From: Patescibacteria group bacterium
GTDB lineage: Bacteria; Patescibacteriota; Minisyncoccia; JAHISW01; Tagabacteraceae
Reading direction: 5' to 3'
Length of the DNA stretch: 64,000 nucleotides
Assembly: GCA_042577045.1 (NCBI GenBank)
Contig: JBHPEK010000001.1
Coordinates: forward strand, 15,173-79,172
In this document: positions 1 to 64,000 of the stretch, piece after piece
Position numbering within the stretch: position 1 is the stretch's first letter
Layout: every line of letters starts with the position of its first letter
Made by a program: the position numbers and the translations under genes
The notes under the pieces: model-generated
What the model was told of the DNA's origin: nothing
Databases searched by the model: none
The model's input: the letters and a program-made list of their open reading frames with translations, nothing else

Positions 1-42
1 GCAGAAAACAAAGAAAATATCCAGGAAATTTTATTGGAATAA
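1..42 (+). CDS. 3' end of an unidentified CDS entering from upstream (ends ...NIQEILLE)
   Basis: Open frame from the window edge to TAA at 40-42; too short to identify. Confidence 0.3.
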   Translation, partial: AENKENIQEILLE

Positions 43-51
43 GGCCAGACC

Positions 52-80
52 CAACTATCGAGATCCGATCTCAATAGTTG
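52..80. repeat. TCSGA-centred palindromic element, class E (CAACTAT outer arms)
   Basis: caactatcgagaTCCGAtctcaatagttg; 14-nt arms with 1 mismatch, centre C at 66. Confidence 0.8.
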
Positions 81-196
81 AAAATAACTTTTTCTAATTT
101 ATAGCAACTTCTGCTCCAGAATACAATAGATAGTGAGTTCCAAACCCGCCCAAGGCGGATAAACTCCATCCCCACAGGTCACTACAAAAGCAAAAA

Positions 197-218
197 CCCC
201 GAGTGTTTCCACTGGGGG
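197..218 (-). terminator. Rho-independent terminator of CDS 287-601
   Basis: ccccgagtg/cactgggg stem with a T-run on the minus strand. Confidence 0.6.
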
Positions 219-286
219 TTTAGATTGTTACTCATTATTGAATCAACTCAGAATATTTCTCAATCACACTTTGGTCATTACTAGAC

Positions 287-601
287 CTAATCAAAACCAG
301 TTCTGGTGTACTGACATGTCTCCGTCTTCTTCCCAAAGTCTCTGGCAAGAGCGAAATCTTCTTTTATACCCGGCCAAAACATAATAGGCCAGGAAAATGA
401 AGCCAAGAGTCCACACATAACAGCCAACAAGGAAGTTGCTATATCGTTTATACCCGCCAACAGCGACTGCATGCCGAACGTAAACATCCCACACCATAAT
501 CCTTCCATACAAACTGCGATAACCGAAAAACTAATTGCCTGAAACCATGCACTCAGTTTTGTTTTAGGTGCTCCCTGCATTAAGTTGTAAACTACAATCA
601 T
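287..601 (-). CDS. small integral membrane protein, unknown function
   Basis: ORF 287-631; AAGGAGG lies 6 nt upstream of the internal ATG at 601; hydrophobic helices. Confidence 0.5.
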   Translation of the reverse strand: MIVVYNLMQGAPKTKLSAWFQAISFSVIAVCMEGLWCGMFTFGMQSLLAGINDIATSLLAVMCGLLASFSWPIMFWPGIKEDFALARDFGKKTETCQYTRTGFD

Positions 602-772
602 ATCATCCTCCTTTTCAATGTTCTTTTCCACCTCAAAAATACCACAACCACCATATTTGTCAAGAGGTAAGAAAACAGCCCGAAATAAGCTACTTTATCG
701 CCTCTTTCCTCACAGGTGACAGATTTATAGTCATAAATATTGAAGATGTTAGATTGGACTAGAAAACAAAAA

Positions 773-792
773 ACAGTCGCGAATGCGACTGT
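773..792. terminator. bidirectional stem-loop terminator
   Basis: acagtcgc/gcgactgt stem flanked by an A-run and a T-run. Confidence 0.6.
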
Positions 793-803
793 TTTAATTT
801 TAT

Positions 804-1025
804 TTACCCATAATGCGGGATGCTTCTTGTTTTTCCTGTCTGAACTTTTTCCCAAACGAGAGTCTCTCCTTCATCGCTACTCTTGTCTACCGCCATTCCG
901 AGTTTAGCGAATCTTATCAAAAGAGCAGTAACGTTTGTTTCTTCTTTTGCTGCGTGATCTTTAAGCGCTTCCATTAAATTATCGGGGAACATTGCATTTA
1001 CTCTCTTCAAAACATCAACCTCCAT
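804..1025 (-). CDS. putative ribbon-helix-helix (CopG/Arc-like) small protein
   Basis: N-terminal KRVNAMFPDNLMEALKDHAAKEETNVTALLIRFAKLG resembles an RHH fold; overlaps the upstream gene by 11 nt. Confidence 0.45.
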   Translation of the reverse strand: MEVDVLKRVNAMFPDNLMEALKDHAAKEETNVTALLIRFAKLGMAVDKSSDEGETLVWEKVQTGKTRSIPHYG

Positions 1026-1425
1026 CTTCCTTTTTCGGTGGCTTGTCGGCCTCGATGGCTGAGATTATTTTATCGACGATTTCAAGAGCTCTTTCAAAAT
1101 CTGGTTTATGTTTTTGCATTTCAACAACATATTGCCAAAACAGAGAATTTTTGTTGAAACGTCTAAATAGACCACAAACCTGCACACCATCGTTTTGTTT
1201 TTTGTTCATCGGACACTTAGTGCACCGATTTTCAGAACTGTAAACACCTTGCTTTATGTCCCTTTTTATAAATTCATGACAATAAGCACAAGGATCTGCA
1301 ACCTCAAGACCATCAAATCCGTCGTCATTAATAAACCTAATTCTTTGCGCTGTCTTCTCTCGAATTTTCTGCCATTTATCTAGTGAACTCTCCCAACCTT
1401 TTCTAGAAATTTTTAATTCGGTCAT
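1015..1425 (-). CDS. Cys-rich small protein, paralog B of a 3-member family (unknown function)
   Basis: AGGAG RBS; N-terminal RKGWES..KWQKI; CxxC...CxxCP...C; C-terminus nearly identical to paralog A. Confidence 0.7.
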   Translation of the reverse strand: MTELKISRKGWESSLDKWQKIREKTAQRIRFINDDGFDGLEVADPCAYCHEFIKRDIKQGVYSSENRCTKCPMNKKQNDGVQVCGLFRRFNKNSLFWQYVVEMQKHKPDFERALEIVDKIISAIEADKPPKKEDGG

Positions 1426-1491
1426 TTGCTGTCTCCTTTTTCAATATGCAATTTAAACCAAAAGTAGCACAGAATCATTTCGTCGTCAACA

Positions 1492-1524
1492 CACCTGCGT
1501 CGACGTCGGACGTCGACGCAGGTG
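1492..1524. repeat. TCSGA-centred palindromic element, class C (GCGTCGACG arms)
   Basis: Perfect 33-nt odd palindrome cacctgcgtcgacgtc-g-gacgtcgacgcaggtg. Confidence 0.9.
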
Positions 1525-1547
1525 AACAGATACCAAAAAAGTTCAAT

Positions 1548-1570
1548 CCATCGACATCGGATGTCGGGAT
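1548..1570. repeat. TCSGA-centred element, class A (CCATCGACA arms), degenerate right arm
   Basis: ccatcgacaTCGGAtgtcgggat. Confidence 0.7.
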
Positions 1571-1584
1571 TTAAAAACAAAAAA

Positions 1585-1602
1585 CCCCGAAGTGTATCGG
1601 GG
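1585..1602 (-). terminator. terminator of paralog A
   Basis: ccccga/tcgggg stem flanked by A/T runs. Confidence 0.65.
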
Positions 1603-1614
1603 GATTTTTTTATT

Positions 1615-1989
1615 TTACAACTCTTCCTTCGATGGTTCATCAGCCTCGATGGCAGAGATGATTTTATCGACGATTTCAAGAGCTTTTTCAAGATCGGGTT
1701 TATGTTTTTGCATTTCAACAACATATTGCCAAAATAAAGCGTTATTACCAGGAGTATCGAAATTGCTACAGACGTTCTGTTTGAACATGGGACACTCAAC
1801 ACAACACTTGTTGTCAAAAGAATAATCTCTTGTCTTAAACTCAGCACAATAACCACAAGGGTCTGCAACCCGAAGATCCGAAAAACCATCTCGGTTATTA
1901 AATGACTCCTTGTTAAAAGTCTTGGTTCGAATCTTCTGCCATTTCTGCCAAACACTCTCCCAACCCCTTCTGGAAATCTTTTCGGTCAT
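1615..1989 (-). CDS. Cys-rich small protein, paralog A
   Basis: GGAAGGAG RBS before the ATG at 1989 (MTEKISRRGWES...); same Cys pattern as paralogs B and C. Confidence 0.7.
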   Translation of the reverse strand: MTEKISRRGWESVWQKWQKIRTKTFNKESFNNRDGFSDLRVADPCGYCAEFKTRDYSFDNKCCVECPMFKQNVCSNFDTPGNNALFWQYVVEMQKHKPDLEKALEIVDKIISAIEADEPSKEEL

Positions 1990-2213
1990 TATGCACTCTC
2001 CTTCCAATATTTTATTTTGACTCCTTTTTCTTTGGCCAGTTTATCGTCAATAGACATTTCATATTGTTTTTTTAAACAATCTGGACAAATATTCAGACTC
2101 GTAGCATAATCACTCATTTCAACAGCAAAAATAACTATTCGTTTTCTTTTTTTCTTGCAACTCCGGCATTTTATACCAGAATCTACCTGTATTTGTATAG
2201 GAAATATATTCAT
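1989..2213 (-). CDS. small zinc-ribbon protein (CRSC...CPDC)
   Basis: GAGGAGG RBS before the ATG at 2213; its stop overlaps the start of paralog A (TAATG coupling). Confidence 0.5.
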   Translation of the reverse strand: MNIFPIQIQVDSGIKCRSCKKKRKRIVIFAVEMSDYATSLNICPDCLKKQYEMSIDDKLAKEKGVKIKYWKESA

Positions 2214-2288
2214 CTCGCACGCCTCCTCAATTGTCAAATACCTTTAATTTAAGCCAAAGATATCACGAGAAAGTAAGAAAGTCAAGTT

Positions 2289-2486
2289 TTATCTATGCTT
2301 GGGGACCACAAAGATAGCTACTATATAAGCAACTATTCCTGGCACAAAACCAGTAAGCCCAATCAACAGAATCCACAAAACCCGCAGAGCAACAGGATCT
2401 ACTTCAAAATATTCCCCCAAACCACCCAAGATACCCGCAAAGATTTTGTTTTTTTGACTTCGATATAATTTTTTATCTTTTATCAT
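2289..2486 (-). CDS. PspC-domain membrane protein
   Basis: LYRSQKNKIFAGILGGLGEYFEVDPVALRVLW followed by a TM helix, typical of the PspC domain. Confidence 0.7.
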   Translation of the reverse strand: MIKDKKLYRSQKNKIFAGILGGLGEYFEVDPVALRVLWILLIGLTGFVPGIVAYIVAIFVVPKHR

Positions 2487-2511
2487 GGTGTCTCTATGAT
2501 ATAATAAACTT

Positions 2512-3708
2512 ATGCATATTCCAACACCTAGAGATTATTTTTCAGGAAAAATATCACACGGGTTTGTTTCTCTTTATACCGGAAAAGTTCTAATGGGAAT
2601 TTCGGGTGCCCTTTTGGGTCTTTTTCTCCCAATTTTTTTATATGAATTGTTTAACAAAAACTTTGCGTACACGGCTCTTTATTTCGGAATTGGATATTTG
2701 GCCTATGCAATTTGTTTATTCTTCTTTGTCCGGTTTTTAAATAGTTTCGGATTTAGAAAAGCATTAAGAGTTAGCATTCTTTTTGGTACTGGATATTATG
2801 CCACTTTTTACTTTCTAAACGAAATCAACTGGCACTTCTTGCTACCATTGTTGCTAGTAATCCTTACTATTGATAGAATTCTCTATTGGTTGCCTTATCA
2901 TGTAGATTTTGCAAAATTTACTAGCAAGCGAAACCGAAGTAAACAACTAGGGGCACTGGGTGCAACAAGACAAATAGCTGGAATTTTTATTCCTCTTCTT
3001 TCTGGTTTTATTATTAGCAAATATGGATTTGACGTCGTTTTTATAATCGCAGCTATTCTTTATTTGTCCTCTGGTATTCCCTATTTAACACTTCCTAGAA
3101 CAAGAGAAAAATTTAGCTGGAACTATATAGAAACTCTTCAAAATTTAGTTTCCAAAAAGTATAGAAAACAAATGCTCGCTTTTGCCTCTGACGGAGCAGA
3201 GACTGGCATTGCTATGATTGTCTGGCCTATTTTTATGTACCAAATTCTAAATGGTGATTATTTAAAAGTTGGGGCAATCTCCACAATTATTATTGGAATT
3301 TCTGTTACTACTCAATTGATACTCGGAAAAAAACTTGACAAAAAAACAAGCAAAAGAAAAACATTAAAATTGGCTAGTTATTTTTCAGCAGTAGGTTGGA
3401 TTATAAAAGTATTTATCGCCACAACATTTCAAATATTTATTGTGGGGGCTTTCCACAATTTAATAAGAATATTTACCAGAATGCCTTTTGATGCTCTCAC
3501 ATACGAAATAGCCGCCGATGAAGGTCATTATGTCGATGAGTTTACTGTTTTGCACGAAATAGCAATTAGTATCGGGCGAATAATCACAATAAGCCTAGCA
3601 ATTGTGATTTCTATTTTCGCTAATATCGGTTGGGTTTTTCTTTTGGCGGCTATAGCCTCTATACTTTTAAATTTTCTCCGTCCCTCCCCCGAAGATATTT
3701 CTTCCTAA
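2512..3708 (+). CDS. polytopic membrane transporter, MFS-like
   Basis: About 12 hydrophobic segments; TATAAT at 2500-2505 lies 6 nt before the ATG. Confidence 0.55.
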   Translation: MHIPTPRDYFSGKISHGFVSLYTGKVLMGISGALLGLFLPIFLYELFNKNFAYTALYFGIGYLAYAICLFFFVRFLNSFGFRKALRVSILFGTGYYATFYFLNEINWHFLLPLLLVILTIDRILYWLPYHVDFAKFTSKRNRSKQLGALGATRQIAGIFIPLLSGFIISKYGFDVVFIIAAILYLSSGIPYLTLPRTREKFSWNYIETLQNLVSKKYRKQMLAFASDGAETGIAMIVWPIFMYQILNGDYLKVGAISTIIIGISVTTQLILGKKLDKKTSKRKTLKLASYFSAVGWIIKVFIATTFQIFIVGAFHNLIRIFTRMPFDALTYEIAADEGHYVDEFTVLHEIAISIGRIITISLAIVISIFANIGWVFLLAAIASILLNFLRPSPEDISS

Positions 3709-5998
3709 TCTCTGATTCCACTTCACTTAGTGGACGTCCGTATTTCACAGCGGAAGCCTCTTTAACTTCTGACGCCACTTCTGGGCTACCTTTTTCTGGG
3801 GGAATGGTTTGAATATTGAAGGGGCGAGAAGTTTCTCCGTTGACAAGAAGTTTGGCATAAGCGTGATAGTTTGAAATGTTCATTAAGTCTTCCTCTGAAA
3901 AAACTAACTCAAAGTTTTTACTTAGAAATTCAGCATCATCTTTGCCAATTCTAAAAACAACCATAGAACCCACATTTCCAAAAACCGCCTTCCTCGTCTC
4001 CTCTTCTATTTGAGAAATAAACTGGTGGGCAATGGTTAAGTTTAGGCGATATTTACGAGCTTCTGATAAAATTCTAGAAATAGAGCTAGTGGTAACATTT
4101 TGAAATTCATCTATATATAGATAGAAGTCTTTTCTTTCACTTTCTGCTAGATCAACCCGAGCCATAGCTGACATAAAAAGCTTACCAACGACAATCATAC
4201 CCAAAAGACTTGAATTGATTTCCCCAAGCCGACCTTTAGATAAATTGACCAAAAGGATTTTTTGATTATCAATTACTTCGCGAAAATTGAAAGAAGATTT
4301 TTCTTGAGAAATAATTGGCCTCATTATTTCGTTGGCCAAAAAAGTATCAAATTTACTTGTAATGTAAGGAGCCATATTGGCAAGAGCGGCTTCACCGCCA
4401 GCTTTTTCAGCTGACTCTTCCCAGAAATTATTCACAACAACGTTCTTACTTTTAGACAATTTAAGGCGACGAAACTCTTCGTCTACCAATACTCTAGATA
4501 TTTCCAAAAGGGTGTTTCCAGATTCAGGGTCTTCCATTACTAAAAGAGTGGCATTTCTGAAATATTGCTGGAACATTGGCCCTAAACCCTCTGGCGAATC
4601 TGCAAAAAGTTTCTGAAAAATTTCCAAAAGCTCGTTGACAATAAATGTTTTCTGCTCTGGATGCGCAGGGTCGTACTCCAGCATATTTAAACCAAACGGC
4701 CTCTTAACCTCACTTGGGTCAAAATAAATTACATCATCCCACCTCTCTTCTGGTATTTGACCTAAAATATCTTGAATGTCTGAACCGTGTGGATCTATAA
4801 AACAAATCCCACGACCATCTTTAATATCTTGAACAGCCATGTTTTTAAGGAGGGCCGACTTGCCAGTGCCTGTTTGGCCAATAGTATAGAGGTGTCGTCT
4901 ACGATCTTCGGGAGAAAGGTGAATTTCTGTTTCTACTCCTCGAAAATAATTTTTCCCAATTAGCGAACCTTCTTTTGACAGGTTGGGCGGAGCTTCGGTT
5001 TGCCTATCTTTCACATAGCCAGTTTTAGGAGCAAACAACCCCTGCGATGGAAAATGAAAAATACTAGTTAACTCCTCTGTGTTTAAAAATATAGCTTTGC
5101 TTTTATCAAAAAGACGATATGAAAAGTTGTAAAATAGGTTCTTCAAACTACGCCCCTTTAAGTCGTTAGTTACAAAAGAGTTCCCTTGAGTGGAGGAATA
5201 TTGAGAAAACATACTTTTAAGTTGAGTCAAAATTTCATTGGCTCGGTTTTTTGTTTGAGCAGAAACCACTAACCGAACATTGATAGACATTACTTGTTTA
5301 GATATTTTCTTTTCCAGGAGTCTTATTATTTCCGCCCTATTTTCTTTATCCAAAGGATTGGGGTCAATAAACTCTGGCTTTGGTTCAGAGTGAATTGTGC
5401 CGCCAGTAATAACTTTCAAAAATGACTTAGTAAGACTCTCTCCTCCCGCCAAGGATGTTTTAATGGGTTCGCCGGCGTTCAACAAGCTAATTGCTTTTTC
5501 GGCATCATGATTAAAAACGTTTTTACTTGGGTCTATTAGAATCTGCACAGCAGCTCCTTCTTCCTCTCTGTTTAGTTTGGAAAAGGCATTTGCGATAACC
5601 TCTAGGGGGTTGGCACTGAGGTCTTCATAAGTTTTGACTGGCAAAATAGCTTTAGTTCTTAGAGAAATAGTGGTGCCAAGATTTACACCTTTAGTTTTGA
5701 AAACATTGTAGTCTGTAGGTTCTTCGCGAATTTCAGCGTCAGGAAAAATGGAATAGACCTGTTTTTCAAAAAAGGAAACAAACTTTCTTGGCACAGCAGC
5801 GTAGAAATTGGTTTCGTTTTCTGTGGCTGGAGAAACAATTTCCAAAACAAAATAAGGCTGTAGCTCGGACATGCCGGAATAAAATTGTTCCATAACCACA
5901 ACCAGGTCCTTAAAAGATTTCTCATTGTCTTTTTTGGCAAAAGGGAAGCCAACCTCGAGAAGAACTAGGTCTAAAGATTTTTTAAGATTTGTTTTCAT
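3659..5998 (-). CDS. P-loop ATPase of TraG/TraD/VirD4 (coupling-protein-like, DUF87-type) architecture
   Basis: Walker A GQTGTGKS, Walker B FYLYIDEFQ, C-terminal TraD/TraG-like region. Confidence 0.6.
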   Translation of the reverse strand: MKTNLKKSLDLVLLEVGFPFAKKDNEKSFKDLVVVMEQFYSGMSELQPYFVLEIVSPATENETNFYAAVPRKFVSFFEKQVYSIFPDAEIREEPTDYNVFKTKGVNLGTTISLRTKAILPVKTYEDLSANPLEVIANAFSKLNREEEGAAVQILIDPSKNVFNHDAEKAISLLNAGEPIKTSLAGGESLTKSFLKVITGGTIHSEPKPEFIDPNPLDKENRAEIIRLLEKKISKQVMSINVRLVVSAQTKNRANEILTQLKSMFSQYSSTQGNSFVTNDLKGRSLKNLFYNFSYRLFDKSKAIFLNTEELTSIFHFPSQGLFAPKTGYVKDRQTEAPPNLSKEGSLIGKNYFRGVETEIHLSPEDRRRHLYTIGQTGTGKSALLKNMAVQDIKDGRGICFIDPHGSDIQDILGQIPEERWDDVIYFDPSEVKRPFGLNMLEYDPAHPEQKTFIVNELLEIFQKLFADSPEGLGPMFQQYFRNATLLVMEDPESGNTLLEISRVLVDEEFRRLKLSKSKNVVVNNFWEESAEKAGGEAALANMAPYITSKFDTFLANEIMRPIISQEKSSFNFREVIDNQKILLVNLSKGRLGEINSSLLGMIVVGKLFMSAMARVDLAESERKDFYLYIDEFQNVTTSSISRILSEARKYRLNLTIAHQFISQIEEETRKAVFGNVGSMVVFRIGKDDAEFLSKNFELVFSEEDLMNISNYHAYAKLLVNGETSRPFNIQTIPPEKGSPEVASEVKEASAVKYGRPLSEVESEIRKKYLRGRDGENLKV

Positions 5999-6326
5999 CT
6001 TGTAAACTTTTCACCAAATGATCATGGAATTCATCCATCAAAGATTCGGGTAGGTTTTTAGAAACCTTAATAGCATTTAAAATACCTTTTTCTTCTGCAA
6101 TAGAAAAAAGGCGCGAAATGGTTTCTTCTTTTTCTTTGTGACTACTATCTAAGATGTTCTTTTCCATCTCTTTTATTTGTTCTGGCGAATACTGATAATC
6201 TGGTGTGTAAATTTCTTCAGGAGTTAGTTGGGCGTGCTCGGTAACAATTTCTTGAGTATTTTCAGGTGAAGCTGTTATCTTTTCTTGCAACTGTGCCCTT
6301 TCCTGTTGTGGTGTAATTTTTTCCAT
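5982..6326 (-). CDS. acidic hypothetical protein, overlaps the ATPase start by 17 nt
   Basis: Intact ORF, translationally coupled arrangement. Confidence 0.5.
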   Translation of the reverse strand: MEKITPQQERAQLQEKITASPENTQEIVTEHAQLTPEEIYTPDYQYSPEQIKEMEKNILDSSHKEKEETISRLFSIAEEKGILNAIKVSKNLPESLMDEFHDHLVKSLQDENKS

Positions 6327-6423
6327 ACTTTTTATTTTATCACAAAATCCCCGCCCGCAATACCCTGTTGAAAAAAGGTATAGACAAGATAAAAAATATG
6401 ATATAATAAATCTGACGTTATTT

Positions 6424-8256
6424 ATGACTCAAAAAATTATAAATTTTTCCGCATTTGTTATTTTAGCCACCATGTTTGTGTTGTTAATTTCTTCTGCATG
6501 GAACGACTCAGCCACTATGGACGAATTGGCCCATATCCCCGCTGGATACTCTTACTTAACAGAGCAAGATTTTAGAATAAACCCAGAACACCCGCCTCTT
6601 ATCAAAGACCTCTCTGCAATTCCCCTTTTATTTCTAGATTTAAATTTCCCAGTAAACGACCCTTCTTGGTCCACGGCTATTAATGGCCAGTGGGACTTGG
6701 GGAGGATATTCATATATGAGTCGGGTAACAATGCCGACGATATTATAAAATTCTCGCGTCTCCCTATTATGTTTCTAGCAATTTTATTTGGCTGGATGCT
6801 TTTTAGATGGGCAAAAAGTTTGTATGGAGATAAAGTTGCCATTCTCACTCTTTTCCTTTTTGCCTTTTCTCCTACATTTCTGGCTCACTCTAGATATGTC
6901 ACCACGGACTTAGCGGCAGCCTTTGGCTTCTTTCTTGGTTTGGCGGCCTTCATTAATTGGATACAGAAAAATACCACAAAAAGCCTAGTTATCTGTGGTG
7001 TTGCTTTTGGAGTAGCTCAACTTCTTAAATTCTCTTTAGTAATTCTAGGGCCTATTTATATTATCTTGGGAGCACTTTGGGTGTTTTTAGTAAATTACGA
7101 AAAGTTTAGTTGGAGAAAATTTATCAAAGAGCAATTTATAATGCTTGGTAAAATTATCTTAATTGCTTTAATCGGTTTTGTAATTATTATCCCTTTCTAT
7201 ATATTCCACGTTTGGAACTATCCAGTAGAGCGACAAGTAAATGATATTTCGTTCATTTTGCACACCTTTAAGGTGCGATTTCTAGCTGACGCAGTTATTT
7301 GGCTTGCTGGATCAAGCTTAGTTGCGGTGCGTGCTTTGGCTGAATATTTGTTTGGAATTTTAATGGTAATGCAAAGAGCGGCCGGTGGAAACAATGTATT
7401 CCTTCTGGGAGAAGTCGCCAACAAAGGGTGGCCAATCTATTTCCCTCTTTTGTATTTGCTGAAAGAACATCTTGCTCTGCATATTCTAACTTTAATAGGA
7501 ATAATTTTTGGAATAAACAATATCAGAAAAAGTAATGAAAAAACTTTCAAAAATTTCTGTGGATGGTTACGAGAAAATTTTGCACTTACTGCTAGTTTTA
7601 TTTTTCTGGGAATTTATTGGTTACAAGCCATTACCAGTCCACTAAACATTGGAGTGCGACATGTTCTGCCCACCTTCCCTTTTATTTACCTGATTGTTTC
7701 TCGACAGACTATTCGGTGGATTAAGGAGTACGGCGTGGAAACGCCAAAAACTATCTTTGGATGGCTAAAAGAATTCTACCGGCTTTATATTCGACCAATT
7801 AAGCGCGGTTTACTTCTTATTCTTCTTTTAATTTGGATGCTTGCTTCGACAATTTTAAACTTCCCACACTATCTGTCCTACTTTAACGAGTTGGTTGCAG
7901 GTACGCCAAACGGATACAAAATTGCCGTTGACTCAAACTACGACTGGGGACAAGACCTATTGAGACTTCGTGACTATATTGAAGAAAACAACATAGAAAA
8001 CATTGCCATAGATTATTTTGGAGGTGGACACCCAAAATACTACCTAGGCGACAAAGCCCACATCTGGCACTCCAACTCTGGACACCCAATGGATCAGGGT
8101 ATTGAATGGCTAGCAGTGTCCCTAACATTCTTTCAAGAATCACGAGCAGAACCCGTGAAGGGATTTGTACGATTGCCAGCAGACACATTCCCTTGGCTAG
8201 ATGGTGCAGACTTTGTTACCAGAGCAGGGACCTCTATATTTATATATAGATTCTAA
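6424..8256 (+). CDS. GT-C glycosyltransferase (family 39, ArnT/PMT-like)
   Basis: N-terminal MDELAHIPAGYSY motif region, many TM helices, C-terminal soluble domain. Confidence 0.6.
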   Translation: MTQKIINFSAFVILATMFVLLISSAWNDSATMDELAHIPAGYSYLTEQDFRINPEHPPLIKDLSAIPLLFLDLNFPVNDPSWSTAINGQWDLGRIFIYESGNNADDIIKFSRLPIMFLAILFGWMLFRWAKSLYGDKVAILTLFLFAFSPTFLAHSRYVTTDLAAAFGFFLGLAAFINWIQKNTTKSLVICGVAFGVAQLLKFSLVILGPIYIILGALWVFLVNYEKFSWRKFIKEQFIMLGKIILIALIGFVIIIPFYIFHVWNYPVERQVNDISFILHTFKVRFLADAVIWLAGSSLVAVRALAEYLFGILMVMQRAAGGNNVFLLGEVANKGWPIYFPLLYLLKEHLALHILTLIGIIFGINNIRKSNEKTFKNFCGWLRENFALTASFIFLGIYWLQAITSPLNIGVRHVLPTFPFIYLIVSRQTIRWIKEYGVETPKTIFGWLKEFYRLYIRPIKRGLLLILLLIWMLASTILNFPHYLSYFNELVAGTPNGYKIAVDSNYDWGQDLLRLRDYIEENNIENIAIDYFGGGHPKYYLGDKAHIWHSNSGHPMDQGIEWLAVSLTFFQESRAEPVKGFVRLPADTFPWLDGADFVTRAGTSIFIYRF

Positions 8257-8276
8257 AATTTTTATCTTGCGAATCC

Positions 8277-8320
8277 TAAACTTAGCAAATACTTACGATC
8301 GTAAGTATTTGCTAAGTTTA
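8277..8320. repeat. perfect 44-nt even palindrome centred on ACGATCGT (family P)
   Basis: taaacttagcaaatacttacga|tcgtaagtatttgctaagttta. Confidence 0.9.
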
Positions 8321-8404
8321 CTTTTAGATAAGTCTATGCTTATATGTGTACAAGCATGTAGAAGCATTTTTTGAATCTTGACAACCAAATAAAGGAGACT
8401 TGAA

Positions 8405-8836
8405 ATGAAAAGATTGCCGTTTTTCTTGAGTTGGCTTATTTTTGAAAAAATACTTAAAAGACCGCCAGCTAAAGAGGCTGCGGCAAAGGTACGCCAGAGA
8501 ACCCTCTCATGGAACGAAACACATAAAAAGAACAAGTGTACCCATTGTGGCGGAGAAAAGCTACTTAATGCTGTTGGTGGCAATAACGGCCTCCTAAGCT
8601 TCCCCTACACTTTTTATAGGTGTGCAGATTGTGGTAATGAACAGAAAAAAAGTGGAAGATCTACAAGGGATTATTTTACTGAATTAAAAAAGAAGAGGCT
8701 AATAACAGATGATAGATCTCGTCAATACAGAATACTAACAGATGCTAGATCTTATCGATATAGAATACTAAGCGATGAACAATGGATTTATCTCGTGATT
8801 ATACTCATTCTTTTAGTTACATGGCTTTGTGTATAA
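8405..8836 (+). CDS. zinc-ribbon protein with C-terminal TM anchor and an internal tandem repeat
   Basis: CTHCGG...CADCG; AAGGAG RBS; duplicated SRQYRILTD/SYRYRILSD unit. Confidence 0.5.
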   Translation: MKRLPFFLSWLIFEKILKRPPAKEAAAKVRQRTLSWNETHKKNKCTHCGGEKLLNAVGGNNGLLSFPYTFYRCADCGNEQKKSGRSTRDYFTELKKKRLITDDRSRQYRILTDARSYRYRILSDEQWIYLVIILILLVTWLCV

Positions 8837-8852
8837 ACAACAAAAACAAAAA

Positions 8853-8867
8853 CCCCACTTAGTGGGG
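8853..8867. terminator. bidirectional terminator between convergent genes
   Basis: ccccac-tta-gtgggg flanked by A and T runs. Confidence 0.6.
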
Positions 8868-8872
8868 TTTTC

Positions 8873-9871
8873 TTATTCCAAGCTTGGTTGGAATAGATTA
8901 TTTAGTTTTACTTTATTTTGCTTCACAGCAACTATTTCATTTCCTTCAAAATAAACCTTGAGAGCCAAACCCTCCATGGTTTCTTCCGAAAAATTTTGAT
9001 CAAAAATAAAGTTCCCCAAACTATATGCGATCAAACCCCCATTATATGCCTCCACTTCCTGAATAACATGCGGGTGGTGACCAGCAACTACCTTCGCGCC
9101 AGCATCAATGGCCAAACGTGCTAATTCTTTCTGGCGGTCGTTAGAACTTTCTTCATACTCTTCACCGAAATGAATTGAAACTATCAAAATATCTACTTGC
9201 CGAGATGCATTTTTTATAATATTTTCAAAATTTTTATCTACTAGCGTAATGCCCGATTTGTTTTCCTTAACCGCAAACCAACCAGGGCCAACATCACTAA
9301 AACCCAAAAAACCAACTCGTACACCATCTCTTTCCACAACTTTCAAAAGAGCATCTTTTTTATTCACCCCACCACCAACAGGCCAAATATCATCATTTTT
9401 TAATCTAAAGATATTTTCTTCAAAAGCTTCGCGCCCCCAATCACCAGCATGGTTGTTGGCTACAGATAAAACATCAAAACCGGCATCAATCAGCGCCCTG
9501 AGGGCGTCTGGCTTGAAACGAAACGAATATAAATTCCCCTGATCTTTCCCAGAAACAGAAACAGGTCCCTCTAAATTGGCGAAGGAAATGTCAGCATTTT
9601 TGATAAAACCAGCCTCTTTGAAAACAGACGAAAAATCTCCATCGCTATATTTGTAAACAGAATTTTCCACATCCCTACTCATCATAATATCCCCCACCAA
9701 AAGAATTTCTAAATTGTTAAGATTGGAAAGAGAGGCCGTATTTAAATTATTAAAATAAATGAAAGAGGGTGCTTGAGAAAATTTATAAACACTTCCTGAA
9801 AAATAAAAAATAGCCAGAGGCATAAGAAACCCAATAATTAATGCCGAAAATATCCAAACTATATTTTTCAT
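8873..9871 (-). CDS. CapA-family (PGA_cap metallophosphoesterase-like) protein
   Basis: GDIMMSR, FANLEGP, ANNHAGDWG and HHPH motifs. Confidence 0.75.
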   Translation of the reverse strand: MKNIVWIFSALIIGFLMPLAIFYFSGSVYKFSQAPSFIYFNNLNTASLSNLNNLEILLVGDIMMSRDVENSVYKYSDGDFSSVFKEAGFIKNADISFANLEGPVSVSGKDQGNLYSFRFKPDALRALIDAGFDVLSVANNHAGDWGREAFEENIFRLKNDDIWPVGGGVNKKDALLKVVERDGVRVGFLGFSDVGPGWFAVKENKSGITLVDKNFENIIKNASRQVDILIVSIHFGEEYEESSNDRQKELARLAIDAGAKVVAGHHPHVIQEVEAYNGGLIAYSLGNFIFDQNFSEETMEGLALKVYFEGNEIVAVKQNKVKLNNLFQPSLE

Positions 9872-9893
9872 TTTACTTGTTACTTATCACTTG

Positions 9894-10712
9894 TTACTTA
9901 TTTTTAAAAAATATCTTATTACCAAAACGAAGGTCTACGTATTCAATCTCTGCCAAACTCCTAGAAACATCTTCTTTTAGAAAAACTTCTAAATTGTCAT
10001 ATAACAATTCTAGATTATCACGACTGTCAAATATTAAATACCAGCCTTCAAATTGATCACCTTCTTTCTCAGGATAAAGCTCAAAAACCTTTTCTGGCTT
10101 TAGGTAAATTTCTGAAACCCTAAAAACATCTGCTAGTTTGTCCTTAAAATTTAAAATATCCCTAAAATCATTTTCCTCAAGAAGATTTTCTCCTATTTGA
10201 GGTTGAATAGGACGGAAGTCAACAAACCGAACAAAAACCCCAGGAGAAAAAAGTGGAGACTCTTCAAAGATATAGCCCGTCCTATCCAAAAATGAACACT
10301 CTTTATCTTCGTTCAGTTCTGTACAAATAATTGCCACCGGAACCCTTTCCTCAACAACAACATCCAGCCCCGAAAAAAATTTTCTAGAAATTCTCAAACT
10401 TTTTAATTGGGAATACTTATCCAACAGAGCAGTTTGGGTTTTGTTTGCGGGAAAAGAAAAAATTCTGTTGTTAGGAATTACGAAAAAAGTTTTAGCACTT
10501 AAGGTTTTGTTGATTATCTCACCGAGCTCTTTCTCCCAAAAAGAACTGGCGCCAGTAAAAACAACTTCTTTAATTTTAAAATTGTCTAGAAAAAAAAGAA
10601 AGAAAATTACTCCAAATAAAAAGAGAACGACAAATAACCATAACAAAAAAGCGCGAAGAAAGAGTCTTTTCCTTTTCTTGCGTTTAGCAGATGATAAAAC
10701 GTTGCGAGACAC
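9894..10712 (-). CDS. FtsQ-like (POTRA) cell-division protein
   Basis: Basic N-terminus, single TM helix, then a POTRA-like IKEVVFTG region. Confidence 0.5.
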   Translation of the reverse strand: MSRNVLSSAKRKKRKRLFLRAFLLWLFVVLFLFGVIFFLFFLDNFKIKEVVFTGASSFWEKELGEIINKTLSAKTFFVIPNNRIFSFPANKTQTALLDKYSQLKSLRISRKFFSGLDVVVEERVPVAIICTELNEDKECSFLDRTGYIFEESPLFSPGVFVRFVDFRPIQPQIGENLLEENDFRDILNFKDKLADVFRVSEIYLKPEKVFELYPEKEGDQFEGWYLIFDSRDNLELLYDNLEVFLKEDVSRSLAEIEYVDLRFGNKIFFKNK

Positions 10713-10716
10713 AATG

Positions 10717-11985
10717 TTATTTCGGAGAAATTACATCTTGACCAACATATTTCTGCAAAACCTTAGGAACAACAACAGAACCGTCCTCCTGTTGGTTGTT
10801 TTCTAAGATAGAAATTAAAATTCTCGGTGTGGCAATTACGGTGTTATTCAATGAATGAACAAAAGAAGTCTCCCCCTCTGTATCTTTGTAGCGAATATTT
10901 AATCGTCTCGTCTGAAAATCATGAAAATAAGAAGCAGAGTGTGTTTCTCCATATTGTTTCCTACTAGGTATCCAGCATTCGATGTCATACTTTTTAACCT
11001 GACCCAAACCAAGATCTCCTCCACAGTTAACAACAACCCTGTAAGGAAGCTTCAGTTCTCTAACAATTCTTTCGGAATTATTAGTAATTTCTTCATGCCA
11101 TTTTACAGATTCTTGGTGGTCGGCCTTACATAAAATAATCTGTTCAACTTTCATAAATTCATGGAGACGGTAAAGACCTTTAGTGTCTTTACCGTGGCTT
11201 CCTACTTCTCTTCGATAACAAGGAGAAAAAGCAACATATTTTTTAGGAAGATCTTCCTCAAGTAAAACTTCGTTCAGATGATAACCCATCATAGGCACCT
11301 CGGCCGTACCAGCCAAATATAAATCATCTTGAGTTTGATAAATCTCATCTTTTCCTTGAGGAAGCCATCCTGTTCCCTTGAAGCTATCTTCCCTAGTGAG
11401 AGATGGCGCAACAAAAGGCACGAAGCCATCTTTCCTCATCTCGTCCATAGAAAACTGCCAAATAGCAAAAGAAAGAAGTACTGCCTCGTTTTTTAGAAAA
11501 TAACCCCTAAATCCCGAAACTTTGGTTCCTCTTTCAAAATCAGCCAAGTCTAGGTCTTTCATTATTTCAATATGGTCTTTTGGCTCAAAATTAAAATTCG
11601 GAATTTCGCCCCATTTCTTTTCTTCTTTATTGTCTTCATCAGAGTCTCCTTCCGGAACCGAAGGGTCTGGAATATTTGGCACCTCCAACATCAACATTTG
11701 CCATTTTTCTTGAATTTCCTTTAATTCTTTTTCACTCTGTGATAGTCTGTCTTTCAAAACTTTCATCTCGTTAATAAGACTTTGCCTTTTGTCCTCGTCT
11801 TCCATTGTGGAAATTTTTTCAGTTTCCGTGTTTTGTTCGGCACGTAATTTTTCTGTTTCTTGAATTAATTTTCGGCGAACATCGTCAACTTCTAGGAGCT
11901 TCTCGACATTAAAATCTACATGCTTTTTTCGCACAGCTTCTTTGACTAAATCCTTGTGTTCACGTATAAATTTAATATCTAACAT
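10717..11985 (-). CDS. serS: seryl-tRNA synthetase
   Basis: N-terminal coiled coil plus class II core (TAEVP, FRRE-like, GETHSASYFHDFQ). Confidence 0.95.
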   Translation of the reverse strand: MLDIKFIREHKDLVKEAVRKKHVDFNVEKLLEVDDVRRKLIQETEKLRAEQNTETEKISTMEDEDKRQSLINEMKVLKDRLSQSEKELKEIQEKWQMLMLEVPNIPDPSVPEGDSDEDNKEEKKWGEIPNFNFEPKDHIEIMKDLDLADFERGTKVSGFRGYFLKNEAVLLSFAIWQFSMDEMRKDGFVPFVAPSLTREDSFKGTGWLPQGKDEIYQTQDDLYLAGTAEVPMMGYHLNEVLLEEDLPKKYVAFSPCYRREVGSHGKDTKGLYRLHEFMKVEQIILCKADHQESVKWHEEITNNSERIVRELKLPYRVVVNCGGDLGLGQVKKYDIECWIPSRKQYGETHSASYFHDFQTRRLNIRYKDTEGETSFVHSLNNTVIATPRILISILENNQQEDGSVVVPKVLQKYVGQDVISPK

Positions 11986-12012
11986 ATTATATATGGTAAC
12001 AAATCAAAAAAA

Positions 12013-12028
12013 CCCACACAAGTGTGGG
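12013..12028 (-). terminator. terminator of 12044-12472; duplicated at 13136-13151
   Basis: cccaca/tgtggg stem with a T-run on the minus strand. Confidence 0.6.
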
Positions 12029-12043
12029 TTTTTGGTTTTCTTT

Positions 12044-12472
12044 TTATGGGCAAGTGCCAAACCTTAAAGGGAAACTAACGCAATCTAACTTCCCTTCTAA
12101 ATAATTGCAAACCATCTCCTTTACATAGCTTGCTAGGGGAATGGTAATAACTGCATCGCTGGTTGGAATAAGATAGAAATGTAAAACGGTAAAATCACGT
12201 TTTGTCTCCAAAAGACAGTACGACAGTACGTTGTCTCCTGGAACCACTTCTTTTTTCATAAAAAGCATTTCCGTTTCGTTTTCAAAAATTTTACACATCC
12301 CACGACTAGTGAGAACTTCTTCTATCGTTTTTGCGGGCTTTCTAAACTGCCCGAAAAAATAAAAGAACTCTCTCTTGTCTGTTTCATCATCCGGCAAACG
12401 GACTTTGAACAAGTAAGGAACCTTTTGCGTCTCGCCTACAATCTCTGGGTCTTTCATTGCCTTAAACTTCAT
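12044..12472 (-). CDS. hypothetical protein, FPLRFGTCP-terminus family, copy 1
   Basis: GGGAGG RBS before the ATG at 12472; paralog of 13167-13592. Confidence 0.65.
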   Translation of the reverse strand: MKFKAMKDPEIVGETQKVPYLFKVRLPDDETDKREFFYFFGQFRKPAKTIEEVLTSRGMCKIFENETEMLFMKKEVVPGDNVLSYCLLETKRDFTVLHFYLIPTSDAVITIPLASYVKEMVCNYLEGKLDCVSFPLRFGTCP

Positions 12473-12980
12473 TATTTTCCTCCCTTTCTTCAAGAAGTCT
12501 TGCCTCCTTGAGTTTAATTTCTTGTTTGTAAGTTTCAATTTCAGTAACTATTTTTTCTAAACTTGCCAGGTTGTATATCCTGTCTTTCCAACTAAGATAC
12601 TCCCCCAGCCATGTTTCTAGCTCAAAAGTATCTTTAGTTGTATTGGCCACTTTAATTAGGCCTCTTAGTTTTTTAGACATTGGAAAGTTTGGTGGAGTTA
12701 GTCTTTCAATTTCACGAAGCTTTTCAAAAGCATCTTTCATTATCCTCTCAAACTTTTGTTCAGGAAATTTTTCTTTCCACTGAATTGACTGGATAAGAGA
12801 CATGTAGCTAACAAACAAAATTACCGATATCAAAAAATTAGGCATAAACGACTTCACGGTGAGTAGAACAAAAATAACAAAAAAAAGAATGCTAACTAGA
12901 ATCAATGGCAACACTGCCCCCGGAAACTTACAGTAAAAACTTGCAAACAACGTTTTATGCCAGTTCAATTCTTTCTTCAT
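12462..12980 (-). CDS. membrane protein with C-terminal coiled coil
   Basis: Two TM helices; overlaps the downstream gene by 11 nt. Confidence 0.5.
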   Translation of the reverse strand: MKKELNWHKTLFASFYCKFPGAVLPLILVSILFFVIFVLLTVKSFMPNFLISVILFVSYMSLIQSIQWKEKFPEQKFERIMKDAFEKLREIERLTPPNFPMSKKLRGLIKVANTTKDTFELETWLGEYLSWKDRIYNLASLEKIVTEIETYKQEIKLKEARLLEEREENNEV

Positions 12981-13030
12981 CCTTGTACCCCCTTATACCC
13001 CTTTTTTCAATTAACTAACAATCTCCCGAC

Positions 13031-13059
13031 ATACTACCAGTCTTAGAGTATTTTGTCAA
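13031..13059 (-). promoter_or_regulatory. sigma70-like promoter (TTGACA-17-TAGTAT)
   Basis: Reverse complement reads TTGACAaaatactctaagactggTAGTAT. Confidence 0.5.
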
Positions 13060-13070
13060 CATATGTTTTT

Positions 13071-13095
13071 TCCATCGACATCCGATGTCGATGGA
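13071..13095. repeat. TCSGA-centred element, class A, perfect
   Basis: tccatcgacatc-c-gatgtcgatgga. Confidence 0.9.
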
Positions 13096-13135
13096 AATCT
13101 AAAAACTATCGGAAGAACAGTAAGCAATAAAAAAA

Positions 13136-13151
13136 CCCACACAAGTGTGGG
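13136..13151 (-). terminator. terminator of 13167-13592 (copy of 12013-12028)
   Basis: Identical cccacacaagtgtggg hairpin and flanks. Confidence 0.6.
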
Positions 13152-13166
13152 TTTTTGGTTTTCTTT

Positions 13167-13592
13167 TTACGGGCAAGTGCCAAATCTTAAAGGAAATTGA
13201 TGGCAGTCTAACTCTTCATCTAAGTGACTACAAACTGTACTCTGCACAAGATTTGCCAAATCACGTGTAATACAAGCGCCTCTCAACGGAATGAGATAGA
13301 AATGTGCCGTGGTAGACAGTTCTCCATTTTTTGCTTCCAAAAGACAAACCAACAAAACATTGTCTCCTGGTGTTTTCTCTTTTCTCATAAAAAGAATGTA
13401 ATCATCTTTTGAGAGGACTTTTCCTCCTCTCCGCTCAGCAATGATTCTGGCGACGGTTTCTGCATTTTCTGCAAACTGACCAAAAAAATAGAAAAGCTCT
13501 CTGGGATTATCTCCGACACACACCTTAAATAAATACGGATCCACCTCTCTTAGTATCTCTGGATTCTTCATTGCCTCTACGTTTGTTTCCAT
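13167..13592 (-). CDS. hypothetical protein, FPLRFGTCP-terminus family, copy 2
   Basis: GGGAGG RBS before the ATG at 13592; shares LFYFFGQF, PGDNVL, HFYLIP and FPLRFGTCP with copy 1. Confidence 0.65.
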   Translation of the reverse strand: METNVEAMKNPEILREVDPYLFKVCVGDNPRELFYFFGQFAENAETVARIIAERRGGKVLSKDDYILFMRKEKTPGDNVLLVCLLEAKNGELSTTAHFYLIPLRGACITRDLANLVQSTVCSHLDEELDCHQFPLRFGTCP

Positions 13593-13740
13593 TATTCCTC
13601 CCTCGGCCGTAGCCCGTCCTATGGGCGAGGCCCTCTTCAAAGTTATTTTCAAATATCAACTTGTAAGTAGATTGCCAGTTTCAAGTGATTTTGTCAACCA
13701 CAATTGAGTTGTCTCGATAATAAACATCGAGACTTGTTTA

Positions 13741-13767
13741 ATCCATCGACATCCGATGTCGATGGAT
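13741..13767. repeat. TCSGA-centred element, class A, perfect 27 nt
   Basis: atccatcgacatc-c-gatgtcgatggat, 12 nt downstream of the RAYT-1 stop. Confidence 0.9.
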
Positions 13768-13779
13768 CGATAAAAGCTA

Positions 13780-14493
13780 CTAATCTAAAACGATATCTCT
13801 TATCTTTTCTAAATCAATTTCAGACCACTCTCTCAAAAACTTCTCGTAGTCTTTCTTTCCCCTAAACTGATCTGTGATTATTTCTGTTCCGGATAAAATT
13901 AAATCTTCAAAATCGTCTTGTAGATAACTTTTCAAACTAGACCATGGGTATTTAATAAGTTCTTTCTTTTTTAAATTCCAACTTTTTAAATTCCCCCCTC
14001 TCCAGTCTTTGCTGTCAATAAAATCTAATGGGTTAAGATGGATATACAAAGAAAGATGAAGAAGATAATTATTTGAATCAATATGTTTTGCTTTAAAATT
14101 ACTTTCAAAAAGAGAACCTTTCCGTTCTTGTTTGGTGTTTATATATTTTGCAATTGAAATATTACTCTTACGAAGAAAAGTACTTATTCCACCCTCCGTT
14201 AATTCTTTTACCAAAAGGTGATAGTGATTCGGCATAATTGAATAAGCAACGACATCAACAAGTTTATCACCTCTCCATGCTATATCTACTGCTTTTCTTA
14301 AGCTTACATTTTTGTAATTTCTTAAATAATCAAACGCCTTACTTGATTCTGTTGAATTTGCCAACAAAAAACATTGAGTAAGTTTATTTGCATTCTCATA
14401 GTTCTCAAATTCCGGAATATTTAATATTGTTCTGCTGTAAACGTGATAATATTCTCCTGAAACAAATTGGTCTTTTCTTATCATAATATTCAT
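13780..14493 (-). CDS. HUH/Y1 tyrosine transposase, IS200/REP-associated (RAYT-like), copy 1
   Basis: MPNHYHLLV (HUH) and LYIHLNP (catalytic Tyr) about 60 aa apart. The longer ORF to 14607 only translates the upstream hairpin. Confidence 0.8.
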   Translation of the reverse strand: MNIMIRKDQFVSGEYYHVYSRTILNIPEFENYENANKLTQCFLLANSTESSKAFDYLRNYKNVSLRKAVDIAWRGDKLVDVVAYSIMPNHYHLLVKELTEGGISTFLRKSNISIAKYINTKQERKGSLFESNFKAKHIDSNNYLLHLSLYIHLNPLDFIDSKDWRGGNLKSWNLKKKELIKYPWSSLKSYLQDDFEDLILSGTEIITDQFRGKKDYEKFLREWSEIDLEKIRDIVLD

Positions 14494-14503
14494 AAGTCTA
14501 TCA

Positions 14504-14526
14504 CCATCGACATCGGAAGTCGATGG
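14504..14526. repeat. TCSGA-centred element, class A with a hybrid inner arm
   Basis: ccatcgacaTCGGAagtcgatgg; exact reverse complement of 15046-15068. Confidence 0.9.
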
Positions 14527-14621
14527 ATAAAGCTTGACTTGTTTAACGACTCGTGATAGAAATTGGTGGAATGAGTTTTTGACAATAAAATATAAAATGT
14601 AGAACAAGGAAAGGAGGCAAA

Positions 14622-15002
14622 ATGACAGAAATAAAGAAGATTTCCCGAGAAAATTGGGAAAGTTCTAGAGATAAGTGGGTTAAGATAGTTGAAAAAACAA
14701 AAAATCGTGAAAGATTTGTTCATCAACATGGTTTTCCCTATCTCCGAGCAAGTGGCAAATGCGGATATTGTTTTAATGTTTTTAGTTATTGCAAAAGTTG
14801 CCATCTTAACAAAACAAAAGTGGGAATAAGAAGTATTTGTGGTGATGTCTATTGGGGTGTTCCGAAGACTATTTTTTGGAAATACGTCAACGAAATGAGG
14901 AAATCGATCGAAGATCCCAATTCTGTTAATTGGGATACGGCAACGAAGTGGGCTCAGCAAATACTAGATGCGATTCTAGCAGACGAGCCCGAAAAAGAAT
15001 AA
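14622..15002 (+). CDS. Cys-rich small protein, paralog C
   Basis: GGAAAGGAGG RBS; MTEIKKISRENWES...; CGYC...CKSC...C; divergent from RAYT-1. Confidence 0.7.
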   Translation: MTEIKKISRENWESSRDKWVKIVEKTKNRERFVHQHGFPYLRASGKCGYCFNVFSYCKSCHLNKTKVGIRSICGDVYWGVPKTIFWKYVNEMRKSIEDPNSVNWDTATKWAQQILDAILADEPEKE

Positions 15003-15011
15003 AAACAAAAA

Positions 15012-15028
15012 CCCCGACGATGTCGGGG
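15012..15028 (+). terminator. terminator of paralog C
   Basis: ccccgac-gat-gtcgggg plus a T-run. Confidence 0.7.
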
Positions 15029-15045
15029 CTTTTTAATTTTTACCG

Positions 15046-15068
15046 CCATCGACTTCCGATGTCGATGG
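15046..15068. repeat. TCSGA-centred element, class A hybrid (inverted copy of 14504-14526)
   Basis: ccatcgactTCCGAtgtcgatgg. Confidence 0.9.
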
Positions 15069-15117
15069 AAATGGAAATAAATCCTCCGATATTTTTTGGG
15101 GGATTTTAGTTTTTGTT

Positions 15118-15145
15118 TTGACAAAAAATAATCTTAATCTAGAAT
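15118..15145 (+). promoter_or_regulatory. promoter TTGACA-16-TAGAAT, 7 nt before the dprA ATG (leaderless-type)
   Basis: ttgacaaaaaataatcttaatctagaat. Confidence 0.55.
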
Positions 15146-15152
15146 TAAGGTT

Positions 15153-16208
15153 ATGTCGAACGAACACATCTATGCCAATGCCTTAAATCAAAGTTTGCAT
15201 ATTGGCGCAGTGGGACTGGAAAAAATCAAAAAATATTTTGGTAGTTTTGAAAACGGATGGAAAGCATCTTTGAATGAACTTAAAAAAATTACTGGCGCGC
15301 ATAAATTAACTGAATTTAGAAATAATATTGACCCAAAAAAAGAATTTGAAACGTTAGAAAAAGAGGGTGTAAAAATTTTACTAAAAGAAGAATTCCCAGA
15401 AAAGCTAAGAGAAGTTTTTACTTCACCAGAAATTTTGTATATAAAAGGGAATTTACCAAAAGAATCCACCATTCATTTAACAATCGTTGGCCCTCGTAAA
15501 TTCTCAAACTATGGCAAAGAGGCATGTGAAAGAATAATCAGTGACTTGAAAGACCACAATATAGTAATAGTGAGTGGTTTAGCGCTTGGTATTGACGCCA
15601 TCGCCCACAGATCTGCCTTAGAAAACAAAATGCAAACTATTGCCGTCTTGGGAAACGGACTTAGTGACCAGGCGATGTATCCACAAGCAAACCTTAAACT
15701 ATCTAAAGAAATTGTTGCCCAGAACGGCTGTCTTGTTTCTGAATACGCCATGAACATGAAGGCTGCTCAATTTACATTTCCCCAAAGAAACAGAATTGCT
15801 GCCGGCTTGTCTCAAGGGACGTTGGTGATAGAGGCTGCCGAGAGAAGTGGCTCTCTGATCACGGCATTTTTGGCTTTAGAAAACAACCGAGAAGTATTTG
15901 CTATTCCCGGAGAGATTTTTGGAATAAACTCTAAGGGTACCAATAATTTATTAAAAATAGGCGCACTACCAGTTACCGAAGCTGGTGACATTCTTAAGGC
16001 CTTTGGAATAGATATTGATGAAGAAAAAGAAATAACAAACTTGACAATAGAAGAGAAAAGAATTATATCTGTACTTTACGAGCCATTAAACCGCGACGAA
16101 TTAATTAGAAAACTAAAAATGTCACCAGTGGAAATTAACCCTCAATTAATACAAATGGAAATAAAAGGTATTATAAAAGAAATCAATGGTAAAATATATA
16201 AGATTTAA
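15153..16208 (+). CDS. dprA: DNA processing protein DprA/Smf
   Basis: Rossmann-like core GLALGIDAIAHRSAL, PQRNRIAAGLS, plus a C-terminal winged helix. Confidence 0.9.
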   Translation: MSNEHIYANALNQSLHIGAVGLEKIKKYFGSFENGWKASLNELKKITGAHKLTEFRNNIDPKKEFETLEKEGVKILLKEEFPEKLREVFTSPEILYIKGNLPKESTIHLTIVGPRKFSNYGKEACERIISDLKDHNIVIVSGLALGIDAIAHRSALENKMQTIAVLGNGLSDQAMYPQANLKLSKEIVAQNGCLVSEYAMNMKAAQFTFPQRNRIAAGLSQGTLVIEAAERSGSLITAFLALENNREVFAIPGEIFGINSKGTNNLLKIGALPVTEAGDILKAFGIDIDEEKEITNLTIEEKRIISVLYEPLNRDELIRKLKMSPVEINPQLIQMEIKGIIKEINGKIYKI

Positions 16209-16213
16209 GAATT

Positions 16214-18325
16214 ATGAAGAGTTTAGTTATTGTAGAATCACCAACAAAAGCCAAAACTATTACCCGCTTCCTCGGGAAGGATTTCAAAGTGGAATCTAGT
16301 CTTGGGCACATGAGAGATTTACCGAAAGGTGAGCTTGGTGTGGATATAGAAAATAATTTTGAACCAAGATATGTTATTCCCAAAAAATCTCAAAAAAATG
16401 TAAACAAGCTAAAAAAGTTTGCCAAAGAATTTGACAAGATTATTTTAGCTACAGATGAAGACCGTGAAGGTGAAGCTATTGCTTGGCACCTACTAGAGGC
16501 ACTGGACCTCAAAAAACGAAAACCAGAAGAAATTGAAAGGATTGCATTTCATGAAATTACAAAAAGCGCTATTGAGAAAGCATTAGAAAACCCAAGGCCA
16601 ATGGATTTAAACCTTGTTGATGCTCAACAAGCCCGTAGAATTTTGGACAGATTAGTTGGCTACAAACTATCCCCTTTCTTATGGAAAAAATTAATGCGGG
16701 GATTGTCGGCTGGCCGAGTTCAATCGGTAGCCCTGCGTTTAATCATTGATAGAGAAAACGAAATAAGAAAATTTAAACCAGAGGATTATTGGTCTATTTC
16801 TGCCACTTTAATTTCTAAAAAACAAAAATTTCCTGCAGATTTAATTAAAATAGATGGTAAGCAAATTATCAAACCTGGAATTACTGATAAAAAAATAGCA
16901 GAAACAGCTTTGAAAGATTTAAAAGATGCTTCTTGGGCAATAGAATCTATAGAAAAGAAAAAACGAGAACAACAGCCCCGCCCACCATTTACCACCAGCA
17001 CCATCCAGCAAGCCGCACATAGCAACTTGTACTTCTCTGCCAAAAAGACAATGATGGTTGCCCAACAACTTTACGAAGGAATAAATCTAAAAAAAGAAGG
17101 AGGTGCATTGGGGCTAATTACCTACATGAGAACTGATTCATTTAGCGTTGCTCCATCGGCTGTTGAATCGGCAACAAAATACCTGAAAGACAACTTGGGC
17201 GAAAAATACACCCTAAGTAGTCCTCGTGTATTTAAAACAAAAAGTAAAGGCGCCCAAGAGGCACATGAAGCCATTAGGCCAACCCATCCAGAACTTAGTC
17301 CTGAATCTATTAAAGATGATTTGTCCGCCGATCAATTTAAACTGTATGATTTAATTTGGAGAAGGTTTATGGCAACTCAAATGCCAAATGCAATCTTCGA
17401 CAACACAACAATAAACACACTAGCTGGAAAATATTTATTTAGATCGCATGGATCAGTTTTAAAATTTGATGGTTTTCTGAAAATATATTTTACCCCGACC
17501 AAAGCGTCGGGGCCATCTAAAATGGAAGACAATATCTTGCCAGAGGTATCCAAGGAAGATGTTGTTTCTGCCAAAGAAGTAATATCTGAAGCGCATCAAA
17601 CTCAACCACCAGCAAGATACAACGATGCTTCTCTAGTTAAAATTCTTGAAAAACATGAAATTGGCCGACCTTCTACTTATGCTCAAATAATTTCCACTAT
17701 TCAAAGCAGAAATTATGTGGAAAAAGATGAAGCAAAAAGATTTATTCCTACCGAAATAGGCGAGAAAGTAAATAAAATAATGGTAGATCATTTCCCAGAT
17801 ATTGTGGATGTAGATTTTACAGCAGAACTGGAAGACAAACTAGATAAAGTTGCGGAAGGTAAAATTAAATACAAACCACTAATCAAAACATTCTATATTC
17901 CATTTGAGAAAAACCTAGAAGAAAAATACAAAACAGTAAAAGAAGAAGACCTAACAGAGGAAACTGATGAAGTTTGTGAAATATGTAGCAAGCCAATGAT
18001 AATTAAATACGGAAGATTTGGTAAATTTATGGCTTGCTCTGGTTTTCCAGATTGCAAAAACACTAAAAGTTTATCAGCAAAAGAGTTAAATATAAAATGT
18101 CCCCTTTGTAAAGAAAAAGGAGATGATGGCGATGTTATTTCTAGAAAAACAAAAAAGGGGAGGATATTTTTTGGATGTTCTGGCTGGCCAAAATGTAAAT
18201 TTGCCACTTGGAATAAACCAACTGGCGAACTGTGCCCAGAATGTAAAGAGCCAACCATGGAGATAAAGAATGAAATAAAATGCTCCAATAAAGAATGCAC
18301 CTACTCCATAGAAAAACCCCACTGA
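16214..18325 (+). CDS. topA: DNA topoisomerase I with C-terminal zinc ribbons
   Basis: TOPRIM (VIVESPTKAKTI, DEDREGE), active-site region ITYMRTDS, four Cys4 fingers. Confidence 0.95.
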   Translation: MKSLVIVESPTKAKTITRFLGKDFKVESSLGHMRDLPKGELGVDIENNFEPRYVIPKKSQKNVNKLKKFAKEFDKIILATDEDREGEAIAWHLLEALDLKKRKPEEIERIAFHEITKSAIEKALENPRPMDLNLVDAQQARRILDRLVGYKLSPFLWKKLMRGLSAGRVQSVALRLIIDRENEIRKFKPEDYWSISATLISKKQKFPADLIKIDGKQIIKPGITDKKIAETALKDLKDASWAIESIEKKKREQQPRPPFTTSTIQQAAHSNLYFSAKKTMMVAQQLYEGINLKKEGGALGLITYMRTDSFSVAPSAVESATKYLKDNLGEKYTLSSPRVFKTKSKGAQEAHEAIRPTHPELSPESIKDDLSADQFKLYDLIWRRFMATQMPNAIFDNTTINTLAGKYLFRSHGSVLKFDGFLKIYFTPTKASGPSKMEDNILPEVSKEDVVSAKEVISEAHQTQPPARYNDASLVKILEKHEIGRPSTYAQIISTIQSRNYVEKDEAKRFIPTEIGEKVNKIMVDHFPDIVDVDFTAELEDKLDKVAEGKIKYKPLIKTFYIPFEKNLEEKYKTVKEEDLTEETDEVCEICSKPMIIKYGRFGKFMACSGFPDCKNTKSLSAKELNIKCPLCKEKGDDGDVISRKTKKGRIFFGCSGWPKCKFATWNKPTGELCPECKEPTMEIKNEIKCSNKECTYSIEKPH

Positions 18326-18344
18326 ATAAAATAAATTTAACATT

Positions 18345-18380
18345 TTTAGCATTTACTTACGATCGTAAGTAAATGCTAAA
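18345..18380. repeat. perfect 36-nt palindrome centred on ACGATCGT (family P)
   Basis: tttagcatttacttacga|tcgtaagtaaatgctaaa. Confidence 0.9.
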
Positions 18381-18400
18381 TTTTAATAAATTTTAAAACG

Positions 18401-18434
18401 TCCTACATTTGCTACGACCGTGACAAATGTGGGA
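18401..18434. repeat. imperfect family P palindrome (centre ACGACCGT)
   Basis: tcctacatttg...caaatgtggga arms. Confidence 0.6.
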
Positions 18435-18438
18435 CACT

Positions 18439-18472
18439 TATACACTTACCAACGATCGTAGATAAGTGTATA
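18439..18472. repeat. family P palindrome (centre AACGATCGTA)
   Basis: tatacactta...taagtgtata arms. Confidence 0.75.
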
Positions 18473-18496
18473 GAATAATAAAAATAAAAAAGAAAA

Positions 18497-18522
18497 CCGC
18501 CCGCGATTAAATCGGGGCGGGT
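18497..18522. terminator. GC-rich stem-loop, probably a bidirectional terminator
   Basis: accgcccgcg...cggggcgggt flanked by A and T runs. Confidence 0.5.
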
Positions 18523-18576
18523 TTTTAATTTTAGCTCTGAAAGATTTATGGTCCGAAGTCCCTGCCGGCAGGCAGG

Positions 18577-19284
18577 CTACCTACTACCGCACGAGGCGGA
18601 ACCCCACCGCGAACACGAAGCGCCAGCATAGTGCCAGTCGAGCACAGGACAACCCTCGTCTAGGTGGAGGCAGAGTGCGCGGTCAGACAACCCATAGCAA
18701 GATCCAGTAGCGTCCATATGATGATCAGGTCTATCGTGGATTCCGATAGCGATCACTTCTGTGTCAGTGAGACAGCTTTGGCCCTCTTTCTTGATCAGTT
18801 TCTCTGCCTTTTCAGGTGATTCGCCTAGCCTAGCTTCTCCGTTTTCCACATCATAAATCCAATAAGGCCTTTTCGGAACATCCACCACGTCGGTGATTTC
18901 GGTCGGATCCATGTGAGTAAATCCAGTCTTTTCGCCGTTCTTCACCATTGGCATTTGGTTGTAGATAGTCATGTAGATTCGGGGAACGACTGAAAGGATT
19001 GAAATGTTACCTTCGCCGAATGTCATCTCCCTGGCTCTTGAAAGAACCGCATCCTTTTGATCTGCTAGCATTTCCACGATTGCTCCGGGACATCCGCAAT
19101 CTTTCCATCTCTGGATTTGCGCATCAAACAGCTCTTCCAATTGTTTACGTCTAGCCTTTTTAGCCTCGGCGAGTAGCATGCCCTTGGCATTCCGAATCGC
19201 TTCTTCAATATTCGTGGTGGTGTAGATGTTTCGGAAAAGCGATACTAACTCGTCTGCCAGTTGATCTGTAGAAAGTTTATTCAT
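18577..19284 (-). CDS. hypothetical protein, GC-rich gene, Cys-rich C-terminus
   Basis: GGAGGT RBS 7 nt before the ATG at 19284; composition clearly GC-richer than its neighbours. Confidence 0.6.
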   Translation of the reverse strand: MNKLSTDQLADELVSLFRNIYTTTNIEEAIRNAKGMLLAEAKKARRKQLEELFDAQIQRWKDCGCPGAIVEMLADQKDAVLSRAREMTFGEGNISILSVVPRIYMTIYNQMPMVKNGEKTGFTHMDPTEITDVVDVPKRPYWIYDVENGEARLGESPEKAEKLIKKEGQSCLTDTEVIAIGIHDRPDHHMDATGSCYGLSDRALCLHLDEGCPVLDWHYAGASCSRWGSASCGSR

Positions 19285-19326
19285 AATTCTTACCTCCGTT
19301 TCTTTGTAAAGGGTTTTCATTTCTAT

Positions 19327-20403
19327 CTAATAATCCAATGTTTCGGTTATGTGGTATAACCCATCGTAGTTTCTTCCTGCTCCCCAAAGTTTATAATATA
19401 AACGAGCCATATTAGTTTCCGACAGATTCAATTTTTTTCTCTCCTGATTTATCGCTTCCAGAAGTTTTCCAATAGCCAAAACAGTTGCCAGACGTATTTG
19501 AATCTCCAAAGGAAAATTTTCCTCTATCTCCTCTCCCATCGAAATTTTATTCCGCAGAAATGGAGAATATTTAAAAATCTCTAAAATATATAAAATTTTC
19601 GGTAAAACACAATCGGCAACGACACTTAGACTTTCAACGTCTTTGATTTGTGGTAATGTGTCGCTACTTTGCGCCCTGCCATAATATTCTAGAAGAAAAA
19701 GAAGTGCTTTTTTGTGAAATGGAAGCCAATTGTCATATCTGGTACGATCTAGACTACGTTTATCATAATATGCTCCTGGAAAATCTTCCACCAGACGCTC
19801 ACAAATGCCATTGCCACCATCAAAACACCTATAATTTGCCTCTTTAAAAAGATTCGCAAATTGACCATTATATTTAGAAATTAAAACCCTGGCAATGTTT
19901 TTCCAAATTTGCATTCGTTTTTCAAGCAAAGGTAAATTCGAATCAACATTAAAAATTTCTCTCATTTGACTAATTTTAATGCCGTGCAAAAAATAAGGAT
20001 CTAATAGTGGAATTTTCTTTTCTATAATGGCTCTGGTGACACAGGCAGACACTCCGAAAGCACCTGTCCATTTTTTATCTTTCCAATTCGTATAAAATTT
20101 TATACTTCCTATTCCTGGCTCTTTGTGATATGCATTTATTGCCGTAACAATTCCCAACCATTGAATAAAATCGTCGTCATCGTGTGGATACTGCACTGGC
20201 TCTCTCCACTCAGGAATTTCAAAATCTTCCTCTGCCCATTGCTTGGCACGCTCCTCAAGTTTCTGCTTTTTTATTTTGACATGTCCGACAGCAACAAATT
20301 CATCGTCTTCATAAAAGCTTCTTGGGCTCGGCAACTGGTAAACACCAGTTCTGTTTTTGCGATTTTCAAAATAGCCAACAACCTTCTCATACCACGGATT
20401 CAT
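19327..20403 (-). CDS. queuosine-salvage family protein (DUF2419/Qng1-like)
   Basis: Recalled family pattern: FHKKALLFL, VADCVLPKIL..., EIQIRLATVLA, C-terminal YHITETLDY. Confidence 0.6.
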   Translation of the reverse strand: MNPWYEKVVGYFENRKNRTGVYQLPSPRSFYEDDEFVAVGHVKIKKQKLEERAKQWAEEDFEIPEWREPVQYPHDDDDFIQWLGIVTAINAYHKEPGIGSIKFYTNWKDKKWTGAFGVSACVTRAIIEKKIPLLDPYFLHGIKISQMREIFNVDSNLPLLEKRMQIWKNIARVLISKYNGQFANLFKEANYRCFDGGNGICERLVEDFPGAYYDKRSLDRTRYDNWLPFHKKALLFLLEYYGRAQSSDTLPQIKDVESLSVVADCVLPKILYILEIFKYSPFLRNKISMGEEIEENFPLEIQIRLATVLAIGKLLEAINQERKKLNLSETNMARLYYKLWGAGRNYDGLYHITETLDY

Positions 20404-20457
20404 TTTTTTGTCCTCCTTGTTAAAGATTTATTCTGGGTTTACTATACATATATTAGT

Positions 20458-22170
20458 ATGATTTGGCAAGACTATAAAGAAAAACTACCAAAAGAATATG
20501 CCGAGAAAGACCTGGCTGTAATTGAGCAGGCTTTTGACTTTGCATCCGAAATACACGAAGAAGAAAAAAGGCTTACGGGAGAAAAATATATTTACCACCC
20601 TGCTGAAGTTTCGCTAAATGTTGCAAAGTTAAAATTGGGAGCATCTTCTGTGGCCACTGCACTTCTTCATGACACATACGAAACAGACAATACTGTTCTA
20701 AAAAAAATCCGCAAAAAATTTGGCTCAGAAATTAGTTTTCTGGTAGATGGACTGAGCAAGGTAGACAAAGTAGAATATCAAGGAATAGAAAGAAGCGCTG
20801 AGTCCACAAGAAAAATGTTTATGGCCATGGCCCAGGATATCCGTGTGGTCATTATCAAACTTCATGATCGGCTTCACAATTTAAAAACTCTTCACGTCTA
20901 TTCTGAAGAAAAGCAAAAAAGAATAGCTATGGAAACATTAGAAATCTATGCACCCGTAGCAGATCGACTTGGTATGGGGGATTTGAAACTGCAATTGGAA
21001 GACTCTGCATTCGAATATGCTTACCCAAAAGAATATGCTTTTATTGTTCACGAAACGAAAGAAAAAGTTTCTGAGCGACAAAAATATCTTATAAAAAAAG
21101 TAATTCCTACGATTGAAAGAGAGTTAAAAAGAACAAATATTAAGACCATAGAAATAAAATATCGCGCAAAACACTATTATAGTTTATGGAAAAAACTTCT
21201 AAGGTATAACATGGACTGGTTTTCAATCTATGATCTTCTTGCCGTTCGAATTATTGTTAACTCCCTCGAAGACTGTTACATAACATTGGGGATTCTCCAC
21301 AAACTATGGAAACCACTGCCGGGAAGGATAAAAGATTACATATCCCTACCAAAACAAAATGGTTACAAAAGTTTACACACAACAGTTTTTTGTATTGATA
21401 ACAAAATTACAGAATTTCAGATACGAACTGAGGAGATGCACAAAGAAGCAGAATCTGGAATTGCTGCTCATTGGATATATAAAACTGGAGACAAAGACCT
21501 ACAAAAAGATCTAAAAAAGTTTGAATGGATAAAACAGCTTCAAGACTGGCAAAAAAGACTACACAAAGAAACCAAAAGTAAGGATTTTCTGGAATTTCTA
21601 AAAATTGACTTTTTTAAAGATAGGGTCTTCGTTTTAACCCCAAGAGGAGACATCATTGATCTACCAGAAGGAGCAACCCCATTAGACTTTGCCTATCACA
21701 TTCACACTGACGTTGGTAATTCTATTATAGGAGCCAAAGTTAATCACCACATAGTTCCTCTGTCTTATAAATTAATCTCTGGAGATATGGTAGAAGTGTC
21801 TTCTCAAAAAAACAAAAAACCAAGTCTAAAATCCCTAGAACACGCCACAACTTCTATCGCCAGAAATCACATTAAGTCTAGTTTAAAAAAACAAGGATTA
21901 ATTAGCGGGATTGAAAACACCCCAAGGCCATTGAGGTGCGACCTAAGCATAATTACAATCAATAAGGCAGATTTAATAAAAGAGATCGTTGCTGTTTTAT
22001 CTTCTTTTCGAATAAAAATTAGGAGCATACTTCCCAAAGAATCCGGCAGTAATTATCTAGAATTTTATGTAAGCTTTACTCCCAGAAATAAAAATCAAGT
22101 GGAAAGGGTAGTTACCCGATTAAAAACCATAAAAGGCGTAGAAGAAATTATACCAAACCTAAAAAACTAG
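20458..22170 (+). CDS. rel: RelA/SpoT-family (p)ppGpp synthetase/hydrolase
   Basis: HD domain, synthetase core (RIKDYISLPKQNGYKSLHT), TGS and ACT-like C-terminus. The ORF extension to 20125 overlaps the divergent gene and is rejected. Confidence 0.9.
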   Translation: MIWQDYKEKLPKEYAEKDLAVIEQAFDFASEIHEEEKRLTGEKYIYHPAEVSLNVAKLKLGASSVATALLHDTYETDNTVLKKIRKKFGSEISFLVDGLSKVDKVEYQGIERSAESTRKMFMAMAQDIRVVIIKLHDRLHNLKTLHVYSEEKQKRIAMETLEIYAPVADRLGMGDLKLQLEDSAFEYAYPKEYAFIVHETKEKVSERQKYLIKKVIPTIERELKRTNIKTIEIKYRAKHYYSLWKKLLRYNMDWFSIYDLLAVRIIVNSLEDCYITLGILHKLWKPLPGRIKDYISLPKQNGYKSLHTTVFCIDNKITEFQIRTEEMHKEAESGIAAHWIYKTGDKDLQKDLKKFEWIKQLQDWQKRLHKETKSKDFLEFLKIDFFKDRVFVLTPRGDIIDLPEGATPLDFAYHIHTDVGNSIIGAKVNHHIVPLSYKLISGDMVEVSSQKNKKPSLKSLEHATTSIARNHIKSSLKKQGLISGIENTPRPLRCDLSIITINKADLIKEIVAVLSSFRIKIRSILPKESGSNYLEFYVSFTPRNKNQVERVVTRLKTIKGVEEIIPNLKN

Positions 22171-23087
22171 ATACTAAAATTACTTAGCCAACTTTTATTT
22201 TCTTTGACCTCCTCTACACTATCTTGAATTGGTTCAGAAATTGTAGCCACACCAACCTTTGATAAAAAGTTTTTCAACTCCTCTTCCGAAAAAAATTCTA
22301 TAGAAATTTTCTTACCAGAAGCCTTCTTCTCAACGAAAACTCTAGTCCCTAAAGCATCAGAAAGTCTTTTCTGAAGATCATCTGCTCCTGAATCTTGTTG
22401 TACCTCCGGTTGTAAAACAGAATTTTGATGATTTTTTACAATTTCTCTAGAAAGCGCTTCGGCTTCTCGAACCGTCATCTTTCTGTAAATTATTTCTTTG
22501 TATAGATTTAATTGTTTATCCTTCTCTTTCGTTAAGCTTAAAAGTGGGCGAGTATGGCCTTCAGCAATTAACCCTTGTTGCAAACCATCTTGAATCTCTT
22601 GAGGAAGAGACAACAATCTAATTGTGTTTGAAACGAAGACCCTACTTTTTCCCATTTTGATACCAATCTCATGGTGTCTCATTTTAAAATCATTTACCAA
22701 CTGCTTGAAAGCAATGGCTCTTTCAATAGCACTTAAATCTTCTCTCTGAATGTTTTCTATAAGAGCAAGCTCTAATTTTACTTTTTCAGAAGGCTCTTCT
22801 CTGATAATTACAGGCACTTGGCTTAACCCAGCAAGCTGGGAAGCCCTCCACCTTCTTTCTCCCGCAATAAGCTCATATTCAACAACTGTACCAGTGGGAA
22901 CTTCTCTTTCTTGACGAATTACAACAAGTGGTTGTAAAACTCCATACTGCCTGATAGAATCAGAAAGTTCTTTTAGGGCATCTTCATTGAAAACGCGACG
23001 AGGTTGCATGGAATTTGGTCTGATTTTCTCAACCTCAACCCAAAACACTCCACTCTCTTTTCTTATTCTTGGTAGTTCTGTTGACAT
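22167..23087 (-). CDS. parB: ParB/Spo0J partition protein
   Basis: QPRRVF, GERRWRAS and HTH region; TATAAT 7 nt before the ATG at 23087. Confidence 0.85.
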   Translation of the reverse strand: MSTELPRIRKESGVFWVEVEKIRPNSMQPRRVFNEDALKELSDSIRQYGVLQPLVVIRQEREVPTGTVVEYELIAGERRWRASQLAGLSQVPVIIREEPSEKVKLELALIENIQREDLSAIERAIAFKQLVNDFKMRHHEIGIKMGKSRVFVSNTIRLLSLPQEIQDGLQQGLIAEGHTRPLLSLTKEKDKQLNLYKEIIYRKMTVREAEALSREIVKNHQNSVLQPEVQQDSGADDLQKRLSDALGTRVFVEKKASGKKISIEFFSEEELKNFLSKVGVATISEPIQDSVEEVKENKSWLSNFSI

Positions 23088-23130
23088 TATGTTTATTATA
23101 CAGAAATTGACTTTAGTATGCAAATTTTTG

Positions 23131-23212
23131 TGCCGTCGGTGGGAGTCGAACCCACATGAGTTGCCTCACACGATTTTGAGTCGTGCGCGTATACCAGTTC
23201 CGCCACGACGGC
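23131..23212 (-). tRNA. tRNA-Leu (CAA)
   Basis: Cloverleaf folded by hand; anticodon loop CTCAAAA; long variable arm; GGTTCGACTCC T-arm. Confidence 0.9.
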
Positions 23213-23236
23213 ATATATTAAAATTATAACAGTTTT

Positions 23237-24136
23237 TTATTTTTCACTAAACAAATCAGTGGTTAAGTATTTTTCTCCCTTGTCTGGAAAAATGACAACC
23301 ATTACTCCCGATTTAATTTTCTTGGCCATTTCCATCGCAGCATACATAGCCGCTCCGCTACTCATTCCAACAAAAATTCCTTCTTTTTTAATGATTTGTC
23401 TCGTTGTTTCAAATGCAGTCTCTGTTTCAACCATAATTGTTTCATCAATTTCTGAAGGGTCATAAATTGAGGGCACTAGTGCTTCTTCCATGTTTTTTAA
23501 TCCTTGTATGTAATGACCCTTAACTGGATGCGCGCAAATAATTTTTATTTTGGGATTGTTTTCTTTAAGGGCTTTCCCCACTCCCATGATTGTGCCGGAT
23601 GTTCCTATTGCAGAAACAAAATAATCAATTTTACCATTTGTTTGTTTCCAAATTTCTTCACCCGTTGTTTTATAGTGTGTAATCTTGTTATATTTGTTTG
23701 AAAACTGATCTGGCATAAAATATTTTTTAGGACTTGCCTTAACAAGATCTCTTGCCTTAATTATTGCACCGTCAGTTCCCAATTTTGCATCTGTCAACGT
23801 AATCTTTGCGCCAAAAGCTTCAATCATTTTTACTCTTTCGATAGAGACTGCTTTGCTCATAATAATCTCCACACCATACCCCTTTAATGCCCCTATCATT
23901 GCTAACCCAATACCCGTATTTCCAGACGTTGGTTCAATTATTGTTTTTCCCTTTACCAACGAGCCGTCTGCTTCTGCTTGCTCAATCATTTTCAATGCTA
24001 TTCTGTCTTTTATGCTACCAGTTGGATTATTTCCTTCAATTTTAGCGTAAATAGTAACATTTTTGTTTGGATTTAATTTATTTATCCTAACAAGAGGAGT
24101 ATTTCCAATGGTCTGTAATATATTTTCGTATATCAT
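23237..24136 (-). CDS. cysK: cysteine synthase (O-acetylserine sulfhydrylase)
   Basis: PLP lysine motif NPTGSIKDRIA; GNTG; GTSGT. Confidence 0.85.
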   Translation of the reverse strand: MIYENILQTIGNTPLVRINKLNPNKNVTIYAKIEGNNPTGSIKDRIALKMIEQAEADGSLVKGKTIIEPTSGNTGIGLAMIGALKGYGVEIIMSKAVSIERVKMIEAFGAKITLTDAKLGTDGAIIKARDLVKASPKKYFMPDQFSNKYNKITHYKTTGEEIWKQTNGKIDYFVSAIGTSGTIMGVGKALKENNPKIKIICAHPVKGHYIQGLKNMEEALVPSIYDPSEIDETIMVETETAFETTRQIIKKEGIFVGMSSGAAMYAAMEMAKKIKSGVMVVIFPDKGEKYLTTDLFSEK

Positions 24137-24209
24137 AATTGATATTGTATAACGTTTACGAGTATCCGAAGTTTTTGCCTCGCTTCTTTATTGTAATATA
24201 AATGGAAAA

Positions 24210-24232
24210 AAGGGCATAGTAGATATGCCCTT
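24210..24232 (-). terminator. terminator of 24265-24678
   Basis: aagggcat...atgccctt with a T-run on the minus strand. Confidence 0.6.
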
Positions 24233-24264
24233 ATAGTTACAGGTGTACTCATTTTGTTAAAGAG

Positions 24265-24678
24265 CTATATTTCATCTTCAGTAAACACTTTAATATTATT
24301 CTTTTTTAGAATTTTAGCAAATACGCCATCACCGTCAATTAATTTTCCAGAAAAAGTGCCATCATAGACCTTGCCAGAACCACAAGATGGAGATTTTGAT
24401 TTTATAATTGCTTCATCGCAATTTGCAAATAACGCAATTTTTAATGCTTCTTTTGCCCCTCTTTCGAATTGAGTGGTAACATCTTCTCCTGTTTTTGTAA
24501 AAACTTTATCTTTCTTTTGTTCAGCAGGAGTTCTTGGTGTTGTTAATCCACCCAATTGTTCTGGGCAGACAGGAATTGCTTTACCTTGTTTAACTAACTC
24601 AACAACTTTCTGGCAAGGTCTTGCATCATCATCCCACCTACATTTTATTCCTGCTAAACAGGCACTGACAATTTTCAT
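24265..24678 (-). CDS. DUF523 family protein (TudS-like Fe-S thiouracil desulfidase family)
   Basis: MKIVSACLAGIKCRWDDD N-terminus and conserved Cys pattern. Confidence 0.65.
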   Translation of the reverse strand: MKIVSACLAGIKCRWDDDARPCQKVVELVKQGKAIPVCPEQLGGLTTPRTPAEQKKDKVFTKTGEDVTTQFERGAKEALKIALFANCDEAIIKSKSPSCGSGKVYDGTFSGKLIDGDGVFAKILKKNNIKVFTEDEI

Positions 24679-24827
24679 AATAATTAAGACGAAATTAATT
24701 GATATTTAAAGTGTTCGCAAAGAGAGGCTCCGAGTAATATTGCACCTAACGTTTCGGTATATCTGATATTTTGCAGAACGTAGATTCTACAAAGGACCGT
24801 CCTTTGTAACAATTAGATGGTACTCGC

Positions 24828-25523
24828 TCACCCAACAACTGCCTCTACTTCTGCTACTTTATTTTTTATCTCTAATATTTTCGAAAGTTCGGGAAACAAT
24901 GTGCCATTTTGCAATCCCATAAGTAAGTCGTCTAAGCAAGAAAATTCGGGATAGGGGTGTAGGTCATAAATTTTTCCTTCAAATTCCACGCCATTCAAAA
25001 TAATTGGCAACTCATCAAGCACATATGAAGATAATTTTTCTAACTTACTTAAAGCTAATCCACTTGCTCTTGAGCCTAAATTCTCTTGAACTATCTTTAT
25101 TATAAAATCATGGAATTGATTATTTTGTTTAAATTCATTAAGAAAAATTTTGATTTTGTCTTTATAATATTGAGACTTTTTTACGTCATCCCACCTGCCA
25201 ATTTTAATAAAAGATTGTTTTTCCTTTGGCAAGCTACGCACTATTTCTTCTATAGACTTTTCAATTTCCATGCCCTTTCTTAATGTAACTTGTAATGCTC
25301 TTTCAGAACTATAACCATCAAAAACTTCGTAGTTTATCGCGTGGACTGTATCTGCTATCAGAACCAAAACATCATCTTTGGTATTTTCTAAAGCCCAGCG
25401 AAGATATGCTCTTATGTTTTCTTTAGAAAAATATTTATTCCCCAAACTTATGCCCACAAAAATATTAAACTTTTTTGATTTAATATCTTGTTCCGTACAA
25501 TTCAAGAAAGACTTGATTATCAT
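24828..25523 (-). CDS. tRNA-dependent cyclodipeptide synthase (CDPS, AlbC family)
   Basis: VGISLGNKYFSKENIRAYLRWA matches recalled AlbC IGISAGNSYFSQKNTVMLLQWA (catalytic Ser). YVLDELP matches YVLAEAP (Tyr/Glu). About 230 aa, the family size. Confidence 0.75.
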   Translation of the reverse strand: MIIKSFLNCTEQDIKSKKFNIFVGISLGNKYFSKENIRAYLRWALENTKDDVLVLIADTVHAINYEVFDGYSSERALQVTLRKGMEIEKSIEEIVRSLPKEKQSFIKIGRWDDVKKSQYYKDKIKIFLNEFKQNNQFHDFIIKIVQENLGSRASGLALSKLEKLSSYVLDELPIILNGVEFEGKIYDLHPYPEFSCLDDLLMGLQNGTLFPELSKILEIKNKVAEVEAVVG

Positions 25524-25562
25524 ATAATGTTACTATACAGTAGTGTAAAAATAACTCAAATT

Positions 25563-25593
25563 ATGAAATATTTTATCATTACATACGGCTGTG
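25563..25593 (+). pseudogene. orphan copy of the miaB 5' end (MKYFIITYGC...)
   Basis: 27 of 31 nt identical to 26471-26501, then diverges into a GC-rich hairpin. Confidence 0.6.
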
Positions 25594-25603
25594 TTTTCAA
25601 CTC

Positions 25604-25650
25604 CCCGCCCGCCACCGCAAGCATGAGCTTGCTCAGGCGTTGCGAGCGGG
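25604..25650. repeat. GC-rich nested hairpin element
   Basis: cccgcccgc...gcgagcggg outer stem, gcaagc-atga-gcttgc inner stem. Confidence 0.6.
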
Positions 25651-25697
25651 CCACCCTGGGCACAAAATAAAAATCAAATTAAAATTAAACAAAATAC

Positions 25698-25727
25698 ACC
25701 ACTTATCCACGATCGTAAGTAAGTGGT
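25698..25727. repeat. family P palindrome (centre ACGATCGT), imperfect
   Basis: accactta-tcc-acgatcgt-aag-taagtggt. Confidence 0.7.
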
Positions 25728-25871
25728 ATTATGTATTGTGTTTTTATTTCTAACATTGCTAGTTTGGAAAAACACCGAACTGAAAACTAAACCACTTATC
25801 CCGTGTTATGTGATGTAACCAGAAATTTCTTTTCCTTATTATTCTTTTTTCGATAATTTATTTTAGGGCTT

Positions 25872-26276
25872 TCAACGACTACAATATTCAACTAAATCAG
25901 AACTATCAGAACCAGTTTCGCATATGTTGTTTTCTTGAGAAACAATGCTCACATTCCATTCATTATCTTTTTTTGTTAGTAGATAATTAAAACCACCAAT
26001 TTTTACAACACTATGTTTGTCATCAAGATCAACAACAAAATAAGATGTTACTGGCAAGCATTCTGATATATTATATTTTTCACAGTACACACTAATTTTC
26101 TGAATAATTTTTGTGATTTCATTAGATTGTTCCACAGATTGCAGGCTTGATTTTTGCCATACGTAAACTCCACCGCCAACAACTACGGCAGTTACTATTA
26201 CAGCGATGATTGTTATCCAAATATGCTTCGAGCTTTGGACAGGCCCATTTGATTGAGGAATGTTTTGTTCGTTCAT
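25872..26276 (-). CDS. membrane-anchored hypothetical protein
   Basis: Single N-terminal TM helix (IWITIIAVIVTAVVVGGGVYVW), four Cys in the ectodomain. Confidence 0.5.
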   Translation of the reverse strand: MNEQNIPQSNGPVQSSKHIWITIIAVIVTAVVVGGGVYVWQKSSLQSVEQSNEITKIIQKISVYCEKYNISECLPVTSYFVVDLDDKHSVVKIGGFNYLLTKKDNEWNVSIVSQENNICETGSDSSDLVEYCSR

Positions 26277-26461
26277 ATGTATTTAGATTAAATTATTTCC
26301 TTACCAAGATAATATCACAAACCATAGTCGACCTTAAACAAATTGCCAAAAAAATCTTAAAAAAATAATAAAGAAATTTCTGGCTATTTCATATAGTTCG
26401 TTATTATACATACTATTACTTATACTGTATCACTTTGTAATTGGTGATACAATGTAATACA

Positions 26462-28498
26462 ATGTCAACCATGAAATATCACATCATCACATACGGCTGT
26501 GGAGCCAATCATGCCGATTCAGAAAGGATCGAAGCGAAGCTTCACGCACTTGGACACACAAAAGCCGCCAACAAGAAGGTGGCTAATTTGATAGTGATTA
26601 ATTCTTGCTCGGTGCGCAAGTCAGCTATGGATCGTCTTTATGCACAAATAAACAAACTAAAAACCAAGAAAAAGAAAGTAATTTTGGCAGGATGCATCTT
26701 AGAAAAAGACCTAAAAAATTTGAAAGACAAGGTAAGTGAAGTTTGGCACCCAGATGAGTACTTCGACTTAATGCCAATTTATGCAGATGAAGTTGGTGTG
26801 TCTGTCCCCATTATGACGGGGTGCAACAACTTTTGCACATATTGTGCTGTTCCTTACACCCGTGGACGAGAAAAATCTCGCCCAGCAAAAGATATTGTCG
26901 ATGAAATAAAGAAACTTGTGGCAAGCCCCGCCGGGCGGGATAAAAAAGAAATTTGGCTATTGGGTCAAAACGTAAACAGTTACCGATCTGGTAAAACAAA
27001 CTTTCCAAAACTTTTACAGAAAATAGATAAAATACCCGGCAAGTTTTGGGTTCGTTTTATTTCCCCACACCCAAAAGACTTCTCGATTGAATTAATAAAA
27101 ACAATTAAAAAATGTGAAAAAATTACTGAATACATAAACGTGCCTGTTCAGTCTGGAGACAATGAAATACTAAAAAGAATGAATAGAAACTACACGCGCG
27201 AACACTATATAAAACTTGTAAACAGAATTAGAAAAGAAATACCAGACGCATCTATATCCACAGATACCATTGTTGGCTTCCCTGGGGAAACAAAAAAACA
27301 ATTCTTGAATACTAAAGATTTATACAAAAAATTAAAATTTGATATGGCATTTCTAGCTGAATACTCTCCTCGTCCGGGGACTTTTTCAGCAATGATGATG
27401 AAAGACAACGTAAGCCATACCGAAAAAGAAAAACGAAAAAAAGAACTAAATGACATTTTAACCAAAACTGCACTAGAGAATAATAAAAAATATATTGGAA
27501 AAACAGTAGAAGTTTTAAATGGACGAACTCGCACCAATAAGCTGGTTACCCTACACGATACCGAGTATCGTGTAGGGCCAAGTGAATTCTTGAATGTAAA
27601 AATTACAGGAGCTGAATCTTGGAGACTAAAAGGGGAAATTGTTAAAAAAATAGTAGTTGTGCTTGGGCCTACTGCTTCTGGAAAAAGTGGTTTAGCTGTT
27701 GAGATAGCTCAAAAATTCCCTTCTGAGATTATCTCTGCAGATTCTAGACAAATTTACAAAGGAATGAATATCGGTAGTGGAAAAATAACAAAAAAGGAAA
27801 TGAAAGGAATAAAACATCATCTTCTTAACATAGTTAGCCCAAGAAAAATATATTCGGCAGGAGAATTCAAAAAAGAAGCTCAAAAATGTATCGAAGGAAT
27901 ATTGAAACAAGACAAAACGCCTATCATTTGTGGTGGAACAGGTTTTTATATCAACTCGCTTTTGGGTGGAAACATTGCCGAAGTAGAACCAGATTGGAAC
28001 TTGAGAAAAAAACTTGAGGAAAAAACTACAAAACAACTTTTTGGCCAACTGAAAAAACTAAAACCCCAAAGAGCAAAAAATATTGATTCCCAAAACAAAC
28101 GCCGACTAATACGGGCTATTGAAATAGCCAAATCTGCATCGAAGTCGGACTTCGACGCAATATCGAAGTCCGACTTCGATGTGTTGTATTTAGGAATTAA
28201 AAAAGACGGAGAAAAGCTAAAAAAAATAATTGATAAGAGGGTGGACGAAATGATTGAAGAAGGATTAGAAAAGGAAGTAAAAAAACTTGTTAAAAAATAT
28301 GGGTGGACGAAGACTTTAAAAAATACAATTGGATACCAAGAATGGAAAGAAGACAATTCAGAAGAAAAGATAAAGGCCCATTCACACCAATACGCAAAAA
28401 GACAAATAACTTGGTTTAAGAAATATGCACCGAAAACACACTGGCTTGGCAACAAAAAAGAAGCATTAAAATTAGTAAGAAACTTTTTAAAGAATTAA
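26462..28498 (+). CDS. miaB-miaA: fused MiaB (radical SAM methylthiotransferase) - MiaA (tRNA dimethylallyltransferase)
   Basis: UPF0004 N-domain, CNNFCTYC radical SAM cluster and TRAM domain, followed by a P-loop GPTASGKS and ADSRQIYKGMNIGS. Start is at 26462 or 26471. Confidence 0.85.
   Translation: MSTMKYHIITYGCGANHADSERIEAKLHALGHTKAANKKVANLIVINSCSVRKSAMDRLYAQINKLKTKKKKVILAGCILEKDLKNLKDKVSEVWHPDEYFDLMPIYADEVGVSVPIMTGCNNFCTYCAVPYTRGREKSRPAKDIVDEIKKLVASPAGRDKKEIWLLGQNVNSYRSGKTNFPKLLQKIDKIPGKFWVRFISPHPKDFSIELIKTIKKCEKITEYINVPVQSGDNEILKRMNRNYTREHYIKLVNRIRKEIPDASISTDTIVGFPGETKKQFLNTKDLYKKLKFDMAFLAEYSPRPGTFSAMMMKDNVSHTEKEKRKKELNDILTKTALENNKKYIGKTVEVLNGRTRTNKLVTLHDTEYRVGPSEFLNVKITGAESWRLKGEIVKKIVVVLGPTASGKSGLAVEIAQKFPSEIISADSRQIYKGMNIGSGKITKKEMKGIKHHLLNIVSPRKIYSAGEFKKEAQKCIEGILKQDKTPIICGGTGFYINSLLGGNIAEVEPDWNLRKKLEEKTTKQLFGQLKKLKPQRAKNIDSQNKRRLIRAIEIAKSASKSDFDAISKSDFDVLYLGIKKDGEKLKKIIDKRVDEMIEEGLEKEVKKLVKKYGWTKTLKNTIGYQEWKEDNSEEKIKAHSHQYAKRQITWFKKYAPKTHWLGNKKEALKLVRNFLKN
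28136..28158. repeat. TCSGA-centred element, class D, inside the miaA part (in frame)
   Basis: gcatcgaagtc-g-gacttcgacgc. Confidence 0.8.
28160..28182. repeat. TCSGA-centred element, class D, inverted partner, in frame
   Basis: atatcgaagtc-c-gacttcgatgt; with 28136-28158 it encodes SKSDFDAISKSDFD. Confidence 0.8.
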
Positions 28499-28502
28499 TT
28501 TT

Positions 28503-29627
28503 TTATTGAGAGATTGAGTTGGCCAGCTGATAAGCTTTTATCTTTGTGTCTTTGGCTTCATTGTAATATCCATTAAATTCTTCTTCCCCCATAAAAGCCA
28601 CTGCCTTCTTAAAACTCTTAATGGCATCATTGAATAAATCTGCTGACCGAATAATACTATCTACTGTGCCCGAAAAACCAGATGGTGTTCTTTTGGCTCT
28701 TAAGTCTTCTGTATTACTTTTTGCTTCATCAAACAAAACCTTAGCTTGACCCAAATAAAGAGATGGGGTCAATTCATTTTCTTCATCTATTTCAGAAATA
28801 GTATCATTGAGATATCCATTTCCTCTTTTTAACATCTCAACATAAACATCCACTTCGTTGTAAAACTTATCCAGCCTTTCTTTATCGGCAACAATGGCAA
28901 GCTCTTTTGCTTTCTGTTGTTCCAACTCAAGTTGAGATTGCGTGTTGGCAATGCTGTTTTGTGTTTGGTACAACTCTTGTTTCGTTGATTTAAGTTGGTC
29001 TTCGGTATTTTGCTTCTGGGAAGCAGTTTGTTGGAGTTGAGATTCAGCCTGCTGACGAGCAGATTTTTCTTCAACAATAGATTTGCGTAAATCTGTAATT
29101 TCACCTGCCGTTTCAGACTCAGACTGATTGACAAGATCTAAGGCACCCTGATAAAGCTTTTGTGCTTCTTTATAAAATTTAAACTCTGAATTATTTATAG
29201 CTTCACTATCTTTCAGTAAAACTGCGACATCAAACCACTCTTCGTTTTCTGATGCGGTTTTTGCCTTAAAATAGTTCTCTTCAGCAATCAAAAGTTTTTT
29301 TGTCTTTTCAACCTGAAAACTAATATTAGAATCTTCGGGTTCTCTTTCCTTCATCTTGTCATACAAAACTAAGGCTGCAGAATAATTACCATTTTCAAAT
29401 TCAAAAGAGGCATTTTTTACTAACTTATTGAAACTGGCTTTTTGAAACACGCCATAAGCACCAACAGCACTAGCTGAAAAAAGAAACAAAACAACTGCTG
29501 AAACAATTATTGTTTTCTTTTTTCCTTTTTGAGGCTTGTCTTGGGATTTGGGAATTTTCGGCTCTTCATGAAAAATAGGCTTGTCTACCTTAGGTGGTTC
29601 TGGTTTTTTAAAAATTATTCCATCCAT
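28503..29627 (-). CDS. membrane-anchored coiled-coil hypothetical protein
   Basis: TM helix near residue 40, Q/E-rich coiled coil. Confidence 0.55.
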   Translation of the reverse strand: MDGIIFKKPEPPKVDKPIFHEEPKIPKSQDKPQKGKKKTIIVSAVVLFLFSASAVGAYGVFQKASFNKLVKNASFEFENGNYSAALVLYDKMKEREPEDSNISFQVEKTKKLLIAEENYFKAKTASENEEWFDVAVLLKDSEAINNSEFKFYKEAQKLYQGALDLVNQSESETAGEITDLRKSIVEEKSARQQAESQLQQTASQKQNTEDQLKSTKQELYQTQNSIANTQSQLELEQQKAKELAIVADKERLDKFYNEVDVYVEMLKRGNGYLNDTISEIDEENELTPSLYLGQAKVLFDEAKSNTEDLRAKRTPSGFSGTVDSIIRSADLFNDAIKSFKKAVAFMGEEEFNGYYNEAKDTKIKAYQLANSISQ

Positions 29628-29690
29628 TACTTTTTATTATACCCCTTCAACATTATTTAGGGCAAGTAAAAAAATAACCCACTTAGTGGG

Positions 29691-30131
29691 TTATTTTAAG
29701 ATTAAGCGATAATATCCATATCGTTTCCTAAATCCTGCCTTTTCATACATTGCTCTAGCGGGTATCCTGCCTGACTCACTTATTAAATCTATGCAGTAAG
29801 CCTTTCTTCTCTTGGCCTCATCTATCAATGCTTGGACTATTCTTTTTCCTAGACCTTTTCCTCGATGGTTTTCATCGACAACTACGTCTTCAATAACTCC
29901 AGTCTTTCGGATAAGGGTTTCTTTGAAATAAATACTACCCATACCAACAATGTGCTTTTTATGAAAAACAACGCATATTTCCACATCTTGTTGTCTTAAC
30001 TTGCGGTGCAAGTCCTGTGGCCAAAGTTTTTTGGCGCTTTTGCTTAATTGTTTAAGCAAGCTGTTTATGTCTGCCAAACTGTTTTCTGGTATTGAAGATT
30101 TAAAAGATTTAGTGATTATCTCCGTTTTCAT
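29691..30131 (-). CDS. GNAT-family N-acetyltransferase
   Basis: Acetyl-CoA motif VVVDENHRGKGLGKRIVQALI. Confidence 0.8.
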   Translation of the reverse strand: MKTEIITKSFKSSIPENSLADINSLLKQLSKSAKKLWPQDLHRKLRQQDVEICVVFHKKHIVGMGSIYFKETLIRKTGVIEDVVVDENHRGKGLGKRIVQALIDEAKRRKAYCIDLISESGRIPARAMYEKAGFRKRYGYYRLILK

Positions 30132-30291
30132 AAAGAACCTCCCCTTTTTCTTATTCTGTGCGAATTATATATAATATTGCAAAAAAGTCAATCAAAAATA
30201 TACTCTATAAAACAAATGTCCTAAATCTGTGTTGTAAGAACCGAGTCCCTAAATATTGCCTTTTTTGCTATAATAATATATATTAATTTAC

Positions 30292-30453
30292 ATGTCCCAA
30301 GATAAACTAATCAAAATGCTTTGCGGTGATTGTAAGAGAATCAATTACTGGACAAGAAAAAATAAGAAAAAAGTTGAGCGGAAAATAGAACTCAAGAAAT
30401 TTTGTAAATGGTGCAAGAAGCGCACTATCCACAAGGAAGGAAAGAAGAAATAA
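30292..30453 (+). CDS. rpmG: 50S ribosomal protein L33 (53 aa; below the ORF-track cutoff)
   Basis: MSQDKLIKMLCGDCKRINYWTRKNKKKVERKIELKKFCKWCKKRTIHKEGKKK; rpmG followed by tRNA-Trp synteny. Confidence 0.85.
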   Translation: MSQDKLIKMLCGDCKRINYWTRKNKKKVERKIELKKFCKWCKKRTIHKEGKKK

Positions 30454-30477
30454 AACACCGCTCAAAGAGGCGGTGTT
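30454..30477 (+). terminator. rpmG terminator
   Basis: aacaccgc...gcggtgtt plus T residues. Confidence 0.65.
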
Positions 30478-30517
30478 TTATTAAACATAGAAAAATAATA
30501 TAATATAAAGAGCAATT

Positions 30518-30588
30518 GCGGGATTAGTTAAGTGGTATAATAATGGTCTCCAAAACCATGGTCGGGGGTTCGATTCCCTCATCCCGTG
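30518..30588 (+). tRNA. tRNA-Trp (CCA)
   Basis: Hand-folded cloverleaf; anticodon loop CTCCAAA; GGTTCGATTCC T-arm. Confidence 0.9.
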
Positions 30589-30642
30589 CACGAAACTTGA
30601 CTACTAAATGGTTAAGGGTCTATGATTTAACAATACAAAAAC

Positions 30643-30727
30643 GCATGGGTGGCAGAGTGGTTAAATGCAACAGTCTGTAAAACTGTCGTCCTAACGGGCT
30701 ACGGGGGTTCGAATCCCTCCCCATGCA
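30643..30727 (+). tRNA. tRNA-Tyr (GTA)
   Basis: Anticodon loop CTGTAAA, long variable arm, GGTTCGAATCC T-arm; TTGACT-18-TATGAT promoter upstream. Confidence 0.9.
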
Positions 30728-30734
30728 CACAAAA

Positions 30735-33401
30735 TTATTTAGCTATTGTTTTAGCAGGTTTTTTGGCTGGTGCTCTCTTCTTTTTGGGTATTCCGTCAAT
30801 AATTAATTCTCCCTTCTGTACCTTTACGGTAACTGCATCACCACTAGAGATTTTACCAGAAATAATAAGTTCGGCAACAACATTAAGAATTTTATTTTGA
30901 ATAAGACGTTTTAATGGTCTTGCCCCATATTGAATACTAAAACCTTTCTGTGCTAGATAGGTCAATGCCTCAGCAGAAACCTTTAGCTTTACCCCCCTAT
31001 CGTGCATTCTTTCTTCAATTTCTTTAATTTGAATTTTAACAATATCTTTCAAGTTATCTTCAGTTAACCGATTGAAAACAATTACCTCGTCTAATCTGTT
31101 CAAAAACTCGGGTCTAAACTTGGCCTCTAGGGATTTATAAATTTTTTCCTTCAAGTTTTGTTCTTTATTTGTTTGCTCTGGTCCTGTTGAAAAACCAATT
31201 TTAGAAATTTTCTTGGCAAATTCTGAACCAACATTTGAAGTCATAATAAGAATTGTGTTCTTGAAATTCACATGCCTACCTTTTGAATCCGTTAAACGTC
31301 CGTTGTCTAACACTTGAAGCATAATGTTGAAAACTTCTGGATGTGCTTTCTCTATCTCGTCAAAAAGAACAACGGAATAAGGTCTGTGCCTAATAATCTC
31401 CGTCAACTGCCCTCCTTCATCGTGGCCAACATATCCGGGAGGAGAACCAATAAGTTTAGAAATAGCGTGTTTCTCCATATATTCAGACATATCTACTCGA
31501 ACAAGCGATTTTTCATCATTAAACATTAAATTGGCCAGAACACGCGCCAATTCTGTTTTCCCAACACCGGTTGGACCCAAAAACATAAATGAACCAATTG
31601 GACGTTCCATATCAGAAATACCAGCGCGAGAACGCCTAATGGCCTGAGCTATCTTTGTAATCGCCACATCTTGACCAACAATATGTTTTTTTAGCGATGT
31701 TTCTACCTGAAGGAGTTTTTGAGCTTCTGTTTCCAACATCTTGCTAACCGGAACCCCTGTCCAACGGGAAACAACATCGGCAATTTCTTCTTCGGTAATT
31801 TCTTCTTTCAGAACTCTTCTTAAAATTTGTAACTTTTTAAGACGATTTTCTTTTTTACGTAATTCACCTTCAGTCTGAGGAATGTTTGCATAACGAATTT
31901 CGGCAACCCTGGTAAGATTACCCCTTCTTTCTTCATTGTCGGCCTCGAGACGCATCACTTCTAAATTACTCTTCAATTGTCTAATGTCTGTGATGGTTTC
32001 TTTTTCGTTTTTCCATTTCAATTCTAGGGCCGAAATTTGTTCTTTTAAGTCGTCAATTTGCTTGTCTATCTTTTTTATTTTTGTTTTAGATTTTATGTCA
32101 GATTTTAGCGACTCTTTTTCAATTTCAAGATTCCTAATCTCTTTATGCACTTTTTCTAACTCCTTGGGCATGCTGTCGAGATCAAGTCTAAGAGCTGAAG
32201 CAGATTCGTCGATAAGATCAATCGCTTTGTCTGGCAAAAATCTATCCGTGATATATCTACTTGAAAGATGTACCGCCGATTTAATTGCAGTATCTGTAAT
32301 CCGCACTCCGTGGTGCAATTCATATTTTTCTTTAATTCCTCTTAAGATGGCGATTGTATCATCTTGAGACGGCTCCTCAACAAATATTGGCTGAAAACGC
32401 CTAGTAAGCGCTCCGTCTTTTTCGATATGTTTTTGATATTCCTTAAGAGTGGTAGCACCCACCGCACGAAGCTCTCCTCTGGCTAATGCTGGTTTTAAAA
32501 GATTGGAGGCGTCAATAGCTCCTTCAGCACCACCGGCGCCAACTAACGTATGAAGCTCATCGATAAAAAGAACCACCCTTCCTTTGGCCCGCTCTATCTC
32601 CCGCATAACAGTTTTCAATCTTTCTTCAAACTCTCCACGATATTTAGTACCAGCAACCAAGGAGCCAATATCAAGCGCAATAACCTCTTTTTCTTTTAGA
32701 GACTCTGGCACATTGCCTTGAGCAATTCTTTGACTCAAGCCTTCAACAACAGCTGTTTTTCCAACACCTGCTTCGCCAATTAAAACCGGATTGTTTTTGG
32801 TGCGCCTAGATAAAATCTGCATAATACGCCTGATCTCGTCATCTCGCCCAATAATTGGATCTAATTTATCTTCGCGCGCCATTTTAGTAAGGTTTCTAGA
32901 ATATTTTTCCAAAACCTTCAATCCACTTTTTTCAGTAACATCGTGAACTTGTTCACTACCGCCCAGATTCTTTAAAATATCTAAAACTTTTTCTTTGTCA
33001 ACTCTGAGCTTGTTTAAAACTTCTTTTGCTCGAGAAGAAACTTCGCAAAGACCAAGCAAAAGGTGTTCGGTGGAAATATAGTTGTTTCCAATTGACTTGG
33101 AAGCGTTAAACGATGCCTCTACAACGCGACCCAGGTCTGGAGTTAAGTAAACTTGTTGAGTCGACATAACGACGTTTGGATTGCCAATATCTTCAAGTTC
33201 TTCCAAAACCGAATCGGTTAAAAAATTTATATCAACTTCTAATTTATCAAAAATAGACAAAACGACGCCATCGTCCTGCAAAATAAGCGCAGCTAAAAGA
33301 TGGAGTGTGTCTATTTGGCTTTGCCCTCGTTCCATGGCTAGCTCATGTGCTTTGCGAATGGCTTCTTGAGCCTTTTGTGTAAAATTTGAAAATGGTAACA
33401 T
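30735..33401 (-). CDS. clpB: ClpB disaggregase
   Basis: Clp N-domain, two AAA+ modules ([16 protein letters not shown]), long middle coiled coil. Confidence 0.95.
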
Positions 33402-33410
33402 AGATATATT

Positions 33411-34697
33411 TTACAAGTTTTCTGGCTTTTCGTCAAGGGAAGTAATTATTGTCTGCTCTTGTCTATCCCTCAAGAATTTAATAGAAATTTCACGCCCCAC
33501 ACGTACGTTGGCAATAATCTCTGCTAAGATGTTACTTTTATCTACTCTTTGACCATTAAATTCTAAAATAATATCTCCTTCTTGAAAACCCGCTTTATCT
33601 GCTGGGCTGTCTTTTATTACTGCTGGTTCGCCATTAGGGCCTTTGATTAGAACTACGCCATAGTTTATGTCAGCTTCTATACCTAATTCTTTCTTTACGC
33701 TATCTGTGATTAGGGTGTAACGAACACCAAAATAAGCCTCTCTAATTTCTCCAAATTCTTTTAGGTCACTAATATTTTTCTTAGCGATATTTATAGGTAA
33801 AGCAAATCCCACATTTTCAGCTCCTTGGGCAACTGCCGTATTTATGCCAATCACCTTACCTTCCAAATCTAAAAGTGGCCCGCCAGAATTTCCTGGATTT
33901 ACAGCAGCATCAGTTTGAATAATTCTTTGTAGTTTTTCTGAACCAAAAGACCCAGTGGCCACAACTGTTCTGTCTATCCCCGAAACAATGCCAATAGAAA
34001 CTGTGTTTTGGAATTCTCCCAAAGTGTTGCCAATAGCAATTACCGTCTGCCCTACTTTAATTTTATCTGAATTGGCAAAAGGAATATGGTTAAACTTCTC
34101 ACCTTCCTCGGGCTTAATTTTTAAAACAGCCAGATCTTGAAATGGATCTAGGGCCATTACTATGGCTGGTAAACTTCTACCGTCGTTCATAACAATGGTG
34201 TATTCCGCCTTTTGATCTGCAACAACATGTTTATTTGTTAGAAGGTATCCGTCTTCAGAAACAAAGAAACCAGTACCGCTAGAAATTTCTACTCTTTCGG
34301 TTCCTTTTTGGCGGTATTGAGGCACCTGCATTTCAGGCAAGAAACCTGGTGGAAATATGTTATTAAAGAATTCATCTTCTTGAAACGGGTTTATGAAATA
34401 TTGTTCAATTACTGGAATATCTTTTGATGCCACCACACTAACTACTGCCGAAGTATAATTTTCTACAATATTAACTATCAAATCTTCTTGGGTAACGATA
34501 ACCACGTCCGCAGTTGTTTTTCCAGAGTCCAAAGAAACCGTTTCAATCGTTTTTTCAATAACTCGGCTAACTGTTTGCGTAATAGGAGCAGGCGCTTGGG
34601 TAACCAAAGTAGCCGTAACAATACCCGTAAAAACAGATGTTACAAAACTGACCAAAAGAACCAGAAGAATAAATTGTGAGCGCGTTAACTGTTCCAC
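33411..34697 (-). CDS. htrA: HtrA/DegP-family serine protease with PDZ domain
   Basis: TNKHV, DLAVLK, GNSGGPL triad context; C-terminal PDZ; GTG start. Confidence 0.9.
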   Translation of the reverse strand: MEQLTRSQFILLVLLVSFVTSVFTGIVTATLVTQAPAPITQTVSRVIEKTIETVSLDSGKTTADVVIVTQEDLIVNIVENYTSAVVSVVASKDIPVIEQYFINPFQEDEFFNNIFPPGFLPEMQVPQYRQKGTERVEISSGTGFFVSEDGYLLTNKHVVADQKAEYTIVMNDGRSLPAIVMALDPFQDLAVLKIKPEEGEKFNHIPFANSDKIKVGQTVIAIGNTLGEFQNTVSIGIVSGIDRTVVATGSFGSEKLQRIIQTDAAVNPGNSGGPLLDLEGKVIGINTAVAQGAENVGFALPINIAKKNISDLKEFGEIREAYFGVRYTLITDSVKKELGIEADINYGVVLIKGPNGEPAVIKDSPADKAGFQEGDIILEFNGQRVDKSNILAEIIANVRVGREISIKFLRDRQEQTIITSLDEKPENL

Positions 34698-34786
34698 TTG
34701 ACTTTTTATATAATTATGTTAGTATAAACATAGACTATCATTCTCTTTTACAAAATTATATCACAAAAAAAGTTGGAGGTGAAGAA

Positions 34787-35305
34787 ATGAAAACAGGAAA
34801 CGGAATGGTAAGTGGGGTTTGCATTGGGTTTGAGGACAAGAATAATCCAACGATTATTCTTGTCAAAAATGCTGATGGCAAAAAACCGGAAAAATATGGT
34901 TTACCAGGCGGTATAATTGAAAATAACGATAGAAGTGTAACAAGAGCCCTCTATCGCGAATGGGAAGAAGAAGTTGAAAAACCAGATCCAATCTTCGGAT
35001 TAATCTTTCTTACAGAATGTGGATGCGAAATAATTCGGAACGAAGGAACAGAAAGAGAGCATGAGTGGTATTTATTTGCAATTGAAGATCAATTGCAAAC
35101 CTTGCGAAACCACGGAATGCCCGGAGAAACTGAGGCGCCAGAAAGAATTTTTCTTCACAATGTCATCTACCTAGAAGATTTTCCAATCTTCTATTCACAC
35201 CTTAAAGGCATACTTGCTGTTCTAGAAAAAATGGCAGCATGTGCGCCACACGTGCCTGAGTTATCTTTCCTCGCAAGAGACTTGCGAGGAAAGATTGAAA
35301 GATGA
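34787..35305 (+). CDS. NUDIX hydrolase
   Basis: Nudix box GLPGGIIENNDRSVTRALYREWEEEV; GGAGGT RBS. Confidence 0.7.
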   Translation: MKTGNGMVSGVCIGFEDKNNPTIILVKNADGKKPEKYGLPGGIIENNDRSVTRALYREWEEEVEKPDPIFGLIFLTECGCEIIRNEGTEREHEWYLFAIEDQLQTLRNHGMPGETEAPERIFLHNVIYLEDFPIFYSHLKGILAVLEKMAACAPHVPELSFLARDLRGKIER

Positions 35306-35320
35306 AAAAGCAAAATCAAA

Positions 35321-35348
35321 AGGACCGGAGTTTATCCCGGTCTTTTTT
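35321..35348 (+). terminator. terminator of the NUDIX gene
   Basis: aggaccgg...ccggtct plus TTTTTT. Confidence 0.7.
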
Positions 35349-35372
35349 GTTTGTTTTATTGGCCAATTCTTC

Positions 35373-35421
35373 ATCTGTGTACTGAGAGAGATGTTGTCTC
35401 TCTCAGGAGCTTCCAACAGAT
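35373..35421. repeat. composite palindrome: class B outer arms with nested CTGAGAGAGA inner arms
   Basis: atctgtgtactgagagagatgttgtctctctcaggagcttccaacagat; 6 nt downstream of the RAYT-2 stop. Confidence 0.8.
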
Positions 35422-35427
35422 ACCAAA

Positions 35428-36081
35428 TTATTCTATTATGAACTCTTTTATGTCTTCGAACCTGCTCTTACTTTTGGTTTTGCAGCTTTTTAGAAATTCT
35501 TCATATTCGTCGTAATTTTTTAAAGGAGTCCATTTGTATTCTTCAAGAAATTTTTTTGCCTTACGCCAATCTTTTAAGCCCTCCTCTTTCCACCTAGGCT
35601 CAAAAAGATCTAGCGGGTTTAGATAAATATATTGTTTTAAATAATTTAAATATTCATCTTTATCTATTAGAACTGCCTTGAACTTTCCCTGAAACAAAAC
35701 TCCACTTCTCTCATATTTTTGATTAAAATAATTAGTGTAGCCAGTTCCCAGTTTTTGCATAAAACTGGAAATTCCGCCATCTTCCAATTGTTCAAGAATT
35801 AAATGAAAATGATTAGGCATTAAACAAGAGCCATAAAATTTAACTACGGACTCTCTGTCCTCTTTTTTTACTATGTGGGAAGTCGGACTTCCCACAGATA
35901 CCGCTCCTTCGCTAACACTTATACGACGAAACAGATTAATAGAAGAGTTCTTATCATTAAAATCTCTTAAGCTAAAAAGGAAGCGATGGTAGTCTTTGTC
36001 GTCCATAAAAACCTTACGTTTGTCTGTCCCACGGTTAAAAACGTGATAAAAATGGTTATTTGCAAATTGAGGTTTTTTCAT
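35428..36081 (-). CDS. HUH/Y1 tyrosine transposase, IS200/RAYT-like, copy 2
   Basis: MPNHFHLIL (HUH), QYIYLNP (Tyr). Start is at 36081 (MKKPQF...) or 36108. Confidence 0.8.
   Translation of the reverse strand: MKKPQFANNHFYHVFNRGTDKRKVFMDDKDYHRFLFSLRDFNDKNSSINLFRRISVSEGAVSVGSPTSHIVKKEDRESVVKFYGSCLMPNHFHLILEQLEDGGISSFMQKLGTGYTNYFNQKYERSGVLFQGKFKAVLIDKDEYLNYLKQYIYLNPLDLFEPRWKEEGLKDWRKAKKFLEEYKWTPLKNYDEYEEFLKSCKTKSKSRFEDIKEFIIE
35874..35896. repeat. class B element inside the RAYT-2 CDS (in frame, encodes VGSPTSH)
   Basis: tgtgggaagtc-g-gacttcccaca followed by gatacc. Confidence 0.85.
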
Positions 36082-36107
36082 TACTTTTATTATATATACA
36101 TATTTCA

Positions 36108-36134
36108 TCTGTGGGAAGTCCGACTTCCCACAGA
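36108..36134. repeat. TCSGA-centred element, class B, perfect 27 nt
   Basis: tctgtgggaagtc-c-gacttcccacaga. Confidence 0.9.
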
Positions 36135-36156
36135 AAAGGTTAGTTTTTTAGTGGAA

Positions 36157-36579
36157 TTATTTTTGGGTGTTTTTGTTGTGTGATTTCTTTTGATAGTTTT
36201 TGATAGTTTCTTTGAATGCTTGATCGGCTAAGACAGAGCAGTGGATTTTAATTTCCGGCAGACCACCAAGTTCATTCATAATGTCTTTTGGTGTAATTTT
36301 TAAAGCTTCGTCTATACTTTTTCCAATCACCATTTCTGAAAAAACAGACGTAGAAGCAATAGCCGAAGCGCACCCAAATGTACGCCACTTGAAATCTTTG
36401 ATTTTGTCTCCCTCAAACTTAATCCACATCTTCATCACATCACCACACGCTGGCGAACCCACCTCACCTTCTGCATCAAATTCTCCCGATTTGGGGTCCA
36501 CCAAAAGAACATTTTGTGGATTAAAAAAATGTTTTTTTACTGTTTCGCTATATTGCCAATCTAGGCCATCCTTTATCAT
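36157..36579 (-). CDS. nifU: NifU/IscU-type Fe-S cluster scaffold
   Basis: GSPACGDVM, FGCASAIASTS, HCSVLA motifs. Confidence 0.85.
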   Translation of the reverse strand: MIKDGLDWQYSETVKKHFFNPQNVLLVDPKSGEFDAEGEVGSPACGDVMKMWIKFEGDKIKDFKWRTFGCASAIASTSVFSEMVIGKSIDEALKITPKDIMNELGGLPEIKIHCSVLADQAFKETIKNYQKKSHNKNTQK

Positions 36580-36580
36580 A

Positions 36581-37801
36581 TTATTTTATGGAAGAAATAT
36601 TTTTTAATTTGTTAATAATATCTGGAAGAACTTTCAAAACATAATCTATGTCTTCTTTTGTGTTTTCCTTTCCCAAGCTGAACCGAACCGAACCATGCAC
36701 GTGCTCATGGCATCGGCCAATCGCTTTTATAACGTGTGAGGGTTCTAAACTATCCGAACTACACGCCGAACCGGTTGAGGAGGCTATTCCTTTGGCATCA
36801 AGGTATAAAATAATAGATTCGCCCTCTACTCCATGAAAAGAAATATTTATATTATTTGGAAGTCGGGCGTCTAAAGATCCGTTAATTTTGGAGTCGGGAA
36901 AAGTTTTTGAAAGATTTTCTATAAAATAATTACGCAATTCAATAAGACGAGCAGATTCTTTTTCTCTTTCCTTTTGGGCAACCTCTAGCGCCTCAGCAAA
37001 GCCAACAATGGCAGGAATATTTTCTGTTCCTGGACGAAGACCAGATTCTTGCCCACCACCGTAAAGTATTGGCTCAATTTTTAATCCTCTCTTTTTGTAA
37101 AGGCACCCAACTCCTTTGGGCCCATAAATTTTAGAACCGTTTAAAGACATTAGATCTATTCCCAACTTGGCAACATTTAAATCTAGAAAGGACGGGGTTT
37201 GAATAGCGTCGGTATGAAAATATGGTGTTTCAACTCCGTGTTCTTTTCGATGAGCACGAATTATTTTAGCAATCCTAGAGATTGGTTGAATGGTTCCTAT
37301 TTCATTATTGGCATACATAATAGAAACCAAGATCGTCTCTTTTCGAAGTTCTTTTTTTAATTCTTCTAAATCCACCAGTCCATCTTTATCTACATCTAAA
37401 TAACTAACTTCGAATCCCTCTTTCTCAAGTTTCTCGCAAGCATGAAGGACCGCGTGATGTTCTATACTGGAAGTAATGATATGTGGGAAGTTGGACTTCG
37501 CACGCTTGTTGTGGGAAGTCCTGAGAGAGATCTGATCTCTCTCAGTGCCCACAGAACCAAAAATGGCCAGATTGTCACTCTCAGTACCACTAGAAGTAAA
37601 AATAATTTCGTCTGGACGTGCACTCAAAATTTCGGACACTTTATGTCGAGCGTCAGAGATGGCTTTTTTGGCAACTCGACCCTCCTCATAAATTGAAGAG
37701 GCATTTCCAAAATCCACAGACCAAAAAGGCTCCATTGCCTTTTTAACAGCTGGATCTAGTTGGGTAGTTGCTGCATGATCTAAATATATTCTTTTCATCA
37801 T
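36581..37801 (-). CDS. nifS: cysteine desulfurase (NifS/IscS) carrying an in-frame repeat insertion
   Basis: GTESDN, PLP Lys region SLNGSKIYGPKG, catalytic SSTGSACSS. Confidence 0.9.
   Translation of the reverse strand: MMKRIYLDHAATTQLDPAVKKAMEPFWSVDFGNASSIYEEGRVAKKAISDARHKVSEILSARPDEIIFTSSGTESDNLAIFGSVGTERDQISLRTSHNKRAKSNFPHIITSSIEHHAVLHACEKLEKEGFEVSYLDVDKDGLVDLEELKKELRKETILVSIMYANNEIGTIQPISRIAKIIRAHRKEHGVETPYFHTDAIQTPSFLDLNVAKLGIDLMSLNGSKIYGPKGVGCLYKKRGLKIEPILYGGGQESGLRPGTENIPAIVGFAEALEVAQKEREKESARLIELRNYFIENLSKTFPDSKINGSLDARLPNNINISFHGVEGESIILYLDAKGIASSTGSACSSDSLEPSHVIKAIGRCHEHVHGSVRFSLGKENTKEDIDYVLKVLPDIINKLKNISSIK
37482..37504. repeat. degenerate class B element inside nifS
   Basis: tgtgggaagtTggacttcGcacG. 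Confidence 0.7.
37510..37553. repeat. composite class B/inner-arm element inside nifS
   Basis: tgtgggaagtcctgagagagatctgatctctctcagtgcccaca. Confidence 0.85.
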
Positions 37802-38877
37802 AAATTTCTATAAAGTTTAAGCCACTTAATAGTTTTTTTCAAGCCCAAAACATTTCTAAAATATCGAAAAAATATAAGATGGCGTAAAAATTTTGCAAAC
37901 AATCCCTTTAACTTTAAAAAACCAAAATCAATAAAAATATCATTTCCGCCAAAATCAACTATATAAAAACTTTTATTTTCTTTATAGTTTGAAATTTTTT
38001 GATTGTTAATCTTCTTTTTTAGTGCTCTGGCAATATATTTTCCTTGGTGAATTGCCGATTGCGCCGTTGGCGCTTTTATAAGAAAAACGTTTTTGTATTT
38101 TTTAAGACGAAGGGTGCTGCTTGTTTCTTTAAACTCCTCAATTAGGTGGTTCTGTTTCTTTCCAGTTGCCCAAACTAAAACATCCTCAAGGTCTTCTTTT
38201 TCAATCTGGCTTTTTGTAAAAATTTCAACATTCATTTTTTCAAAAATATTTAATGCAGTTTCGCGAATCCAAGACGAAGAAGATGGCAAAATTTTGCTAC
38301 CAATTTCAAAAAGTTTAAAATGTATTAAATCACGCGGGTGTGAATGCGCAACAGAAAGATTGCGTACATAATGATGCAAGCTAGCTATTAACTCACACCC
38401 AACCAAACCAGCTCCAGCTACCACAATGTCTATCTTTTCCTTCTTAGCTTTTTGTTTCAAAATCTCTTCAATTTTTGTCTTAATCCTCAAAACATCTTCC
38501 AAAGATGAAAATGATGAGTTTGGAAATTGTGGCTCGGCGCCAGTCGCCAAAACAAGATAATCGTAGTCTACAACTTTTTTGTTCTTCAAATTAATTTTAT
38601 TTTGATTGGGTAAAAATTTAACAACTTTGTTTTTTAGAAAAGTTATTTTTTTATTTCCAAATATGTCTTCGAATTTTATGGCAACTACTTGGAAAACTTT
38701 AGAAACATCCAAAATAGAAGACGTGGCCCTAAAAAATGCAGGCGTAAAAAGATGATAGTTGTTTTTATCAACCAAAACTACTTCAAATTCTTTGGGGGCG
38801 ATTTTTAAAATGTGTTTGGCAACTGCCAGACCAGCAAAACCACCACCCACTATAACAAGTTTCTTTTTTTTCTTCAT
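37798..38877 (-). CDS. FAD/NAD(P)-dependent oxidoreductase (NDH-2 / pyridine nucleotide-disulfide type)
   Basis: Two dinucleotide folds: VIVGGGFAGLA and VVAGAGLVGCE. Confidence 0.6.
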   Translation of the reverse strand: MKKKKKLVIVGGGFAGLAVAKHILKIAPKEFEVVLVDKNNYHLFTPAFFRATSSILDVSKVFQVVAIKFEDIFGNKKITFLKNKVVKFLPNQNKINLKNKKVVDYDYLVLATGAEPQFPNSSFSSLEDVLRIKTKIEEILKQKAKKEKIDIVVAGAGLVGCELIASLHHYVRNLSVAHSHPRDLIHFKLFEIGSKILPSSSSWIRETALNIFEKMNVEIFTKSQIEKEDLEDVLVWATGKKQNHLIEEFKETSSTLRLKKYKNVFLIKAPTAQSAIHQGKYIARALKKKINNQKISNYKENKSFYIVDFGGNDIFIDFGFLKLKGLFAKFLRHLIFFRYFRNVLGLKKTIKWLKLYRNL

Positions 38878-39467
38878 TTTTTATTCAAATTTTTTAAATA
38901 AGATTGCCTATGCAAGGTGCTTGTGCCATGTTTTTTAATCATTTTATAGTGCAATTTGGTGCCATATCCCTTGTGGCAATCAAAATAATAATCAGAATAA
39001 ATTTTATGTAGTCTTTGCATTTTTTTATCTCGATAAACCTTAGCGACAATAGAAGCAGCCGAGATAATAGGAATTTTTTCATCGCCTTTTATAATTGTTT
39101 TTTGGTTATAGTTCTTTGGAGCTTTGAGTCGCCCATCTAGCAAAACTAAATCTGGTTTTTTAGGAAGTCTACGTAATGTCCTGGCAATTGCCAATCTAGT
39201 TGCTCGTTGAATGCCAATCTTATCTATAACTTGAGGGCCCACCATAGCCACCTTGTATTCAAAATTATTATTTAAAACCTCCAGCCACTCACCTCTTTGT
39301 TTGGCGCTAAATTTCTTGGAATCGCGAATTCCTTTCAAAGAATTATGTATTAAGTATTTAGAATTAAGTATTTGTTTGCGATTTGCTGTAGCAACAACAG
39401 CTGCGACAGATATAGGCCCAGCCAACGGCCCTCTTCCTGCTTCATCGATACCAACTATTGTATACAT
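38874..39467 (-). CDS. rnhB: ribonuclease HII
   Basis: GIDEAGRGPLAGP, SKKFS, ASIVAK motifs. Confidence 0.9.
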   Translation of the reverse strand: MYTIVGIDEAGRGPLAGPISVAAVVATANRKQILNSKYLIHNSLKGIRDSKKFSAKQRGEWLEVLNNNFEYKVAMVGPQVIDKIGIQRATRLAIARTLRRLPKKPDLVLLDGRLKAPKNYNQKTIIKGDEKIPIISAASIVAKVYRDKKMQRLHKIYSDYYFDCHKGYGTKLHYKMIKKHGTSTLHRQSYLKNLNKK

Positions 39468-39501
39468 ATAAAAATAATATCACTTTTAGGCAAAAAAATC
39501 A

Positions 39502-39523
39502 GGCGGTGTATAAATACACCGCC
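39502..39523. terminator. bidirectional-type terminator
   Basis: ggcggtgta-taaa-tacaccgcc flanked by A7 and T6. Confidence 0.7.
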
Positions 39524-39543
39524 CTTTTTTGGTTACCCGCGGG

Positions 39544-40341
39544 TTATCCTTTGGGCTCTTCTTCGGTAATGTAACAAGTGTCACGGAAGCAGAACTTGGG
39601 CTCGCCGACAAAAATGATCTTGCCGGTGCCGTCGGAATAGTCTGGCACTTCAGAAAAGTGATTTTCCTCTAAAGTGATTATTCCACCGTCTAAATCCAAA
39701 CCATAGGGTGTGGAAATATACCAATGGTCTTCAACTTCGATCATCACTCGAACATTGATAGCGGTGATGGGTAGATATGCCCAAAAGTTTAGAGAACCAT
39801 TTTCGGCATAGGCCGTACCATCGAAGAGGACTTCCAATTCGTCGTCGTCATCTGCGACGACTTTGACCCGGTAGTTATCGCTATTGTCCGGAATACCACT
39901 GTCAAATCCAAAGTAGTATCCCCAACCTTCCACCATAATAAATTCCGGCGCTGGTTCTTCGGTAATCTCATCGGCAGTGACCGTCACTTCCCGATTAAAA
40001 GTAAAAGTGGTGTTGTAATCATGGTCAACACCGTACATTTCCACCCAGTACTCACCAGCCGGTATGCCGGGAAAGTTGAGAGAGATTTTACCGTTTTCAT
40101 CCTTTTCTCGCCAGAAATATTTATAATACATATCTGGTGACGTTGGATAAAAACTGACATTGACAGCTACTGTTGCTTCTTTTAGCTGATCAATACGATC
40201 TGCAATGTTGAAGCCACTTCCGCCTCCACTGCCTCCGCCTCCATCTACGGGAGTGAGAGTAACGGTTTCGGAAAAAACTGCGGGAACTGAAAGGAATAAA
40301 ACAGCGAAGATAATCGCCAAAATGTTGGTCAACTTTCTCAT
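39544..40341 (-). CDS. secreted hypothetical protein (GC-rich island)
   Basis: Signal peptide, Gly-rich linker; ATGA overlap with the upstream gene. Confidence 0.55.
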   Translation of the reverse strand: MRKLTNILAIIFAVLFLSVPAVFSETVTLTPVDGGGGSGGGSGFNIADRIDQLKEATVAVNVSFYPTSPDMYYKYFWREKDENGKISLNFPGIPAGEYWVEMYGVDHDYNTTFTFNREVTVTADEITEEPAPEFIMVEGWGYYFGFDSGIPDNSDNYRVKVVADDDDELEVLFDGTAYAENGSLNFWAYLPITAINVRVMIEVEDHWYISTPYGLDLDGGIITLEENHFSEVPDYSDGTGKIIFVGEPKFCFRDTCYITEEEPKG

Positions 40342-40574
40342 GAGCTGGTACCTCCTTTTTCCTTACTGGTTGAAAAATCTATGACGCCGAAATTGACGCC
40401 ACCGGTTTTTGGTTTAATGTTTAATTTTTCTAAATCCGCCGGAGCGGGCTCCTCGTAACTAAACGTGGCTCTTTCGTAAGTTTCATTCTGAATTGGTCGG
40501 GTCTTCAATGCAGCCAAGACAGAAAAGATAACAAGTAAAATCCCTAGAAATAAAACGGTAGATGATTTCTTCAA
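40338..40574 (-). CDS. small membrane-anchored protein (TTG start)
   Basis: AAGGAGG RBS 7 nt upstream of the TTG; N-terminal TM helix. Confidence 0.5.
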   Translation of the reverse strand: MKKSSTVLFLGILLVIFSVLAALKTRPIQNETYERATFSYEEPAPADLEKLNIKPKTGGVNFGVIDFSTSKEKGGTSS

Positions 40575-40630
40575 AATAAACCTCCTTTTTCATAAATTAT
40601 TGTCAAAAATCACTATTTAAATTTAACTAC

Positions 40631-40658
40631 ATTCTAACATATCACTCAAATCTGTCAA
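40631..40658 (-). promoter_or_regulatory. promoter TTGACA-16-TAGAAT
   Basis: Reverse complement reads TTGACAgatttgagtgatatgtTAGAAT. Confidence 0.5.
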
Positions 40659-40672
40659 GTGGCAAAAAGATA

Positions 40673-40697
40673 CCCCAGAATGCAATACATTCTGGGG
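40673..40697 (-). terminator. terminator of the PEP-CTERM gene; near-identical copy at 41553-41577
   Basis: ccccagaatg...attctgggg. Confidence 0.65.
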
Positions 40698-40704
40698 ATT
40701 ACTT

Positions 40705-41415
40705 TTATTTACTATGTGAAAAACGTTTCCTGCTGACTCCTGCCAACCCCAACAATCCGACACCGAAAAGCACCATTGTTGCCGGTTCTGGAATCGGATC
40801 TGAAGGATTCGAGGTCTGAATAAAATCAAATGCCATGGTTGAGCCGGCTGGTGACAAAATTGTAAGCGCTACCCTATCTGCGGAATTGAAGTTTACACCG
40901 GAATAGTCACCAAATGCGAACGGAAAAGCAAGAGTCGTTCCACCTGGAGATGAAGATAAGACCTGCGACATAATTCCAGAGACAGCACCGTCGAAGGCCT
41001 CAATGGAAACCGTTCCATCTGTTGCGCCAAAATTGAAAGCTTCCAGATAAAACCCGTCGTCACTGGGAGTTGAAGCAAGATCAAAATCTGTAAAACCATC
41101 CCATGTAAAAATCGCCGTACTTGCCACACCTGCTTCATTTGAAATTGTTGCTAATCCTCCACTTACGGAAAGCGTTGAATCCTCAAACATGGGGCTAAAA
41201 ACTGCAGAAGTTACTTCAAGGCTCATGTCTCTGTCGGTCCCGATAATATCATCTATATCTATATCAACGACGTTAAGGGTTGTCGCTCCTCCACCCAAAG
41301 AATCTGACACAGACCCAACATCATCGAAAGAATCGATAAGGGTTGCTCGCGAAACAGGCACCACAAAAAGAAACAGAATTATCACTACAAACATTACCGC
41401 AATTCTTGCTTTCAT
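40705..41415 (-). CDS. PEP-CTERM-anchored secreted protein
   Basis: Signal peptide; C-terminal PIPEPATMVLFGVGLLGLAGVSRKR (PEP motif, TM helix, basic tail). Confidence 0.75.
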   Translation of the reverse strand: MKARIAVMFVVIILFLFVVPVSRATLIDSFDDVGSVSDSLGGGATTLNVVDIDIDDIIGTDRDMSLEVTSAVFSPMFEDSTLSVSGGLATISNEAGVASTAIFTWDGFTDFDLASTPSDDGFYLEAFNFGATDGTVSIEAFDGAVSGIMSQVLSSSPGGTTLAFPFAFGDYSGVNFNSADRVALTILSPAGSTMAFDFIQTSNPSDPIPEPATMVLFGVGLLGLAGVSRKRFSHSK

Positions 41416-41512
41416 TTTTTCTCCTTTTCAAAGAAAACCGCGCAGAGCGCAGAGTTATTAATTTGTACTTCGAGAGCACCTTAGCAAACCTTTGACAATT
41501 TGTCAACTGCTT

Positions 41513-41539
41513 TCTGTGGGAAGTCCGACTTCCCACAGA
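41513..41539. repeat. TCSGA-centred element, class B, perfect
   Basis: tctgtgggaagtc-c-gacttcccacaga followed by tacaaaaaa. Confidence 0.9.
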
Positions 41540-41552
41540 TACAAAAAACTAT

Positions 41553-41577
41553 CCCCAGAATGCAGAACATTCTGGGG
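41553..41577 (-). terminator. terminator of 41645-42007
   Basis: ccccagaatg...attctgggg. Confidence 0.65.
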
Positions 41578-41644
41578 GTTTGTGTGGGGCCCAGCTTAGC
41601 TGGGGATTTTTGTTAAACGAAGGAGACAGGCGATCCGGAATGTA

Positions 41645-42007
41645 TCATATAGCGGATCGGGGCCGGTGGGCGATGGCGTTTCGATGATCGGCATGATCTG
41701 TGGGACCAGGGATCGATGTCTTCAATACAATGTCACCATGTCCGTTGACCGGATTGGGACCGCCGCTTCCATGGGCATTTGTAAAATACAGGATTAAGTT
41801 CGAACTGGGGCCAACCGTTGGCGCCAGGGTCTGGGTGCCGGCAATGACGGTTCCGTCATCCGATCCGATGATGCTTTTATCGATAAAATTGGGGATCGTG
41901 GATGCGGAAGCCGGAGTGGCGATAAGGCATAACGCCAGCAATAATCCAAAAATAATGGGAATGGCCATGGGTCGAAAACGCACTTGCCGGTGGGTCGGTG
42001 TTCTCAT
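41645..42007 (-). CDS. secreted hypothetical protein (GC-rich)
   Basis: AAGGAGG 6 nt before the ATG at 42007; signal peptide ending ATPASA. Confidence 0.5.
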   Translation of the reverse strand: MRTPTHRQVRFRPMAIPIIFGLLLALCLIATPASASTIPNFIDKSIIGSDDGTVIAGTQTLAPTVGPSSNLILYFTNAHGSGGPNPVNGHGDIVLKTSIPGPTDHADHRNAIAHRPRSAI

Positions 42008-42139
42008 AGAAAACCTCCTTGTTTTGGTTGTCAATCCGTGCCAATTTGCACGTCATAAACATACTAACAAATATAAAAAATAATGTCAATAGCCCACTTT
42101 TTGCACCTCGGATTAATTTAAAGTAGAATTAAGATAATT

Positions 42140-45100
42140 ATGTCTTTTGTTCATCTGCACAATCATTCTCACTATTCCCTCTTAGACGGTCTAACCAAGA
42201 TTGATGAGCTTGTTAATGAGGCAATAGAAAACAAAATGCCCGCAGTAGCATTAACAGACCATGGAAACATGCACGGCGTTATTGAGTTTTACAAAAAAGC
42301 AACGAAGGCGGGTATAAAACCAATCCTCGGATTTGAAGCATACATCTCTCCTCGCTCTATGCATCAAAAGGAAGCACACATTGATGCTAAGCCGTTTCAC
42401 TTTTTGCTTCTAGCCAAAAACAGGGATGGATATAAAAATTTACTAAAACTGGTCAGCAAAGGACACACTGAAGGTTTTTATTATAAGCCAAGAATAGACA
42501 AGGAAACTCTGGCCGAATATTCTCAAGGGCTTATTGGGTCTACCGCCTGTATGGGAGGAGAAATTCCTCGTCTCCTTTTAAGCGACAAATATGAGCAAGC
42601 CAAAAAAATTGCTTTGGAGTATCAAGATATTTTTGGAAAAGATTCTTTCTTTCTTGAAATTCAACACCACCCCAGTATTCCAAATTATGAAATAGTAAAT
42701 AGAAAAATGATTCAGCTTTCTAAGGAGACTGGTATCCCCCTTATTGCAACTCAAGATACTCATTACTTAAAAAAGGATGATGCTCAAGCACAAGATGCCC
42801 TAGTCGCCATCCAAACAAACTCCCTCGTAAACGACACCAATAGACTAACAATGAAAGACGATGATTATTCTTTTAGAAGCACTGCCGAAATGAAAAGTCT
42901 TTTCAAGGAGACACCTGAAGCAATAAAAAATACTTTAAAGATTGCCGAGATGTGTGCCACAAAACTGAAACTTGGCGAGTGGATATTTCCCAACTTTGAA
43001 GTTCCAGAAAACAAAACAGCAGAATCATATCTTCAACAATTGACAACACAAGGACTGAAAGAAAAAAATATAAAAACGACAAAAAAAATGAAAGAACGGA
43101 TAGATTATGAACTTGGCATCATCAATAAAAAAGGATACGCACCGTACTTTTTAATTATTGCTGATTTTGTTAACGAAGCAAAAAAAAGAAGAATTGTGAC
43201 AAATACCCGTGGATCCGCGGCGGGTTCATTTGTTTCCTACCTTATTGGAATTAGCGATGTTGACCCATTAGAATATGGTTTGCCTTTTGAAAGATTCTTG
43301 AATCCTCTGCGCCCCTCTTTGCCAGATGTTGATATGGATTTTGCCGATGACAGGCGCGATGAAATTATTGAATATGCCAAGGAAAAATATGGTTACGATA
43401 AAGTGGCTCAAATTGGCACATTTGGAACAATGATGGCCCGAGGCTCTGTGCGTGATGTAACACGAGTACTAAACCACGGCTACAGCACCGGAGACCGTTT
43501 GTCTAAAATGATCCCTCTCGGATCACAGGGTTTCCCAATGAGCATCAAACTGGCTATGGAGATGAATTCGGAGCTTAGTGACGCTTACGAAAAAGAAGAA
43601 AAAACAAAAGAGATCTTGGATTTGGCCCAAAAAATTGAAGGATCTGCAAGACATGTTTCTGTTCACGCGGCAGGAGTAGTAATTAGCCCCATTCCTTTAA
43701 CTAACTTTGTACCACTACAACAAGAGTCGCGAGGAGACAAAATTATCACCCAATTTGATATGCATGCTGTTGAAGATACTGGTCTGGTACAAATGGATTT
43801 TTTGGGAATACGAAACCTAGCTATCTTGGGACGCGCAATAGAACTTATAGAAAAAACGCGAAAAGAGAAAGTTGACTTAAATAAAGTACCCATTGATGAC
43901 AAAAAAAGTTTTGAACTCCTCGCGCGCGGTGAAACCATCGGATTATTTCAATTGGGTGGCAGTGGAATGACTCGATACTTGAAAGAATTAAAACCAACTT
44001 GTATTACCGACATCATGGCCATGATTGCTCTTTTTAGGCCTGGACCGATGGCCAACATTCCAACCTATATAAAAAGGAAGCAGGGCAAGGAACCCGTTAC
44101 TTACCTAGATCCCCGACTAGAAAAAATATTAGACAAAACCTACGGAGTTGTTACATATCAGGACGATGTTTTGTTTATTGCCATGGAATTAGCCGGCTAT
44201 AACTGGGAAACAGTAGATAAGTTTAGAAAAGCAATCGGTAAAAAAATTCCAGCCGAGATGGATAAACAAGAAAAAATATTTATCAAAGGATGCCAAGAAC
44301 AGGGTGGACTTTCCGAGCGAAAGGCAAATCAGTTATGGAAACTATTCGACCCATTTAAGGGCTATGGATTTAACAAAGCGCACGCTGCTAGCTATGGCAT
44401 GGTTGCCTACCAAACAGCGTATCTTAAAGCAAACTACCCTGGTGAATTTATGACCGCTGTTCTATCTGCAGAAGCTGGCGACATGGAAAAAATGTTTGAA
44501 ATAATGAACGAGTGTAAAAGAATGAAAATAAAAGTTTTACCACCAGACATAAACGAAAGTTTTAAAGACTTCACTTTGGTAGAAAATAATATTCGTTTTG
44601 GCTTACAAGCCATAAAAAATGTAGGAGAAAATGTAGTTAAAAGTATCATAGACGAAAGGAAAGAAAATGGAAAGTTTGTCTCCATAGAAGATTTGCTAGA
44701 CCGAGTACGGTCTAAAGACCTAAACAAAAAATCTTTAGAGTCCTTAATAAAAGCTGGTGCTTTTGATGAATTTGAAGAAAGGAACACGCTACTTTCAAGT
44801 CTAGAAAAAATTTTGGAATACCACAAAGAAGCAAAAAATGGTAAGAACTCTAGCCAGTCCTCCCTCTTCAGTTTGGCAGAAAAAGAAATAGAACTTTCAG
44901 GACTTAAGATGGAAAAAGCCGAAAAAATGAAGGACGAAGAAAGACTAAAGTGGGAAAAAGAACTTTTAGGGCTTTACATTTCCGGACACCCTCTTGATAA
45001 ATACAGAAACAAAATGGCAAACGCCAAGATAAATATTGCTACCATCAAAAAACTTGGCGACCAAACCCCCGTTATGTTTATGGCTATGACCGAACAAATT

Positions 45101-45313
45101 AGAACCATTATGACCAAAAAGGGAGATCAAATGGCTTTTGTAAGGCTTTTAGACCTAAATGAAAATATAGAAATGGTTGTTTTCCCTCGTACTTTTGGAA
45201 TGTACGGCAGATTTTTAGAAGAAGATAAATGTGTTATAGTAAATGGGAAGGTTAGTACTCGCAACAGTGAAATGAGTATAATCTGTGAGGAAATAAAAGA
45301 GTTTAATATCTAG
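42140..45313 (+). CDS. dnaE: DNA polymerase III alpha subunit
   Basis: PHP domain HLHNHSHYSLLDG, polymerase core, OB fold at the C-terminus. Confidence 0.95.
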   Translation: MSFVHLHNHSHYSLLDGLTKIDELVNEAIENKMPAVALTDHGNMHGVIEFYKKATKAGIKPILGFEAYISPRSMHQKEAHIDAKPFHFLLLAKNRDGYKNLLKLVSKGHTEGFYYKPRIDKETLAEYSQGLIGSTACMGGEIPRLLLSDKYEQAKKIALEYQDIFGKDSFFLEIQHHPSIPNYEIVNRKMIQLSKETGIPLIATQDTHYLKKDDAQAQDALVAIQTNSLVNDTNRLTMKDDDYSFRSTAEMKSLFKETPEAIKNTLKIAEMCATKLKLGEWIFPNFEVPENKTAESYLQQLTTQGLKEKNIKTTKKMKERIDYELGIINKKGYAPYFLIIADFVNEAKKRRIVTNTRGSAAGSFVSYLIGISDVDPLEYGLPFERFLNPLRPSLPDVDMDFADDRRDEIIEYAKEKYGYDKVAQIGTFGTMMARGSVRDVTRVLNHGYSTGDRLSKMIPLGSQGFPMSIKLAMEMNSELSDAYEKEEKTKEILDLAQKIEGSARHVSVHAAGVVISPIPLTNFVPLQQESRGDKIITQFDMHAVEDTGLVQMDFLGIRNLAILGRAIELIEKTRKEKVDLNKVPIDDKKSFELLARGETIGLFQLGGSGMTRYLKELKPTCITDIMAMIALFRPGPMANIPTYIKRKQGKEPVTYLDPRLEKILDKTYGVVTYQDDVLFIAMELAGYNWETVDKFRKAIGKKIPAEMDKQEKIFIKGCQEQGGLSERKANQLWKLFDPFKGYGFNKAHAASYGMVAYQTAYLKANYPGEFMTAVLSAEAGDMEKMFEIMNECKRMKIKVLPPDINESFKDFTLVENNIRFGLQAIKNVGENVVKSIIDERKENGKFVSIEDLLDRVRSKDLNKKSLESLIKAGAFDEFEERNTLLSSLEKILEYHKEAKNGKNSSQSSLFSLAEKEIELSGLKMEKAEKMKDEERLKWEKELLGLYISGHPLDKYRNKMANAKINIATIKKLGDQTPVMFMAMTEQIRTIMTKKGDQMAFVRLLDLNENIEMVVFPRTFGMYGRFLEEDKCVIVNGKVSTRNSEMSIICEEIKEFNI

Positions 45314-45346
45314 GTATTTAGTATAAAGTATTAAGAATTAAGTATC

Positions 45347-46558
45347 ATGGACGACAAAAAACAAGATCATATAAAAATTGGGAAAGAACTGGGTCTTTTT
45401 GTGCAAAGTGACGTAGTGGGTCGTGGTTTACCACTACTCACCCCCAAGGGTGCAACTATTAAGCGAGTCTTGCGACGTTTTATTGAAGACGAAGAAATAA
45501 AAAGGGGCTATCAATATACTGAAACCCCAGTTATGGCCAAAACCGAACTTTATAAAATTTCTGGACACATTGATCACTTCCGAAAAGATATGTTTATTTT
45601 TGATGTCGACGGCGAAGAAATAGCACTAAGACCGATGACTTGCCCTCATCAATTTATGATTTACAAGTCTAAGCCGAGAAGTTATCGCGATCTACCAATA
45701 AAATATGCCGAGGTGGCCAATCTTTTTAGAAAAGAACAAAGTGGCGAACTGCATGGATTAATACGAACTTGGCAATTTACTTTAGCCGACGCACACATCA
45801 TTTGCACACCGGAGCAAGTCGAAAAAGAATTTGAAGAGGTTTTGGGTTTAATTAAGTATGTAATGGAAGCGTTGGGCTTTGAAGACTATTGGTACAGATT
45901 TTCAAAATGGGATCCTAAAAATAAAGAAAAATATATAGATAATGTAGAAGCTTGGGAAAATTCACAAAAGATGATGAAAGGTATTCTAGACAAAATGAAA
46001 TTGGATTACGTAGAGGCCGAGGGAGAAGCAGCTCACTACGGACCAAAGCTAGACTTCCAAATGAAAAATGTTCACGGCAAAGAAGATACTATTTTCACGG
46101 TGCAAATAGATTTTGCTTTACCAGAAAGATTTGATATGACATATGAAGGAAGTGATGGACAGAAACACAGACCCATGATAATTCACCGCTCGGCTATTGG
46201 AGCATTGGAGCGCACTATGGCAATGCTACTTGAAAAATATGAGGGCGCGTTGCCTGTATGGCTTTCGTCTATTCAAGCAAAAGTTGTTCCTATTGGTGAA
46301 AAGGTAAATGAATATGGCGAAAAGATTTTAAAAGAACTTAGAGAAGCTGGTATCCGCGCTGAAATTGATTTAGATAATGAAACCCTTGGTAAAAAAATAG
46401 TAAATGCTCAAAAAGAAAAAATCCCCTACATTTTAATTGTGGGAGAGAAAGAAGAAAAAGACAATTTAATTGCTATACGATCGAGAGACGGAGACGAAGG
46501 GACAATGAAGGTGTCAGAACTTGTAGAAAAAATACAAAAAAACTACCCCGCATCCTAA
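45347..46558 (+). CDS. thrS: threonyl-tRNA synthetase, catalytic core plus anticodon-binding domain only
   Basis: Class II motifs (RPMTCPHQ, FRKEQSGELHGLIRTWQFT, HRSAIG). 403 aa with no TGS or editing domains. Confidence 0.9.
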   Translation: MDDKKQDHIKIGKELGLFVQSDVVGRGLPLLTPKGATIKRVLRRFIEDEEIKRGYQYTETPVMAKTELYKISGHIDHFRKDMFIFDVDGEEIALRPMTCPHQFMIYKSKPRSYRDLPIKYAEVANLFRKEQSGELHGLIRTWQFTLADAHIICTPEQVEKEFEEVLGLIKYVMEALGFEDYWYRFSKWDPKNKEKYIDNVEAWENSQKMMKGILDKMKLDYVEAEGEAAHYGPKLDFQMKNVHGKEDTIFTVQIDFALPERFDMTYEGSDGQKHRPMIIHRSAIGALERTMAMLLEKYEGALPVWLSSIQAKVVPIGEKVNEYGEKILKELREAGIRAEIDLDNETLGKKIVNAQKEKIPYILIVGEKEEKDNLIAIRSRDGDEGTMKVSELVEKIQKNYPAS

Positions 46559-46567
46559 GATGTGGGG
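46546..46567 (+). terminator. thrS terminator overlapping the stop codon
   Basis: ccccgcatc-ctaa-gatgtgggg plus T6. Confidence 0.7.
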
Positions 46568-46579
46568 TTTTTTGCTTAT

Positions 46580-46804
46580 TTAAAAGAAATACATAATTGG
46601 AGAAACAAGAATTTTTCCAAATAGTTCCATGAACCAACCTAAACCCCAAAAAATAAAACCAAAAACAACAATCATCACTAATGTGCAAAAAAAGCGAGCA
46701 ATCGGATTTTCAATTTCCACTTCGTTTATACTAATTCCGCCATTAACTGTACCGAAAAATAATAGGACGCACCACAAAACCAAACCAACAATTATTTCCA
46801 ACAT
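46580..46804 (-). CDS. small two-TM membrane protein
   Basis: Hydrophobic ORF with a GGAGGA-type RBS region upstream. Confidence 0.45.
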   Translation of the reverse strand: MLEIIVGLVLWCVLLFFGTVNGGISINEVEIENPIARFFCTLVMIVVFGFIFWGLGWFMELFGKILVSPIMYFF

Positions 46805-46883
46805 ATCTAATCCTCCTTTGCTCTTTGCTATCTAAAACATTTATACCATCCCCCTTCACCCTCCGTCAACCCAAATATTTTTC

Positions 46884-46931
46884 ATCTGTGGGAAGTCCTG
46901 AGAGAGATAGTATCTCTCTCAGGACACAGAT
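46884..46931. repeat. composite class B/inner-arm palindrome
   Basis: atctgtgggaagtcctgagagagatagtatctctctcaggacacagat followed by accaaaaaa. Confidence 0.85.
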
Positions 46932-46944
46932 ACCAAAAAACACC

Positions 46945-46984
46945 CTCCCACTATGAAAACCTTACTTGGTTTTCATGGTGGGAG
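46945..46984. repeat. 17-bp-stem hairpin of another arm type
   Basis: ctcccactatgaaaacc-ttactt-ggttttcatggtgggag (1 mismatch). Confidence 0.75.
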
Positions 46985-47008
46985 TCGAAATATGCCTTAG
47001 TTTCAACT

Positions 47009-47031
47009 ACGTCGACGTCCGACGTCGACGT
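47009..47031. repeat. TCSGA-centred element, class C, perfect
   Basis: acgtcgacgtc-c-gacgtcgacgt, preceded by tttcaact. Confidence 0.9.
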
Positions 47032-47036
47032 TTATA

Positions 47037-47056
47037 CGACATCGGATGTCGATGGA
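47037..47056. repeat. class A element with truncated left arm
   Basis: cgacaTCGGAtgtcgatgga. Confidence 0.7.
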
Positions 47057-47071
47057 TTTAAAAACAAAAAA

Positions 47072-47095
47072 CCCCTGCTTCGCTAAAAACAGGGG
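47072..47095 (-). terminator. terminator of 47141-47755
   Basis: cccctg...cagggg flanked by A/T runs. Confidence 0.6.
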
Positions 47096-47140
47096 TTTTG
47101 GGTTTTAATTAAGTGACCAAGGACAAAGTGTCCAAGAAAG

Positions 47141-47755
47141 CTACTTGCGACGAACAAAAACCCAGCGACCATCACCACCCCAGACACCGCCAGGATCGCC
47201 ATAGAGGGCGTGCAGCCAAAGACCGACACCGTCGTGCTCCACAAGGAAGACATCGAGATCACCATCCGAGCCAGCTATTGGCTTCATGGCAATTCGAAGC
47301 CAATCACCTTTGGGTTGATCTCTGTACTGCAATCGCAGTTGAGGGCCACCCTCGGCAGGACATGGTTCCCAACCACGACTCTTGCCTCCTTCAAAGACCT
47401 CTTGTGTCGTAGCACGATCTTTGTCGGTTAACTGTTTTGTTGTGGCTACAACGAGTTCAATTTCAGTTTCAACTGGACTGACTTCAATCTTTTTCAAGAT
47501 GTCGTCAGCCCGGTTGCTAACACGAAAGCCATGATTAAGAGCTTTACGAATTGCATTGGTAGAACCATATGTGCCGAGTTTGATGGTTTTCCAAGTCGGG
47601 AAGTCTACAAATCGACCCTCAATTGCATCCTGAAGATGTTTTTGAAGCATTTCTGGACTAAATGAATAACCACCTTTTTGCCGAAGTTGTCGACCAATTT
47701 CAAATAACTGACCCGTGATACTTTCGTACATTTCGCCTGCGACATTTTGTGCCAT
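47141..47755 (-). CDS. hypothetical protein, strongly GC-rich gene
   Basis: Intact 204-aa ORF; a hand count of a 60-nt sample gave about 60% GC against about 37% in topA. Confidence 0.6.
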   Translation of the reverse strand: MAQNVAGEMYESITGQLFEIGRQLRQKGGYSFSPEMLQKHLQDAIEGRFVDFPTWKTIKLGTYGSTNAIRKALNHGFRVSNRADDILKKIEVSPVETEIELVVATTKQLTDKDRATTQEVFEGGKSRGWEPCPAEGGPQLRLQYRDQPKGDWLRIAMKPIAGSDGDLDVFLVEHDGVGLWLHALYGDPGGVWGGDGRWVFVRRK

Positions 47756-47880
47756 GACGACCTCCTTATTATTTGAAAATTCCTGAATCCGTCAGTGCGG
47801 TTTCTTTGAACAATTCAAAGAACTAACTGCCTACACAATACCACCTACCACCAAGTCTGTCAATCGCAGATACAAAAAAG

Positions 47881-47935
47881 CCGGCTGGGGAGGTACGATA
47901 GAGGCTATTTTTACTCTATAATACCTCCCAGCCGG
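47881..47935 (-). terminator. gyrB terminator, long stem with an internal hairpin
   Basis: ccggctggggaggta...tacctcccagccgg with T6 on the minus strand. Confidence 0.65.
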
Positions 47936-47957
47936 TGATTAAAGCTTAATTATATAC

Positions 47958-50072
47958 TTACGCGTCTAGGTTTTCAACTGCCTTGGCGTGAGTCTGAATA
48001 AAGAGTTTCCTTGGTGCCACCTCTTTGCCCATCAAGACATCAAATGTTTTATTTGCTTCAGACACATCTTCAACTGTGACTTGCTTCAAAACTCTCCTTT
48101 CTGGATCCATAGTAGTTTCCCACAATTGCCCCGGATTCATTTCTCCAAGACCCTTGTATCTCTGAATTCTAATTCCTTTGAGTTTGTTTTCGTCTGCCTT
48201 TGCTTCATCAATCCCGACGTCCGCCTTCGGCGAAGTCGAGGACTCACGATTTTGTTCCTCCAGCTCTTCTGGAGACAAAATCGGAGCTTCCTTTTTCCTC
48301 AACTTCTTCTCCTTGAGCATCTTTTCCACAATCTTATCTTTCCCCTCGTCATCATAGGCATATTCAATTGTTTTTCCAGACTGAACTTTATAGAGAGGTG
48401 GATTGGCAATATAAAGATAGCCCCTGTTTATAATTTCTGGGAAATATCTAAAAAACAAAGTGAGATAAAGTGCTTTAATGTGAGCACCGTCTACATCGGC
48501 ATCGGTAGCAATAATTATCCTGTGATAACGAATCTTTTCAATATCAAAATCATCTGAGACAGCTGTGCCCAGCGCAGTAATTAAAATTTTAATCTTGTCG
48601 GATTGGAGCGCTTTGTCCAATCGTGATTTCTCGATGTTTAAAATTTTACCAAACAAAGGCAAAATGGCTTGAAACCCTCTATCTCTAGCCTGCTTACAAC
48701 TACCGCCGGCACTATCACCCTCGACAATAAAAAGTTCAGAATCTTCTGGATTTTTATTTCGACAATCCGCCAACTTACCCGGAAGAGTTAGGCCGTCTAG
48801 GGCACCTTTTCTAAGAACACTTTCTTTGGCAGCTTTAGCTGCTTTTCTGGCACGCAGGGCCAAGGAAACTTTCTCGATAATTGCTCTGGCGTCTTTAGGG
48901 TTTTCTTCAAGAAAATAAGAAAATGCATCACTAAAAATACTTTCCGTCGCTGTGCGGGCTTCGGGGTTACCTAGTTTTGCTTTTGTTTGCCCCTCAAATT
49001 GTGGCTCTCTTAATTTAATAGAGATAATGGTGGTTAACCCTTCTCGTACATCGTCGCCGGTAAAATTGTCATCGGAATCTTTAATTAATCCATTTTTTCT
49101 ACCATAATCATTTAATGTCCTAGTTAGAGCTGTCCTAAACCCTGTAATATGCATTCCCCCTTCTGGAGTATAAATATTATTTGCAAAACCCATTTCTCTA
49201 GCCTTAAGATCATCTACGTACTGAAGCGCCACTTCCACCAAAATCTGCTGTTTCTCGTCCTCTTTAGAAACATAAAAGATACTTTGATGTTGAGCTTCTA
49301 ATCCTTTATTTAAATAAGAAACATATGAATGTATGCCACCTTCAAAATAAAAAGTGTGGCTCTTGTGCAAGTTTTCATCTTTTTCCCTGTGATCACGAAC
49401 AGCGATTTTAATTCCTTTTACCAAGTATGCTTGCTGACGCAAGTGTCGCAAAACTCTTTTCCATTCATAGTCTGGAATTTTTTTATCTTCCCCCAAAAAA
49501 ATTTCTTTATCGGGAACAAATGTAATAGACGTACCTGAACCACTACACTTGGAGCCTTTTTTAACTTTGGACTTGGGTTTACCTTGTTGATATTCTTGCG
49601 ACCAAAGAAAGCCATCTCGACAAATTTCGGCTGTAAGATCTTTAGACAAAGCATTCACCACAGAAACACCCACTCCATGTAAGCCTCCAGAAATTTTATA
49701 AGAATCACCACCAAACTTACCCCCAGCATGAAGAGTGGTCATCACTGTTTCTAGCGCAGAAACCTTTGTTTGTTTATGTATGTCTACTGGTATTCCTCGG
49801 CCATCATCTACGACTTGCACCTTATGGTCTGGTAAAAATGTAATAGAAATGTTTTTGGCATGACCCGCCATGGCTTCATCTATAGAGTTGTCTACCACTT
49901 CCCATACCAAGTGATGAAGGCCATCTATACCTGTGGAACCAATATACATACCGGGGCGCTTTCTAACTGGGTCAAGACCCTCTAAAACATAGATGTCTTT
50001 TGCCCCATAACTTACTTCTTTTTTTGCTTGTCCCGACTTTTTTTTCGATGTTATTTTTTTCGGACTTGCCAT
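47958..50072 (-). CDS. gyrB: DNA gyrase subunit B
   Basis: GHKL ATPase (GLHHLVWEVVDNSIDE), TOPRIM (EGDSAGG), QRYKGLGEM. Confidence 0.95.
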   Translation of the reverse strand: MASPKKITSKKKSGQAKKEVSYGAKDIYVLEGLDPVRKRPGMYIGSTGIDGLHHLVWEVVDNSIDEAMAGHAKNISITFLPDHKVQVVDDGRGIPVDIHKQTKVSALETVMTTLHAGGKFGGDSYKISGGLHGVGVSVVNALSKDLTAEICRDGFLWSQEYQQGKPKSKVKKGSKCSGSGTSITFVPDKEIFLGEDKKIPDYEWKRVLRHLRQQAYLVKGIKIAVRDHREKDENLHKSHTFYFEGGIHSYVSYLNKGLEAQHQSIFYVSKEDEKQQILVEVALQYVDDLKAREMGFANNIYTPEGGMHITGFRTALTRTLNDYGRKNGLIKDSDDNFTGDDVREGLTTIISIKLREPQFEGQTKAKLGNPEARTATESIFSDAFSYFLEENPKDARAIIEKVSLALRARKAAKAAKESVLRKGALDGLTLPGKLADCRNKNPEDSELFIVEGDSAGGSCKQARDRGFQAILPLFGKILNIEKSRLDKALQSDKIKILITALGTAVSDDFDIEKIRYHRIIIATDADVDGAHIKALYLTLFFRYFPEIINRGYLYIANPPLYKVQSGKTIEYAYDDEGKDKIVEKMLKEKKLRKKEAPILSPEELEEQNRESSTSPKADVGIDEAKADENKLKGIRIQRYKGLGEMNPGQLWETTMDPERRVLKQVTVEDVSEANKTFDVLMGKEVAPRKLFIQTHAKAVENLDA
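48215..48238. repeat. probable degenerate TCSGA-type element with a nested mini-hairpin inside gyrB
   Basis: cgacgtc-c-gccttcggc-gaagtcg, within a C-terminal insertion (SSTSPKADVGIDEA). Confidence 0.45.
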
Positions 50073-51970
50073 GATATATTTTGTTCTAAAGCGCCAATAA
50101 TTTTTTCCATAATTTCATTAACTTCTTTGTCGGTTAGTGTTTTTTCAAAACTCTGAAAAATCAACCGAAATGCTAAACTTTTTTTATCTTCATCTGGCGG
50201 AGAATATTCATCAAACAAATCTGTATCCACTAAAAATTCTCCAGCAGTATTTTCAATAATATCCATTACTTCAACAATTTGTATGTCTTTGGGAACAAAA
50301 AGAGAAACGTCTCGTATAATTGCCGGAAACTTTGAAAATGGTTTGTATTCAAAATTAGCCATTTCATGGTTCTGAATTTCTGGTAATTCCAAATTATCTC
50401 CTGTTAGCTCAATGATTCTGTCCATATCACATTCAAAAACATAAACGTCTGACTTAATGCATTCATTGAACTCGTCCACATCGGCAATGCCCAATCTATT
50501 CAGAAGCTCTGCTACAGCACCTTTTATTTTTTGAATATTTTCTTTTTTGTTTTTTCTATTATCTATGGTTATGGCAAGATGCAATTTCTCACCTAAATTT
50601 TTATCAAAAACTTTTCCAATTTCAAATAATTTTACATCATCGAAATTCTTAAAATTTTCTGCAACGTTTAATCTCAACCCTTGTAGCAAATTCATTCTTA
50701 GATATTTTTTGTCTGATGCAATAGGATTTTTTAATTCTACTTGACCTGTTTTTTCAAAAGAATAGTTGTAAACTTCTGTAAGGCCCATGTCAGCCAAAAT
50801 ACCTTTTACTAAATTAGAATAAAAATACTCCTCATTTCTTTCCCCGAGAAGAAGAGACTCCTTTGGTATTTCAGACTTTATATTTTCATATCCATATATT
50901 CTAGCAATCTCCTCTATAAGATCTTCTTTAATATTTATATCTAATCGCCATTTGGACGGACTGACGACAAACTTACCAGACTTATTTTCCACGTCAAAAC
51001 CTAAATTATTTAAAATTTTATTTATCTCATCTTCAGAAATCTTTATGCCAAGTAACTTTTCGACATCCTCTTTTGTAAAAGAAATGCTTGATAAGCTGGG
51101 CTTTTTTGAACAAATGTCAATATTCTCCTCAGCTACTTCCCCACCTGCTATTTCCTGTATTAAATTAGCCACCCTATTTATGGCCACTTCTGGCAAAAAC
51201 ATGGAAACACCATGCTCAAAACGATAAGAGGCATCAGTAACAATACCAATCTTTCTAGACGCTTTGCGTATACTAATTGGGTCAAAAACAGCTGATTCAA
51301 TAACTATGTCCTTTGTTTCTTCTGTTATTTCTGCTTTCTTACCACCTTTTATACCAGCAACTGCCAAAGGATCTTTATCGTCAGCAATAAGTAAAACCGT
51401 TTCATCTAGTACTGGATTCTGGTCATCTAGGGTAGTCAACTTTTCTCCTTTCTCTGCCAGACGGACAATTATTTTCTGACCTCCTAGTTTTTTTAAATCA
51501 AAGGCATGAAGAGGTTGACCAGTTTCCAGCATGACGTAGTTGGCAATGTCTACGATGTTGTTGATAGGCTTCTGGCCAATAGCCTCAAGTCTTTCTTTTA
51601 TCCAGTCTGGAGATGAATTAACTTTCACATTTTTAATAAGTAGTGCCATGTAGCGTGGACATGAGTCTGGCTCCTGAACTTCAAGTGTAAGATTGTCGTT
51701 TGTTTTTTCAGATATAATATTTTCTAAACTAAATTTTGGCTCAACAATTTTTTGGTCAATAAGAACTGCCACTTCTCTAGATATGCCTAAGTGGGAAGAG
51801 CAATCCCCAGCACGATTGGGTAAAATATCCAAATCCAAAATAGTGTCGTTTCCAACTTTTTCTTTTGTCTCAACCTCGAAGCTATGCATAATAAAAAGCT
51901 CAGCCAGTTTTTCTGGATTTGGCAGAGGTTTATCAAAATAAGATTGTATCCAATTGTAACTAAACTTCAT
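50051..51970 (-). CDS. pheT: phenylalanyl-tRNA synthetase beta subunit (short form)
   Basis: B3/4, B5 and C-terminal FDX-ACB-like domains; adjacent to pheS. Confidence 0.9.
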   Translation of the reverse strand: MKFSYNWIQSYFDKPLPNPEKLAELFIMHSFEVETKEKVGNDTILDLDILPNRAGDCSSHLGISREVAVLIDQKIVEPKFSLENIISEKTNDNLTLEVQEPDSCPRYMALLIKNVKVNSSPDWIKERLEAIGQKPINNIVDIANYVMLETGQPLHAFDLKKLGGQKIIVRLAEKGEKLTTLDDQNPVLDETVLLIADDKDPLAVAGIKGGKKAEITEETKDIVIESAVFDPISIRKASRKIGIVTDASYRFEHGVSMFLPEVAINRVANLIQEIAGGEVAEENIDICSKKPSLSSISFTKEDVEKLLGIKISEDEINKILNNLGFDVENKSGKFVVSPSKWRLDINIKEDLIEEIARIYGYENIKSEIPKESLLLGERNEEYFYSNLVKGILADMGLTEVYNYSFEKTGQVELKNPIASDKKYLRMNLLQGLRLNVAENFKNFDDVKLFEIGKVFDKNLGEKLHLAITIDNRKNKKENIQKIKGAVAELLNRLGIADVDEFNECIKSDVYVFECDMDRIIELTGDNLELPEIQNHEMANFEYKPFSKFPAIIRDVSLFVPKDIQIVEVMDIIENTAGEFLVDTDLFDEYSPPDEDKKSLAFRLIFQSFEKTLTDKEVNEIMEKIIGALEQNISWQVRKK

Positions 51971-51971
51971 T

Positions 51972-52682
51972 TTAAAATTGATTTAAAAACCTTAAGTCAT
52001 TTCCGTAGAATAATCTAAGGTCTTCTATTTTATATTTAATCATTGCCATGCGCTCTATGCCGGCACCAAAAGCAAAACCTTGATACTTGTTTGAATCTAC
52101 GCCAGCATTTTTTAAAACTTGAGGATGCACCATGCCTGCTCCAAGAATCTCAAGCCACTCGCCCTTTAGTTTTAAGTCTGCCTCAATCCCTGGCTCAACA
52201 AATGGAAAATAACCCGGACGAAACCTTACTTCGATATCATCATCTTTAAAAAATTTCTTAAAAAATTCTTCTAGTATTCCTTTGAGGTGAGCCATGGTAA
52301 TATCCTTCCCAATCATTAGCCCTTCTAGCTGATAGAACTGGAAACCGTGAGTCCTATCCGTGGCTTCATATCGATAACATCTTCCTGGTACAACAATACC
52401 AAAAGGTGGCTGATTTTTTGTATCCTCCATAAAGCGTGCTTGCATTGGTGAGGTGTGAGTACGTAAAAGATTGCCATTTTTTAGCCAAAATGTGTCCCAC
52501 GCATCTCGAGCAGGATGATCTTTTGGTATGTTTAAAGCATCAAAGTTGTAGTATTCTGTCTCCATTTCAGACCCTAAAACCACCTCAAAACCCATTGACT
52601 GAAAAATGTCCGTCATTTGACGTGTAACTTGAGTTAGGGGGTGTAAATGACCCTTATTCTTAGCCGTGGTTAGTTCTTTCAT
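51972..52682 (-). CDS. pheS: phenylalanyl-tRNA synthetase alpha subunit, catalytic core only (236 aa)
   Basis: [29 protein letters not shown] motifs. Confidence 0.9.
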
Positions 52683-52728
52683 CTTGTCTAAATTATAGCA
52701 AAAAAACAGCCTAAAAACAAGTAAAAAA

Positions 52729-52742
52729 CCCCTTTTGGGGGG
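52729..52742 (-). terminator. short terminator after the 864-aa gene
   Basis: cccc-tttt-gggg flanked by A/T runs. Confidence 0.5.
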
Positions 52743-52756
52743 TTTTGTTTTATATA

Positions 52757-55351
52757 TTATTTTTCGTTTAATTTCTCTTCAATTTGGTCAAAAGACTCTA
52801 TTTCTAGAAGCATTCTGAATGCTTTTTTTGAGCCAAATCTTTTCACAAAATCTATCATTAGGGGTATGTTTGCACTATACCTTAAGCCGATAATTGCCTT
52901 TGCCGAATTGATGGGCATCATAATCTCAGCAGGATGAACACTTTCAATTTCTGCTAAGAAATTTAACTTTCCAATATCATCATAAGCGACCATTGGATCG
53001 AGAGGATCATACCCCAAAGAAATTAGATGATTCATTACCGGAACTTCATCTTCTTCGTTGTTAATGGTCTGATCGTAAATCATACCATACTGGGCAAGAT
53101 ACATGTTTAACTCATATCCCATAACAGTGTATCCTGGATCCGCAAGGTCTAAATAAATTTGAGCCTGCTTTCCTCTCCGTTCTAATCTGGATTTCATTGA
53201 AATAAGATATTCTGCTTTACGGTTTTCGCCATAACGCCTGTCTGGCAAGTTCTCCAAAAACTTCCGCATAGCATAAAGTGAGTATACTTCCGCCATTGTC
53301 TCTACAATATTAGAAAGCTCTTGCATGTGGTCCTTAAGCGTTTCCTCTATTTTTTCAAGTTCGGAAATATCGGATGAGGTACTTAGAACGTTTATGGTAT
53401 CCGTTGCCAGTTTAGCCGTAGTTGAATATTCAATTGGTATACTTTTTAAAACATCGGCATTTATATATCCATCTTCCTCAATTTCAAAGTCGCTGTTGGC
53501 GATGGCATTGTACAATCCGTTTTTACGCATATCATTTGGAAGTTTTCCTTCACCCAAAGACAAAACAATATACACCCTTAAGGCTTCTATCAAGAATTGC
53601 CGACGTGTTTTACCTTTTGTGATAACCCCCTTGATTCTCCTGTTGGTAATTTCGTCAATATCAAGAATTCCTTCTTTTAAATATTTGATCGCTAAGTCAC
53701 AAAGAAACACAGCGACTGAAGAAAACACATCTCTCCAAATCAACCGAGAGCCAATCTGTGTAGCGTGAACCATTTCATGAAAATCAACTTGCAGACTTTG
53801 TAGTTTCTGAGCAAATTGATCGGTACTTTCAATGCCAGTATCTCTGGCTTCAATTATGCTGACTGGCGGGTCGAAAAACATAAAAAAGGGATCTGATTCC
53901 ATGACAAAACACACGCCAACATTTTTTCTAACATATAAATCTAGAAATCTTGCATCATATTGTTCTAACAAGTCTTCCATGGTTGCTTCACAGTCTAGCT
54001 TTGAGACTGTTTCACTTATGATTTTTATGCCGCCATCCTTAATTTTTGCTAGATACGAAATTGGTGAGATAGAATTAGCATAGCCTGTTCCCCCTTCCTC
54101 AAAAGAGGCGTAAGAAACTGGAGAAGGTTTTTTACCTGTAACCATGGCCATGAAACGAGACAGAGCCGGAACAAAGTTTTTATTGCCCTTGTGTAACGCT
54201 TTATAAATCTCTTCTCTTGTTAAAGATTCTTTTTCTGGTGTTTCTGAAATGTCTCTAAAACAAAGATTCTCACCGAAATAATCGTTTATTACCTTTGAGA
54301 CCTGATAAGGAATCCCCAGAGAAAAAAGTTTCTGATCTAGGCTCAAAAAAGGAGCCTTGGAAAAATTTAGATCTATAAGGAATCCCGCCATTTCACCTTC
54401 GGTGATAAAAAAAGCACCCAGTGATTTGGCAAAATTATTTTTGAGATTCTCAAGATCACTTTTGAAACTTTGGACAGTGAGAATATATTTTTCGTATGGA
54501 ATAGCTGTTTTCTTTTTGTCGGGTAAGTCCAGAAGAACTAGGTCGGACAAGAGATTGGCATTATATTTTATACCACGGGCTACTTTCATAACGGCCGTTA
54601 TTTCTTCACCAATCATATCTGAAAACAAAAAACTGGCACCAATGAAAGTCAGTTTTTCTAGTATCGCATGAAAACGCAAAATTTGTTCAAAAACTAAATC
54701 TTGCTCGTCTACCTGCATCTTCATTAGTAAACCCTCAATAGAAACCAAGCTGTGCATTAGGGCACGTAATGCCCCCGCCTCCGCGGTAAAACCAAACCCC
54801 TCAACAACTTTGGAAATATTAATCCCTAGAAAAGCATACATTCTAATAATTCGAAGATGTTTTCTGGCATATTTAGCTGAATACTCTTCTATGCGAGAAT
54901 TGTAATTCCTAATCATAAAAAACTGGGACTCGATGGCTTCCACCACCCGCTCCATAACTGCTAGGCAAAGATCTTCAAAGTCTACCTGTCCACTTACATC
55001 TTTTAGCGCCATAAATTCTTGCTCTGGCAAAAAATCTGACAAGGCATCATCGCTTAAAAAATCATCTTCGGGGAAAACTATGCCATTTCTTCTATAAATA
55101 TCTTTGGCGACAATAACCATAGTAGCTAAAATAACCATTATAGAAAATAAACGAGTGTCTACTAGTCTTTCTATAAAATAGGCATTAGGGGTTACAAAAT
55201 GAACGTTTTTTAATTCTTGGTCCATCTTGTCTGTGGGAATCTGTTTCAGCAACTCAATAACTAAATCATTTGCCTGTTTTACAGCACTATAAATTGGAAA
55301 GCCAAACCTCTTGGTTTGCTTAATCAGTCTCTTCTCTTCGTTGCTTTTCAT
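52757..55351 (-). CDS. large hypothetical protein with a single HExxH motif (putative metallopeptidase-like)
   Basis: GGAGGTG RBS; [10 protein letters not shown] at about residue 540; no other recognisable domain. Confidence 0.65.
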
Positions 55352-55460
55352 TCAACACCTCCATATATATGAAATTATCAAAAATCTTTAATCTTTACTC
55401 TAGCTTTAATTTACCACAACAAAAAAACCCGTCAATTAACGATGTGCTATAATAAATATA

Positions 55461-55754
55461 ATGAAAAAAGACGATTTAAAAGAATATCGATATGAGAACA
55501 GGATAAAAAAAGATCCAAAAGCCTGCCCTTGCTACAAAACAAACGCTCCGTGTCATAAGATAGAAAATTTGAATTGTTTTCTGTGTTATTGTCCAGAGTA
55601 TGACACATCTAAAAAAGAAGGTGGCTGTAAGAGAAACAGCCCTGATGGCAAATGGTTCTACCACGAAAAATTACCCAAAGGAAAAATTTGGGACTGCTCC
55701 GACTGCACCTACCCGCACGAGGAGAAGAATATAGAAAAGTACTTGAAAAAGTAG
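55461..55754 (+). CDS. cysteine-rich small domain protein (PF04071-like)
   Basis: CPC...CH...LNCFLCYCPEYD...C...CSDCTYPH pattern. Confidence 0.55.
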   Translation: MKKDDLKEYRYENRIKKDPKACPCYKTNAPCHKIENLNCFLCYCPEYDTSKKEGGCKRNSPDGKWFYHEKLPKGKIWDCSDCTYPHEEKNIEKYLKK

Positions 55755-55809
55755 ACATGTTTTGCTAGTCTTTGGCTAAACAACAGCTATTTGAAAAAGA
55801 GGAGGCAAA

Positions 55810-55992
55810 ATGGCGAAAATTACAGGTATTGAAAAGGTGCTTATTAGGGCAATAATTACTACGGTTATTTTATTAATCTTAACATTTACTACATGCAACA
55901 AGGTTATTGAGGAAGGTGGTGGAATTAGTGAAATAGCGGTAAGTGTGGGCAAAGAAGTGAAAGATATCCAAAAAAGAATCAACGAAGAATAA
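55810..55992 (+). CDS. small membrane protein
   Basis: AGAGGAGG RBS, one TM helix, terminator follows. Confidence 0.45.
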   Translation: MAKITGIEKVLIRAIITTVILLILTFTTCNKVIEEGGGISEIAVSVGKEVKDIQKRINEE

Positions 55993-56001
55993 AAACTAAA
56001 A

Positions 56002-56017
56002 ACACCCTTAAGGGTGT
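56002..56017 (+). terminator. terminator
   Basis: acaccc-ttaa-gggtgt plus T7. Confidence 0.7.
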
Positions 56018-56030
56018 TTTTTTATTTCCT

Positions 56031-56059
56031 CAACTATGGAGGTCTAACCTCCATAGTTG
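56031..56059. repeat. class E element (CAACTAT arms), centre TCTAA
   Basis: caactatggagg-tctaa-cctccatagttg. Confidence 0.9.
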
Positions 56060-56069
56060 GTTGTGGGCA

Positions 56070-56098
56070 GTTGCTACGACGTCGGACTTCGTAGCAAC
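56070..56098. repeat. hairpin with a chimeric C/D TCSGA core
   Basis: gttgctacga-cgtcggact-tcgtagcaac. Confidence 0.85.
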
Positions 56099-56171
56099 GT
56101 AGCAAAAAGTCAAAATCGCTAGTTGGTTTTTGGTTATTGAAATGATGCAGTCGGGTCAATATTTCCTCAAC

Positions 56172-56196
56172 TGCGTCGACGTCCGACGTCGACGCA
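56172..56196. repeat. TCSGA-centred element, class C, perfect
   Basis: tgcgtcgacgtc-c-gacgtcgacgca. Confidence 0.9.
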
Positions 56197-56224
56197 AAAG
56201 TCAAAATCGCTAGTTTGGTTTACT

Positions 56225-56815
56225 TCAATAGCTCCCGGAGGTCCGACCTCCGGGAGGACAAAACCCCAAGTCTTTTGCATAACGATCTACAGAATATTTA
56301 CCATCATACATATTTGCAACATAATCGTATTCTTGCTGATTATTTATATCGATAGTTTTTTTAAGAATACTTTGGATACCAATGTCACCAATTAATTCTT
56401 GTTTATCAATATCAAAAGCAATAGAGTGTATTGTAAGCGGAACCCCCGACAGAAAATTCAAAATATCTGGTTCTAATCCTCGTTCTTGTATGGAATGGAT
56501 ATTGTCTAACGGTATTAAATCGATATCAATACTGTCGTTGTTTAATTTAAGATTTCCATGCTTATTTTCGATAGCTTTCCAGTCTTCTGGCAACACCAAA
56601 TCTTTTGTTGCTTTTTCTATGACAAAATCAAAATCCTTTGTAGATATTTTTAACCCATAAAGACCGCTTGCTATTGTTTTATATACAGCACCACCAATGA
56701 GCCATATTTTGCCTTTACAATTTTTTCTTGCAACTTCTAAGGCCAAATGATAGGCGGTATCATCTCGCAAAGCTGTTTGAAGAATATCTCTCAATTTATT
56801 TTTTTCCATGTTCAC
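56225..56815 (-). CDS. putative Pol-beta-superfamily nucleotidyltransferase
   Basis: WLIGGAVYK...DFDFVIE resembles the GG..(R/K)...DxD NTase motif. The last 10 codons are encoded by a palindromic element. Confidence 0.5.
   Translation of the reverse strand: MNMEKNKLRDILQTALRDDTAYHLALEVARKNCKGKIWLIGGAVYKTIASGLYGLKISTKDFDFVIEKATKDLVLPEDWKAIENKHGNLKLNNDSIDIDLIPLDNIHSIQERGLEPDILNFLSGVPLTIHSIAFDIDKQELIGDIGIQSILKKTIDINNQQEYDYVANMYDGKYSVDRYAKDLGFCPPGGRTSGSY
56232..56256. repeat. TCSGA-centred element, class F, perfect; forms the 3' end of CDS 56225-56815
   Basis: ctcccggaggtc-c-gacctccgggag (encodes PPGGRTSGS). Confidence 0.9.
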
Positions 56816-56833
56816 TCATCTTCCCATCAAAAA

Positions 56834-56851
56834 ACACCTTTAGCAAGGTGT
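56834..56851 (-). terminator. terminator of 56926-57120
   Basis: acacctt-tagc-aaggtgt with A/T runs. Confidence 0.6.
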
Positions 56852-56925
56852 TTTTACGGACAGTTAGTTGCTTTTCGGAAACCGGCATCTTCGACCTTTT
56901 TTTAAAAGTTTAATTAGTAAAGAAG

Positions 56926-57120
56926 TCAAGAATGTTTTCGGCTTTTTTTTGTCTCCTTTTTATAAAGTTCTGTATATCCGCATTTTTTACAAATTAGAGT
57001 TACGAACCTTAAACTTTGGATATTAAAAAGTTTGGTCCAAAAACCTCCTACTACCCTCAATTGACCAGTCTCAAATTCAGTATTTTCACATTTGTTACAT
57101 TTATAATCTATTTTTTCCAT
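56926..57120 (-). CDS. zinc-ribbon protein (DUF2082-like)
   Basis: CNKCENTEF...CKKCGYTELY. Confidence 0.5.
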   Translation of the reverse strand: MEKIDYKCNKCENTEFETGQLRVVGGFWTKLFNIQSLRFVTLICKKCGYTELYKKETKKSRKHS

Positions 57121-57126
57121 GTGGGT

Positions 57127-57330
57127 TTATTGTAAGTAAGTGATGTAGACTATGATGCCGTCTACAATGATACCGGCGATGCCGACGAGAAGTAAAATGA
57201 TGAGAGACCACCTAGGAAGTGGTTTTTTTGTTTTTAACCCCCAGATAGCTAAGATGATAAAAAAGGTGAAGACAAAAATACCGAAGATGTCGAAAAACTC
57301 TGGACGAATTATGTTTAGTATTGTTTTCAT
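57127..57330 (-). CDS. small two-TM membrane protein
   Basis: Hydrophobic 67-aa ORF, 6 nt upstream of the zinc-ribbon gene. Confidence 0.45.
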   Translation of the reverse strand: MKTILNIIRPEFFDIFGIFVFTFFIILAIWGLKTKKPLPRWSLIILLLVGIAGIIVDGIIVYITYLQ

Positions 57331-57378
57331 AATTCTATTTTACCATAACTATTGAATTGGTTCGATGCCACTCGATAA

Positions 57379-57405
57379 CTGCGTCGACGTCCGACGTCGA
57401 CGCAG
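57379..57405. repeat. TCSGA-centred element, class C, perfect 27 nt
   Basis: ctgcgtcgacgtc-c-gacgtcgacgcag. Confidence 0.9.
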
Positions 57406-57438
57406 AAGGAAGCCGAAGCTTTCGCTCCGGCTTCCTTC
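57405..57438. repeat. adjacent GC-rich hairpin
   Basis: gaaggaagccg...cggcttccttc. Confidence 0.7.
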
Positions 57439-57601
57439 TTTCTATGCACTTTAGGGGAACAGGTTAGAACCTGTTTGAAGGCGATGTTTAACCCTGTGAA
57501 TGATGATTTATTACGCCTTAGAAATGCTGTAAGGCGCTGATAAAGAACGGTTTGTTATCTTTGTATATGTACACAATGTTCATGATGTTCATGAAAATGA
57601 A

Positions 57602-57632
57602 AAGACCTAATATATGCCATAAATTAGGTCTT
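57602..57632. terminator. bidirectional terminator downstream of the radical SAM gene
   Basis: aagacctaat...attaggtctt flanked by A and T runs. Confidence 0.65.
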
Positions 57633-57664
57633 TTTTTATCTTGTAGATCAAGGAAATAAGAGCT

Positions 57665-58690
57665 CTATTTACCAATCAATGCTTCTATTGGATGATCTAT
57701 CATGTATGCTGTCGTATTATGGCATGTGGAGTAACACAATTTAGTACACCATCTTTTAGTTTCTTCAATTTCCAACTTTCTTTTTTTAAAAAAGTCTTTG
57801 CCCATTGCCAAAACATTCATTCTATAGGGCTTCAGGCCAGTACATAATTGTATAGAACCATCATAGTCAACGGAAAACGAATATTTACCAGCCATACAAT
57901 TCCATTCAAGGTCACCATATACGAATCCTTTCATACCCTTGAAATAAGAGTATGGATCCATAATTTGTGCACCTTTCCTTTTTAGTTCTATTATCTCGTT
58001 AACGACCTTAATAAGCTTCTGTTTGGATTCTTCACTGTTAAAAAACAAAGACTCATCATCTGCTATGTTCCCATCAACTGATCTACAAATATAACCGATG
58101 GTTAGTGGAATCTTATTTTTGTCGTTGATTTGCTCGATTGTCTTAACCACTGTGGCAAGATTTTTGTTTGTTAAAACTATATGTGTCTTGAGACCAAATC
58201 CATATTTTTCCCGATATTTTAGAAGTAAATCAAGAACTTTTTTACTTCTGACGTAATCCTTTCTTGATTCATTAAACTCCAAAAGACTGTCTACTGATAA
58301 TTCGATATAATCCACACCTGTTTCTACAATTCTTTTTATATAATCTTCATTGAGCAAAGTCCCATTTGTAGTAAAATATGAAAAAATTCGCTTATCTACA
58401 GAATATTTTAAAATCTCACAAAAATCTTTTCTTAAAGTAGGCTCGCCACCAAAAAAAGCAATAGCCCTTATCCCCAAAGAATACAGTTTATCAATGATTT
58501 TTTTAATTTCTTTGGTAGAAATATCTTTTTTTGTATTATCTTTAACATGGCAATAATCGCAGTTCAGGTTGCATTTTCTGGTTAGGTAAAAATGAACCCA
58601 TAACGGCGTTTCAGATATTCTGGATTTTATAGTGGCCGGTAAACAACCTTTAGTGACTTTTAAAGATTTTTTCAATGATAAATATGTCAT
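57665..58690 (-). CDS. radical SAM enzyme with a SPASM-like C-terminal Cys cluster
   Basis: CNLNCDYCH; GGEPTL; C-terminal WNCMAG...CTGL...CTKLCYSTCH. Confidence 0.85.
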   Translation of the reverse strand: MTYLSLKKSLKVTKGCLPATIKSRISETPLWVHFYLTRKCNLNCDYCHVKDNTKKDISTKEIKKIIDKLYSLGIRAIAFFGGEPTLRKDFCEILKYSVDKRIFSYFTTNGTLLNEDYIKRIVETGVDYIELSVDSLLEFNESRKDYVRSKKVLDLLLKYREKYGFGLKTHIVLTNKNLATVVKTIEQINDKNKIPLTIGYICRSVDGNIADDESLFFNSEESKQKLIKVVNEIIELKRKGAQIMDPYSYFKGMKGFVYGDLEWNCMAGKYSFSVDYDGSIQLCTGLKPYRMNVLAMGKDFFKKRKLEIEETKRWCTKLCYSTCHNTTAYMIDHPIEALIGK

Positions 58691-58740
58691 AATATACTCT
58701 AATCCTTTCTCGTGAATTGTGAAAGATTCTTCTCTAATAA

Positions 58741-58768
58741 ACTATAGAGATTTTTTGGATTTTGTCAA
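58741..58768 (-). promoter_or_regulatory. promoter TTGACA-16-TATAGT for the radical SAM gene
   Basis: Reverse complement reads TTGACAaaatccaaaaaatctcTATAGT. Confidence 0.45.
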
Positions 58769-58860
58769 GCATATCAAAACTGAGTATTTTTAAGTTAGAA
58801 CCTCCGAGATTTGTGAAATCTAAATACTTCTAGTGTGGCTAGAGCGCAAAAAGTTCCCTA

Positions 58861-58883
58861 TTGTGCGAGTACGGGGAATCGAA
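58861..58883 (-). pseudogene. 23-nt copy of the tRNA-Gly 3' end (T-arm 3' half, acceptor, 3 trailing nt)
   Basis: ttgtgcgagtacggggaatcgaa is identical to 59001-59023. Confidence 0.85.
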
Positions 58884-58944
58884 TCTTACAGATTCTGTGC
58901 AGCGTTTGGCTCGCAAAGCGAGCTCAAACCGCTTTTCGATTCCC
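58873..58944. repeat. foldback built on the tRNA fragment with an inner 13-bp hairpin
   Basis: gggaatcgaa (58874-58883) pairs with ttcgattccc (58935-58944); inner stem at 58901-58933. Confidence 0.7.
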
Positions 58945-58972
58945 TCACATATCTTATTCAAGACAAAAATAA

Positions 58973-58989
58973 AGCAACATTAAGTTGCT
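58973..58989 (-). terminator. terminator after tRNA-Gly
   Basis: agcaac-ttaat-gttgct followed by ttatttttg on the minus strand. Confidence 0.6.
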
Positions 58990-59003
58990 CCATTTTTGTC
59001 TTG

Positions 59004-59074
59004 TGCGAGTACGGGGAATCGAACCCCGGTTTCGAGCTTGGGAAGCTCACGTCATGCCACTAAACTATACTCGC
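59004..59074 (-). tRNA. tRNA-Gly (CCC)
   Basis: Hand-folded cloverleaf; anticodon loop TTCCCAA; GGTTCGATTCC T-arm. Confidence 0.9.
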
Positions 59075-59083
59075 TAATGTATT

Positions 59084-59164
59084 CCACTAAATCCCGACGC
59101 TCCACTTTGCGGAGGTCGAGGACCCTCGATTTCGCCTCTGGCGAACATCGGGGCTATACTCGCT
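59084..59164 (-). pseudogene. 19-nt copy of the tRNA-Gly 5' end split by a 62-nt structured insertion
   Basis: ccactaaa (59084-59091) plus ctatactcgct (59154-59164) are contiguous in the real tRNA at 59057-59075. Confidence 0.75.
59092..59153 (-). repeat. 62-nt GC-rich insertion predicted to fold as a four-way junction
   Basis: Outer stem cccgacg/catcggg plus three hairpins; two mismatches become G-U pairs only on the minus strand. Confidence 0.55.
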
Positions 59165-59210
59165 TGTTTTAATAATAACTTAATTACTCAAAACACGAAA
59201 ATACATACCC

Positions 59211-59238
59211 TTGACAAATAAATAAAGTTAGGTATAAT
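59211..59238 (+). promoter_or_regulatory. consensus promoter TTGACA-16-TATAAT
   Basis: ttgacaaataaataaagttaggtataat. Confidence 0.6.
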
Positions 59239-59296
59239 AGAAACAGACCTTAAGTTTTGAAAACTGAAAATTTTAACCAAGAAAAGGAGCTTCCAA

Positions 59297-59911
59297 ATGG
59301 TAAAACGACTTGTATTAATCGCGTTGGTATTGGTATTTACATTGGCAATCACCCACCCCGCCATGGCAGGTAAACGAGGATCTACTGGATGGAATCTGAC
59401 AAAAAAGGGAGCTGGATTTATGGCCGGTTTTGCCGCCGGTAAACTGATCGGCCACAACGGTGGACATGAGGTAGCATCGTGGCTAACAGGATCTAGGCTA
59501 GACTGGTCTGCACCGGCCAGCGGAGACTGGAGACCTCAATGGCACCTAAATGAAAATGATCGCCAAAAAAGACAACTGGTTCTCTTCGGTGGTTTTGCAG
59601 AACAAATCCTTTCAACCGAGATTATTCTCGGTTGGGGCAAAATCCCCAAAGACAATCCCTTTGTCTTGGGATGGTTAGCATGGAACTTCGTGGAACCGAT
59701 AGTATATACAGTACTCCACGAAACACGTGACGGTGGATACTGCGACCTGGCACTCCTAGAGGAAGTAGGAGTAAATGCCCATCTGGTAGAAGCGGGTCTT
59801 CTGGCCCACGTCGCAATTTCCGCGTTTCGGCTCTACAAAAACCCAGGTTTTCCGGTTTTTGTTAAAGTAACCTCCAAAGAAATTGGAATTTTCTTTGGAA
59901 AAAGATTTTAG
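59297..59911 (+). CDS. secreted/membrane hypothetical protein, GC-rich gene
   Basis: AAGGAG RBS, signal peptide ending HPAMA. Confidence 0.55.
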   Translation: MVKRLVLIALVLVFTLAITHPAMAGKRGSTGWNLTKKGAGFMAGFAAGKLIGHNGGHEVASWLTGSRLDWSAPASGDWRPQWHLNENDRQKRQLVLFGGFAEQILSTEIILGWGKIPKDNPFVLGWLAWNFVEPIVYTVLHETRDGGYCDLALLEEVGVNAHLVEAGLLAHVAISAFRLYKNPGFPVFVKVTSKEIGIFFGKRF

Positions 59912-59918
59912 AAAAAAG

Positions 59919-59962
59919 CCCCCCGCCAACATTCTTCTCCGAAGAGAAGTTTGGGCGGGGGG
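59919..59962. terminator. long GC-rich stem-loop between convergent genes
   Basis: ccccccgcc...ggcgggggg with an inner ttcttctc/gagaag stem. Confidence 0.6.
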
Positions 59963-60358
59963 TTAAAATTTTATCAATTCCCAGACTTTTTTGAAGAAGC
60001 TCTCCTCCTTCGCTAAAACTTCGGAGGACAAGTCTTTTCCTTCTTCCTCCTCGTTTTTATCTATAATTATGACGTAGTCCTCTCCCGGTTTTTTCACTTG
60101 AAATTTCTTACGCAACTCCTTCTCTATCCCTTCATCTGTTCTTAATTTCCCAATATTGGCCCCTAGATCATTTTTCCTGCCCTCCATATCTTTTATTTCT
60201 TCCTTAACTAAATCATTTCTTAAAGAGGCCTGTCTGCTTCTTGTGTATATTTTATATAAAGAAACCGAATACATTACCACTACAACTAAGCAGATGGCAA
60301 AAACTGGTCGAGAAAAAAGTATTTTATTTAATCTATTTTTTTGTTTTAATTCTCTCAT
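59963..60358 (-). CDS. FtsB/DivIC-like septum formation initiator
   Basis: N-terminal TM helix, then a coiled coil and a KKPGEDYVII tail. Confidence 0.55.
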   Translation of the reverse strand: MRELKQKNRLNKILFSRPVFAICLVVVVMYSVSLYKIYTRSRQASLRNDLVKEEIKDMEGRKNDLGANIGKLRTDEGIEKELRKKFQVKKPGEDYVIIIDKNEEEEGKDLSSEVLAKEESFFKKVWELIKF

Positions 60359-60377
60359 CGGTTATAATAGATATAGT

Positions 60378-60488
60378 ATGTATTTATCTAAACGTGGCAA
60401 AAAATTAAACAGGGCTGTTTGGATTTTCATCAGTATTTTGGCAATCATCGGAATGGTGGGTTACCTCATTGTACCACTTTTCTACTAA
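60378..60488 (+). CDS. possible 36-aa membrane peptide
   Basis: TATAAT at 60363-60368; MYLSKRGKKLNRAVWIFISILAIIGMVGYLIVPLFY. Confidence 0.35.
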   Translation: MYLSKRGKKLNRAVWIFISILAIIGMVGYLIVPLFY

Positions 60489-62311
60489 TCATTTCCTCCA
60501 CCCTGAATCATCTTCAAGAACACGTCGTGGGGAACATCTACCCGGCCGTGTTTGCTTAATTTTTTCTTCCCCTTTTTCTGCTTCTCTCGCACTTTCATTT
60601 TTCTAGTTATGTCTCCACCATATAGACCAGCGGTGACATCTTTTTTAAGAGCAGATATTTTTTGAGCAGCAATAATGCGCCCATTTGCTTTCACTTGGAT
60701 TTTAATCACAAACAGCGCTCTTGGCAAAAACCTCTTTAATTTCTCGGCTAAATTTTTTGCATCCCTTTGCATATCTTTTTTGGCAATCATTTTTGAAAAT
60801 GCTGGAATGACCTCTTCATTTAAAAGAACTTCTAAGCGAGTAAGTTCCCCCCTTCTATCTTCCATAATTTGATAACTAAAAGACGCATATCCAGACGTAG
60901 CACTTTTTAATTCTTCAAAAAAATTGTTCATCATTTCGCGTAGGGGCATTTGGGCTTTTAAAACAAATCTCTTCTGCTCACCAAATCCTTCTGTATCTCC
61001 CACCATGGCATCTCGTCTTTTTAAGACTTGCATAACTTCTCCCAACTTATCAAAAGGAGTTATAATTTTTACTTCAACCCATGGTTCGAGAATTTTATCT
61101 ATTTGAAAATGTTCAGGAAAAAGCGCTGCTGAATAAATCTCTTTTTTATTGCCATTTTTATCTTCTATTTTGTAAACCACGCTGGGAGTAGCAACCACAA
61201 CAGCAAGCTTAAACTCACGCTTTAGGCGTTCCACAATAATTTCAAGATGGAGCATTCCTAAAAAACCACAACGAAATCCACGCCCCAAAACACCACTTTC
61301 CTCTTCTTCAAAATCTAAAGAGCTGTCTGAAAGCTTCAATCTTTCTAACGACTGTTTTAAGTCCGTAAAATCGTCTTGAGACTCTGGGTATATACTAGCC
61401 CAAACAACTGGCGCGGGTTGTTTATATCCCTTTAGCGCCCCCAAGGTACTACCTTTGGAAAGAAGTGTATCTCCAACAGAGGCAACACCTGCCTCTTTAA
61501 CATTCGTTACAACATATCCAATTTCTCCTGTTTTTAGATCTGGAGTTTCTAGGGGGGTGGGGCTAAGAATGCCAATTTCCCCAACTGTAAAATTTAGACC
61601 AGCTTGATGTAAAAATACCTTATCACCTTTTTTGATTTGGCCATCTGTGCATCGTACATATAAAATAATACCTTTGTGAGGTGAATACTCGAAATCAAAA
61701 ACCAAACCCCTGAATCCACACGACACCGAGTTTCGTGTATCTACACGAAACTCGGTGTCGTGTGGGTGTGGAGGTGGGATACGAGAAATAATTTCTTTGA
61801 GCAGGGCCTCTACGCCTTCCCCTGTTTTAGCTGATACTTCTAAAATATCTTTTTCCTCGCAAGACAAAATTTCCAAAATTTCTTGTTTCGTCTCTGGGGT
61901 CTGTGCATTCGGACTATCTATCTTGTTAATAACGGGAACTATGGTTAACCCCAACTCTTTTGCCATTTCTAAGTTACTAATTGTTTGCGCTTGAACTCCT
62001 TGAGTGGCATCTACTAAAAGTACTGCCCCCTCAACAGCCTTAAGAGAACGCGACACCTCGTAAGAAAAATCTATATGTCCTGGAGTATCAATCAAATTGA
62101 GTTGATACCCCTCAAAACTCATTCGGACTGGTTGCATTTTTATGGTAATACCTCTTTCTCTCTCTAACTCCATTTGATCTAAAACTTGTTCTTTCATTTT
62201 TCTCTTCTCTATGGTCGCAGTCAATTCCAAGAACCGATCAGCCAAAGTTGACTTACCGTGGTCAATATGCGCAATAATACTAAAATTTCTAATATTGTTT
62301 TTTTCTTGCAT
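60485..62311 (-). CDS. lepA: translation elongation factor 4 (LepA) carrying an in-frame palindrome
   Basis: G-domain AHIDHGKST, DTPGH, NKID; LepA-specific C-terminus. Confidence 0.95.
   Translation of the reverse strand: MQEKNNIRNFSIIAHIDHGKSTLADRFLELTATIEKRKMKEQVLDQMELERERGITIKMQPVRMSFEGYQLNLIDTPGHIDFSYEVSRSLKAVEGAVLLVDATQGVQAQTISNLEMAKELGLTIVPVINKIDSPNAQTPETKQEILEILSCEEKDILEVSAKTGEGVEALLKEIISRIPPPHPHDTEFRVDTRNSVSCGFRGLVFDFEYSPHKGIILYVRCTDGQIKKGDKVFLHQAGLNFTVGEIGILSPTPLETPDLKTGEIGYVVTNVKEAGVASVGDTLLSKGSTLGALKGYKQPAPVVWASIYPESQDDFTDLKQSLERLKLSDSSLDFEEEESGVLGRGFRCGFLGMLHLEIIVERLKREFKLAVVVATPSVVYKIEDKNGNKKEIYSAALFPEHFQIDKILEPWVEVKIITPFDKLGEVMQVLKRRDAMVGDTEGFGEQKRFVLKAQMPLREMMNNFFEELKSATSGYASFSYQIMEDRRGELTRLEVLLNEEVIPAFSKMIAKKDMQRDAKNLAEKLKRFLPRALFVIKIQVKANGRIIAAQKISALKKDVTAGLYGGDITRKMKVREKQKKGKKKLSKHGRVDVPHDVFLKMIQGGGND
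61716..61765. repeat. perfect 22-bp-arm inverted repeat inside lepA
   Basis: ccacacgacaccgagtttcgtg-tatcta-cacgaaactcggtgtcgtgtgg. Confidence 0.9.
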
Positions 62312-62385
62312 ATTTATTCCTCGTGTTTTACTCTATAATTAGAGCAGAAAAACGGCTCTTTCACAAATAAAATGGAGGTGGCGTA

Positions 62386-62973
62386 ATGAAAAAAGGACGT
62401 ATACATTTAAATATACTTTTATTATTTTCTCTGTTTTTAATGTTTGGTTGTCAAACGATATTACTTCCAGTTTCCCAAAACACCATCACCTCTCCGTTCA
62501 AAAGCTATAAAGAAGCAGGAGATGTTTATATCTATGAGATACAGGAAGGAAAGACAACTGGAGAAGAACTAACGATACTTGGCATGGGCCACACCAGTCC
62601 AAATGTAGAAACATGGGACCACATAACTGTGGAAAAAATGTTTATGCATAATCCGAACATAAGGTTTGAAGACTTGCGAGAAAATGTTCAGACGTTTCTT
62701 AATGCAAAAAACAGAGGATTGGCTCTTAAAATCAGTTTCGGAGAGACAAAGAAAAAGTCAAAAGGAAACGTAATTCTCCATTTTTTAAATCTTTTAAGGA
62801 TCGAAAAAACAAGCGGATGGAACTTTGAAGGACTTATTTTGCTGGTAGACAATGTAGTCGTTTACAAACTCATGCCGCCAAAAGGAATTGTCTTTATTGA
62901 CAAAGAAACCGTCAAAAGAACTCCGCTAGGACCTCTTACAAATATTTCAGACGTTCCTCGCATATTTCCATAA
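62386..62973 (+). CDS. lipoprotein, unknown function
   Basis: Signal peptide with lipobox LMFGC; GGAGGTGG RBS. Confidence 0.6.
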   Translation: MKKGRIHLNILLLFSLFLMFGCQTILLPVSQNTITSPFKSYKEAGDVYIYEIQEGKTTGEELTILGMGHTSPNVETWDHITVEKMFMHNPNIRFEDLRENVQTFLNAKNRGLALKISFGETKKKSKGNVILHFLNLLRIEKTSGWNFEGLILLVDNVVVYKLMPPKGIVFIDKETVKRTPLGPLTNISDVPRIFP

Positions 62974-62979
62974 ACAAAA

Positions 62980-62995
62980 CCCCACCCTTGTGGGG
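62980..62995 (+). terminator. terminator
   Basis: ccccac-cctt-gtgggg plus T6. Confidence 0.7.
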
Positions 62996-63017
62996 TTTTT
63001 TATTTTATGATAACTCC

Positions 63018-63044
63018 TCTGTGGGAAGTCGGACTTCCCACAGA
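63018..63044. repeat. TCSGA-centred element, class B, perfect
   Basis: tctgtgggaagtc-g-gacttcccacaga followed by tac. Confidence 0.9.
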
Positions 63045-63053
63045 TACTGGACA

Positions 63054-64000
63054 CTATGGTAATTCCTCGGGCTCGGGTTTGGCAACTACTTCTGTGTTGT
63101 CCCTAAGAATTGACGCAGATAGGAATTTCTTTTTAAAAGACTTTGTAAGGTCTATTAACTCTTCGTTTTTAAATAATCTCAAAACCAAGAAGCCCGCAAA
63201 AAGAGCTATGGTGCCAGCCAAAAACCCCTGCATAAAAATTCCTAGAAAAGTATCTAAATTGAAAAAACACGAGAATATTTGCAATCCAAAATAAGCCACC
63301 AAACCAACAACCAATGTGGCAATTTTTATTTGGATTAAAGATTTTTTGAAAAAGTGAGTAATTTTACCAAACTCTTTCTGAAAGAAATAATACAAAAGAA
63401 AAAAGTTTAAAATGGTACCCAAAGAAAACGCTAAAGGAAGGGCCAATACAGAAACACCTACCACATCGTCTACTCTTAAAAGACCACTAAAGAAGTTTTG
63501 AACATCTGTAGAATATTTAAAATAAAAAAGAAATCCTACAGAAAAAATTATAATAAAAATAGAAGAAATAATATTTAAAATAAGTGGTAACTTTGTTTTA
63601 CCTGCGGCATAAAAAGCACGCACCAAAAGAAGAATTAGTCCTTGGGCAAACAAGGAAAGAGCAAAAAGAGCCAAAGAAGCAGCCGTAAGGCGAGTATCTG
63701 TCCACGTAAAAGCTCCGGAACCCAAAACCACTCGAACAATCTGCGCTCGTAAAATAATAAAAAGAACTGTTGCTGGTAAAAGCCAAAATAAGATATGTCG
63801 AAACGAAGAAACTACCAAAGAAAGAAATCTCTCTTTTTCTTTTTGCAAGTGGCTTTTAGCAAGAGAAGGAAAAGCAGCTACACTATAACTTAGGGCAATT
63901 ACACCCAAAGGAATTGCCTGTAAGTTGGAGGCCAAATTGAAAACTGTAATACTTCCTGCTGTCAAAACTGAGGCTAACGCTGTAACCACAGTTAAAACAA
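63054..64000 (-). CDS. murJ: lipid II flippase MurJ/MviN, C-terminal part (continues past the window end)
   Basis: Polytopic; LLVRAFYAAGKTKLP motif typical of MurJ; frame is open to the window edge. Confidence 0.8.
   Translation of the reverse strand, partial: VLTVVTALASVLTAGSITVFNLASNLQAIPLGVIALSYSVAAFPSLAKSHLQKEKERFLSLVVSSFRHILFWLLPATVLFIILRAQIVRVVLGSGAFTWTDTRLTAASLALFALSLFAQGLILLLVRAFYAAGKTKLPLILNIISSIFIIIFSVGFLFYFKYSTDVQNFFSGLLRVDDVVGVSVLALPLAFSLGTILNFFLLYYFFQKEFGKITHFFKKSLIQIKIATLVVGLVAYFGLQIFSCFFNLDTFLGIFMQGFLAGTIALFAGFLVLRLFKNEELIDLTKSFKKKFLSASILRDNTEVVAKPEPEELP

Follow-up and report, generated by a model that had tools for sequence, protein, structure and literature searches.

An inverted pair of REP-like palindromes translated within a Patescibacteria miaA gene, and RAYT-like transposase genes with related flanking palindromes

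In an uncultured Patescibacteria bacterium, an inverted pair of short palindromes, here called the doublet, is translated as part of the MiaA half of a miaB-miaA fusion. The analysis covered a 64-kb stretch of this bacterium's genome (the window). The doublet is probably a translated, intragenic REP-type pair, a tolerated passenger of a Patescibacteria REP/RAYT-like system.

An inverted doublet is translated in frame within miaA

The first-pass annotation had reported two adjacent elements with opposite central bases, and when positions 28136-28182 were re-read the letters agreed exactly with that description. Element 1 reads gca-TCGAAGTC-g-GACTTCGA-cgc and is centred at 28147; element 2 reads ata-TCGAAGTC-c-GACTTCGA-tgt and is centred at 28171, 24 nt further on. 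The features of the host gene are as follows:

26441-28498, plus strand: miaB-miaA fusion ORF, host gene of the doublet, 685 aa
27549-27577: third in-frame palindrome of miaB-miaA, CCCTACACGATAC-CGA-GTATCGTGTAGGG, coding for TLHDTEYRVG; it belongs to another family, which lepA shares
28135-28159: extended copy 1 (D1), TGCATCGAAGTC-G-GACTTCGACGCA, a 25-nt palindrome with one mismatch, coding for (S)ASKSDFDA
28139-28155: core of D1, TCGAAGTC-G-GACTTCGA, a perfect palindrome
28162-28180: copy 2 (D2), ATCGAAGTC-C-GACTTCGAT, a perfect 19-nt palindrome, coding for ISKSDFD
28137-28181: inverted doublet in full, two 19-nt arms around a 7-nt spacer, CGCAATA (28156-28162)
28136-28177, plus strand: loop codons, MiaA-half residues 166-179, between helix 153-165 and strand 179-186

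An inverted-repeat search found the arms (28137-28155 and 28163-28181) to be 100% complementary across the 7-nt spacer. For an 81-nt region containing the doublet, the predicted minimum-energy fold was a single 20-bp hairpin, with energies of -36.5 kcal/mol as RNA (z = -7.5) and -24.2 kcal/mol as DNA (z = -8.6). With arms that are fully complementary and that fold as one predicted hairpin, the pair is indeed an inverted, REPIN-like doublet, as had been proposed. The pattern TCGAAGTCSGACTTCGA, allowing up to three mismatches, had seven matches in the window, against 0.10 expected from shuffled sequences. The doublet is not a product of chance.

Pfam assigns residues 12-294 of the fusion protein to UPF0004 and Radical_SAM, and residues 437-661 to IPPT. 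Position 28136 is the first position of a codon, and the doublet is translated as ASKSDFDA-ISKSDFDV without a stop codon; its earlier placement in frame inside the MiaA domain was therefore correct. A structural model of the MiaA half superimposed on the E. coli MiaA-tRNA complex (3FOZ) with a TM score of 0.86. In this model, the linker that holds the doublet leads from the final helix of the insertion domain into the next core β-strand, and contains the region of lowest confidence (pLDDT 74 and 65 for its 10-residue blocks, versus a mean of 90.9). The doublet is thus predicted to sit in a variable, flexible surface loop of MiaA. In an alignment with orthologs, the invariant MiaA residues were all retained. 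The last two codons of D2, TTC GAT, encode the conserved F-D at the entry of the MiaA β-strand, and the resulting F-D-V-L fits the motif [YF]-[DEN]-[VI]-L conserved in orthologs.

Some library or assembly errors can create palindromes, although nothing specific points to such an artefact here. The doublet is in frame and inside a long contig, the ORF is intact with the invariant MiaA residues in place, and the same element types are present in assemblies made independently, by different projects and with different assemblers. We regard an artefactual origin as scarcely credible.

The palindromes form a dispersed family

The window contains 17 palindromes centred on TC-S-GA with arms of at least 6 nt. 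Most are intergenic: ten of them fall in the 12.5% of the window that lies outside ORFs, an enrichment of about 10-fold. Counting odd perfect palindromes whose arms reach 8 nt or more, the window has 19, compared with 2.1 ± 1.6 in 100 dinucleotide shuffles. The palindrome families share the centre (R)TC-S-GA(Y), and three classes (A, B and C) have four to five near-identical copies each in the window. In class C, the central base flips independently of the flanks. The class to which the doublet was assigned (class D) has no further copies in the 64-kb window beyond the miaA pair. The following copies lie away from the transposase genes described below:

1496-1520: class A, TGCGTCGACGTC-G-GACGTCGACGCA
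13069-13097: class B, intergenic
15046-15068: class B, one mismatch, intergenic, upstream of dprA
41513-41539: class C, intergenic
47008-47051: class A followed by a short class B, centres 47020 (C) and 47044 (G), 24 nt apart
56172-56196: class A, nearest to D1 among the elements of the window
57380-57404: class A, intergenic
63018-63044: class C, between convergent genes

Both copies of the doublet resemble dispersed elements. D1 differs from the 25-nt class A consensus, TGCGTCGACGTCSGACGTCGACGCA, by three mismatches, two of which form a compensatory pair, and its outer stem also matches. A REP located inside a RAYT-like gene of another genome (L168:661-689) has exactly the 20-nt core of D2, TATCGAAGTCCGACTTCGAT. 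No conserved GTAG was found in the flanks of any class, and CGTC is seen in class A and D1 alone, inside the paired stem; an unpaired GTAG/CGTC tag was thus not seen. A restriction-modification explanation of the TCNGA centre, by way of Hpy188I-type sites, is at most a speculation.

The 47020/47044 pair has opposite centres and the same geometry as the miaA doublet. Further opposite-centre pairs with centres 21-24 nt apart were found in L035 (three pairs), L014 and L011, and the centres were opposite in all seven close doublets whose members share arm sequence exactly or nearly. This bears on the possibility that a 24-nt (8-codon) unit was tandemly duplicated by slippage, with a later change of one centre and with palindromy as an incidental property. 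The two units do align directly, in frame, at 18 of 24 positions with a period of 24. The inverted alignment, however, is perfect over 19 nt and accounts for the G and C centres with no extra mutation, the 7/7 opposite centres are not what slippage predicts, and a duplication would lengthen the linker, which is not longer than in orthologs (see below). Slippage is accordingly held to be highly improbable.

Several other candidates were rejected. The stem-loop arrays of TIGR-Tas systems, tandem arrays with box C/D motifs beside a Tas gene (PMC12045711), are unrelated. A search of viral contigs for the class D 19-mer gave one match, in a contig of 58% GC that has no RAYT homolog, which fits chance. 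Selection at the peptide level was discarded because similar palindromes are translated in all three frames across different genes. An origin of the GAGAGAGAT/ATCTCTCTC palindromes from PacBio adaptor contamination was dismissed: their arms come in the opposite order, the loop of the adaptor is missing, and a conserved gene holds one of the copies in frame.

Two RAYT-like transposase genes are flanked by related palindromes

Two genes for RAYT-like transposases of the IS200/Y1 type lie in the window, each accompanied by palindromes:

13780-14493, minus strand: RAYT-like gene 1, 237 aa, starting MNIMIRK; HUH motif H90-Y91-H92, catalytic-type tyrosine Y150 in Y150-IHLNP
13741-13767: class B, ATCCATCGACATC-C-GATGTCGATGGAT, 12 nt downstream of the gene 1 stop codon
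14504-14526: class B, CCATCGACATC-G-GAAGTCGATGG, one mismatch, 10 nt upstream of the gene 1 ATG
35428-36108, minus strand: RAYT-like gene 2, 226-aa ORF
36108-36134: class C, TCTGTGGGAAGTC-C-GACTTCCCACAGA, directly at the 5′ end of gene 2
35872-35898: class C, one mismatch, in the 5′ part of the gene 2 coding sequence
35375-35420: composite, a class G palindrome between class C halves, immediately downstream of gene 2

Gene 1 matched the Pfam family Y1_Tnp (PF01797) with 27.4 bits, and gene 2 with 36.1 bits (cut-off 23). The two proteins are 31% identical (tblastn E 1.6e-27). The best NCBIfam match of gene 1 was the REP-associated tyrosine transposase NF047646, with 39.8 bits, under the cut-off of 80. 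In a fold search, the best PDB match of its AlphaFold model was the E. coli RAYT-REP complex (4ER8_A, E 1.3e-6), while the transposases of IS608, IS200 and ISDra2 gave E values of about 5e-4. A transposase profile matched the HUH region of ISDra2 TnpA (E 0.003); a PDB search with the single sequence gave no meaningful match. H90-Y91-H92 and Y150 do not vary among 26 homologs. The two class B copies that flank gene 1 have opposite centres, and no tnpB adjoins either gene. A third paralog (P0122), 72% identical to gene 1, was not seen in the window by tblastn; its listed longest contig has 88,130 bp, as does that of gene 1 (NCBI protein P0121), and the two may share a contig.

A 69%-identical homolog of gene 1 lies in L166 within the same gene order, ParB-TopA-DprA-RAYT-SerRS-PGA_cap-PMT, which indicates vertical inheritance at a fixed locus. 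With paralogs only 31% identical and no neighbouring tnpB, the genes do not form part of a multi-copy IS. Flanking palindromes were present at five of six homologous transposase loci of other Patescibacteria (L168, L166, L171, L172 and L173); none were found at the sixth (L163). L168 holds two transposase genes, both flanked by palindromes, and contains the exact class D 19-mer, the class D core being located in and beside a RAYT-like gene. In L172, the flanks are TCGACGTC-S-GACGTCGA, a class A core, with opposite centres. A class D-flanked RAYT-like gene was not found in the window. The dispersed family implied by the first-pass annotation is thus represented in the window by 17 related palindromes and two RAYT-like genes with related flanking palindromes.

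The MiaA linker is a palindrome hot spot of constant or variable length

The linker that contains the doublet is 38 codons long, which is the modal length among 163 orthologs, and the alignment with the closest orthologs showed no gap. The 47-nt insert implied by the earlier annotation was therefore not found. That annotation had also named, as evidence against its reading, conservation of the peptide in MiaA proteins that lack the palindromes. Such conservation is partly seen, for copy 2: F-D-V-L fits the conserved motif, and the palindrome-free ortholog L002 has KSQFDV at the corresponding site, with 13 of 18 bases identical. A relative closer than 59-60% MiaA identity was not found in a protein search, in GTDB genomes or in metagenome contigs, so these searches yielded no empty site, and no palindrome indels were found between the near-identical locus pairs fetched.

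The MiaA linker is a palindrome hot spot, because perfect palindromes of differing sequence were present there in 18 of the 163 orthologs (about one in nine). Residues 165-179, 5% of the length, take 21 of the 77 miaA palindromes in these orthologs, and the secondary hot spots also fall in loops of variable length. Related genomes can carry differing linker palindromes (L054, L141 and L128; also L108 and L014). The palindromes vary in position, frame, number and arm length (7-19 nt), and many are net insertions of 3-20 codons. The class D 15-mer occurs in the L001 linker and, in another frame and position, in that of L066. The doublet in the miaA linker of L035 is a copy, spacer included, of a ~40-nt doublet located elsewhere in the same genome. 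In L018, the linker palindrome is length-neutral and its right arm resembles the codons of relatives, which suggests that some linker palindromes, at least, arose in place from a template.

The recurrence of palindromes at one site could also mean that the hairpin is a selected cis-acting element of miaA, recurring in orthologs since a structure would be needed there. It might serve in RNase processing, in translational pausing between domains, in MiaA autoregulation through a stem-loop mimic, or as a DNA site. The differing perfect palindromes of the 18 orthologs, related genomes among them, and the high predicted stability of the hairpin agree with this. On the other side, about 89% of the orthologs have no such palindrome in the linker, the palindromes vary as just described, the element types are also present in other genes and mainly between genes, and the secondary hot spots match other length-variable loops. 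Rfam covariance models run across the window gave no match to the hairpin, as only four tRNAs reached the gathering score. Selection of the hairpin for a role in miaA is, on this evidence, very unlikely.

Origin of the doublet

Because a genome-wide REP-like family has its own transposase genes nearby, the doublet is most likely a tolerated passenger. Copy 1 is a class A variant, and copy 2 has the core of the RAYT-associated REP of a related genome. If the Y1 enzymes resemble E. coli RAYT and IS200/IS605 in action, they may mobilise or maintain the palindromes through single-stranded hairpin intermediates. The ribosome would read through the doublet, which persists because the loop tolerates almost any sequence; we infer that it has no function for MiaA. 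Since the length of the linker is unchanged, the doublet arrived either by insertion with loss of the old linker or by templated replacement. By the first route, an insertion would have been followed by loss of a former linker of ~16 codons. By the second, the linker would have been replaced by template switching or by conversion from another REP copy, anchored on ancestral TTC-GAT (F-D) codons. Several observations speak against the passenger explanation: there is no net insertion, conserved residues are encoded at the 3′ end of copy 2, the window has neither another class D copy nor a RAYT-like gene flanked by class D, the elements lack the GTAG or CGTC tag, the transposases score under the NCBIfam cut-off, the L163 locus has no flanking palindromes, the relatives found gave no empty site, and the L018 palindrome suggests a templated origin in place.

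The unchanged length and the overlap with conserved codons would fit an origin in place with no mobile element involved, by template switching of the quasi-palindrome correction type. Ancestral K-S-x-F-D codons would seed a palindrome, and fold-back copying would perfect it and overwrite the upstream linker codons with an inverted copy of it; the resemblance to the dispersed classes would then be convergence. The change is length-neutral, the two copies are exact reverse complements of each other for 19 nt, the right arm of D2 overlaps the conserved F-D and resembles the palindrome-free codons of L002, and the L018 palindrome looks alike in kind. The independent centre flips of class C are as expected if template switching inverts the spacer (PMC8604942). 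The doublet thus bears both marks of such an event, length neutrality and reverse complementarity, but its similarity to the dispersed classes contradicts a purely local origin: D1 fits a 25-nt class A element, outer stem included; the core of D2 recurs exactly in the RAYT-associated REP of another genome, and the 15-mer in two other linkers; the L035 doublet was demonstrably copied from a dispersed unit; and many other linker palindromes are net insertions. A purely local origin is consequently judged unlikely.

A bolder variant, which we put forward tentatively and do not expect to be the case, is that undescribed REP/RAYT-like palindromes of Patescibacteria repeatedly overwrite certain protein loops at constant length, the MiaA linker being a preferred and re-used site. 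Here, palindromes would be written in place from a template, perhaps with microhomology to conserved codons as the guide, or perhaps under selection for a hairpin in the miaA message.

Significance and comparison with known systems

A Patescibacteria REP/RAYT-like system, the MiaA hot spot and the length-neutral replacement appear to be new; the literature search found no description of a REP/RAYT-like system in Patescibacteria. The spread of REPs is still described as poorly understood (PMC8266576). The present case adds a REP/RAYT-like system from the reduced genomes of an uncultured phylum, with perfect palindromes that carry a loop-proximal signature instead of a 5′ tag and are frequently found within genes' coding sequence. 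The MiaA linker, with palindromes that either add codons or leave its length unchanged, offers a natural series for distinguishing transposition from templated replacement. For annotation, the odd low-complexity peptide repeats of Patescibacteria proteins, SKSDFD, PHVGHV and STCPTCG among them, find an explanation as read-through of DNA palindromes.

Palindromes generated by template switching offer one comparison. PMC5453318 and PMC8604942 describe length-neutral reverse-complement replacement, arm homogenisation and spacer inversion. Such mutations are purely local, and leave identical elements at many loci and the association with Y1 genes unexplained. The mitochondrial genes of Nematomorpha contain perfect coding inverted repeats of up to 284 bp with both arms translated (PMC6649704); unlike those palindromes, which that text presents without an associated transposase, the elements described here are 17-25 nt long and form a dispersed family.

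Translated repeats of bacteria are closer. PMC3733652 describes intragenic REPs, and the Rickettsia palindromic elements RPE-1, -4 and -6, translated in frame. Their hosts are housekeeping genes, including truB and aminoacyl-tRNA synthetases, the repeats are often dimers, and in Xanthomonas recB different REPs occupy about one site. According to that paper, the stretch encoded is 20-30 residues for intragenic dimers or grouped repeats and 43-82 for larger clusters. The first-pass annotation had called a palindrome pair inside a tRNA-modification enzyme unusual; that was an overstatement, given the in-frame intragenic REPs and REP dimers that it reports from other phyla, tRNA-related enzymes included. 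Like these repeats, the miaA doublet is in frame in a surface-exposed, poorly conserved segment. Unlike those described there, its 47 nt replace linker sequence at constant length and its 3′ end coincides with conserved residues.

The closest parallels are the REP/REPIN and RAYT systems of Proteobacteria (Bertels & Rainey 2011, PMC3116915, PMC3337134; Di Nocera et al. 2013, PMC3733652). As in those systems, the palindromes are short, dispersed and mostly intergenic, with inverted dimers able to form one long hairpin, and a Y1/HUH gene at a syntenic locus is flanked by cognate palindromes (in the window, of classes B and C), with several REP families per genome. Cognate palindromes around RAYT genes are the defining feature of REP/REPIN systems. 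The modelled fold of the transposase is, moreover, apparently closest to that of E. coli RAYT (4ER8). The differences are in detail. Unlike the REP super-families set out in PMC3733652, the Patescibacteria elements have no unpaired GTAG or CGTC tag. They are, instead, perfect palindromes around a single central base, with the shared (R)TC-S-GA(Y) centre and spacers of 7-10 nt, and their transposases, of ~235 aa, have a C-terminal extension and score below the NCBIfam RAYT cut-off. The host phylum also differs, and a notable share of the copies lies in coding sequence, as the miaA doublet does.

The doublet and its host gene

Re-reading of the window bore out the sequence that the first-pass annotation had given for 28136-28182, a pair of adjacent class D palindromes. 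The first copy, D1 (TCGAAGTC-G-GACTTCGA; 28139-28155, centre 28147), and the second, D2 (ATCGAAGTC-C-GACTTCGAT; 28162-28180, centre 28171), are both perfect, and their centres lie 24 nt apart. The two form, as that annotation had held, an inverted doublet with opposite centres (G and C), its 19-nt arms being 100% complementary and separated by a 7-nt spacer. Allowing one mismatch, the D1 palindrome extends over 25 nt (28135-28159). With up to three mismatches, the class D pattern occurs seven times in the window (0.10 expected), and odd palindromes whose arms are 8 nt or longer number 19 (2.1 ± 1.6 in shuffles). The doublet region was predicted to fold into one 20-bp hairpin, both as RNA (-36.5 kcal/mol, z -7.5) and as DNA (-24.2 kcal/mol, z -8.6). 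Given the pattern count, the palindrome excess over shuffles and the hairpin z-scores, chance does not explain the doublet.

Both palindromes were indeed found to be in frame within the MiaA half of ORF 26441-28498(+), where they encode the peptide ASKSDFDA-ISKSDFDV. The 685-aa product is a MiaB-MiaA fusion (UPF0004 and Radical_SAM, residues 12-294; IPPT, residues 437-661). Three homologs, P0002 (Radical_SAM), P0021 (TRAM) and P0003 (unannotated), also bear MiaB-like N-terminal extensions, so the fusion appears to characterise the lineage rather than to reflect faulty assembly. No exact match to the MiaA half came up in the protein search, whereas the neighbouring transposase is present in the NCBI set. 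This MiaA keeps every residue invariant across 34 orthologs, and the AlphaFold model of the MiaA half (mean pLDDT 90.9) matched the E. coli MiaA-tRNA complex 3FOZ with a TM of 0.86. Modelling placed the doublet peptide at MiaA-half residues 166-179, the lowest-confidence stretch of the model (pLDDT 74 and 65 for the 10-residue blocks covering it), between helix 153-165 (RRLIRAIEI...) and strand 179-186 (DVLYLGIK). Directly 5′ of this linker, the conserved RAIEIA codons form a small palindrome of their own (GGCTATT-GA-AATAGCC, 28114-28129), a coding-driven feature also present in many miaA orthologs.

The window contains several genes unusual for a small Patescibacteria genome:
24828-25523, cyclodipeptide synthase (CDPS)
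24265-24678, 2-thiouracil desulfurase family
3659-5998, TraG/VirD4-like coupling protein
40705-41415, PEP-CTERM protein

The doublet and the length of the MiaA linker

The suggestion that the doublet is a 47-nt insert relative to orthologs did not hold: alignment with the best MiaA homologs (only 59% identical, from Patescibacteria) revealed no gap in the linker, and no relative with an empty site was found. Between query residues 152 and 190, the window linker spans 38 codons, the mode of 163 orthologs (37-39 codons in 109 of them). Judged by these alignments and lengths, the doublet is not a net insertion. The final residues of D2 agree with the conserved β-strand-entry motif of MiaA, in which an aromatic position (Y/F in 143 of 158 orthologs) is followed by D/E/N (106 of 158), then V/I, then L. 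The L002 ortholog has KSQFDV at the D2 site, with 13 of 18 bases identical and no palindrome. Conservation of the peptide independently of the palindromes, which would speak against its creation by them, was thus found for the end of D2; D1 replaces the usual KTGKPVPxL.

Palindromes at the linker in other orthologs

Palindromes (arms 7 nt or longer, loops no longer than 4 nt) were mapped onto the query residues in 163 miaA orthologs (L001-L162 plus the window). Residues 165-179, 5% of the length, held 21 of the 77 palindromes, which makes the linker a hot spot. Linker palindromes occurred in 18 loci, with differing, unrelated sequences and arms of up to 19 nt; many add a net 3 to 20 codons, and others are length-neutral (e.g. 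L018, L063 and the window). At this one site the palindromes differ between related genomes, as in L054/L141/L128 (72-83% identical) and in L108 compared with L014 (74% identical). Secondary clusters near residues 85, 123, 130-136, 149 and 232-244 coincide with other length-variable loops. The 15-mer CGAAGTC-G-GACTTCG is found in L001 (52% identical) at the same position as in the window, and in L066 in another frame and position. A selected function of the hairpin in miaA is unlikely, since about 89% of the orthologs have no palindrome at the linker and those present vary in position, frame and size.

Further in-frame GTC-S-GAC palindromes were seen in Patescibacteria genes, all three reading frames being used:
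L011 4820-4860, inverted doublet (PHVGHVDSTCPTCG) in a 771-aa ORF
L050 6469-6489, palindrome encoding FRKSDFR in a 453-aa ORF
L003 1852-1872, palindrome encoding LRCPTPK in a different MiaB-MiaA fusion (MiaB/TRAM part)

A dispersed palindrome family

The window (37% G+C) contains 17 TC-S-GA-centred palindromes whose arms reach 6 nt or more, ten of them outside ORFs, a space making up 12.5% of the window; such element counts vary with the thresholds chosen. Class names other than D were coined here.

Palindrome classes in the window
Class A, TGCGTCGACGTC-S-GACGTCGACGCA, 4 copies, not counting D1
Class B, CCATCGACATC-S-GATGTCGATGG, 4 copies
Class C, TCTGTGGGAAGTC-S-GACTTCCCACAGA, 4 copies
Single variants, outer stems CAACTAT...ATAGTTG

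Three positions separate D1 from the 25-nt class A consensus, two of them changed as a compensatory pair, and the differences between classes are mostly paired changes adjoining the common centre. All fetched loci and the window together hold 56 odd palindromes with arms of 9 nt or more; in 19 of these the innermost triplet of the arm is GTC, and GTC-centred elements are present in several other Patescibacteria assemblies. A tail, ACAGATACC(A)AAAA, is shared 3′ of several palindromes of different classes (1520-1545, 35412-35425, 46925-46945 and 41539-41548), so the repeat units may be longer than the palindromes themselves. A further family comprises intergenic even palindromes centred on CGATCG (halves ..ACTTACGA and TCGTAAGT..; 8277-8320, 18345-18380, 18439-18472 and 25676-25749), found for example just after topA. 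Similar ACTTACGAT motifs flank the transposase homologs in L171 and L173.

RAYT-like transposases flanked by palindromes

A Pfam scan of all window ORFs identified two IS200-like Y1 transposase genes:
13780-14493, minus strand, RAYT-like gene 1 (237 aa; PF01797, 27.4 bits, cut-off 23)
35428-36108, minus strand, RAYT-like gene 2 (PF01797, 36.1 bits; 31% identity to gene 1)

The top NCBIfam match of gene 1 was 'REP-associated tyrosine transposase' (39.8 bits, under the equivalog cut-off of 80). Its protein, which is identical to an NCBI entry titled 'transposase [Patescibacteria group bacterium]', counts 694 homologs that are about 230-240 aa long, and its H90-Y91-H92 and Y150-IHLNP motifs are invariant across 26 homologs. 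The best fold match of its model (pLDDT 89) was the E. coli RAYT-REP hairpin complex 4ER8 (E 1.3e-6), compared with E about 5e-4 for the IS608, IS200 and ISDra2 transposases. Class B elements with opposite centres bracket gene 1, 10 nt 5′ of the ATG and 12 nt 3′ of the stop codon; gene 2 has class C elements on both flanks and one within its coding region.

Six homologous loci were fetched (L163, L166, L168, L171, L172 and L173). L168 has two RAYT-like genes, one bracketed by identical ACGACGAAGCG-T-CGCTTCGTCGT palindromes and the other by CAACTAT... palindromes; inside the latter gene lies CAACTATCGAAGTC-G-GACTTCGATAGTTG, which includes the exact class D 19-mer. Flanking palindromes were also present at L166, L171, L172 and L173, those of L172 (TCGACGTC-S-GACGTCGA) having the class A core and opposite centres; none flanked the L163 homolog. 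L166 is syntenic with the window (ParB-TopA-DprA-RAYT-SerRS-PGA_cap-PMT), which argues for vertical inheritance of gene 1, rather than for an active insertion sequence.

Doublets and composites

Like palindromes paired at 21-24 nt, with centres of opposite type, recur: the miaA doublet itself, window 47020/47044, L035 (three times), L014 and L011. The L035 miaA-linker doublet copies a ~40-nt doublet at L035 18018-18056, spacer included, the clearest evidence for a doublet repeated as a unit. The 58-codon miaA linker of L068 contains CAGAGATC-T-GATCT(C/A)TG twice, 36 nt apart (QRSDLC...QRSDLC), a same-centre, direct doublet in contrast with the inverted ones elsewhere.

In lepA (ORF 60485-62311, minus), an in-frame 50-nt perfect palindrome (61716-61765; 24-nt arms, 2-nt centre) lies between GTP_EFTU (residues 6-180) and domain II (residues 214-283). 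Its two arms are hairpins in their own right (ACACGA...TCGTGT), related to the 27549-27577 palindrome in miaB-miaA. The lepA palindrome has the look of a REPIN-like doublet from a second family, and it appears to be a net insertion. At 37510-37555, 46885-46932 and 35375-35420, class G elements (CTGAGAGAGAT-N-ATCTCTCTCAG) sit exactly where the centre of class C (TGTGGGAAGTC ... GAC..CCCACAGA) would be, as if an element had entered the loop of a second one; one such composite is in frame in a cysteine desulfurase gene (ORF 36581-37801).

Interpretation and comparison with known systems

The doublet is best read as an inverted dimer of REP type that is translated, belongs to a REP/RAYT-like system and is tolerated in a permissive loop. 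Homology to 4ER8, together with the flanking arrangement, leads us to infer an action of the Y1 enzymes on these hairpins. The doublet could have been inserted, with later loss of the old ~16-codon linker, or could have come by templated replacement anchored on ancestral TTC-GAT codons. The perfect arms, and class C centre bases that flip independently of their flanks, fit ongoing intra-hairpin template switching, which could also keep D1 and D2 exact complements.

The feature had been called unusual; as a kind it is already known, since PMC3733652 describes in-frame intragenic REPs and REP dimers in Opitutus terrae, Rickettsia (RPE-4, RPE-6) and others, with host genes that include truB and aminoacyl-tRNA synthetase genes. 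The same paper reports different REPs at about one site in Xanthomonas recB, a likeness to the MiaA linker. What appears new relative to the literature searched is the phylum for such a system, the element design (perfect odd palindromes with a shared centre and no GTAG/CGTC tag), the ~235-aa transposase clade, the length-neutral replacement and the recurrent MiaA hot spot.

Follow-up and report, generated by a model that had tools for sequence, protein, structure and literature searches.

A RAYT-like gene of Patescibacteria with class B or class B-derived hairpins on its flanks and a class B copy inside its coding sequence

The gene described here most closely resembles those of the REP/REPIN-RAYT systems of E. 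coli (YafM/TnpA_REP, structure 4ER8), Pseudomonas, and Stenotrophomonas (PMC2817692, PMC3116915, PMC3479197, PMC5581495). Both encode Y1 HUH enzymes, and in both the gene has one kind of short palindromic repeat on its two sides; more copies of that repeat are dispersed, here over the 64 kb analysed. Further likenesses are that a genome has more than one paralog, every one with a repeat class to itself; the co-evolution of repeat and protein; an essentially single-copy, syntenic inheritance, seen here by comparing homologous loci with the window (the whole 64-kb stretch of DNA that was analysed); inverted REPIN-like doublets, found here at 28137-28181; and a short conserved head beside the stem, here GTATC. 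RAYT proteins carry specific motifs, an N-terminal Thr and NP(L/V)(R/K)xG beside the catalytic Tyr (PMC2817692), and the E. coli RAYT is strongly self-inhibited (PMC3479197). The system examined here differs in its phylum, Patescibacteria, and in its repeats, which are near-perfect palindromes with a 1- to 3-nt tip and often lie inside coding sequences. It also differs in that about a third of the genes hold a cognate hairpin within their own coding sequence. Literature searches returned no paper on RAYTs or REPs in Patescibacteria or CPR and no case of a REP inside a RAYT gene, an arrangement not described in the RAYT papers that were searched. This is a REP-RAYT system, hence of a known kind, in a Patescibacteria version with a recurrent internal hairpin, for which we found no earlier description.

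Three other groups of elements invite comparison. Insertion sequences of the IS200/IS605 type (IS608 and ISDra2 TnpA) share the Y1 HUH fold, the Pfam family, subterminal hairpins adjoining the gene, and a compact cassette that includes its own promoter, represented here by a promoter-like site. In contrast to them, our locus has no tnpB gene, shows no sign of multiple identical copies in the 64-kb window or in the 20-kb homologous loci, and belongs to a family with the same palindrome class at both ends (50/91 genes) rather than distinct ends; the fold and NCBIfam results likewise favor the RAYT branch. The Rickettsia RPEs and the intragenic GTAG/CGTC REPs (PMC3733652) are dispersed palindromes lying in frame within coding sequences. 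The insert leaves the open reading frame preserved and occupies a segment that is variable or at the protein surface; the proteins that carry it are unrelated to one another, and such insertions are considered neutral. Comparable insertions occur here in NifS and in a MiaB-MiaA fusion, but the host gene of interest is the presumed enzyme of the repeat itself, and the site recurs across a large family in step with the flanking copies. The TIRYT/subclass 2.1 TnpA_REP-like proteins (PMC3733652, PMC6006769) are also long Y1 proteins of the RAYT branch with a C-terminal extension. Those genes have long terminal inverted repeats, no REP-like hairpins, and HTH domains, whereas ours has short palindromic hairpin flanks, and Pfam detects no HTH domain in its protein. 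The YHVxNRG...LMPNHxHL-type motifs seen here probably resemble those of the TIRYT/subclass 2.1 group.

The copy 2 gene, its protein, and its three hairpins

By tblastn, the window contains only two Y1 genes, here called copy 1 and copy 2. A first-pass annotation of the same DNA had placed the second gene at 35428-36081, with the motifs MPNHFHLIL and QYIYLNP, and these coordinates hold. It had also described class B-derived elements on both flanks and an in-frame class B copy encoding VGSPTSH, and all three were recovered, the 5' and internal ones as exact palindromes and the 3' one as a composite. The features of the locus are as follows.

35428-36081, minus strand: coding sequence of copy 2, a RAYT-like Y1 HUH enzyme of 217 residues (MKKPQF...), from the open reading frame, Pfam, homolog alignment, AF2 model, and fold match
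35803-35811, minus strand: codons of the HUH motif, H91-F92-H93, with H91 and H93 invariant in the homolog alignment
35629-35631, minus strand: codon of the presumed catalytic Tyr151 (QYIYLNP), with Y151, N155, and P156 invariant in the homolog alignment
36108-36134, unstranded: 5' flank class B hairpin, a 27-nt perfect palindrome, TCTGTGGGAAGTCCGACTTCCCACAGA; fold -12.6 kcal/mol, z = -6.3
35874-35896, unstranded: internal class B hairpin, in frame, an exact palindrome, TGTGGGAAGTCGGACTTCCCACA; fold -9.9 kcal/mol, z = -5.1
35373-35421, unstranded: 3' flank composite hairpin with GTATC head; fold -11.6 kcal/mol, z = -3.3
36089-36117, minus strand: promoter-like site from a consensus scan, 10/12 positions matched
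35318-35347, unstranded: hairpin resembling a bidirectional terminator, where the NUDIX gene and the RAYT-like gene converge

The ATG at 36081 is the start favored by the aligned starts of homologs. Those starts give no support to the longer reading frame that extends to 36108 in the 226-residue public annotation (P0001), and the public start codon appears to be miscalled by 9 codons. The protein scores 36.1 bits against Pfam Y1_Tnp (cut-off, 23) and 36 bits against the REP_Tyr_transpos equivalog NF047646 of NCBIfam, which is under the cut-off of 80. The latter was nonetheless the sole NCBIfam family matched by 25/25 aligned members (best E-value, 2.7e-13), with no match to any other NCBIfam transposase model. 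A search of PDB sequences with phmmer gave chance matches only. The AF2 model (pLDDT 81), in which Y151 lies within helix 142-154, has as its best PDB fold match 4ER8, the E. coli TnpA_REP bound to REP, with E = 1.4e-5 and a target-normalised TM-score of 0.62, ahead of the IS608 and ISDra2 TnpA structures. The assignment as RAYT-like, proposed in the first-pass annotation, is thus supported by the HUH and Tyr residues, the Pfam and NCBIfam models, and the predicted 4ER8-type fold. The protein differs from described RAYTs in that the NP(L/V)(R/K)xG motif is incomplete (YIYLNPLDLFEP, with NPL present and (R/K)xG absent) and the conserved N-terminal Thr was not found, the N-terminal strand reading FYHVFNRG. 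Some 2,900 database proteins (2,881 homologs) make up this Patescibacteria Y1 family, which annotation currently labels merely "transposase."

The 5' hairpin sits 26 nt upstream of the ATG. The internal copy reads GTG GGA AGT CCG ACT TCC CAC on the gene strand, encoding residues 63-69, and has the same sequence as the cores of the copies at 36111, 41516, and 63021. Its GTATC head is at 35897-35901 on the gene strand, and, judged by the heads, the 5' copy points the opposite way from the internal and 3' copies. No REPIN is made up by the 5' copy and the internal one: they are inverted, yet 211 nt apart, and true inverted doublets are present elsewhere in the window, such as that at 28137-28181. 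The 3' composite begins 6 nt past the TAA stop. In it, class B outer arms, ATCTGTtGGAAG...CACAGAT, enclose a second hairpin, CTGAGAGAGAC..ATCTCTCTCAG, also written CTGAGAGAGA..TCTCTCTCAG. It is rightly called class B-derived because the composite recurs at 46884-46931 and 37512-37556. All of these hairpins fold more stably than shuffled sequence (z = -3.3 to -6.3). A search of the window with the 21-nt class B core, allowing up to 3 mismatches, gave 5 matches against 0.00 expected from 100 shuffles. An Rfam scan of 33000-38500 returned nothing relevant.

The -35 hexamer of the promoter-like site is TTCCCA, at 36117-36112 and so within the right arm of the 5' hairpin. A 17-nt spacer separates it from a -10 hexamer, TATAAT (36094-36089), that ends 7 nt before the ATG, a position that would imply a leaderless mRNA. 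This hairpin-overlapping site is a putative promoter. Promoter-like geometry of this kind recurs in relatives: the distance from the end of the 5' hairpin to the start codon has a median of 24 nt, and among the 71 genes with a 5' hairpin, a -10-like box ends 6 to 9 nt before the start in 25 and lies anywhere between hairpin and start in 32.

Residues 63-69 fall within a segment of the AF2 model, residues 41-79, with a mean pLDDT of 51-54, dropping below 50 at 67-69. They lie in the loop between helix A and the strand preceding the HUH motif. Presumably, this loop is roughly 20-30 residues longer here than in E. coli YafM. The reading frame that carries the internal copy is unbroken and can be aligned with homologs over its full length, with HUH and Tyr unharmed. 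The first-pass annotation had considered the hairpin-bearing region absent from copy 1. That did not stand, as copy 1 has a loop of similar length at the equivalent place, with no palindrome in it.

Hairpin classes in the window and cassettes in the family

The paralog and the remaining hairpins that bear on the argument are distributed across the window as follows.

13780-14493, minus strand: paralog copy 1, Y1_Tnp, no internal hairpin, 32% identical to copy 2
13741-13767, unstranded: class A hairpin directly past the copy 1 stop (palindrome, fold)
14504-14526, unstranded: imperfect class A hairpin 10 nt upstream of the copy 1 ATG (palindrome, fold)
13069-13097, unstranded: further class A copy (palindrome), 0.7 kb from copy 1
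15046-15068, unstranded: further class A copy (palindrome), 0.55 kb from copy 1
37479-37557, unstranded: degenerate class B copy plus B/D composite, in frame in the NifS gene, 1.4 kb from copy 2
41513-41539, unstranded: dispersed class B copy, intergenic (core match, palindrome)
46884-46931, unstranded: dispersed B/D composite, intergenic
63018-63044, unstranded: dispersed class B copy, intergenic (core match, palindrome)

Copy 1 goes with class A hairpins and copy 2 with class B, a separate class for each paralog, as had been proposed. The preferential adjacency on which that pairing was said to depend is found inside the window: 4/6 class A copies are no more than 1 kb away from copy 1 (P = 4.5e-5, window only), and 3 of the 8 class B or B-derived copies in the 64 kb are either inside copy 2 or no more than 100 nt from it (P = 1.3e-4, window only). 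Other in-frame hairpins of the window are in NifS, the MiaB-MiaA fusion, and the coding sequence at 60485-62311. The statement that class C has no gene in the window agrees with the tblastn result. A class C-associated gene was found on a related metagenome contig. Scanning metagenomes with the class C core gave 17 matches, 14 of which were on unrelated contigs of 48-69% GC and most likely due to chance. The three relevant ones, L089, L093, and L098, have 35-40% GC and come from one sample. On L098, a perfect class C hairpin lies directly past the stop of a copy-1-type gene that is 58% identical to copy 1.

Across 91 homologous genes, 81 have a flank hairpin, with a 5' hairpin in 71/91 and a 3' hairpin in 73/91, the latter starting a median of 2 nt past the stop. 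The same class stands on both flanks in 50/91. The class varies between genomes, so that arm sequences differ among genomes and agree within each gene. A T-C-S-G-A type centre is common to many of the classes, extending to the family what had been noted as a TCSGA centre shared between the paralogs' hairpins. Likeness of flank hairpins grows with protein identity (Mantel r = 0.41, p = 0.001), core agreement rising from 7.2/17 at 35-45% protein identity to 14.2/17 above 70%. The suggestion that protein and hairpin co-diversify is supported by these sequence comparisons well beyond the window.

The first-pass annotation missed that the internal copy is a recurrent, family-wide feature and not a single insertion. 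An internal copy was scored where the flank hairpin recurred with at most 2 mismatches in 17 nt, 8 to 35 codons before NHxH, and this was so in 31 of the 81 genes that have a flank hairpin, at the same loop of the protein. The density of such sites was 4.7/kb, compared with 0.052/kb in the remaining coding sequence. Outside the gene, cognate density was 0.15/kb at 200-1000 nt and 0.011-0.030/kb at 1-10 kb, and elsewhere overall it was 0.035/kb. All 31 internal arm sequences are distinct, and their stems are paired in 90-100% of cells at positions 2-9 and in 77% at position 10. We read the internal copy as a real third docking site of the cassette, one that recurs and persists in the lineage, and not as a random match.

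The reading frame of the internal copy is uniform within clades. Family-wide, three frames are used, at 12 to 31 codons from the HUH motif, which argues for several independent origins, and at least 20 gains or losses are needed on a neighbor-joining tree. About 60% of the family lacks an internal copy, including copy 1 and the syntenic L085, and residual palindromy in loops without a recognisable copy was not significant (p = 0.20). The site is dispensable in light of this absence. We dropped the idea of a universally ancestral hairpin that is decaying everywhere because of the same test. An insertion of some 9 codons as a general rule was also dismissed, since median loop length is 71 residues with the internal copy and 67 without it, a difference of about 4 residues.

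In some relatives, the internal copy matches a flank copy exactly over 20-30 nt, common imperfections included, which shows copying between sites. In L105, the internal copy equals the 3' copy over 30 nt, a stretch that takes in the GTAT head and arms with the same imperfections, and in L106 it is the reverse complement of the 5' copy at 24/25 positions, including an asymmetric mismatch. L082 and L086 have internal copies equal to the 3' copy over 20-22 nt, and L083, L084, and L104 have hybrid arms. Homogenisation is not continuous, as L082 and L084 have both inherited the same imperfect internal copy.

Origin and possible role of the internal copy

We think it probable, with some reserve, that the locus represents a REP/RAYT-type system of the Patescibacteria lineage in which the internal copy is a recurrent third site of the cassette. 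Vertical inheritance at conserved loci, such as the nifS-nifU-Y1-htrA context common to the window and L085, also favors this reading. The enzyme would be a Y1 HUH single-strand DNA endonuclease and strand transferase whose cognate substrate is most likely the 27- to 31-nt class B palindrome in its hairpin form on single-stranded DNA; the protein is predicted to bind and cleave this hairpin. The proposed cassette has a tight order: a hairpin whose right arm supplies the putative -35, the -10 box, a presumably leaderless ATG and coding sequence, the stop, and a second hairpin. The third cognate copy would be housed in the loop that joins helix A to the strand preceding the HUH motif. This loop is expanded and probably disordered, and may be the single place in the enzyme that tolerates 7 to 10 encoded residues. 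Repeated copying between the three sites would keep them alike, by RAYT-catalysed strand transfer or by short-tract gene conversion over 200-450 nt. The internal copy may be a by-product of such local copying, or it may be a self-regulatory site.

The latter alternative, an internal hairpin selected for self-regulation, is a tentative one. The enzyme's own site, within the gene and over the -35, would throttle expression. This might occur, again tentatively, through binding or cleavage of DNA that is single-stranded while it is transcribed or replicated, or by way of a stable hairpin in a leaderless mRNA, and would limit hairpin spread. Down-regulation is a familiar theme in a family whose E. 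coli member is strongly self-inhibited (PMC3479197). The loop density of 4.7/kb equals the canonical flank density and is some 30 times that of DNA 200-1000 nt away, which diffuse local insertion alone would not predict. Within clades, the internal copy keeps its position and frame as its arms change together with those of the flanks, and the 5' hairpin overlaps the -35 at a conserved distance from the start. Against this, the roughly 60% of the family without an internal copy includes the syntenic ortholog L085, and several internal palindromes are imperfect and match an imperfect flank copy exactly, pointing to copying and not to selection for pairing. No HUH enzyme is known to act on RNA.

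It is unlikely, in our judgment, that the hairpins arose by repeated independent insertion near their own gene, with purifying selection sparing one permissive loop and no copying between sites or function. Hairpins do lie in frame in other genes of the window, cognate density drops with distance from the gene, and the three frames, the variable distance to HUH, and the 20 state changes on the tree would be expected. L085, moreover, is short of about 11 codons at the site, approximately one element length. Such insertion does not fit a loop density 30 times that of nearby non-coding DNA, a loop only about 4 residues longer where a copy is present, or a position and frame conserved within clades though the arms were replaced. 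Identical imperfections in internal and flank copies, moreover, require transfer between these sites.

We consider it quite improbable that the cassette is an active IS200/IS605-type insertion sequence, with the flank hairpins as its ends, the solitary hairpins as non-autonomous derivatives, and the internal copy as incidental. The hairpins bracket the gene tightly (medians of 24 and 2 nt) and the protein falls within Pfam Y1_Tnp. There are four conserved genomic sites of the cassette, each common to 2-5 genomes, and the finding of close relatives in these different contexts means that it moved at least a few times; the alternative sites, glmS-secD, rpsF-ychF, and folD-greA, were not found in the window in a search for an empty site. 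However, the sites are conserved across several genomes, with divergence like that of neighboring housekeeping genes. The window and L085 share a nifS-nifU-Y1-htrA context in which the Y1 proteins are 60% identical and the neighboring genes 62-78%. There is one gene copy per hairpin class in 64 kb, the paralogs being just 32% identical; no near-identical copy of the whole element was seen in the window or in the 20-kb loci; and protein clusters at 90% identity each occur on a handful of contigs, no more than 6 among those listed. The same palindrome stands at both ends with no distinct left and right ends, the RAYT model is matched with no other NCBIfam transposase model, and the closest fold is the RAYT structure 4ER8. 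That the palindromes in and near the gene are chance or compositional matches is a negligible prospect, given 5 observed against 0.00 expected in shuffles, adjacency P values in the window between 1e-4 and 4e-5, and recurrence of the pattern in independent genomes.

Returning to the third site, a more speculative extension, to which we attach little confidence, is that this site is maintained and that the enzyme recognises, and exchanges DNA among, the promoter, internal, and post-stop hairpins, thereby throttling its own expression and keeping the specificities of enzyme and hairpin matched. If this is true, the identical imperfect copies, direct in L105 and inverted in L106, would be footprints of the REP copying reaction, of which we know no direct in vivo observation. 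How tyrosine transposases copy REP-type hairpins, and what the system does for its host, are to our knowledge still matters of study decades after REPs were described. In the present family three cognate sites lie no more than 700 nt apart, which makes it a compact natural experiment. Comparison of sequences alone is sufficient there to reveal copy events (identical imperfect copies in direct or inverted orientation, and hybrid arms), the co-diversification of hairpin and protein, and relocation of the cassette among four sites. With these findings, REP/RAYT-like systems are also known from reduced genomes of ultra-small bacteria, in which one would not expect selfish or domesticated repeats to be common, and in these genomes the hairpins are routinely tolerated in essential genes such as those for NifS and MiaB-MiaA.

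The copy 2 gene and its class B hairpins

Copy 2, the second of two RAYT-like Y1 HUH genes in the window, lies at 35428-36081 and contains MPNHFHLIL and QYIYLNP, as the first-pass annotation had claimed; it is a minus-strand open reading frame that encodes 217 amino acids. Its product shares 100% identity with a public entry (P0001), "transposase [Patescibacteria group bacterium]," which is annotated as 226 amino acids from a start at 36108, a position inside the 5' hairpin and ahead of the -10 box. Every start in the homolog alignment falls at MK(R/K)PxF, the ATG at 36081, and the longer annotation thus probably begins nine codons too early. In this window of 37% GC, three class B or class B-derived elements belong to the gene.

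36108-36134: 5' hairpin, a 27-nt perfect palindrome (TCTGTGGGAAGTCCGACTTCCCACAGA)
35874-35896: internal copy inside the coding sequence, the 23-nt core of TCTGTGGGAAGTCCGACTTCCCACAGA
35373-35421: 3' composite 6 nt past the stop, with class B outer arms, a GTATC head, and an inner hairpin (CTGAGAGAGA..TCTCTCTCAG)

The flanks are therefore class B derived, as had been proposed, and the in-frame copy, likewise anticipated, matches the palindrome core exactly, reading GTG GGA AGT CCG ACT TCC CAC (VGSPTSH) on the gene strand. The class B core has five matches in the window, compared to 0.00 expected in shuffles, and the hairpins fold as DNA at -10 to -13 kcal/mol (z = -3.3 to -6.3). The composite is found again at 46884-46931 and 37512-37556. 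Of the eight copies that are class B or derived from it, five share an additional plus-strand GATAC, equivalent to a minus-strand GTATC head and alike in orientation, at 35897-35901, 35417-35421, 41540-41544, 46932-46936, and 63045-63049; this head may be an analogue of the E. coli REP GTAG head or a strand bias. The cysteine desulfurase gene nifS (36581-37801, minus strand) also contains, in tandem and in frame (...GTERDQISLRTSHNKRAKSNFPH...), a degenerate hairpin of class B together with a B/D composite (class B outer arms around a second hairpin) at 37479-37557; compared to NifS of a relative (L085; 64% identity), this segment has 7 additional residues.

A consensus scan upstream of copy 2 detected TTCCCA within the right arm of the 5' hairpin, then a 17-nt spacer and a TATAAT that ends 7 nt upstream of the ATG. 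No Shine-Dalgarno sequence was visible upstream of this ATG (36082-36108), and likewise none in relatives. Given both features, we infer that the mRNA is probably leaderless, with the 5' hairpin at the site of a -35 element or operator.

Copy 1 and the other hairpins of the window

Copy 1, on the minus strand at 13780-14493, shares 32% identity with copy 2 and is associated with a different hairpin class.

13741-13767 and 14504-14526: class A hairpin (CCATCGACATCSGATGTCGATGG) bracketing copy 1
13069 and 15046: further class A copies
1497, 47009, 56173, and 57381: class C hairpin (GCGTCGACGTCSGACGTCGACGC)

The adjacency of each class to its own gene, on which the first-pass annotation had staked its pairing, holds within the 64-kb window: of the six class A copies, four are no more than 1 kb away from copy 1 (P = 4.5e-5), and copy 2 contains or adjoins three of the eight class B copies (P = 1.3e-4). 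Class C, which differs from class A chiefly by two compensatory pairs, had been described as having no gene here, and a tblastn search of the window indeed gave no Y1 gene beyond copies 1 and 2. When metagenomes were scanned for the class C core, a contig of 35% GC (L098) emerged that carries a Y1 gene 58% identical to copy 1, with a perfect class C hairpin starting directly past the stop and a class C/A hybrid (C left arm, A right arm) 13 nt upstream of the ATG (hairpins at 813-835 and 1567-1591). This placement indicates that, in a relative, copy-1-type genes have class C as their cognate hairpin. The same hairpin stands at the end of L098 and at the beginning of another contig, L089 (35-59), and assemblies thus seem to break at such repeats.

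Several other palindromes were observed. A MiaB-MiaA fusion (26441-28498, plus strand) contains, in frame, a 29-nt hairpin at 27549-27577 and, at 28137-28181, a REPIN-like inverted doublet of CATCGAAGTCSGACTTCGATG units (peptide SKSDFDAISKSDFD). Akin to the former is a 50-nt perfect palindrome with 24-bp arms (CCACACGACACCGAGTTTCGTGTA) at 61716-61765, within a 608-amino-acid open reading frame (60485-62311, minus strand). An additional class (CCCCAGAATGCA..CATTCTGGGG) occurs at 40673-40697 and 41553-41577; a gap of 13 nt separates the latter from a class B copy (41513-41539), an arrangement suggestive of BIME-like mosaic clusters. A separate repeat family consists of long, AT-rich palindromes centered on TACGA|TCGTA or CGATCG (8277-8320, 18345-18380, 18439-18472, and 25676-25749). 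The L036 locus, from a relative, has a far more elaborate REPIN-like population than the window, with compound perfect palindromes of 60 to 92 nt assembled from hairpin units (4159-4222, 12544-12606, 14888-14979, 16074-16133, and 16464-16529).

Hairpins at three sites across the family

Homologs of copy 2 number 2,881 proteins at E ≤ 1e-5, and the named ones are almost all from Patescibacteria. Loci from 80 species representatives and 11 closer relatives were sampled, in which tblastn placed 91 family genes. A GC-rich palindrome lies within 200 nt of the start in 71 of the 91, near the stop in 73, and near both in 63. Between the end of the 5' hairpin and the start codon lies a median of 24 nt (interquartile range, 17.5 to 30), and the 3' hairpin starts a median of 2 nt past the stop. 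Where a 5' hairpin is present (71 genes), a TAnAAT-like box ends 6 to 9 nt before the start in 25 and stands anywhere in the hairpin-start spacer in 32. The class varies between genomes and is identical on the two flanks of 50 of the 91 genes, and protein identity correlates with flank-hairpin similarity (Mantel r = 0.41, P = 0.001), in line with the protein-hairpin co-diversification suggested earlier.

Of the 81 genes that have a flank hairpin, 31 also contain an internal copy, defined by at most 2 mismatches to that hairpin in a 17-nt core 8 to 35 codons before NHxH.

Density of cognate hairpin copies (per kb)
Loop 8-35 codons before NHxH: 4.7
Remaining coding sequence: 0.052
200-1000 nt off the gene: 0.15
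1-2 kb off the gene: 0.030
2-10 kb off the gene: 0.011-0.017

No two of the 31 internal sequences are identical. Stem pairing is 90 to 100% at positions 2 to 9 and 77% at position 10, versus 41 to 44% in shifted registers; since the copies were picked by palindrome similarity, these figures show diversity and are no independent test of pairing. The encoded peptide is loosely conserved across the homolog alignment, with reverse-complement symmetric codons (VGSPTSH, VGDPISH, VGNRISH, and EGHPMSL). The hairpin center lies 12 to 31 codons ahead of the HUH motif, at codon position 2 in 22 genes, 1 in 8, and 3 in 1, and the reading frame is constant within clades. Internal copies are clade enriched on a neighbor-joining tree (20 state changes versus 28.1 permuted; P about 0.001). 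Loops of genes without one are shorter by only about 4 residues and have no significant residual palindromy (P = 0.20). In L085, which is syntenic with the window, the 5' and 3' hairpins match each other, the internal copy is absent, and the loop is about 11 codons shorter, indicating that the internal site is dispensable.

In relatives 53 to 76% identical to copy 2, the internal copy keeps its position and frame, and its arms resemble the flank copies of its own genome.

L081: internal copy equals 5' copy, both GGGAAGTTSAACTTCCC
L105: internal copy equals 3' copy over 30 nt, with the GTAT head and the same imperfect stem
L106: internal copy agrees with the 5' copy in reverse complement, at 24/25 positions, asymmetric mismatch included
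L082 and L086: internal copy equals 3' copy over 22 nt and 20 nt, respectively
L083, L084, and L104: hybrids, each arm resembling a different neighboring copy

As read from these sequences, the exact sharing of imperfect stems requires physical transfer of sequence between hairpin sites, rather than selection for pairing. The transfer could be an enzyme-catalyzed strand transfer or short-tract gene conversion. We consider it reasonably likely that the gene forms a cassette with three sites, near the promoter, in the internal loop, and past the stop, among which the cognate hairpin would be copied again and again; the loop would presumably be the sole part of the protein that tolerates it. A serious rival, to which we give a rather low probability, is that the internal and promoter hairpins are selected for self-regulation; loop occupancy as dense as that of the canonical flanks, and far above that of nearby noncoding DNA, speaks for it.

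Fold and relation to known REP/RAYT systems

The copy 2 protein matches Pfam Y1_Tnp at 36 bits. REP_Tyr_transpos is the sole NCBIfam match for 25/25 aligned family members, and copy 2 scores 36 bits against it, below the cutoff of 80. H91, H93, Y151, N155, and P156 are invariant in the homolog alignment (A1), from which an AF2 model was made (pLDDT 81).

Residues 11-15: strand 1
Residues 28-40: helix A
Residues 41-79: low-confidence segment
Residues 80-87 and 92-98: two strands around the HUH motif
Residues 142-154: helix with Tyr151

The top Foldseek match (E = 1.4e-5) is 4ER8, E. coli TnpA_REP with a bound REP hairpin; the IS608 and ISDra2 TnpA structures rank lower. Mapping of the hairpin-encoded segment, as the first-pass annotation had advised, places residues 63 to 69 in the low-confidence loop of the model.

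The order nifS-nifU-Y1-htrA is common to the window and L085, with identities of 60% for Y1, 64% for NifS, 78% for NifU, and 62% for HtrA. The remaining relatives use three further sites, each kept in several genomes.

rpsF...ychF: L081, L083, L104, L105, and L106
glmS-secD: L082 and L084
folD side: L086 and L107

A proliferating IS would fit poorly with these conserved sites, with divergence like that of the neighbors, and with protein clusters on at most 6 contigs each among those listed, all of which favor a domesticated gene; in the loci covered, the pattern reads as RAYT-like, that is, apparently single copy with mostly vertical inheritance and rare relocation. L082 also has two LAGLIDADG open reading frames at 3641-5504, a stretch without other called genes, that are probably homing-endonuclease introns in an rRNA operon.

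In Proteobacteria, cognate REPs flank RAYT genes, several RAYT/REP pairs occur per genome, and the two co-evolve (PMC2817692, PMC3116915, PMC5581495), all as here, and in-frame intragenic REPs and RPEs have been described (PMC3733652). The core of the earlier interpretation is thus a known kind of system. The copy 2 protein lacks the RAYT motifs of PMC2817692, which, with the sub-cutoff REP_Tyr_transpos score, sets it apart from canonical RAYTs by curated sequence criteria; we therefore place it with REP/RAYT systems as a variant. Neither a Patescibacteria-wide family nor a recurrent cognate hairpin within the coding sequence of its own enzyme is mentioned in the RAYT papers and other literature searched, and both appear to be new.

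Follow-up and report, generated by a model that had tools for sequence, protein, structure and literature searches.

Why is the linker that leads to the conserved His107 so much longer in the NifS of a small-genome Patescibacteria bacterium than in its solved homologues, and where does the additional sequence come from? We analyzed the locus within a 64-kb stretch of DNA, referred to here as the window. Positions 37480 to 37555 of the window are confirmed to be the bacterium's own palindromic repeat DNA, lying in frame in an intact nifS gene. The preliminary description had placed two class B-type elements, one degenerate and one composite, at 37482 to 37553. Neither end of that interval is off by more than 2 nt, and both elements belong to dispersed palindromic families that have further copies in the window. 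The locus is composed as follows.

36581 to 37801, minus strand: intact ORF of 406 amino acids for a NifS/IscS-type cysteine desulfurase, the host of the inserts
37480 to 37504: degenerate copy of the 27-nt class B palindrome, encoding RAKSNFP on the minus strand, with its end abutting the codon of the conserved His107
37505 to 37509, minus strand: 5-nt spacer between the two elements, in the codons N-K-R, orthologous to the AGT-AAG spacer of a tandem class B pair (B-B) in the related genome L004
37510 to 37555: composite element in which class B ends (TGTGGGAAGTC ... CCCACAGA) enclose a class C hairpin, encoding SVGTERDQISLRTSH on the minus strand (families D9 and D12, inverted pair I10)
37521 to 37545: 25-nt class C hairpin nested in the composite, CTGAGAGAGAT-CTG-ATCTCTCTCAG, with a perfect 12-bp stem and other copies at 35382 to 35406 and 46898 to 46922

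On the plus strand the degenerate copy reads TATGTGGGAAGTTGGACTTCGCACG, the class B consensus being TCTGTGGGAAGTCSGACTTCCCACAGA; it matches the reference of family D7 at 92% over 24 nt (22/24) and departs from the 23-nt core at 3 positions. In L004, the orthologous site is occupied by a perfect class B. The composite reads TGTGGGAAGTC-CTGAGAGAGATCTGATCTCTCTCAG-TGCCCACAGA on the same strand and shares 81% identity across 54 nt with an intergenic copy at 46887 to 46940. The 27-nt class B unit amounts to exactly nine codons and is free of stop codons in all six frames, and the 75 nt of the insert, taken in the nifS frame on the minus (coding) strand, are SVGTERDQISLRTSHNKRAKSNFPH. The G+C content of the insert is 52%, versus 39% for the nifS gene. 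The nifS junctions show no target-site duplication in the window or in the genomes L001, L003, and L004, no intrinsic-terminator-like site was scored from the hairpins within nifS, and no Rfam families were found on the insert or its surroundings. Peptides predicted from the insert region include DQISLR, TSHNK, and SNFPHIITSSIEHHAVLHACEK.

The conserved residues of NifS and its predicted fold are intact despite the insert. The ORF covers the whole Pfam Aminotran_5 profile (positions 1 to 371 of 371; E = 2.3e-71). In an alignment of 41 orthologs (A1), the invariant positions include S223-K224 (K224 being the PLP lysine), the catalytic C347, and H115/H116, with H107 almost invariant, which bears out the earlier statement that the reading frame and catalytic motifs are preserved. 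A full class-V aminotransferase fold, a PLP lysine, an active-site Cys loop, and a PLP-stacking His are all present, as in class I cysteine desulfurases. The AF2 model has a pLDDT of 87.8 and was matched by Foldseek to NFS1 and E. coli IscS with TM scores of 0.87 to 0.90. The assignment to NifS/IscS holds at the family level only, because the scores against the NCBIfam equivalogs are below the cut-offs for both NifS (490 bits; cut-off, 531) and IscS (393 bits; cut-off, 643). From NLAI to HII, the protein has 26 residues versus 12 in solved homologues, a net gain of 14 that agrees with the earlier contrast of 26 here with about 13 in E. coli IscS. Measured from GTESDNLAIFG to HIITS, the linker has 24 residues here and 10 in the solved IscS/NifS structures. 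The 14-residue gain sits between a helix and the strand starting at His107; from the low pLDDT and the length variability of this segment, we infer that the insert is probably surface-exposed.

The window contains five simple class B copies and three composites (the composites sharing one asymmetric structure), in addition to 4 to 6 copies each of classes A and A'; the class B copy numbers apply to this 64-kb window. The decamer TGTGGGAAGT, with at most one mismatch, occurs 17 times versus 3.8 expected, a count reached in 0 of 100 shuffles. The class B and composite copies outside nifS surround, or lie within, the gene of a transposase-like protein (RAYT-2), or are intergenic.

35373 to 35420: composite (class B ends and class C hairpin), directly 3' of the RAYT-2 stop codon (I3, I10)
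35428 to 36108, minus strand: RAYT-2, ORF for a RAYT-like Y1 (HUH) transposase, 470 bp from nifS
35872 to 35898: class B within the RAYT-2 ORF, encoding SVGSPTSH; the peptide is conserved in orthologs and the palindrome in the genome L014
36108 to 36134: perfect class B directly 5' of RAYT-2, overlapping its first ATG and supplying a -35-like hexamer
41513 to 41539: perfect class B, intergenic
46885 to 46931: composite, intergenic (D12), the first in a cluster with class A (47005 to 47036) and class A' (47033 to 47055)
63018 to 63044: perfect class B, intergenic, between convergent ORFs and by a terminator-like hairpin

REPs are recognized by a GTAG/GTGG or CGTC tetranucleotide at the foot of the hairpin (PMC6006769, PMC3733652). 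The first arm of class A contains CGTC, and class B is symmetric throughout, with GTGG (TCTGTGGGAAG...) inside the stem and lacking the GTAG tag that classical REPs bear on one side. Copies lie in frame not only in NifS but also in LepA, where the repeat adds 10 residues, and in MiaB, all within the same 64 kb. MiaA contains two tandem class A-like palindromes, which we rejected as a net insertion since the protein is no longer than solved MiaA structures; this in-gene copy and the one inside RAYT-2 are conserved between genomes. Exact class B is rare in public collections, with 2 loci in species-representative genomes (L006 and L007) and 3 metagenome loci (L008 to L010). Each of the five lies either between genes or at the end of a contig, the copy in L006 exactly at the end. 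The TGTTGG variant described below also forms a REP subfamily outside nifS.

Comparison with relatives places the insert at a site of variable length. Across Patescibacteria, no other internal site of NifS varies as much in length as the linker between helix and strand, which has 8 to 10 residues in 38 of the 108 closest orthologs and at least 15 in 66 of them. Orthologs free of the repeat do not have a segment of the same length, which would have spoken against the preliminary description; their linkers have 8 to 10 residues and no hairpin. Every elongated linker checked at the DNA level (8/8, the window and seven others) consists of palindromic DNA. Class B itself occupies the same nifS site and frame in three related genomes: L004 has a perfect tandem B-B, equivalent to the layout of the window minus the nested hairpin; L003 has a partial duplication of the right arm of class B; and L001 has a variant with the paired changes TGTTGG...CCAACA. 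The junctions vary by lineage, with 0, 3, 3, and 4 residues past the conserved G, and in a crude neighbor-joining tree of 45 orthologs with star-like deep branches the class B-bearing sequences do not group, a topology compatible both with one insertion followed by losses and with repeated insertion. Only 0.33 to 0.40 of the nifS four-fold sites are identical between genomes, versus 18 to 23 of 23 positions for the element copies. Silent sites are saturated, yet the elements are still 78 to 96% identical, which points to turnover, homogenization, or selection rather than to a relic evolving neutrally. In four further Patescibacteria orthologs (L005, L011, L012, and L013), unrelated palindromes lie at the same loop, with DNA-fold z scores of -4.3 to -9.2; the short-linker controls L016 and L017 have scores of 0.3 and -1.9. 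The L005 element is about 100 nt long, and its two copies differ by a paired change from CCGCG/CGCGG to CCCCG/CGGGG. Some NifS orthologs bear the same element in two loops.

Which enzyme could move such elements? RAYT-2 is likely the cognate enzyme of class B. It scores 36.1 bits against Pfam Y1_Tnp (cut-off, 23), and H100, H102, Y160, N164, and P165, which make up the HUH motif and Y160-x3-N164-P165, are invariant in its alignment (A2). Against NCBIfam REP_Tyr_transpos it reaches 36 bits, and the RAYT-like proteins as a group reach 36 to 40, below the cut-off of 80. A sequence search of the PDB with phmmer gave no meaningful match for RAYT-2. The top Foldseek match of its model is 4er8_A (E = 1.3e-5; rmsd, 2.8), which ranks above the TnpA structures of IS608 and ISDra2; 4ER8 is the E. 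coli REP-associated transposase (TnpA-REP) bound to its REP hairpin. The model has low pLDDT at residues 62 to 69 and 76 to 78, the region with the internal class B. Class B-type elements stand on both sides of the gene (the class B at 36108 to 36134 and the composite at 35373 to 35420), and the RAYT-2 ortholog of L014 has the same REP-gene-REP layout, with a loop variant, GTT-S-AAC, common to both copies at the gene. The genome bearing L001 encodes a RAYT-2 ortholog as well. In L001, L003, L016, and L017, the genes called around nifS, up to 10 kb away, do not include a Y1_Tnp gene. The window has a second ORF of this kind, also scoring above the gathering threshold of Pfam Y1_Tnp.

13780 to 14607: second RAYT-like ORF, with class A' copies at 13738 to 13770 and 14504 to 14526 on both sides

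A class A' copy appeared to lie inside this second ORF; we rejected that placement because all homologues start downstream of the copy, which falls in an N-terminal extension and is better taken as a 5' flanking copy.

The best explanation, to which we assign a probability of about 0.75, is that REP-like repeats of this genome lie in frame in nifS, are moved by the RAYT-like enzyme, and turn over there, adding a passenger peptide. The adjacent RAYT-like HUH/Y1 transposase would move or copy the elements as single-stranded hairpins, a REPtron arrangement, and insertions would persist only if their length, frame, and position keep the protein functional. A REP already in the loop may become a target for additional REP insertions, for duplication, or for gene conversion, which would produce both the tandem and nested architecture and the fresh sequence seen across genomes with saturated silent sites. 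The extra peptide would most likely be a tolerated passenger that first extends the helix and then forms a disordered loop.

Could the insert instead be a single old insertion that has been domesticated, kept by selection for its peptide (for example, as a partner-binding surface) or for an mRNA or DNA hairpin? The conservation of the element where four-fold sites are saturated would fit, as would the maintenance of the palindrome by paired changes in L001 and L005, the RNA fold of the insert (z = -5.5), and the conservation between genomes of the copies inside RAYT and MiaA. However, the junctions differ by lineage, the peptides are wholly different between lineages, 38/108 orthologs do without the insert, and the copies in the window are decaying, one being degenerate and the other interrupted. 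The TGTTGG subfamily outside nifS means that conversion or re-insertion accounts equally well for the paired changes, and we regard domestication as rather unlikely. We also consider it unlikely that the repeats were placed and renewed without RAYT, by recombination or gene conversion between copies, template switching at palindromes, or another transposase. The flanking of both RAYT-like ORFs by palindromes of their own class, a layout conserved in L014, argues against such a route, as do the best structural match of RAYT-2, a RAYT bound to its REP hairpin, and the ortholog encoded in the L001 genome. The three composites are nonetheless alike in their asymmetry, as if copied from a single founder, the partial right-arm duplication in L003 is typical of slippage, and a called Y1_Tnp gene is missing from the surveyed surroundings of nifS in the four genomes named above; REP families without a dedicated transposase have been reported (Di Nocera et al., PMC3733652).

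Two further possibilities concern the reality of the insert itself. A repeat-induced chimera in the assembly could have put the repeat into nifS, given that the source is a MAG contig and that the class B at the contig end in L006 shows that such repeats can break assemblies. This is very improbable, since the ORF is intact and in frame and since class B is found at this site in independent assemblies from other samples (L004, L003, and L001), in L004 even with the same two-element layout. The last alternative, a chance resemblance or an ancestral linker that served as the source of the repeats, has nothing in its favor beyond the shortness of the units. It is refuted by the 22/24 match, the 54-nt match at 81%, the motif count that none of the 100 shuffles reached, and the linkers of 8 to 10 residues in repeat-free orthologs and of 10 in all solved structures.

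More tentatively, the colonization of loops by in-frame hairpin repeats could be general and ongoing across Patescibacteria, with the NifS linker as a phylum-wide landing pad for many palindrome families, RAYT-like enzymes that contain their own internal REP as the drivers, and hairpins that may be kept at the nucleic-acid level. We rate this wider reading as possible rather than probable.

How does the nifS insert compare with known systems? It is intragenic and REP-like, similar to a Rickettsia palindromic element (RPE), and this kind of event is already known from Rickettsia and some other bacteria. The parallel with Rickettsia that had been drawn for this locus is apt for what happens, and in mechanism the short REPs that lie within genes in REP/RAYT systems come closer (PMC3733652); intragenic GTAG- and CGTC-tagged REPs were described by Di Nocera et al. 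in 2013 in Proteobacteria, Opitutus, and Rickettsia (PMC3733652). Shared with these systems are short (20 to 40 nt), G+C-rich, dispersed palindromes that are mostly intergenic, the occasional presence of singles or dimers in frame in known genes, where they encode about 10 to 30 residues, and a Y1/HUH transposase gene with repeats on both sides. The differences are the Patescibacteria host, the symmetric 27-mer of class B with GTGG within the stem rather than a one-sided tag, RAYT-like proteins that score under the NCBIfam RAYT cut-off and have a REP copy in their own ORF, the nesting of hairpin in hairpin, and a protein loop struck in many lineages by different families. Among the open-access papers searched for palindromic, REP, RAYT, or IS200 elements in Patescibacteria, CPR, and Parcubacteria, we found none on the subject and hence none contrary to the earlier remark that such inserts were unreported in genomes of this type.

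The first-described RPEs are about 150 bp long and encode a conserved peptide (Ogata et al. 2000, 2002, as summarized in PMC10969869). In common with them, palindromic selfish DNA lies in frame in housekeeping genes of a reduced genome (here NifS and LepA), and the host proteins are apparently functional, with added segments that fit the protein fold as modeled. The units here are 27 nt or, for the composite, 46 nt, the host belongs to the Patescibacteria, and a candidate mobilizing enzyme is adjacent; compared by description with the summary of the Rickettsia RPE families (about 100 to 150 bp, PMC10969869), the elements fall outside these families in size and host. More distant likenesses exist as well. 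Yeast mitochondria have GC clusters (for example, in var1), and hairpin elements occur in placozoan and algal mitochondria. As generally described, these are likewise short G+C-rich hairpins that invade compact A+T-rich genomes and are sometimes retained in frame, but they are organelle systems with other or unknown mobilizing machinery. MITEs measure 70 to 300 bp, bear terminal inverted repeats, and are usually flanked by target-site duplications. Class B is not a MITE, its whole unit being one 27-nt hairpin with no visible target-site duplication; the element of about 100 nt in the L005 nifS is more MITE-like. MITEs such as ERIC and BOX are small non-autonomous repeats that occasionally lie inside ORFs and add peptides (PMC10969869).

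What does the finding mean for Patescibacteria? Unexplained insertions in MAG-derived proteins may be translated repeats, which should be masked before alignment, phylogenetic analysis, and structure prediction, and palindromic repeats can also break assemblies, as at the contig end with class B. The system is a natural experiment on insertion-tolerant protein loops and provides, for biochemical study, a candidate REP-RAYT pair whose host lineage is uncultivated. Protein-coding palindromes have so far been seen as an oddity of Rickettsia and a small number of REP-rich bacteria. Our data suggest that in-frame palindrome insertion may be common in another major reduced-genome group, the Patescibacteria, because a single window contains copies in NifS, LepA, and MiaB and because most relatives have extra sequence in the NifS loop. 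If this holds true across the phylum, it would be a major overlooked source of lineage-specific insertions and protein length variation in reduced genomes.

The palindromic elements in nifS lie in frame within a 406-aa ORF (36581-37801, - strand) that covers the Pfam Aminotran_5 model completely (1-371/371, E 2.3e-71). Because its top NCBIfam matches, NifS (490 bits) and IscS (393 bits), score best but stay below the equivalog cut-offs, we name the product a NifS/IscS-type class I cysteine desulfurase. The preliminary description placed a degenerate and a composite class B-type element here, and direct reading of both strands showed its coordinates and description to be correct.

Features at nifS (window positions)
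36157-36579, NifU_N gene (Pfam), downstream neighbour of nifS
37480-37504, degenerate class B element in nifS, + strand sequence TATGTGGGAAGTTGGACTTCGCACG
37510-37555, composite element in nifS, + strand sequence TGTGGGAAGTC-CTGAGAGAGATCTGATCTCTCTCAG-TGCCCACAGA

On the coding strand, 75 nt of the insert read in frame as SVGTERDQISLRTSHNKRAKSNFPH, flanked by GTESDNLAIFG and IITSSIEHHAV. The class B unit spans nine codons without remainder and has all six frames open, and each intergenic copy of the composite has four of six open; the whole 75-nt insert as found in nifS leaves just three open, the used frame among them. The RNA fold of the insert is strong (z = -5.5); no T-run follows it, and no terminator-like sites were called within nifS.

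What does the insert do to the protein? In the alignment of 41 orthologs there is no variation at K224 (PLP lysine of the SKIYGPKG motif), C347 (SACSS), H115/H116, and further motif positions, and H107 is nearly invariant; the His107 codon is unchanged, with the end of the second element abutting it. Structural alignment of the AlphaFold2 model (mean pLDDT, 87.8) with human NFS1 and with E. coli IscS gives TM scores of 0.87-0.90. In this model helix 72-95 extends into the insert, residues 97-102 have a pLDDT below 50, and strand 107-111 follows (pLDDT per ten residues: 79 for 81-90, 53 for 91-100, and 76 for 101-110). We infer that the added peptide may lie on the protein surface.

Alignment to solved IscS/NifS structures opens a 14-residue gap precisely at the insert. 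We measured the linker from the G of (L/F)G to the conserved His, which could be parsed in 108 of the best 120 database hits. It has 8-10 aa in 38/108 orthologs, 11-14 aa in 4/108, and at least 15 aa in 66/108, including 43/108 with at least 20 aa; the NifS of the window has 24 aa. The preliminary description regarded the segment as inserted relative to orthologs, against which repeat-free orthologs with a segment of the same length would speak. The claim held, because the short-linker orthologs L016 and L017 have no hairpin in their linker DNA (z = 0.3 and -1.9; two orthologs examined).

Class B is a 27-nt perfect palindrome, TCTGTGGGAAGTCSGACTTCCCACAGA, with copies at 35872, 36108, 41513, and 63018 in the repeat search; over 24 nt, the element at 37480 in nifS has 92% identity to the class B reference copy. 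The nifS composite shares 81% identity with the intergenic copy at 46887 across 54 nt, and it pairs in the repeat search with a third copy at 35373. All three composites have class B ends enclosing a 25-nt hairpin, CTGAGAGAGAT-NNN-ATCTCTCTCAG. The central TCSGA loop is common to further families (class A, CTGCGTCGACGTCSGACGTCGACGCAG; class A', CCATCGACATCSGATGTCGATGG), and the window (37% G+C) contains 25 CSG-centred palindromes versus 3.8 in shuffles. About two-thirds of the palindrome family members are intergenic although about 88% of the window is ORF. One intergenic region (46885-47075) clusters composite B/C, class A, and class A', followed by a terminator-like hairpin, and in bringing three palindrome classes together it resembles enterobacterial mosaic REP clusters (BIMEs). 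The window also holds two direct-repeat pairs, one of 119 nt (1034-1152 / 1628-1746, 87% identity) within adjacent small ORFs without a Pfam match, one of which bears a class A palindrome at 1492-1524, and one of 107 nt (12006-12112 / 13129-13235, 84% identity). In one MAG, a class B copy lies at the very end of a 4.7-kb contig (L006, 4695-4717), consistent with class B repeats breaking short-read assemblies.

Class B occurs at the identical site and frame (SVGSPTSH) in three nifS orthologs with 67-71% protein identity.

Class B at the nifS site of related genomes
L004, tandem of two perfect class B copies, SVGSPTSH-SK-CGKSDFP-H
L003, single class B copy with its right arm duplicated
L001, single 27-nt class B copy with a paired change that preserves the palindrome (TGTTGG...CCAACA)

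The window and L004 match in layout (element, AAG-containing spacer, element, CAT-ATC); compared with L004, the first unit of the window has an extra class C hairpin and the second unit three substitutions. The junction offset after the conserved glycine varies by lineage (0, 3, 3, and 4 residues), and the class B-bearing orthologs do not group in a crude, poorly resolved NJ tree.

This loop also appears to be a hot spot for palindromes of other kinds, with different element families across many Patescibacteria. In four orthologs that are more distantly related, the linker is occupied by unrelated palindromic DNA enriched in G+C (DNA-fold z-scores, -4.3 to -9.2).

Linker elements of distant nifS orthologs
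L005, nested palindrome of about 100 nt, present again with 86% identity in a further loop of this nifS
L011, long palindrome of a different kind
L012, class A-like element
L013, tandem of CCCGAGGACSGTCCTCGGG

Certain peptides recur in the linker inserts, among them SRLNPxAGSDADS, LTSLRTDEEGNPTEAKF, and FTLPRxxAGSDASQDF; some are also found after residue 191, and there are proteins with such peptides at both sites.

Palindromes also occur inside other genes of the window.

Palindromes in other genes
61716-61765, 50-nt perfect palindrome in the LepA/EF4 ORF 60485-62311 (-), in frame between the G domain and domain II
27549-27577, class D palindrome (HDTEYRVG) in the MiaB part of the MiaB-MiaA fusion ORF 26441-28498 (+)
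28135-28182, two tandem class A-like palindromes (KSASKSDFDAISKSDFDV) in the MiaA part of the same ORF

The LepA palindrome consists of two inverted copies of CACGACACCGAGTTTCGTG (class D), encodes HPHDTEFRVDTRNSVSCG, and adds a net 10 aa versus T. thermophilus EF4; the MiaA palindromes give no net length gain versus solved MiaA structures. The genome of L001 also has a MiaB-MiaA fusion, with a similar palindrome in the gene at 19449-19475, and a class A'-like palindrome, ACATCGACACCCGATGTCGACGC, at 9054-9076 within its RNase HII ORF (8704-9354). In the window, a class-like palindrome (24785-24811) lies just downstream of ORF 24828-25523 (-), which has a Pfam match to CDPS, the cyclodipeptide synthases (E 2.6e-17).

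Two RAYT-like transposase genes are present in the window.

RAYT-like genes
35428-36108 (-), RAYT-2, 226 aa, beginning about 470 bp past the nifS stop codon, on the far side of nifU
13780-14607, second RAYT-like ORF, 31% identical to RAYT-2, with class A' on both sides (13738-13770 and 14504-14526)

RAYT-2 matches Pfam Y1_Tnp above the gathering score, and its single NCBIfam match, REP_Tyr_transpos, is below the cut-off. The HUH histidines and the Y-x3-NP motif are invariant in the alignment, and the best structural match of the model is 4ER8 (E 1.3e-5, rmsd 2.8), the E. coli REP-associated tyrosine transposase with bound REP hairpin, with the IS608 and ISDra2 transposases behind. Directly next to the gene lie a perfect class B copy on the 5' side and a composite on the 3' side, and a further class B copy lies in frame within it (35872-35898, SVGSPTSH), in a low-confidence loop of the model; most of the closer orthologs aligned keep a (V)SVGxPxSH peptide. 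The region's best sigma-70-like promoter match (36089-36117, -) uses the class B right arm as its -35 hexamer (TTCCCA), followed 17 nt downstream by TATAAT, and lies shortly before the RAYT-2 ORF. A 76% identical ortholog (L014, 10001-10663), on the 201,829-nt contig that also holds the L001 nifS, has the same REP-gene-REP layout. Its 5' flanking and internal copies have a common, genome-specific compensatory loop variant (GTT-S-AAC), which suggests their concerted evolution. In L003 and L001 an HtrA-like protease gene directly follows NifU, suggesting that the transposase gene was inserted beside nifSU in the window's lineage. From arrangement and homology we infer that RAYT-2 may act on the nifS elements. 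The annotated N-terminus of the second RAYT-like ORF probably overextends across its 5' class A' copy; additional class A' copies lie nearby at 13069 and 15046.

How, then, did the elements come to be in nifS? Our preferred reading, to which we give a probability of roughly 0.75, is that RAYT-copied, REP-like hairpins were filtered for tolerance and attracted more REP events. A RAYT-like enzyme would copy the hairpins into single-stranded DNA, and insertions would be kept solely if frame-preserving, stop-free, and in a tolerant loop. A resident REP would then draw tandem duplication, nesting, and conversion, and the peptide itself would be a passenger.

Four-fold degenerate nifS sites among the window, L001, L003, and L004 are merely 33-40% identical, that is, saturated, whereas the class B copies within these genes are 18-22/23 identical to each other, and one L004 copy matches an intergenic window copy at 23/23. 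Judged from these comparisons, one ancient, neutrally drifting insertion cannot explain the pattern; the site must have been hit again, homogenised with other copies of the repeat, or kept by selection. The conservation points to ongoing turnover, and we consider domestication for a peptide or hairpin function unlikely. Recombination or template switching independent of RAYT is likewise unlikely as the source of the elements. An assembly artefact is highly improbable, since the same architecture is found in independent assemblies, and we regard chance as negligible: TGTGGGAAGT occurs 17 times in the window (at most one mismatch) versus 3.8 expected, with 0/100 shuffles as high, and the nifS elements are members of repeat families.

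Rickettsia palindromic elements are typified by palindromic DNA that sits in frame inside housekeeping genes (summary in PMC10969869). Di Nocera et al. 2013 (PMC3733652) catalogued REPtrons along with short REPs located inside genes, as singles or dimers that encode 20-30 aa, from Proteobacteria, Opitutus, and Rickettsia. The nifS case works alike. By size and host, its elements are not Rickettsia palindromic elements. As in REP/RAYT systems, the window has palindrome families and a transposase gene flanked by palindromes, whereas the agreement is ambiguous for the GTAG/GTGG tag that Quentin et al. 2018 (PMC6006769) describe as usual and for the NCBIfam RAYT threshold. The preliminary reading of the nifS elements is supported, and the observation is real. 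We found no reports of such elements in Patescibacteria, CPR, or Parcubacteria in the open-access literature searched, and by that measure the phenomenon is new for the lineage. Beyond a new lineage, our analysis adds one NifS loop that is repeatedly targeted across many Patescibacteria and the conservation of elements beside saturated silent sites.
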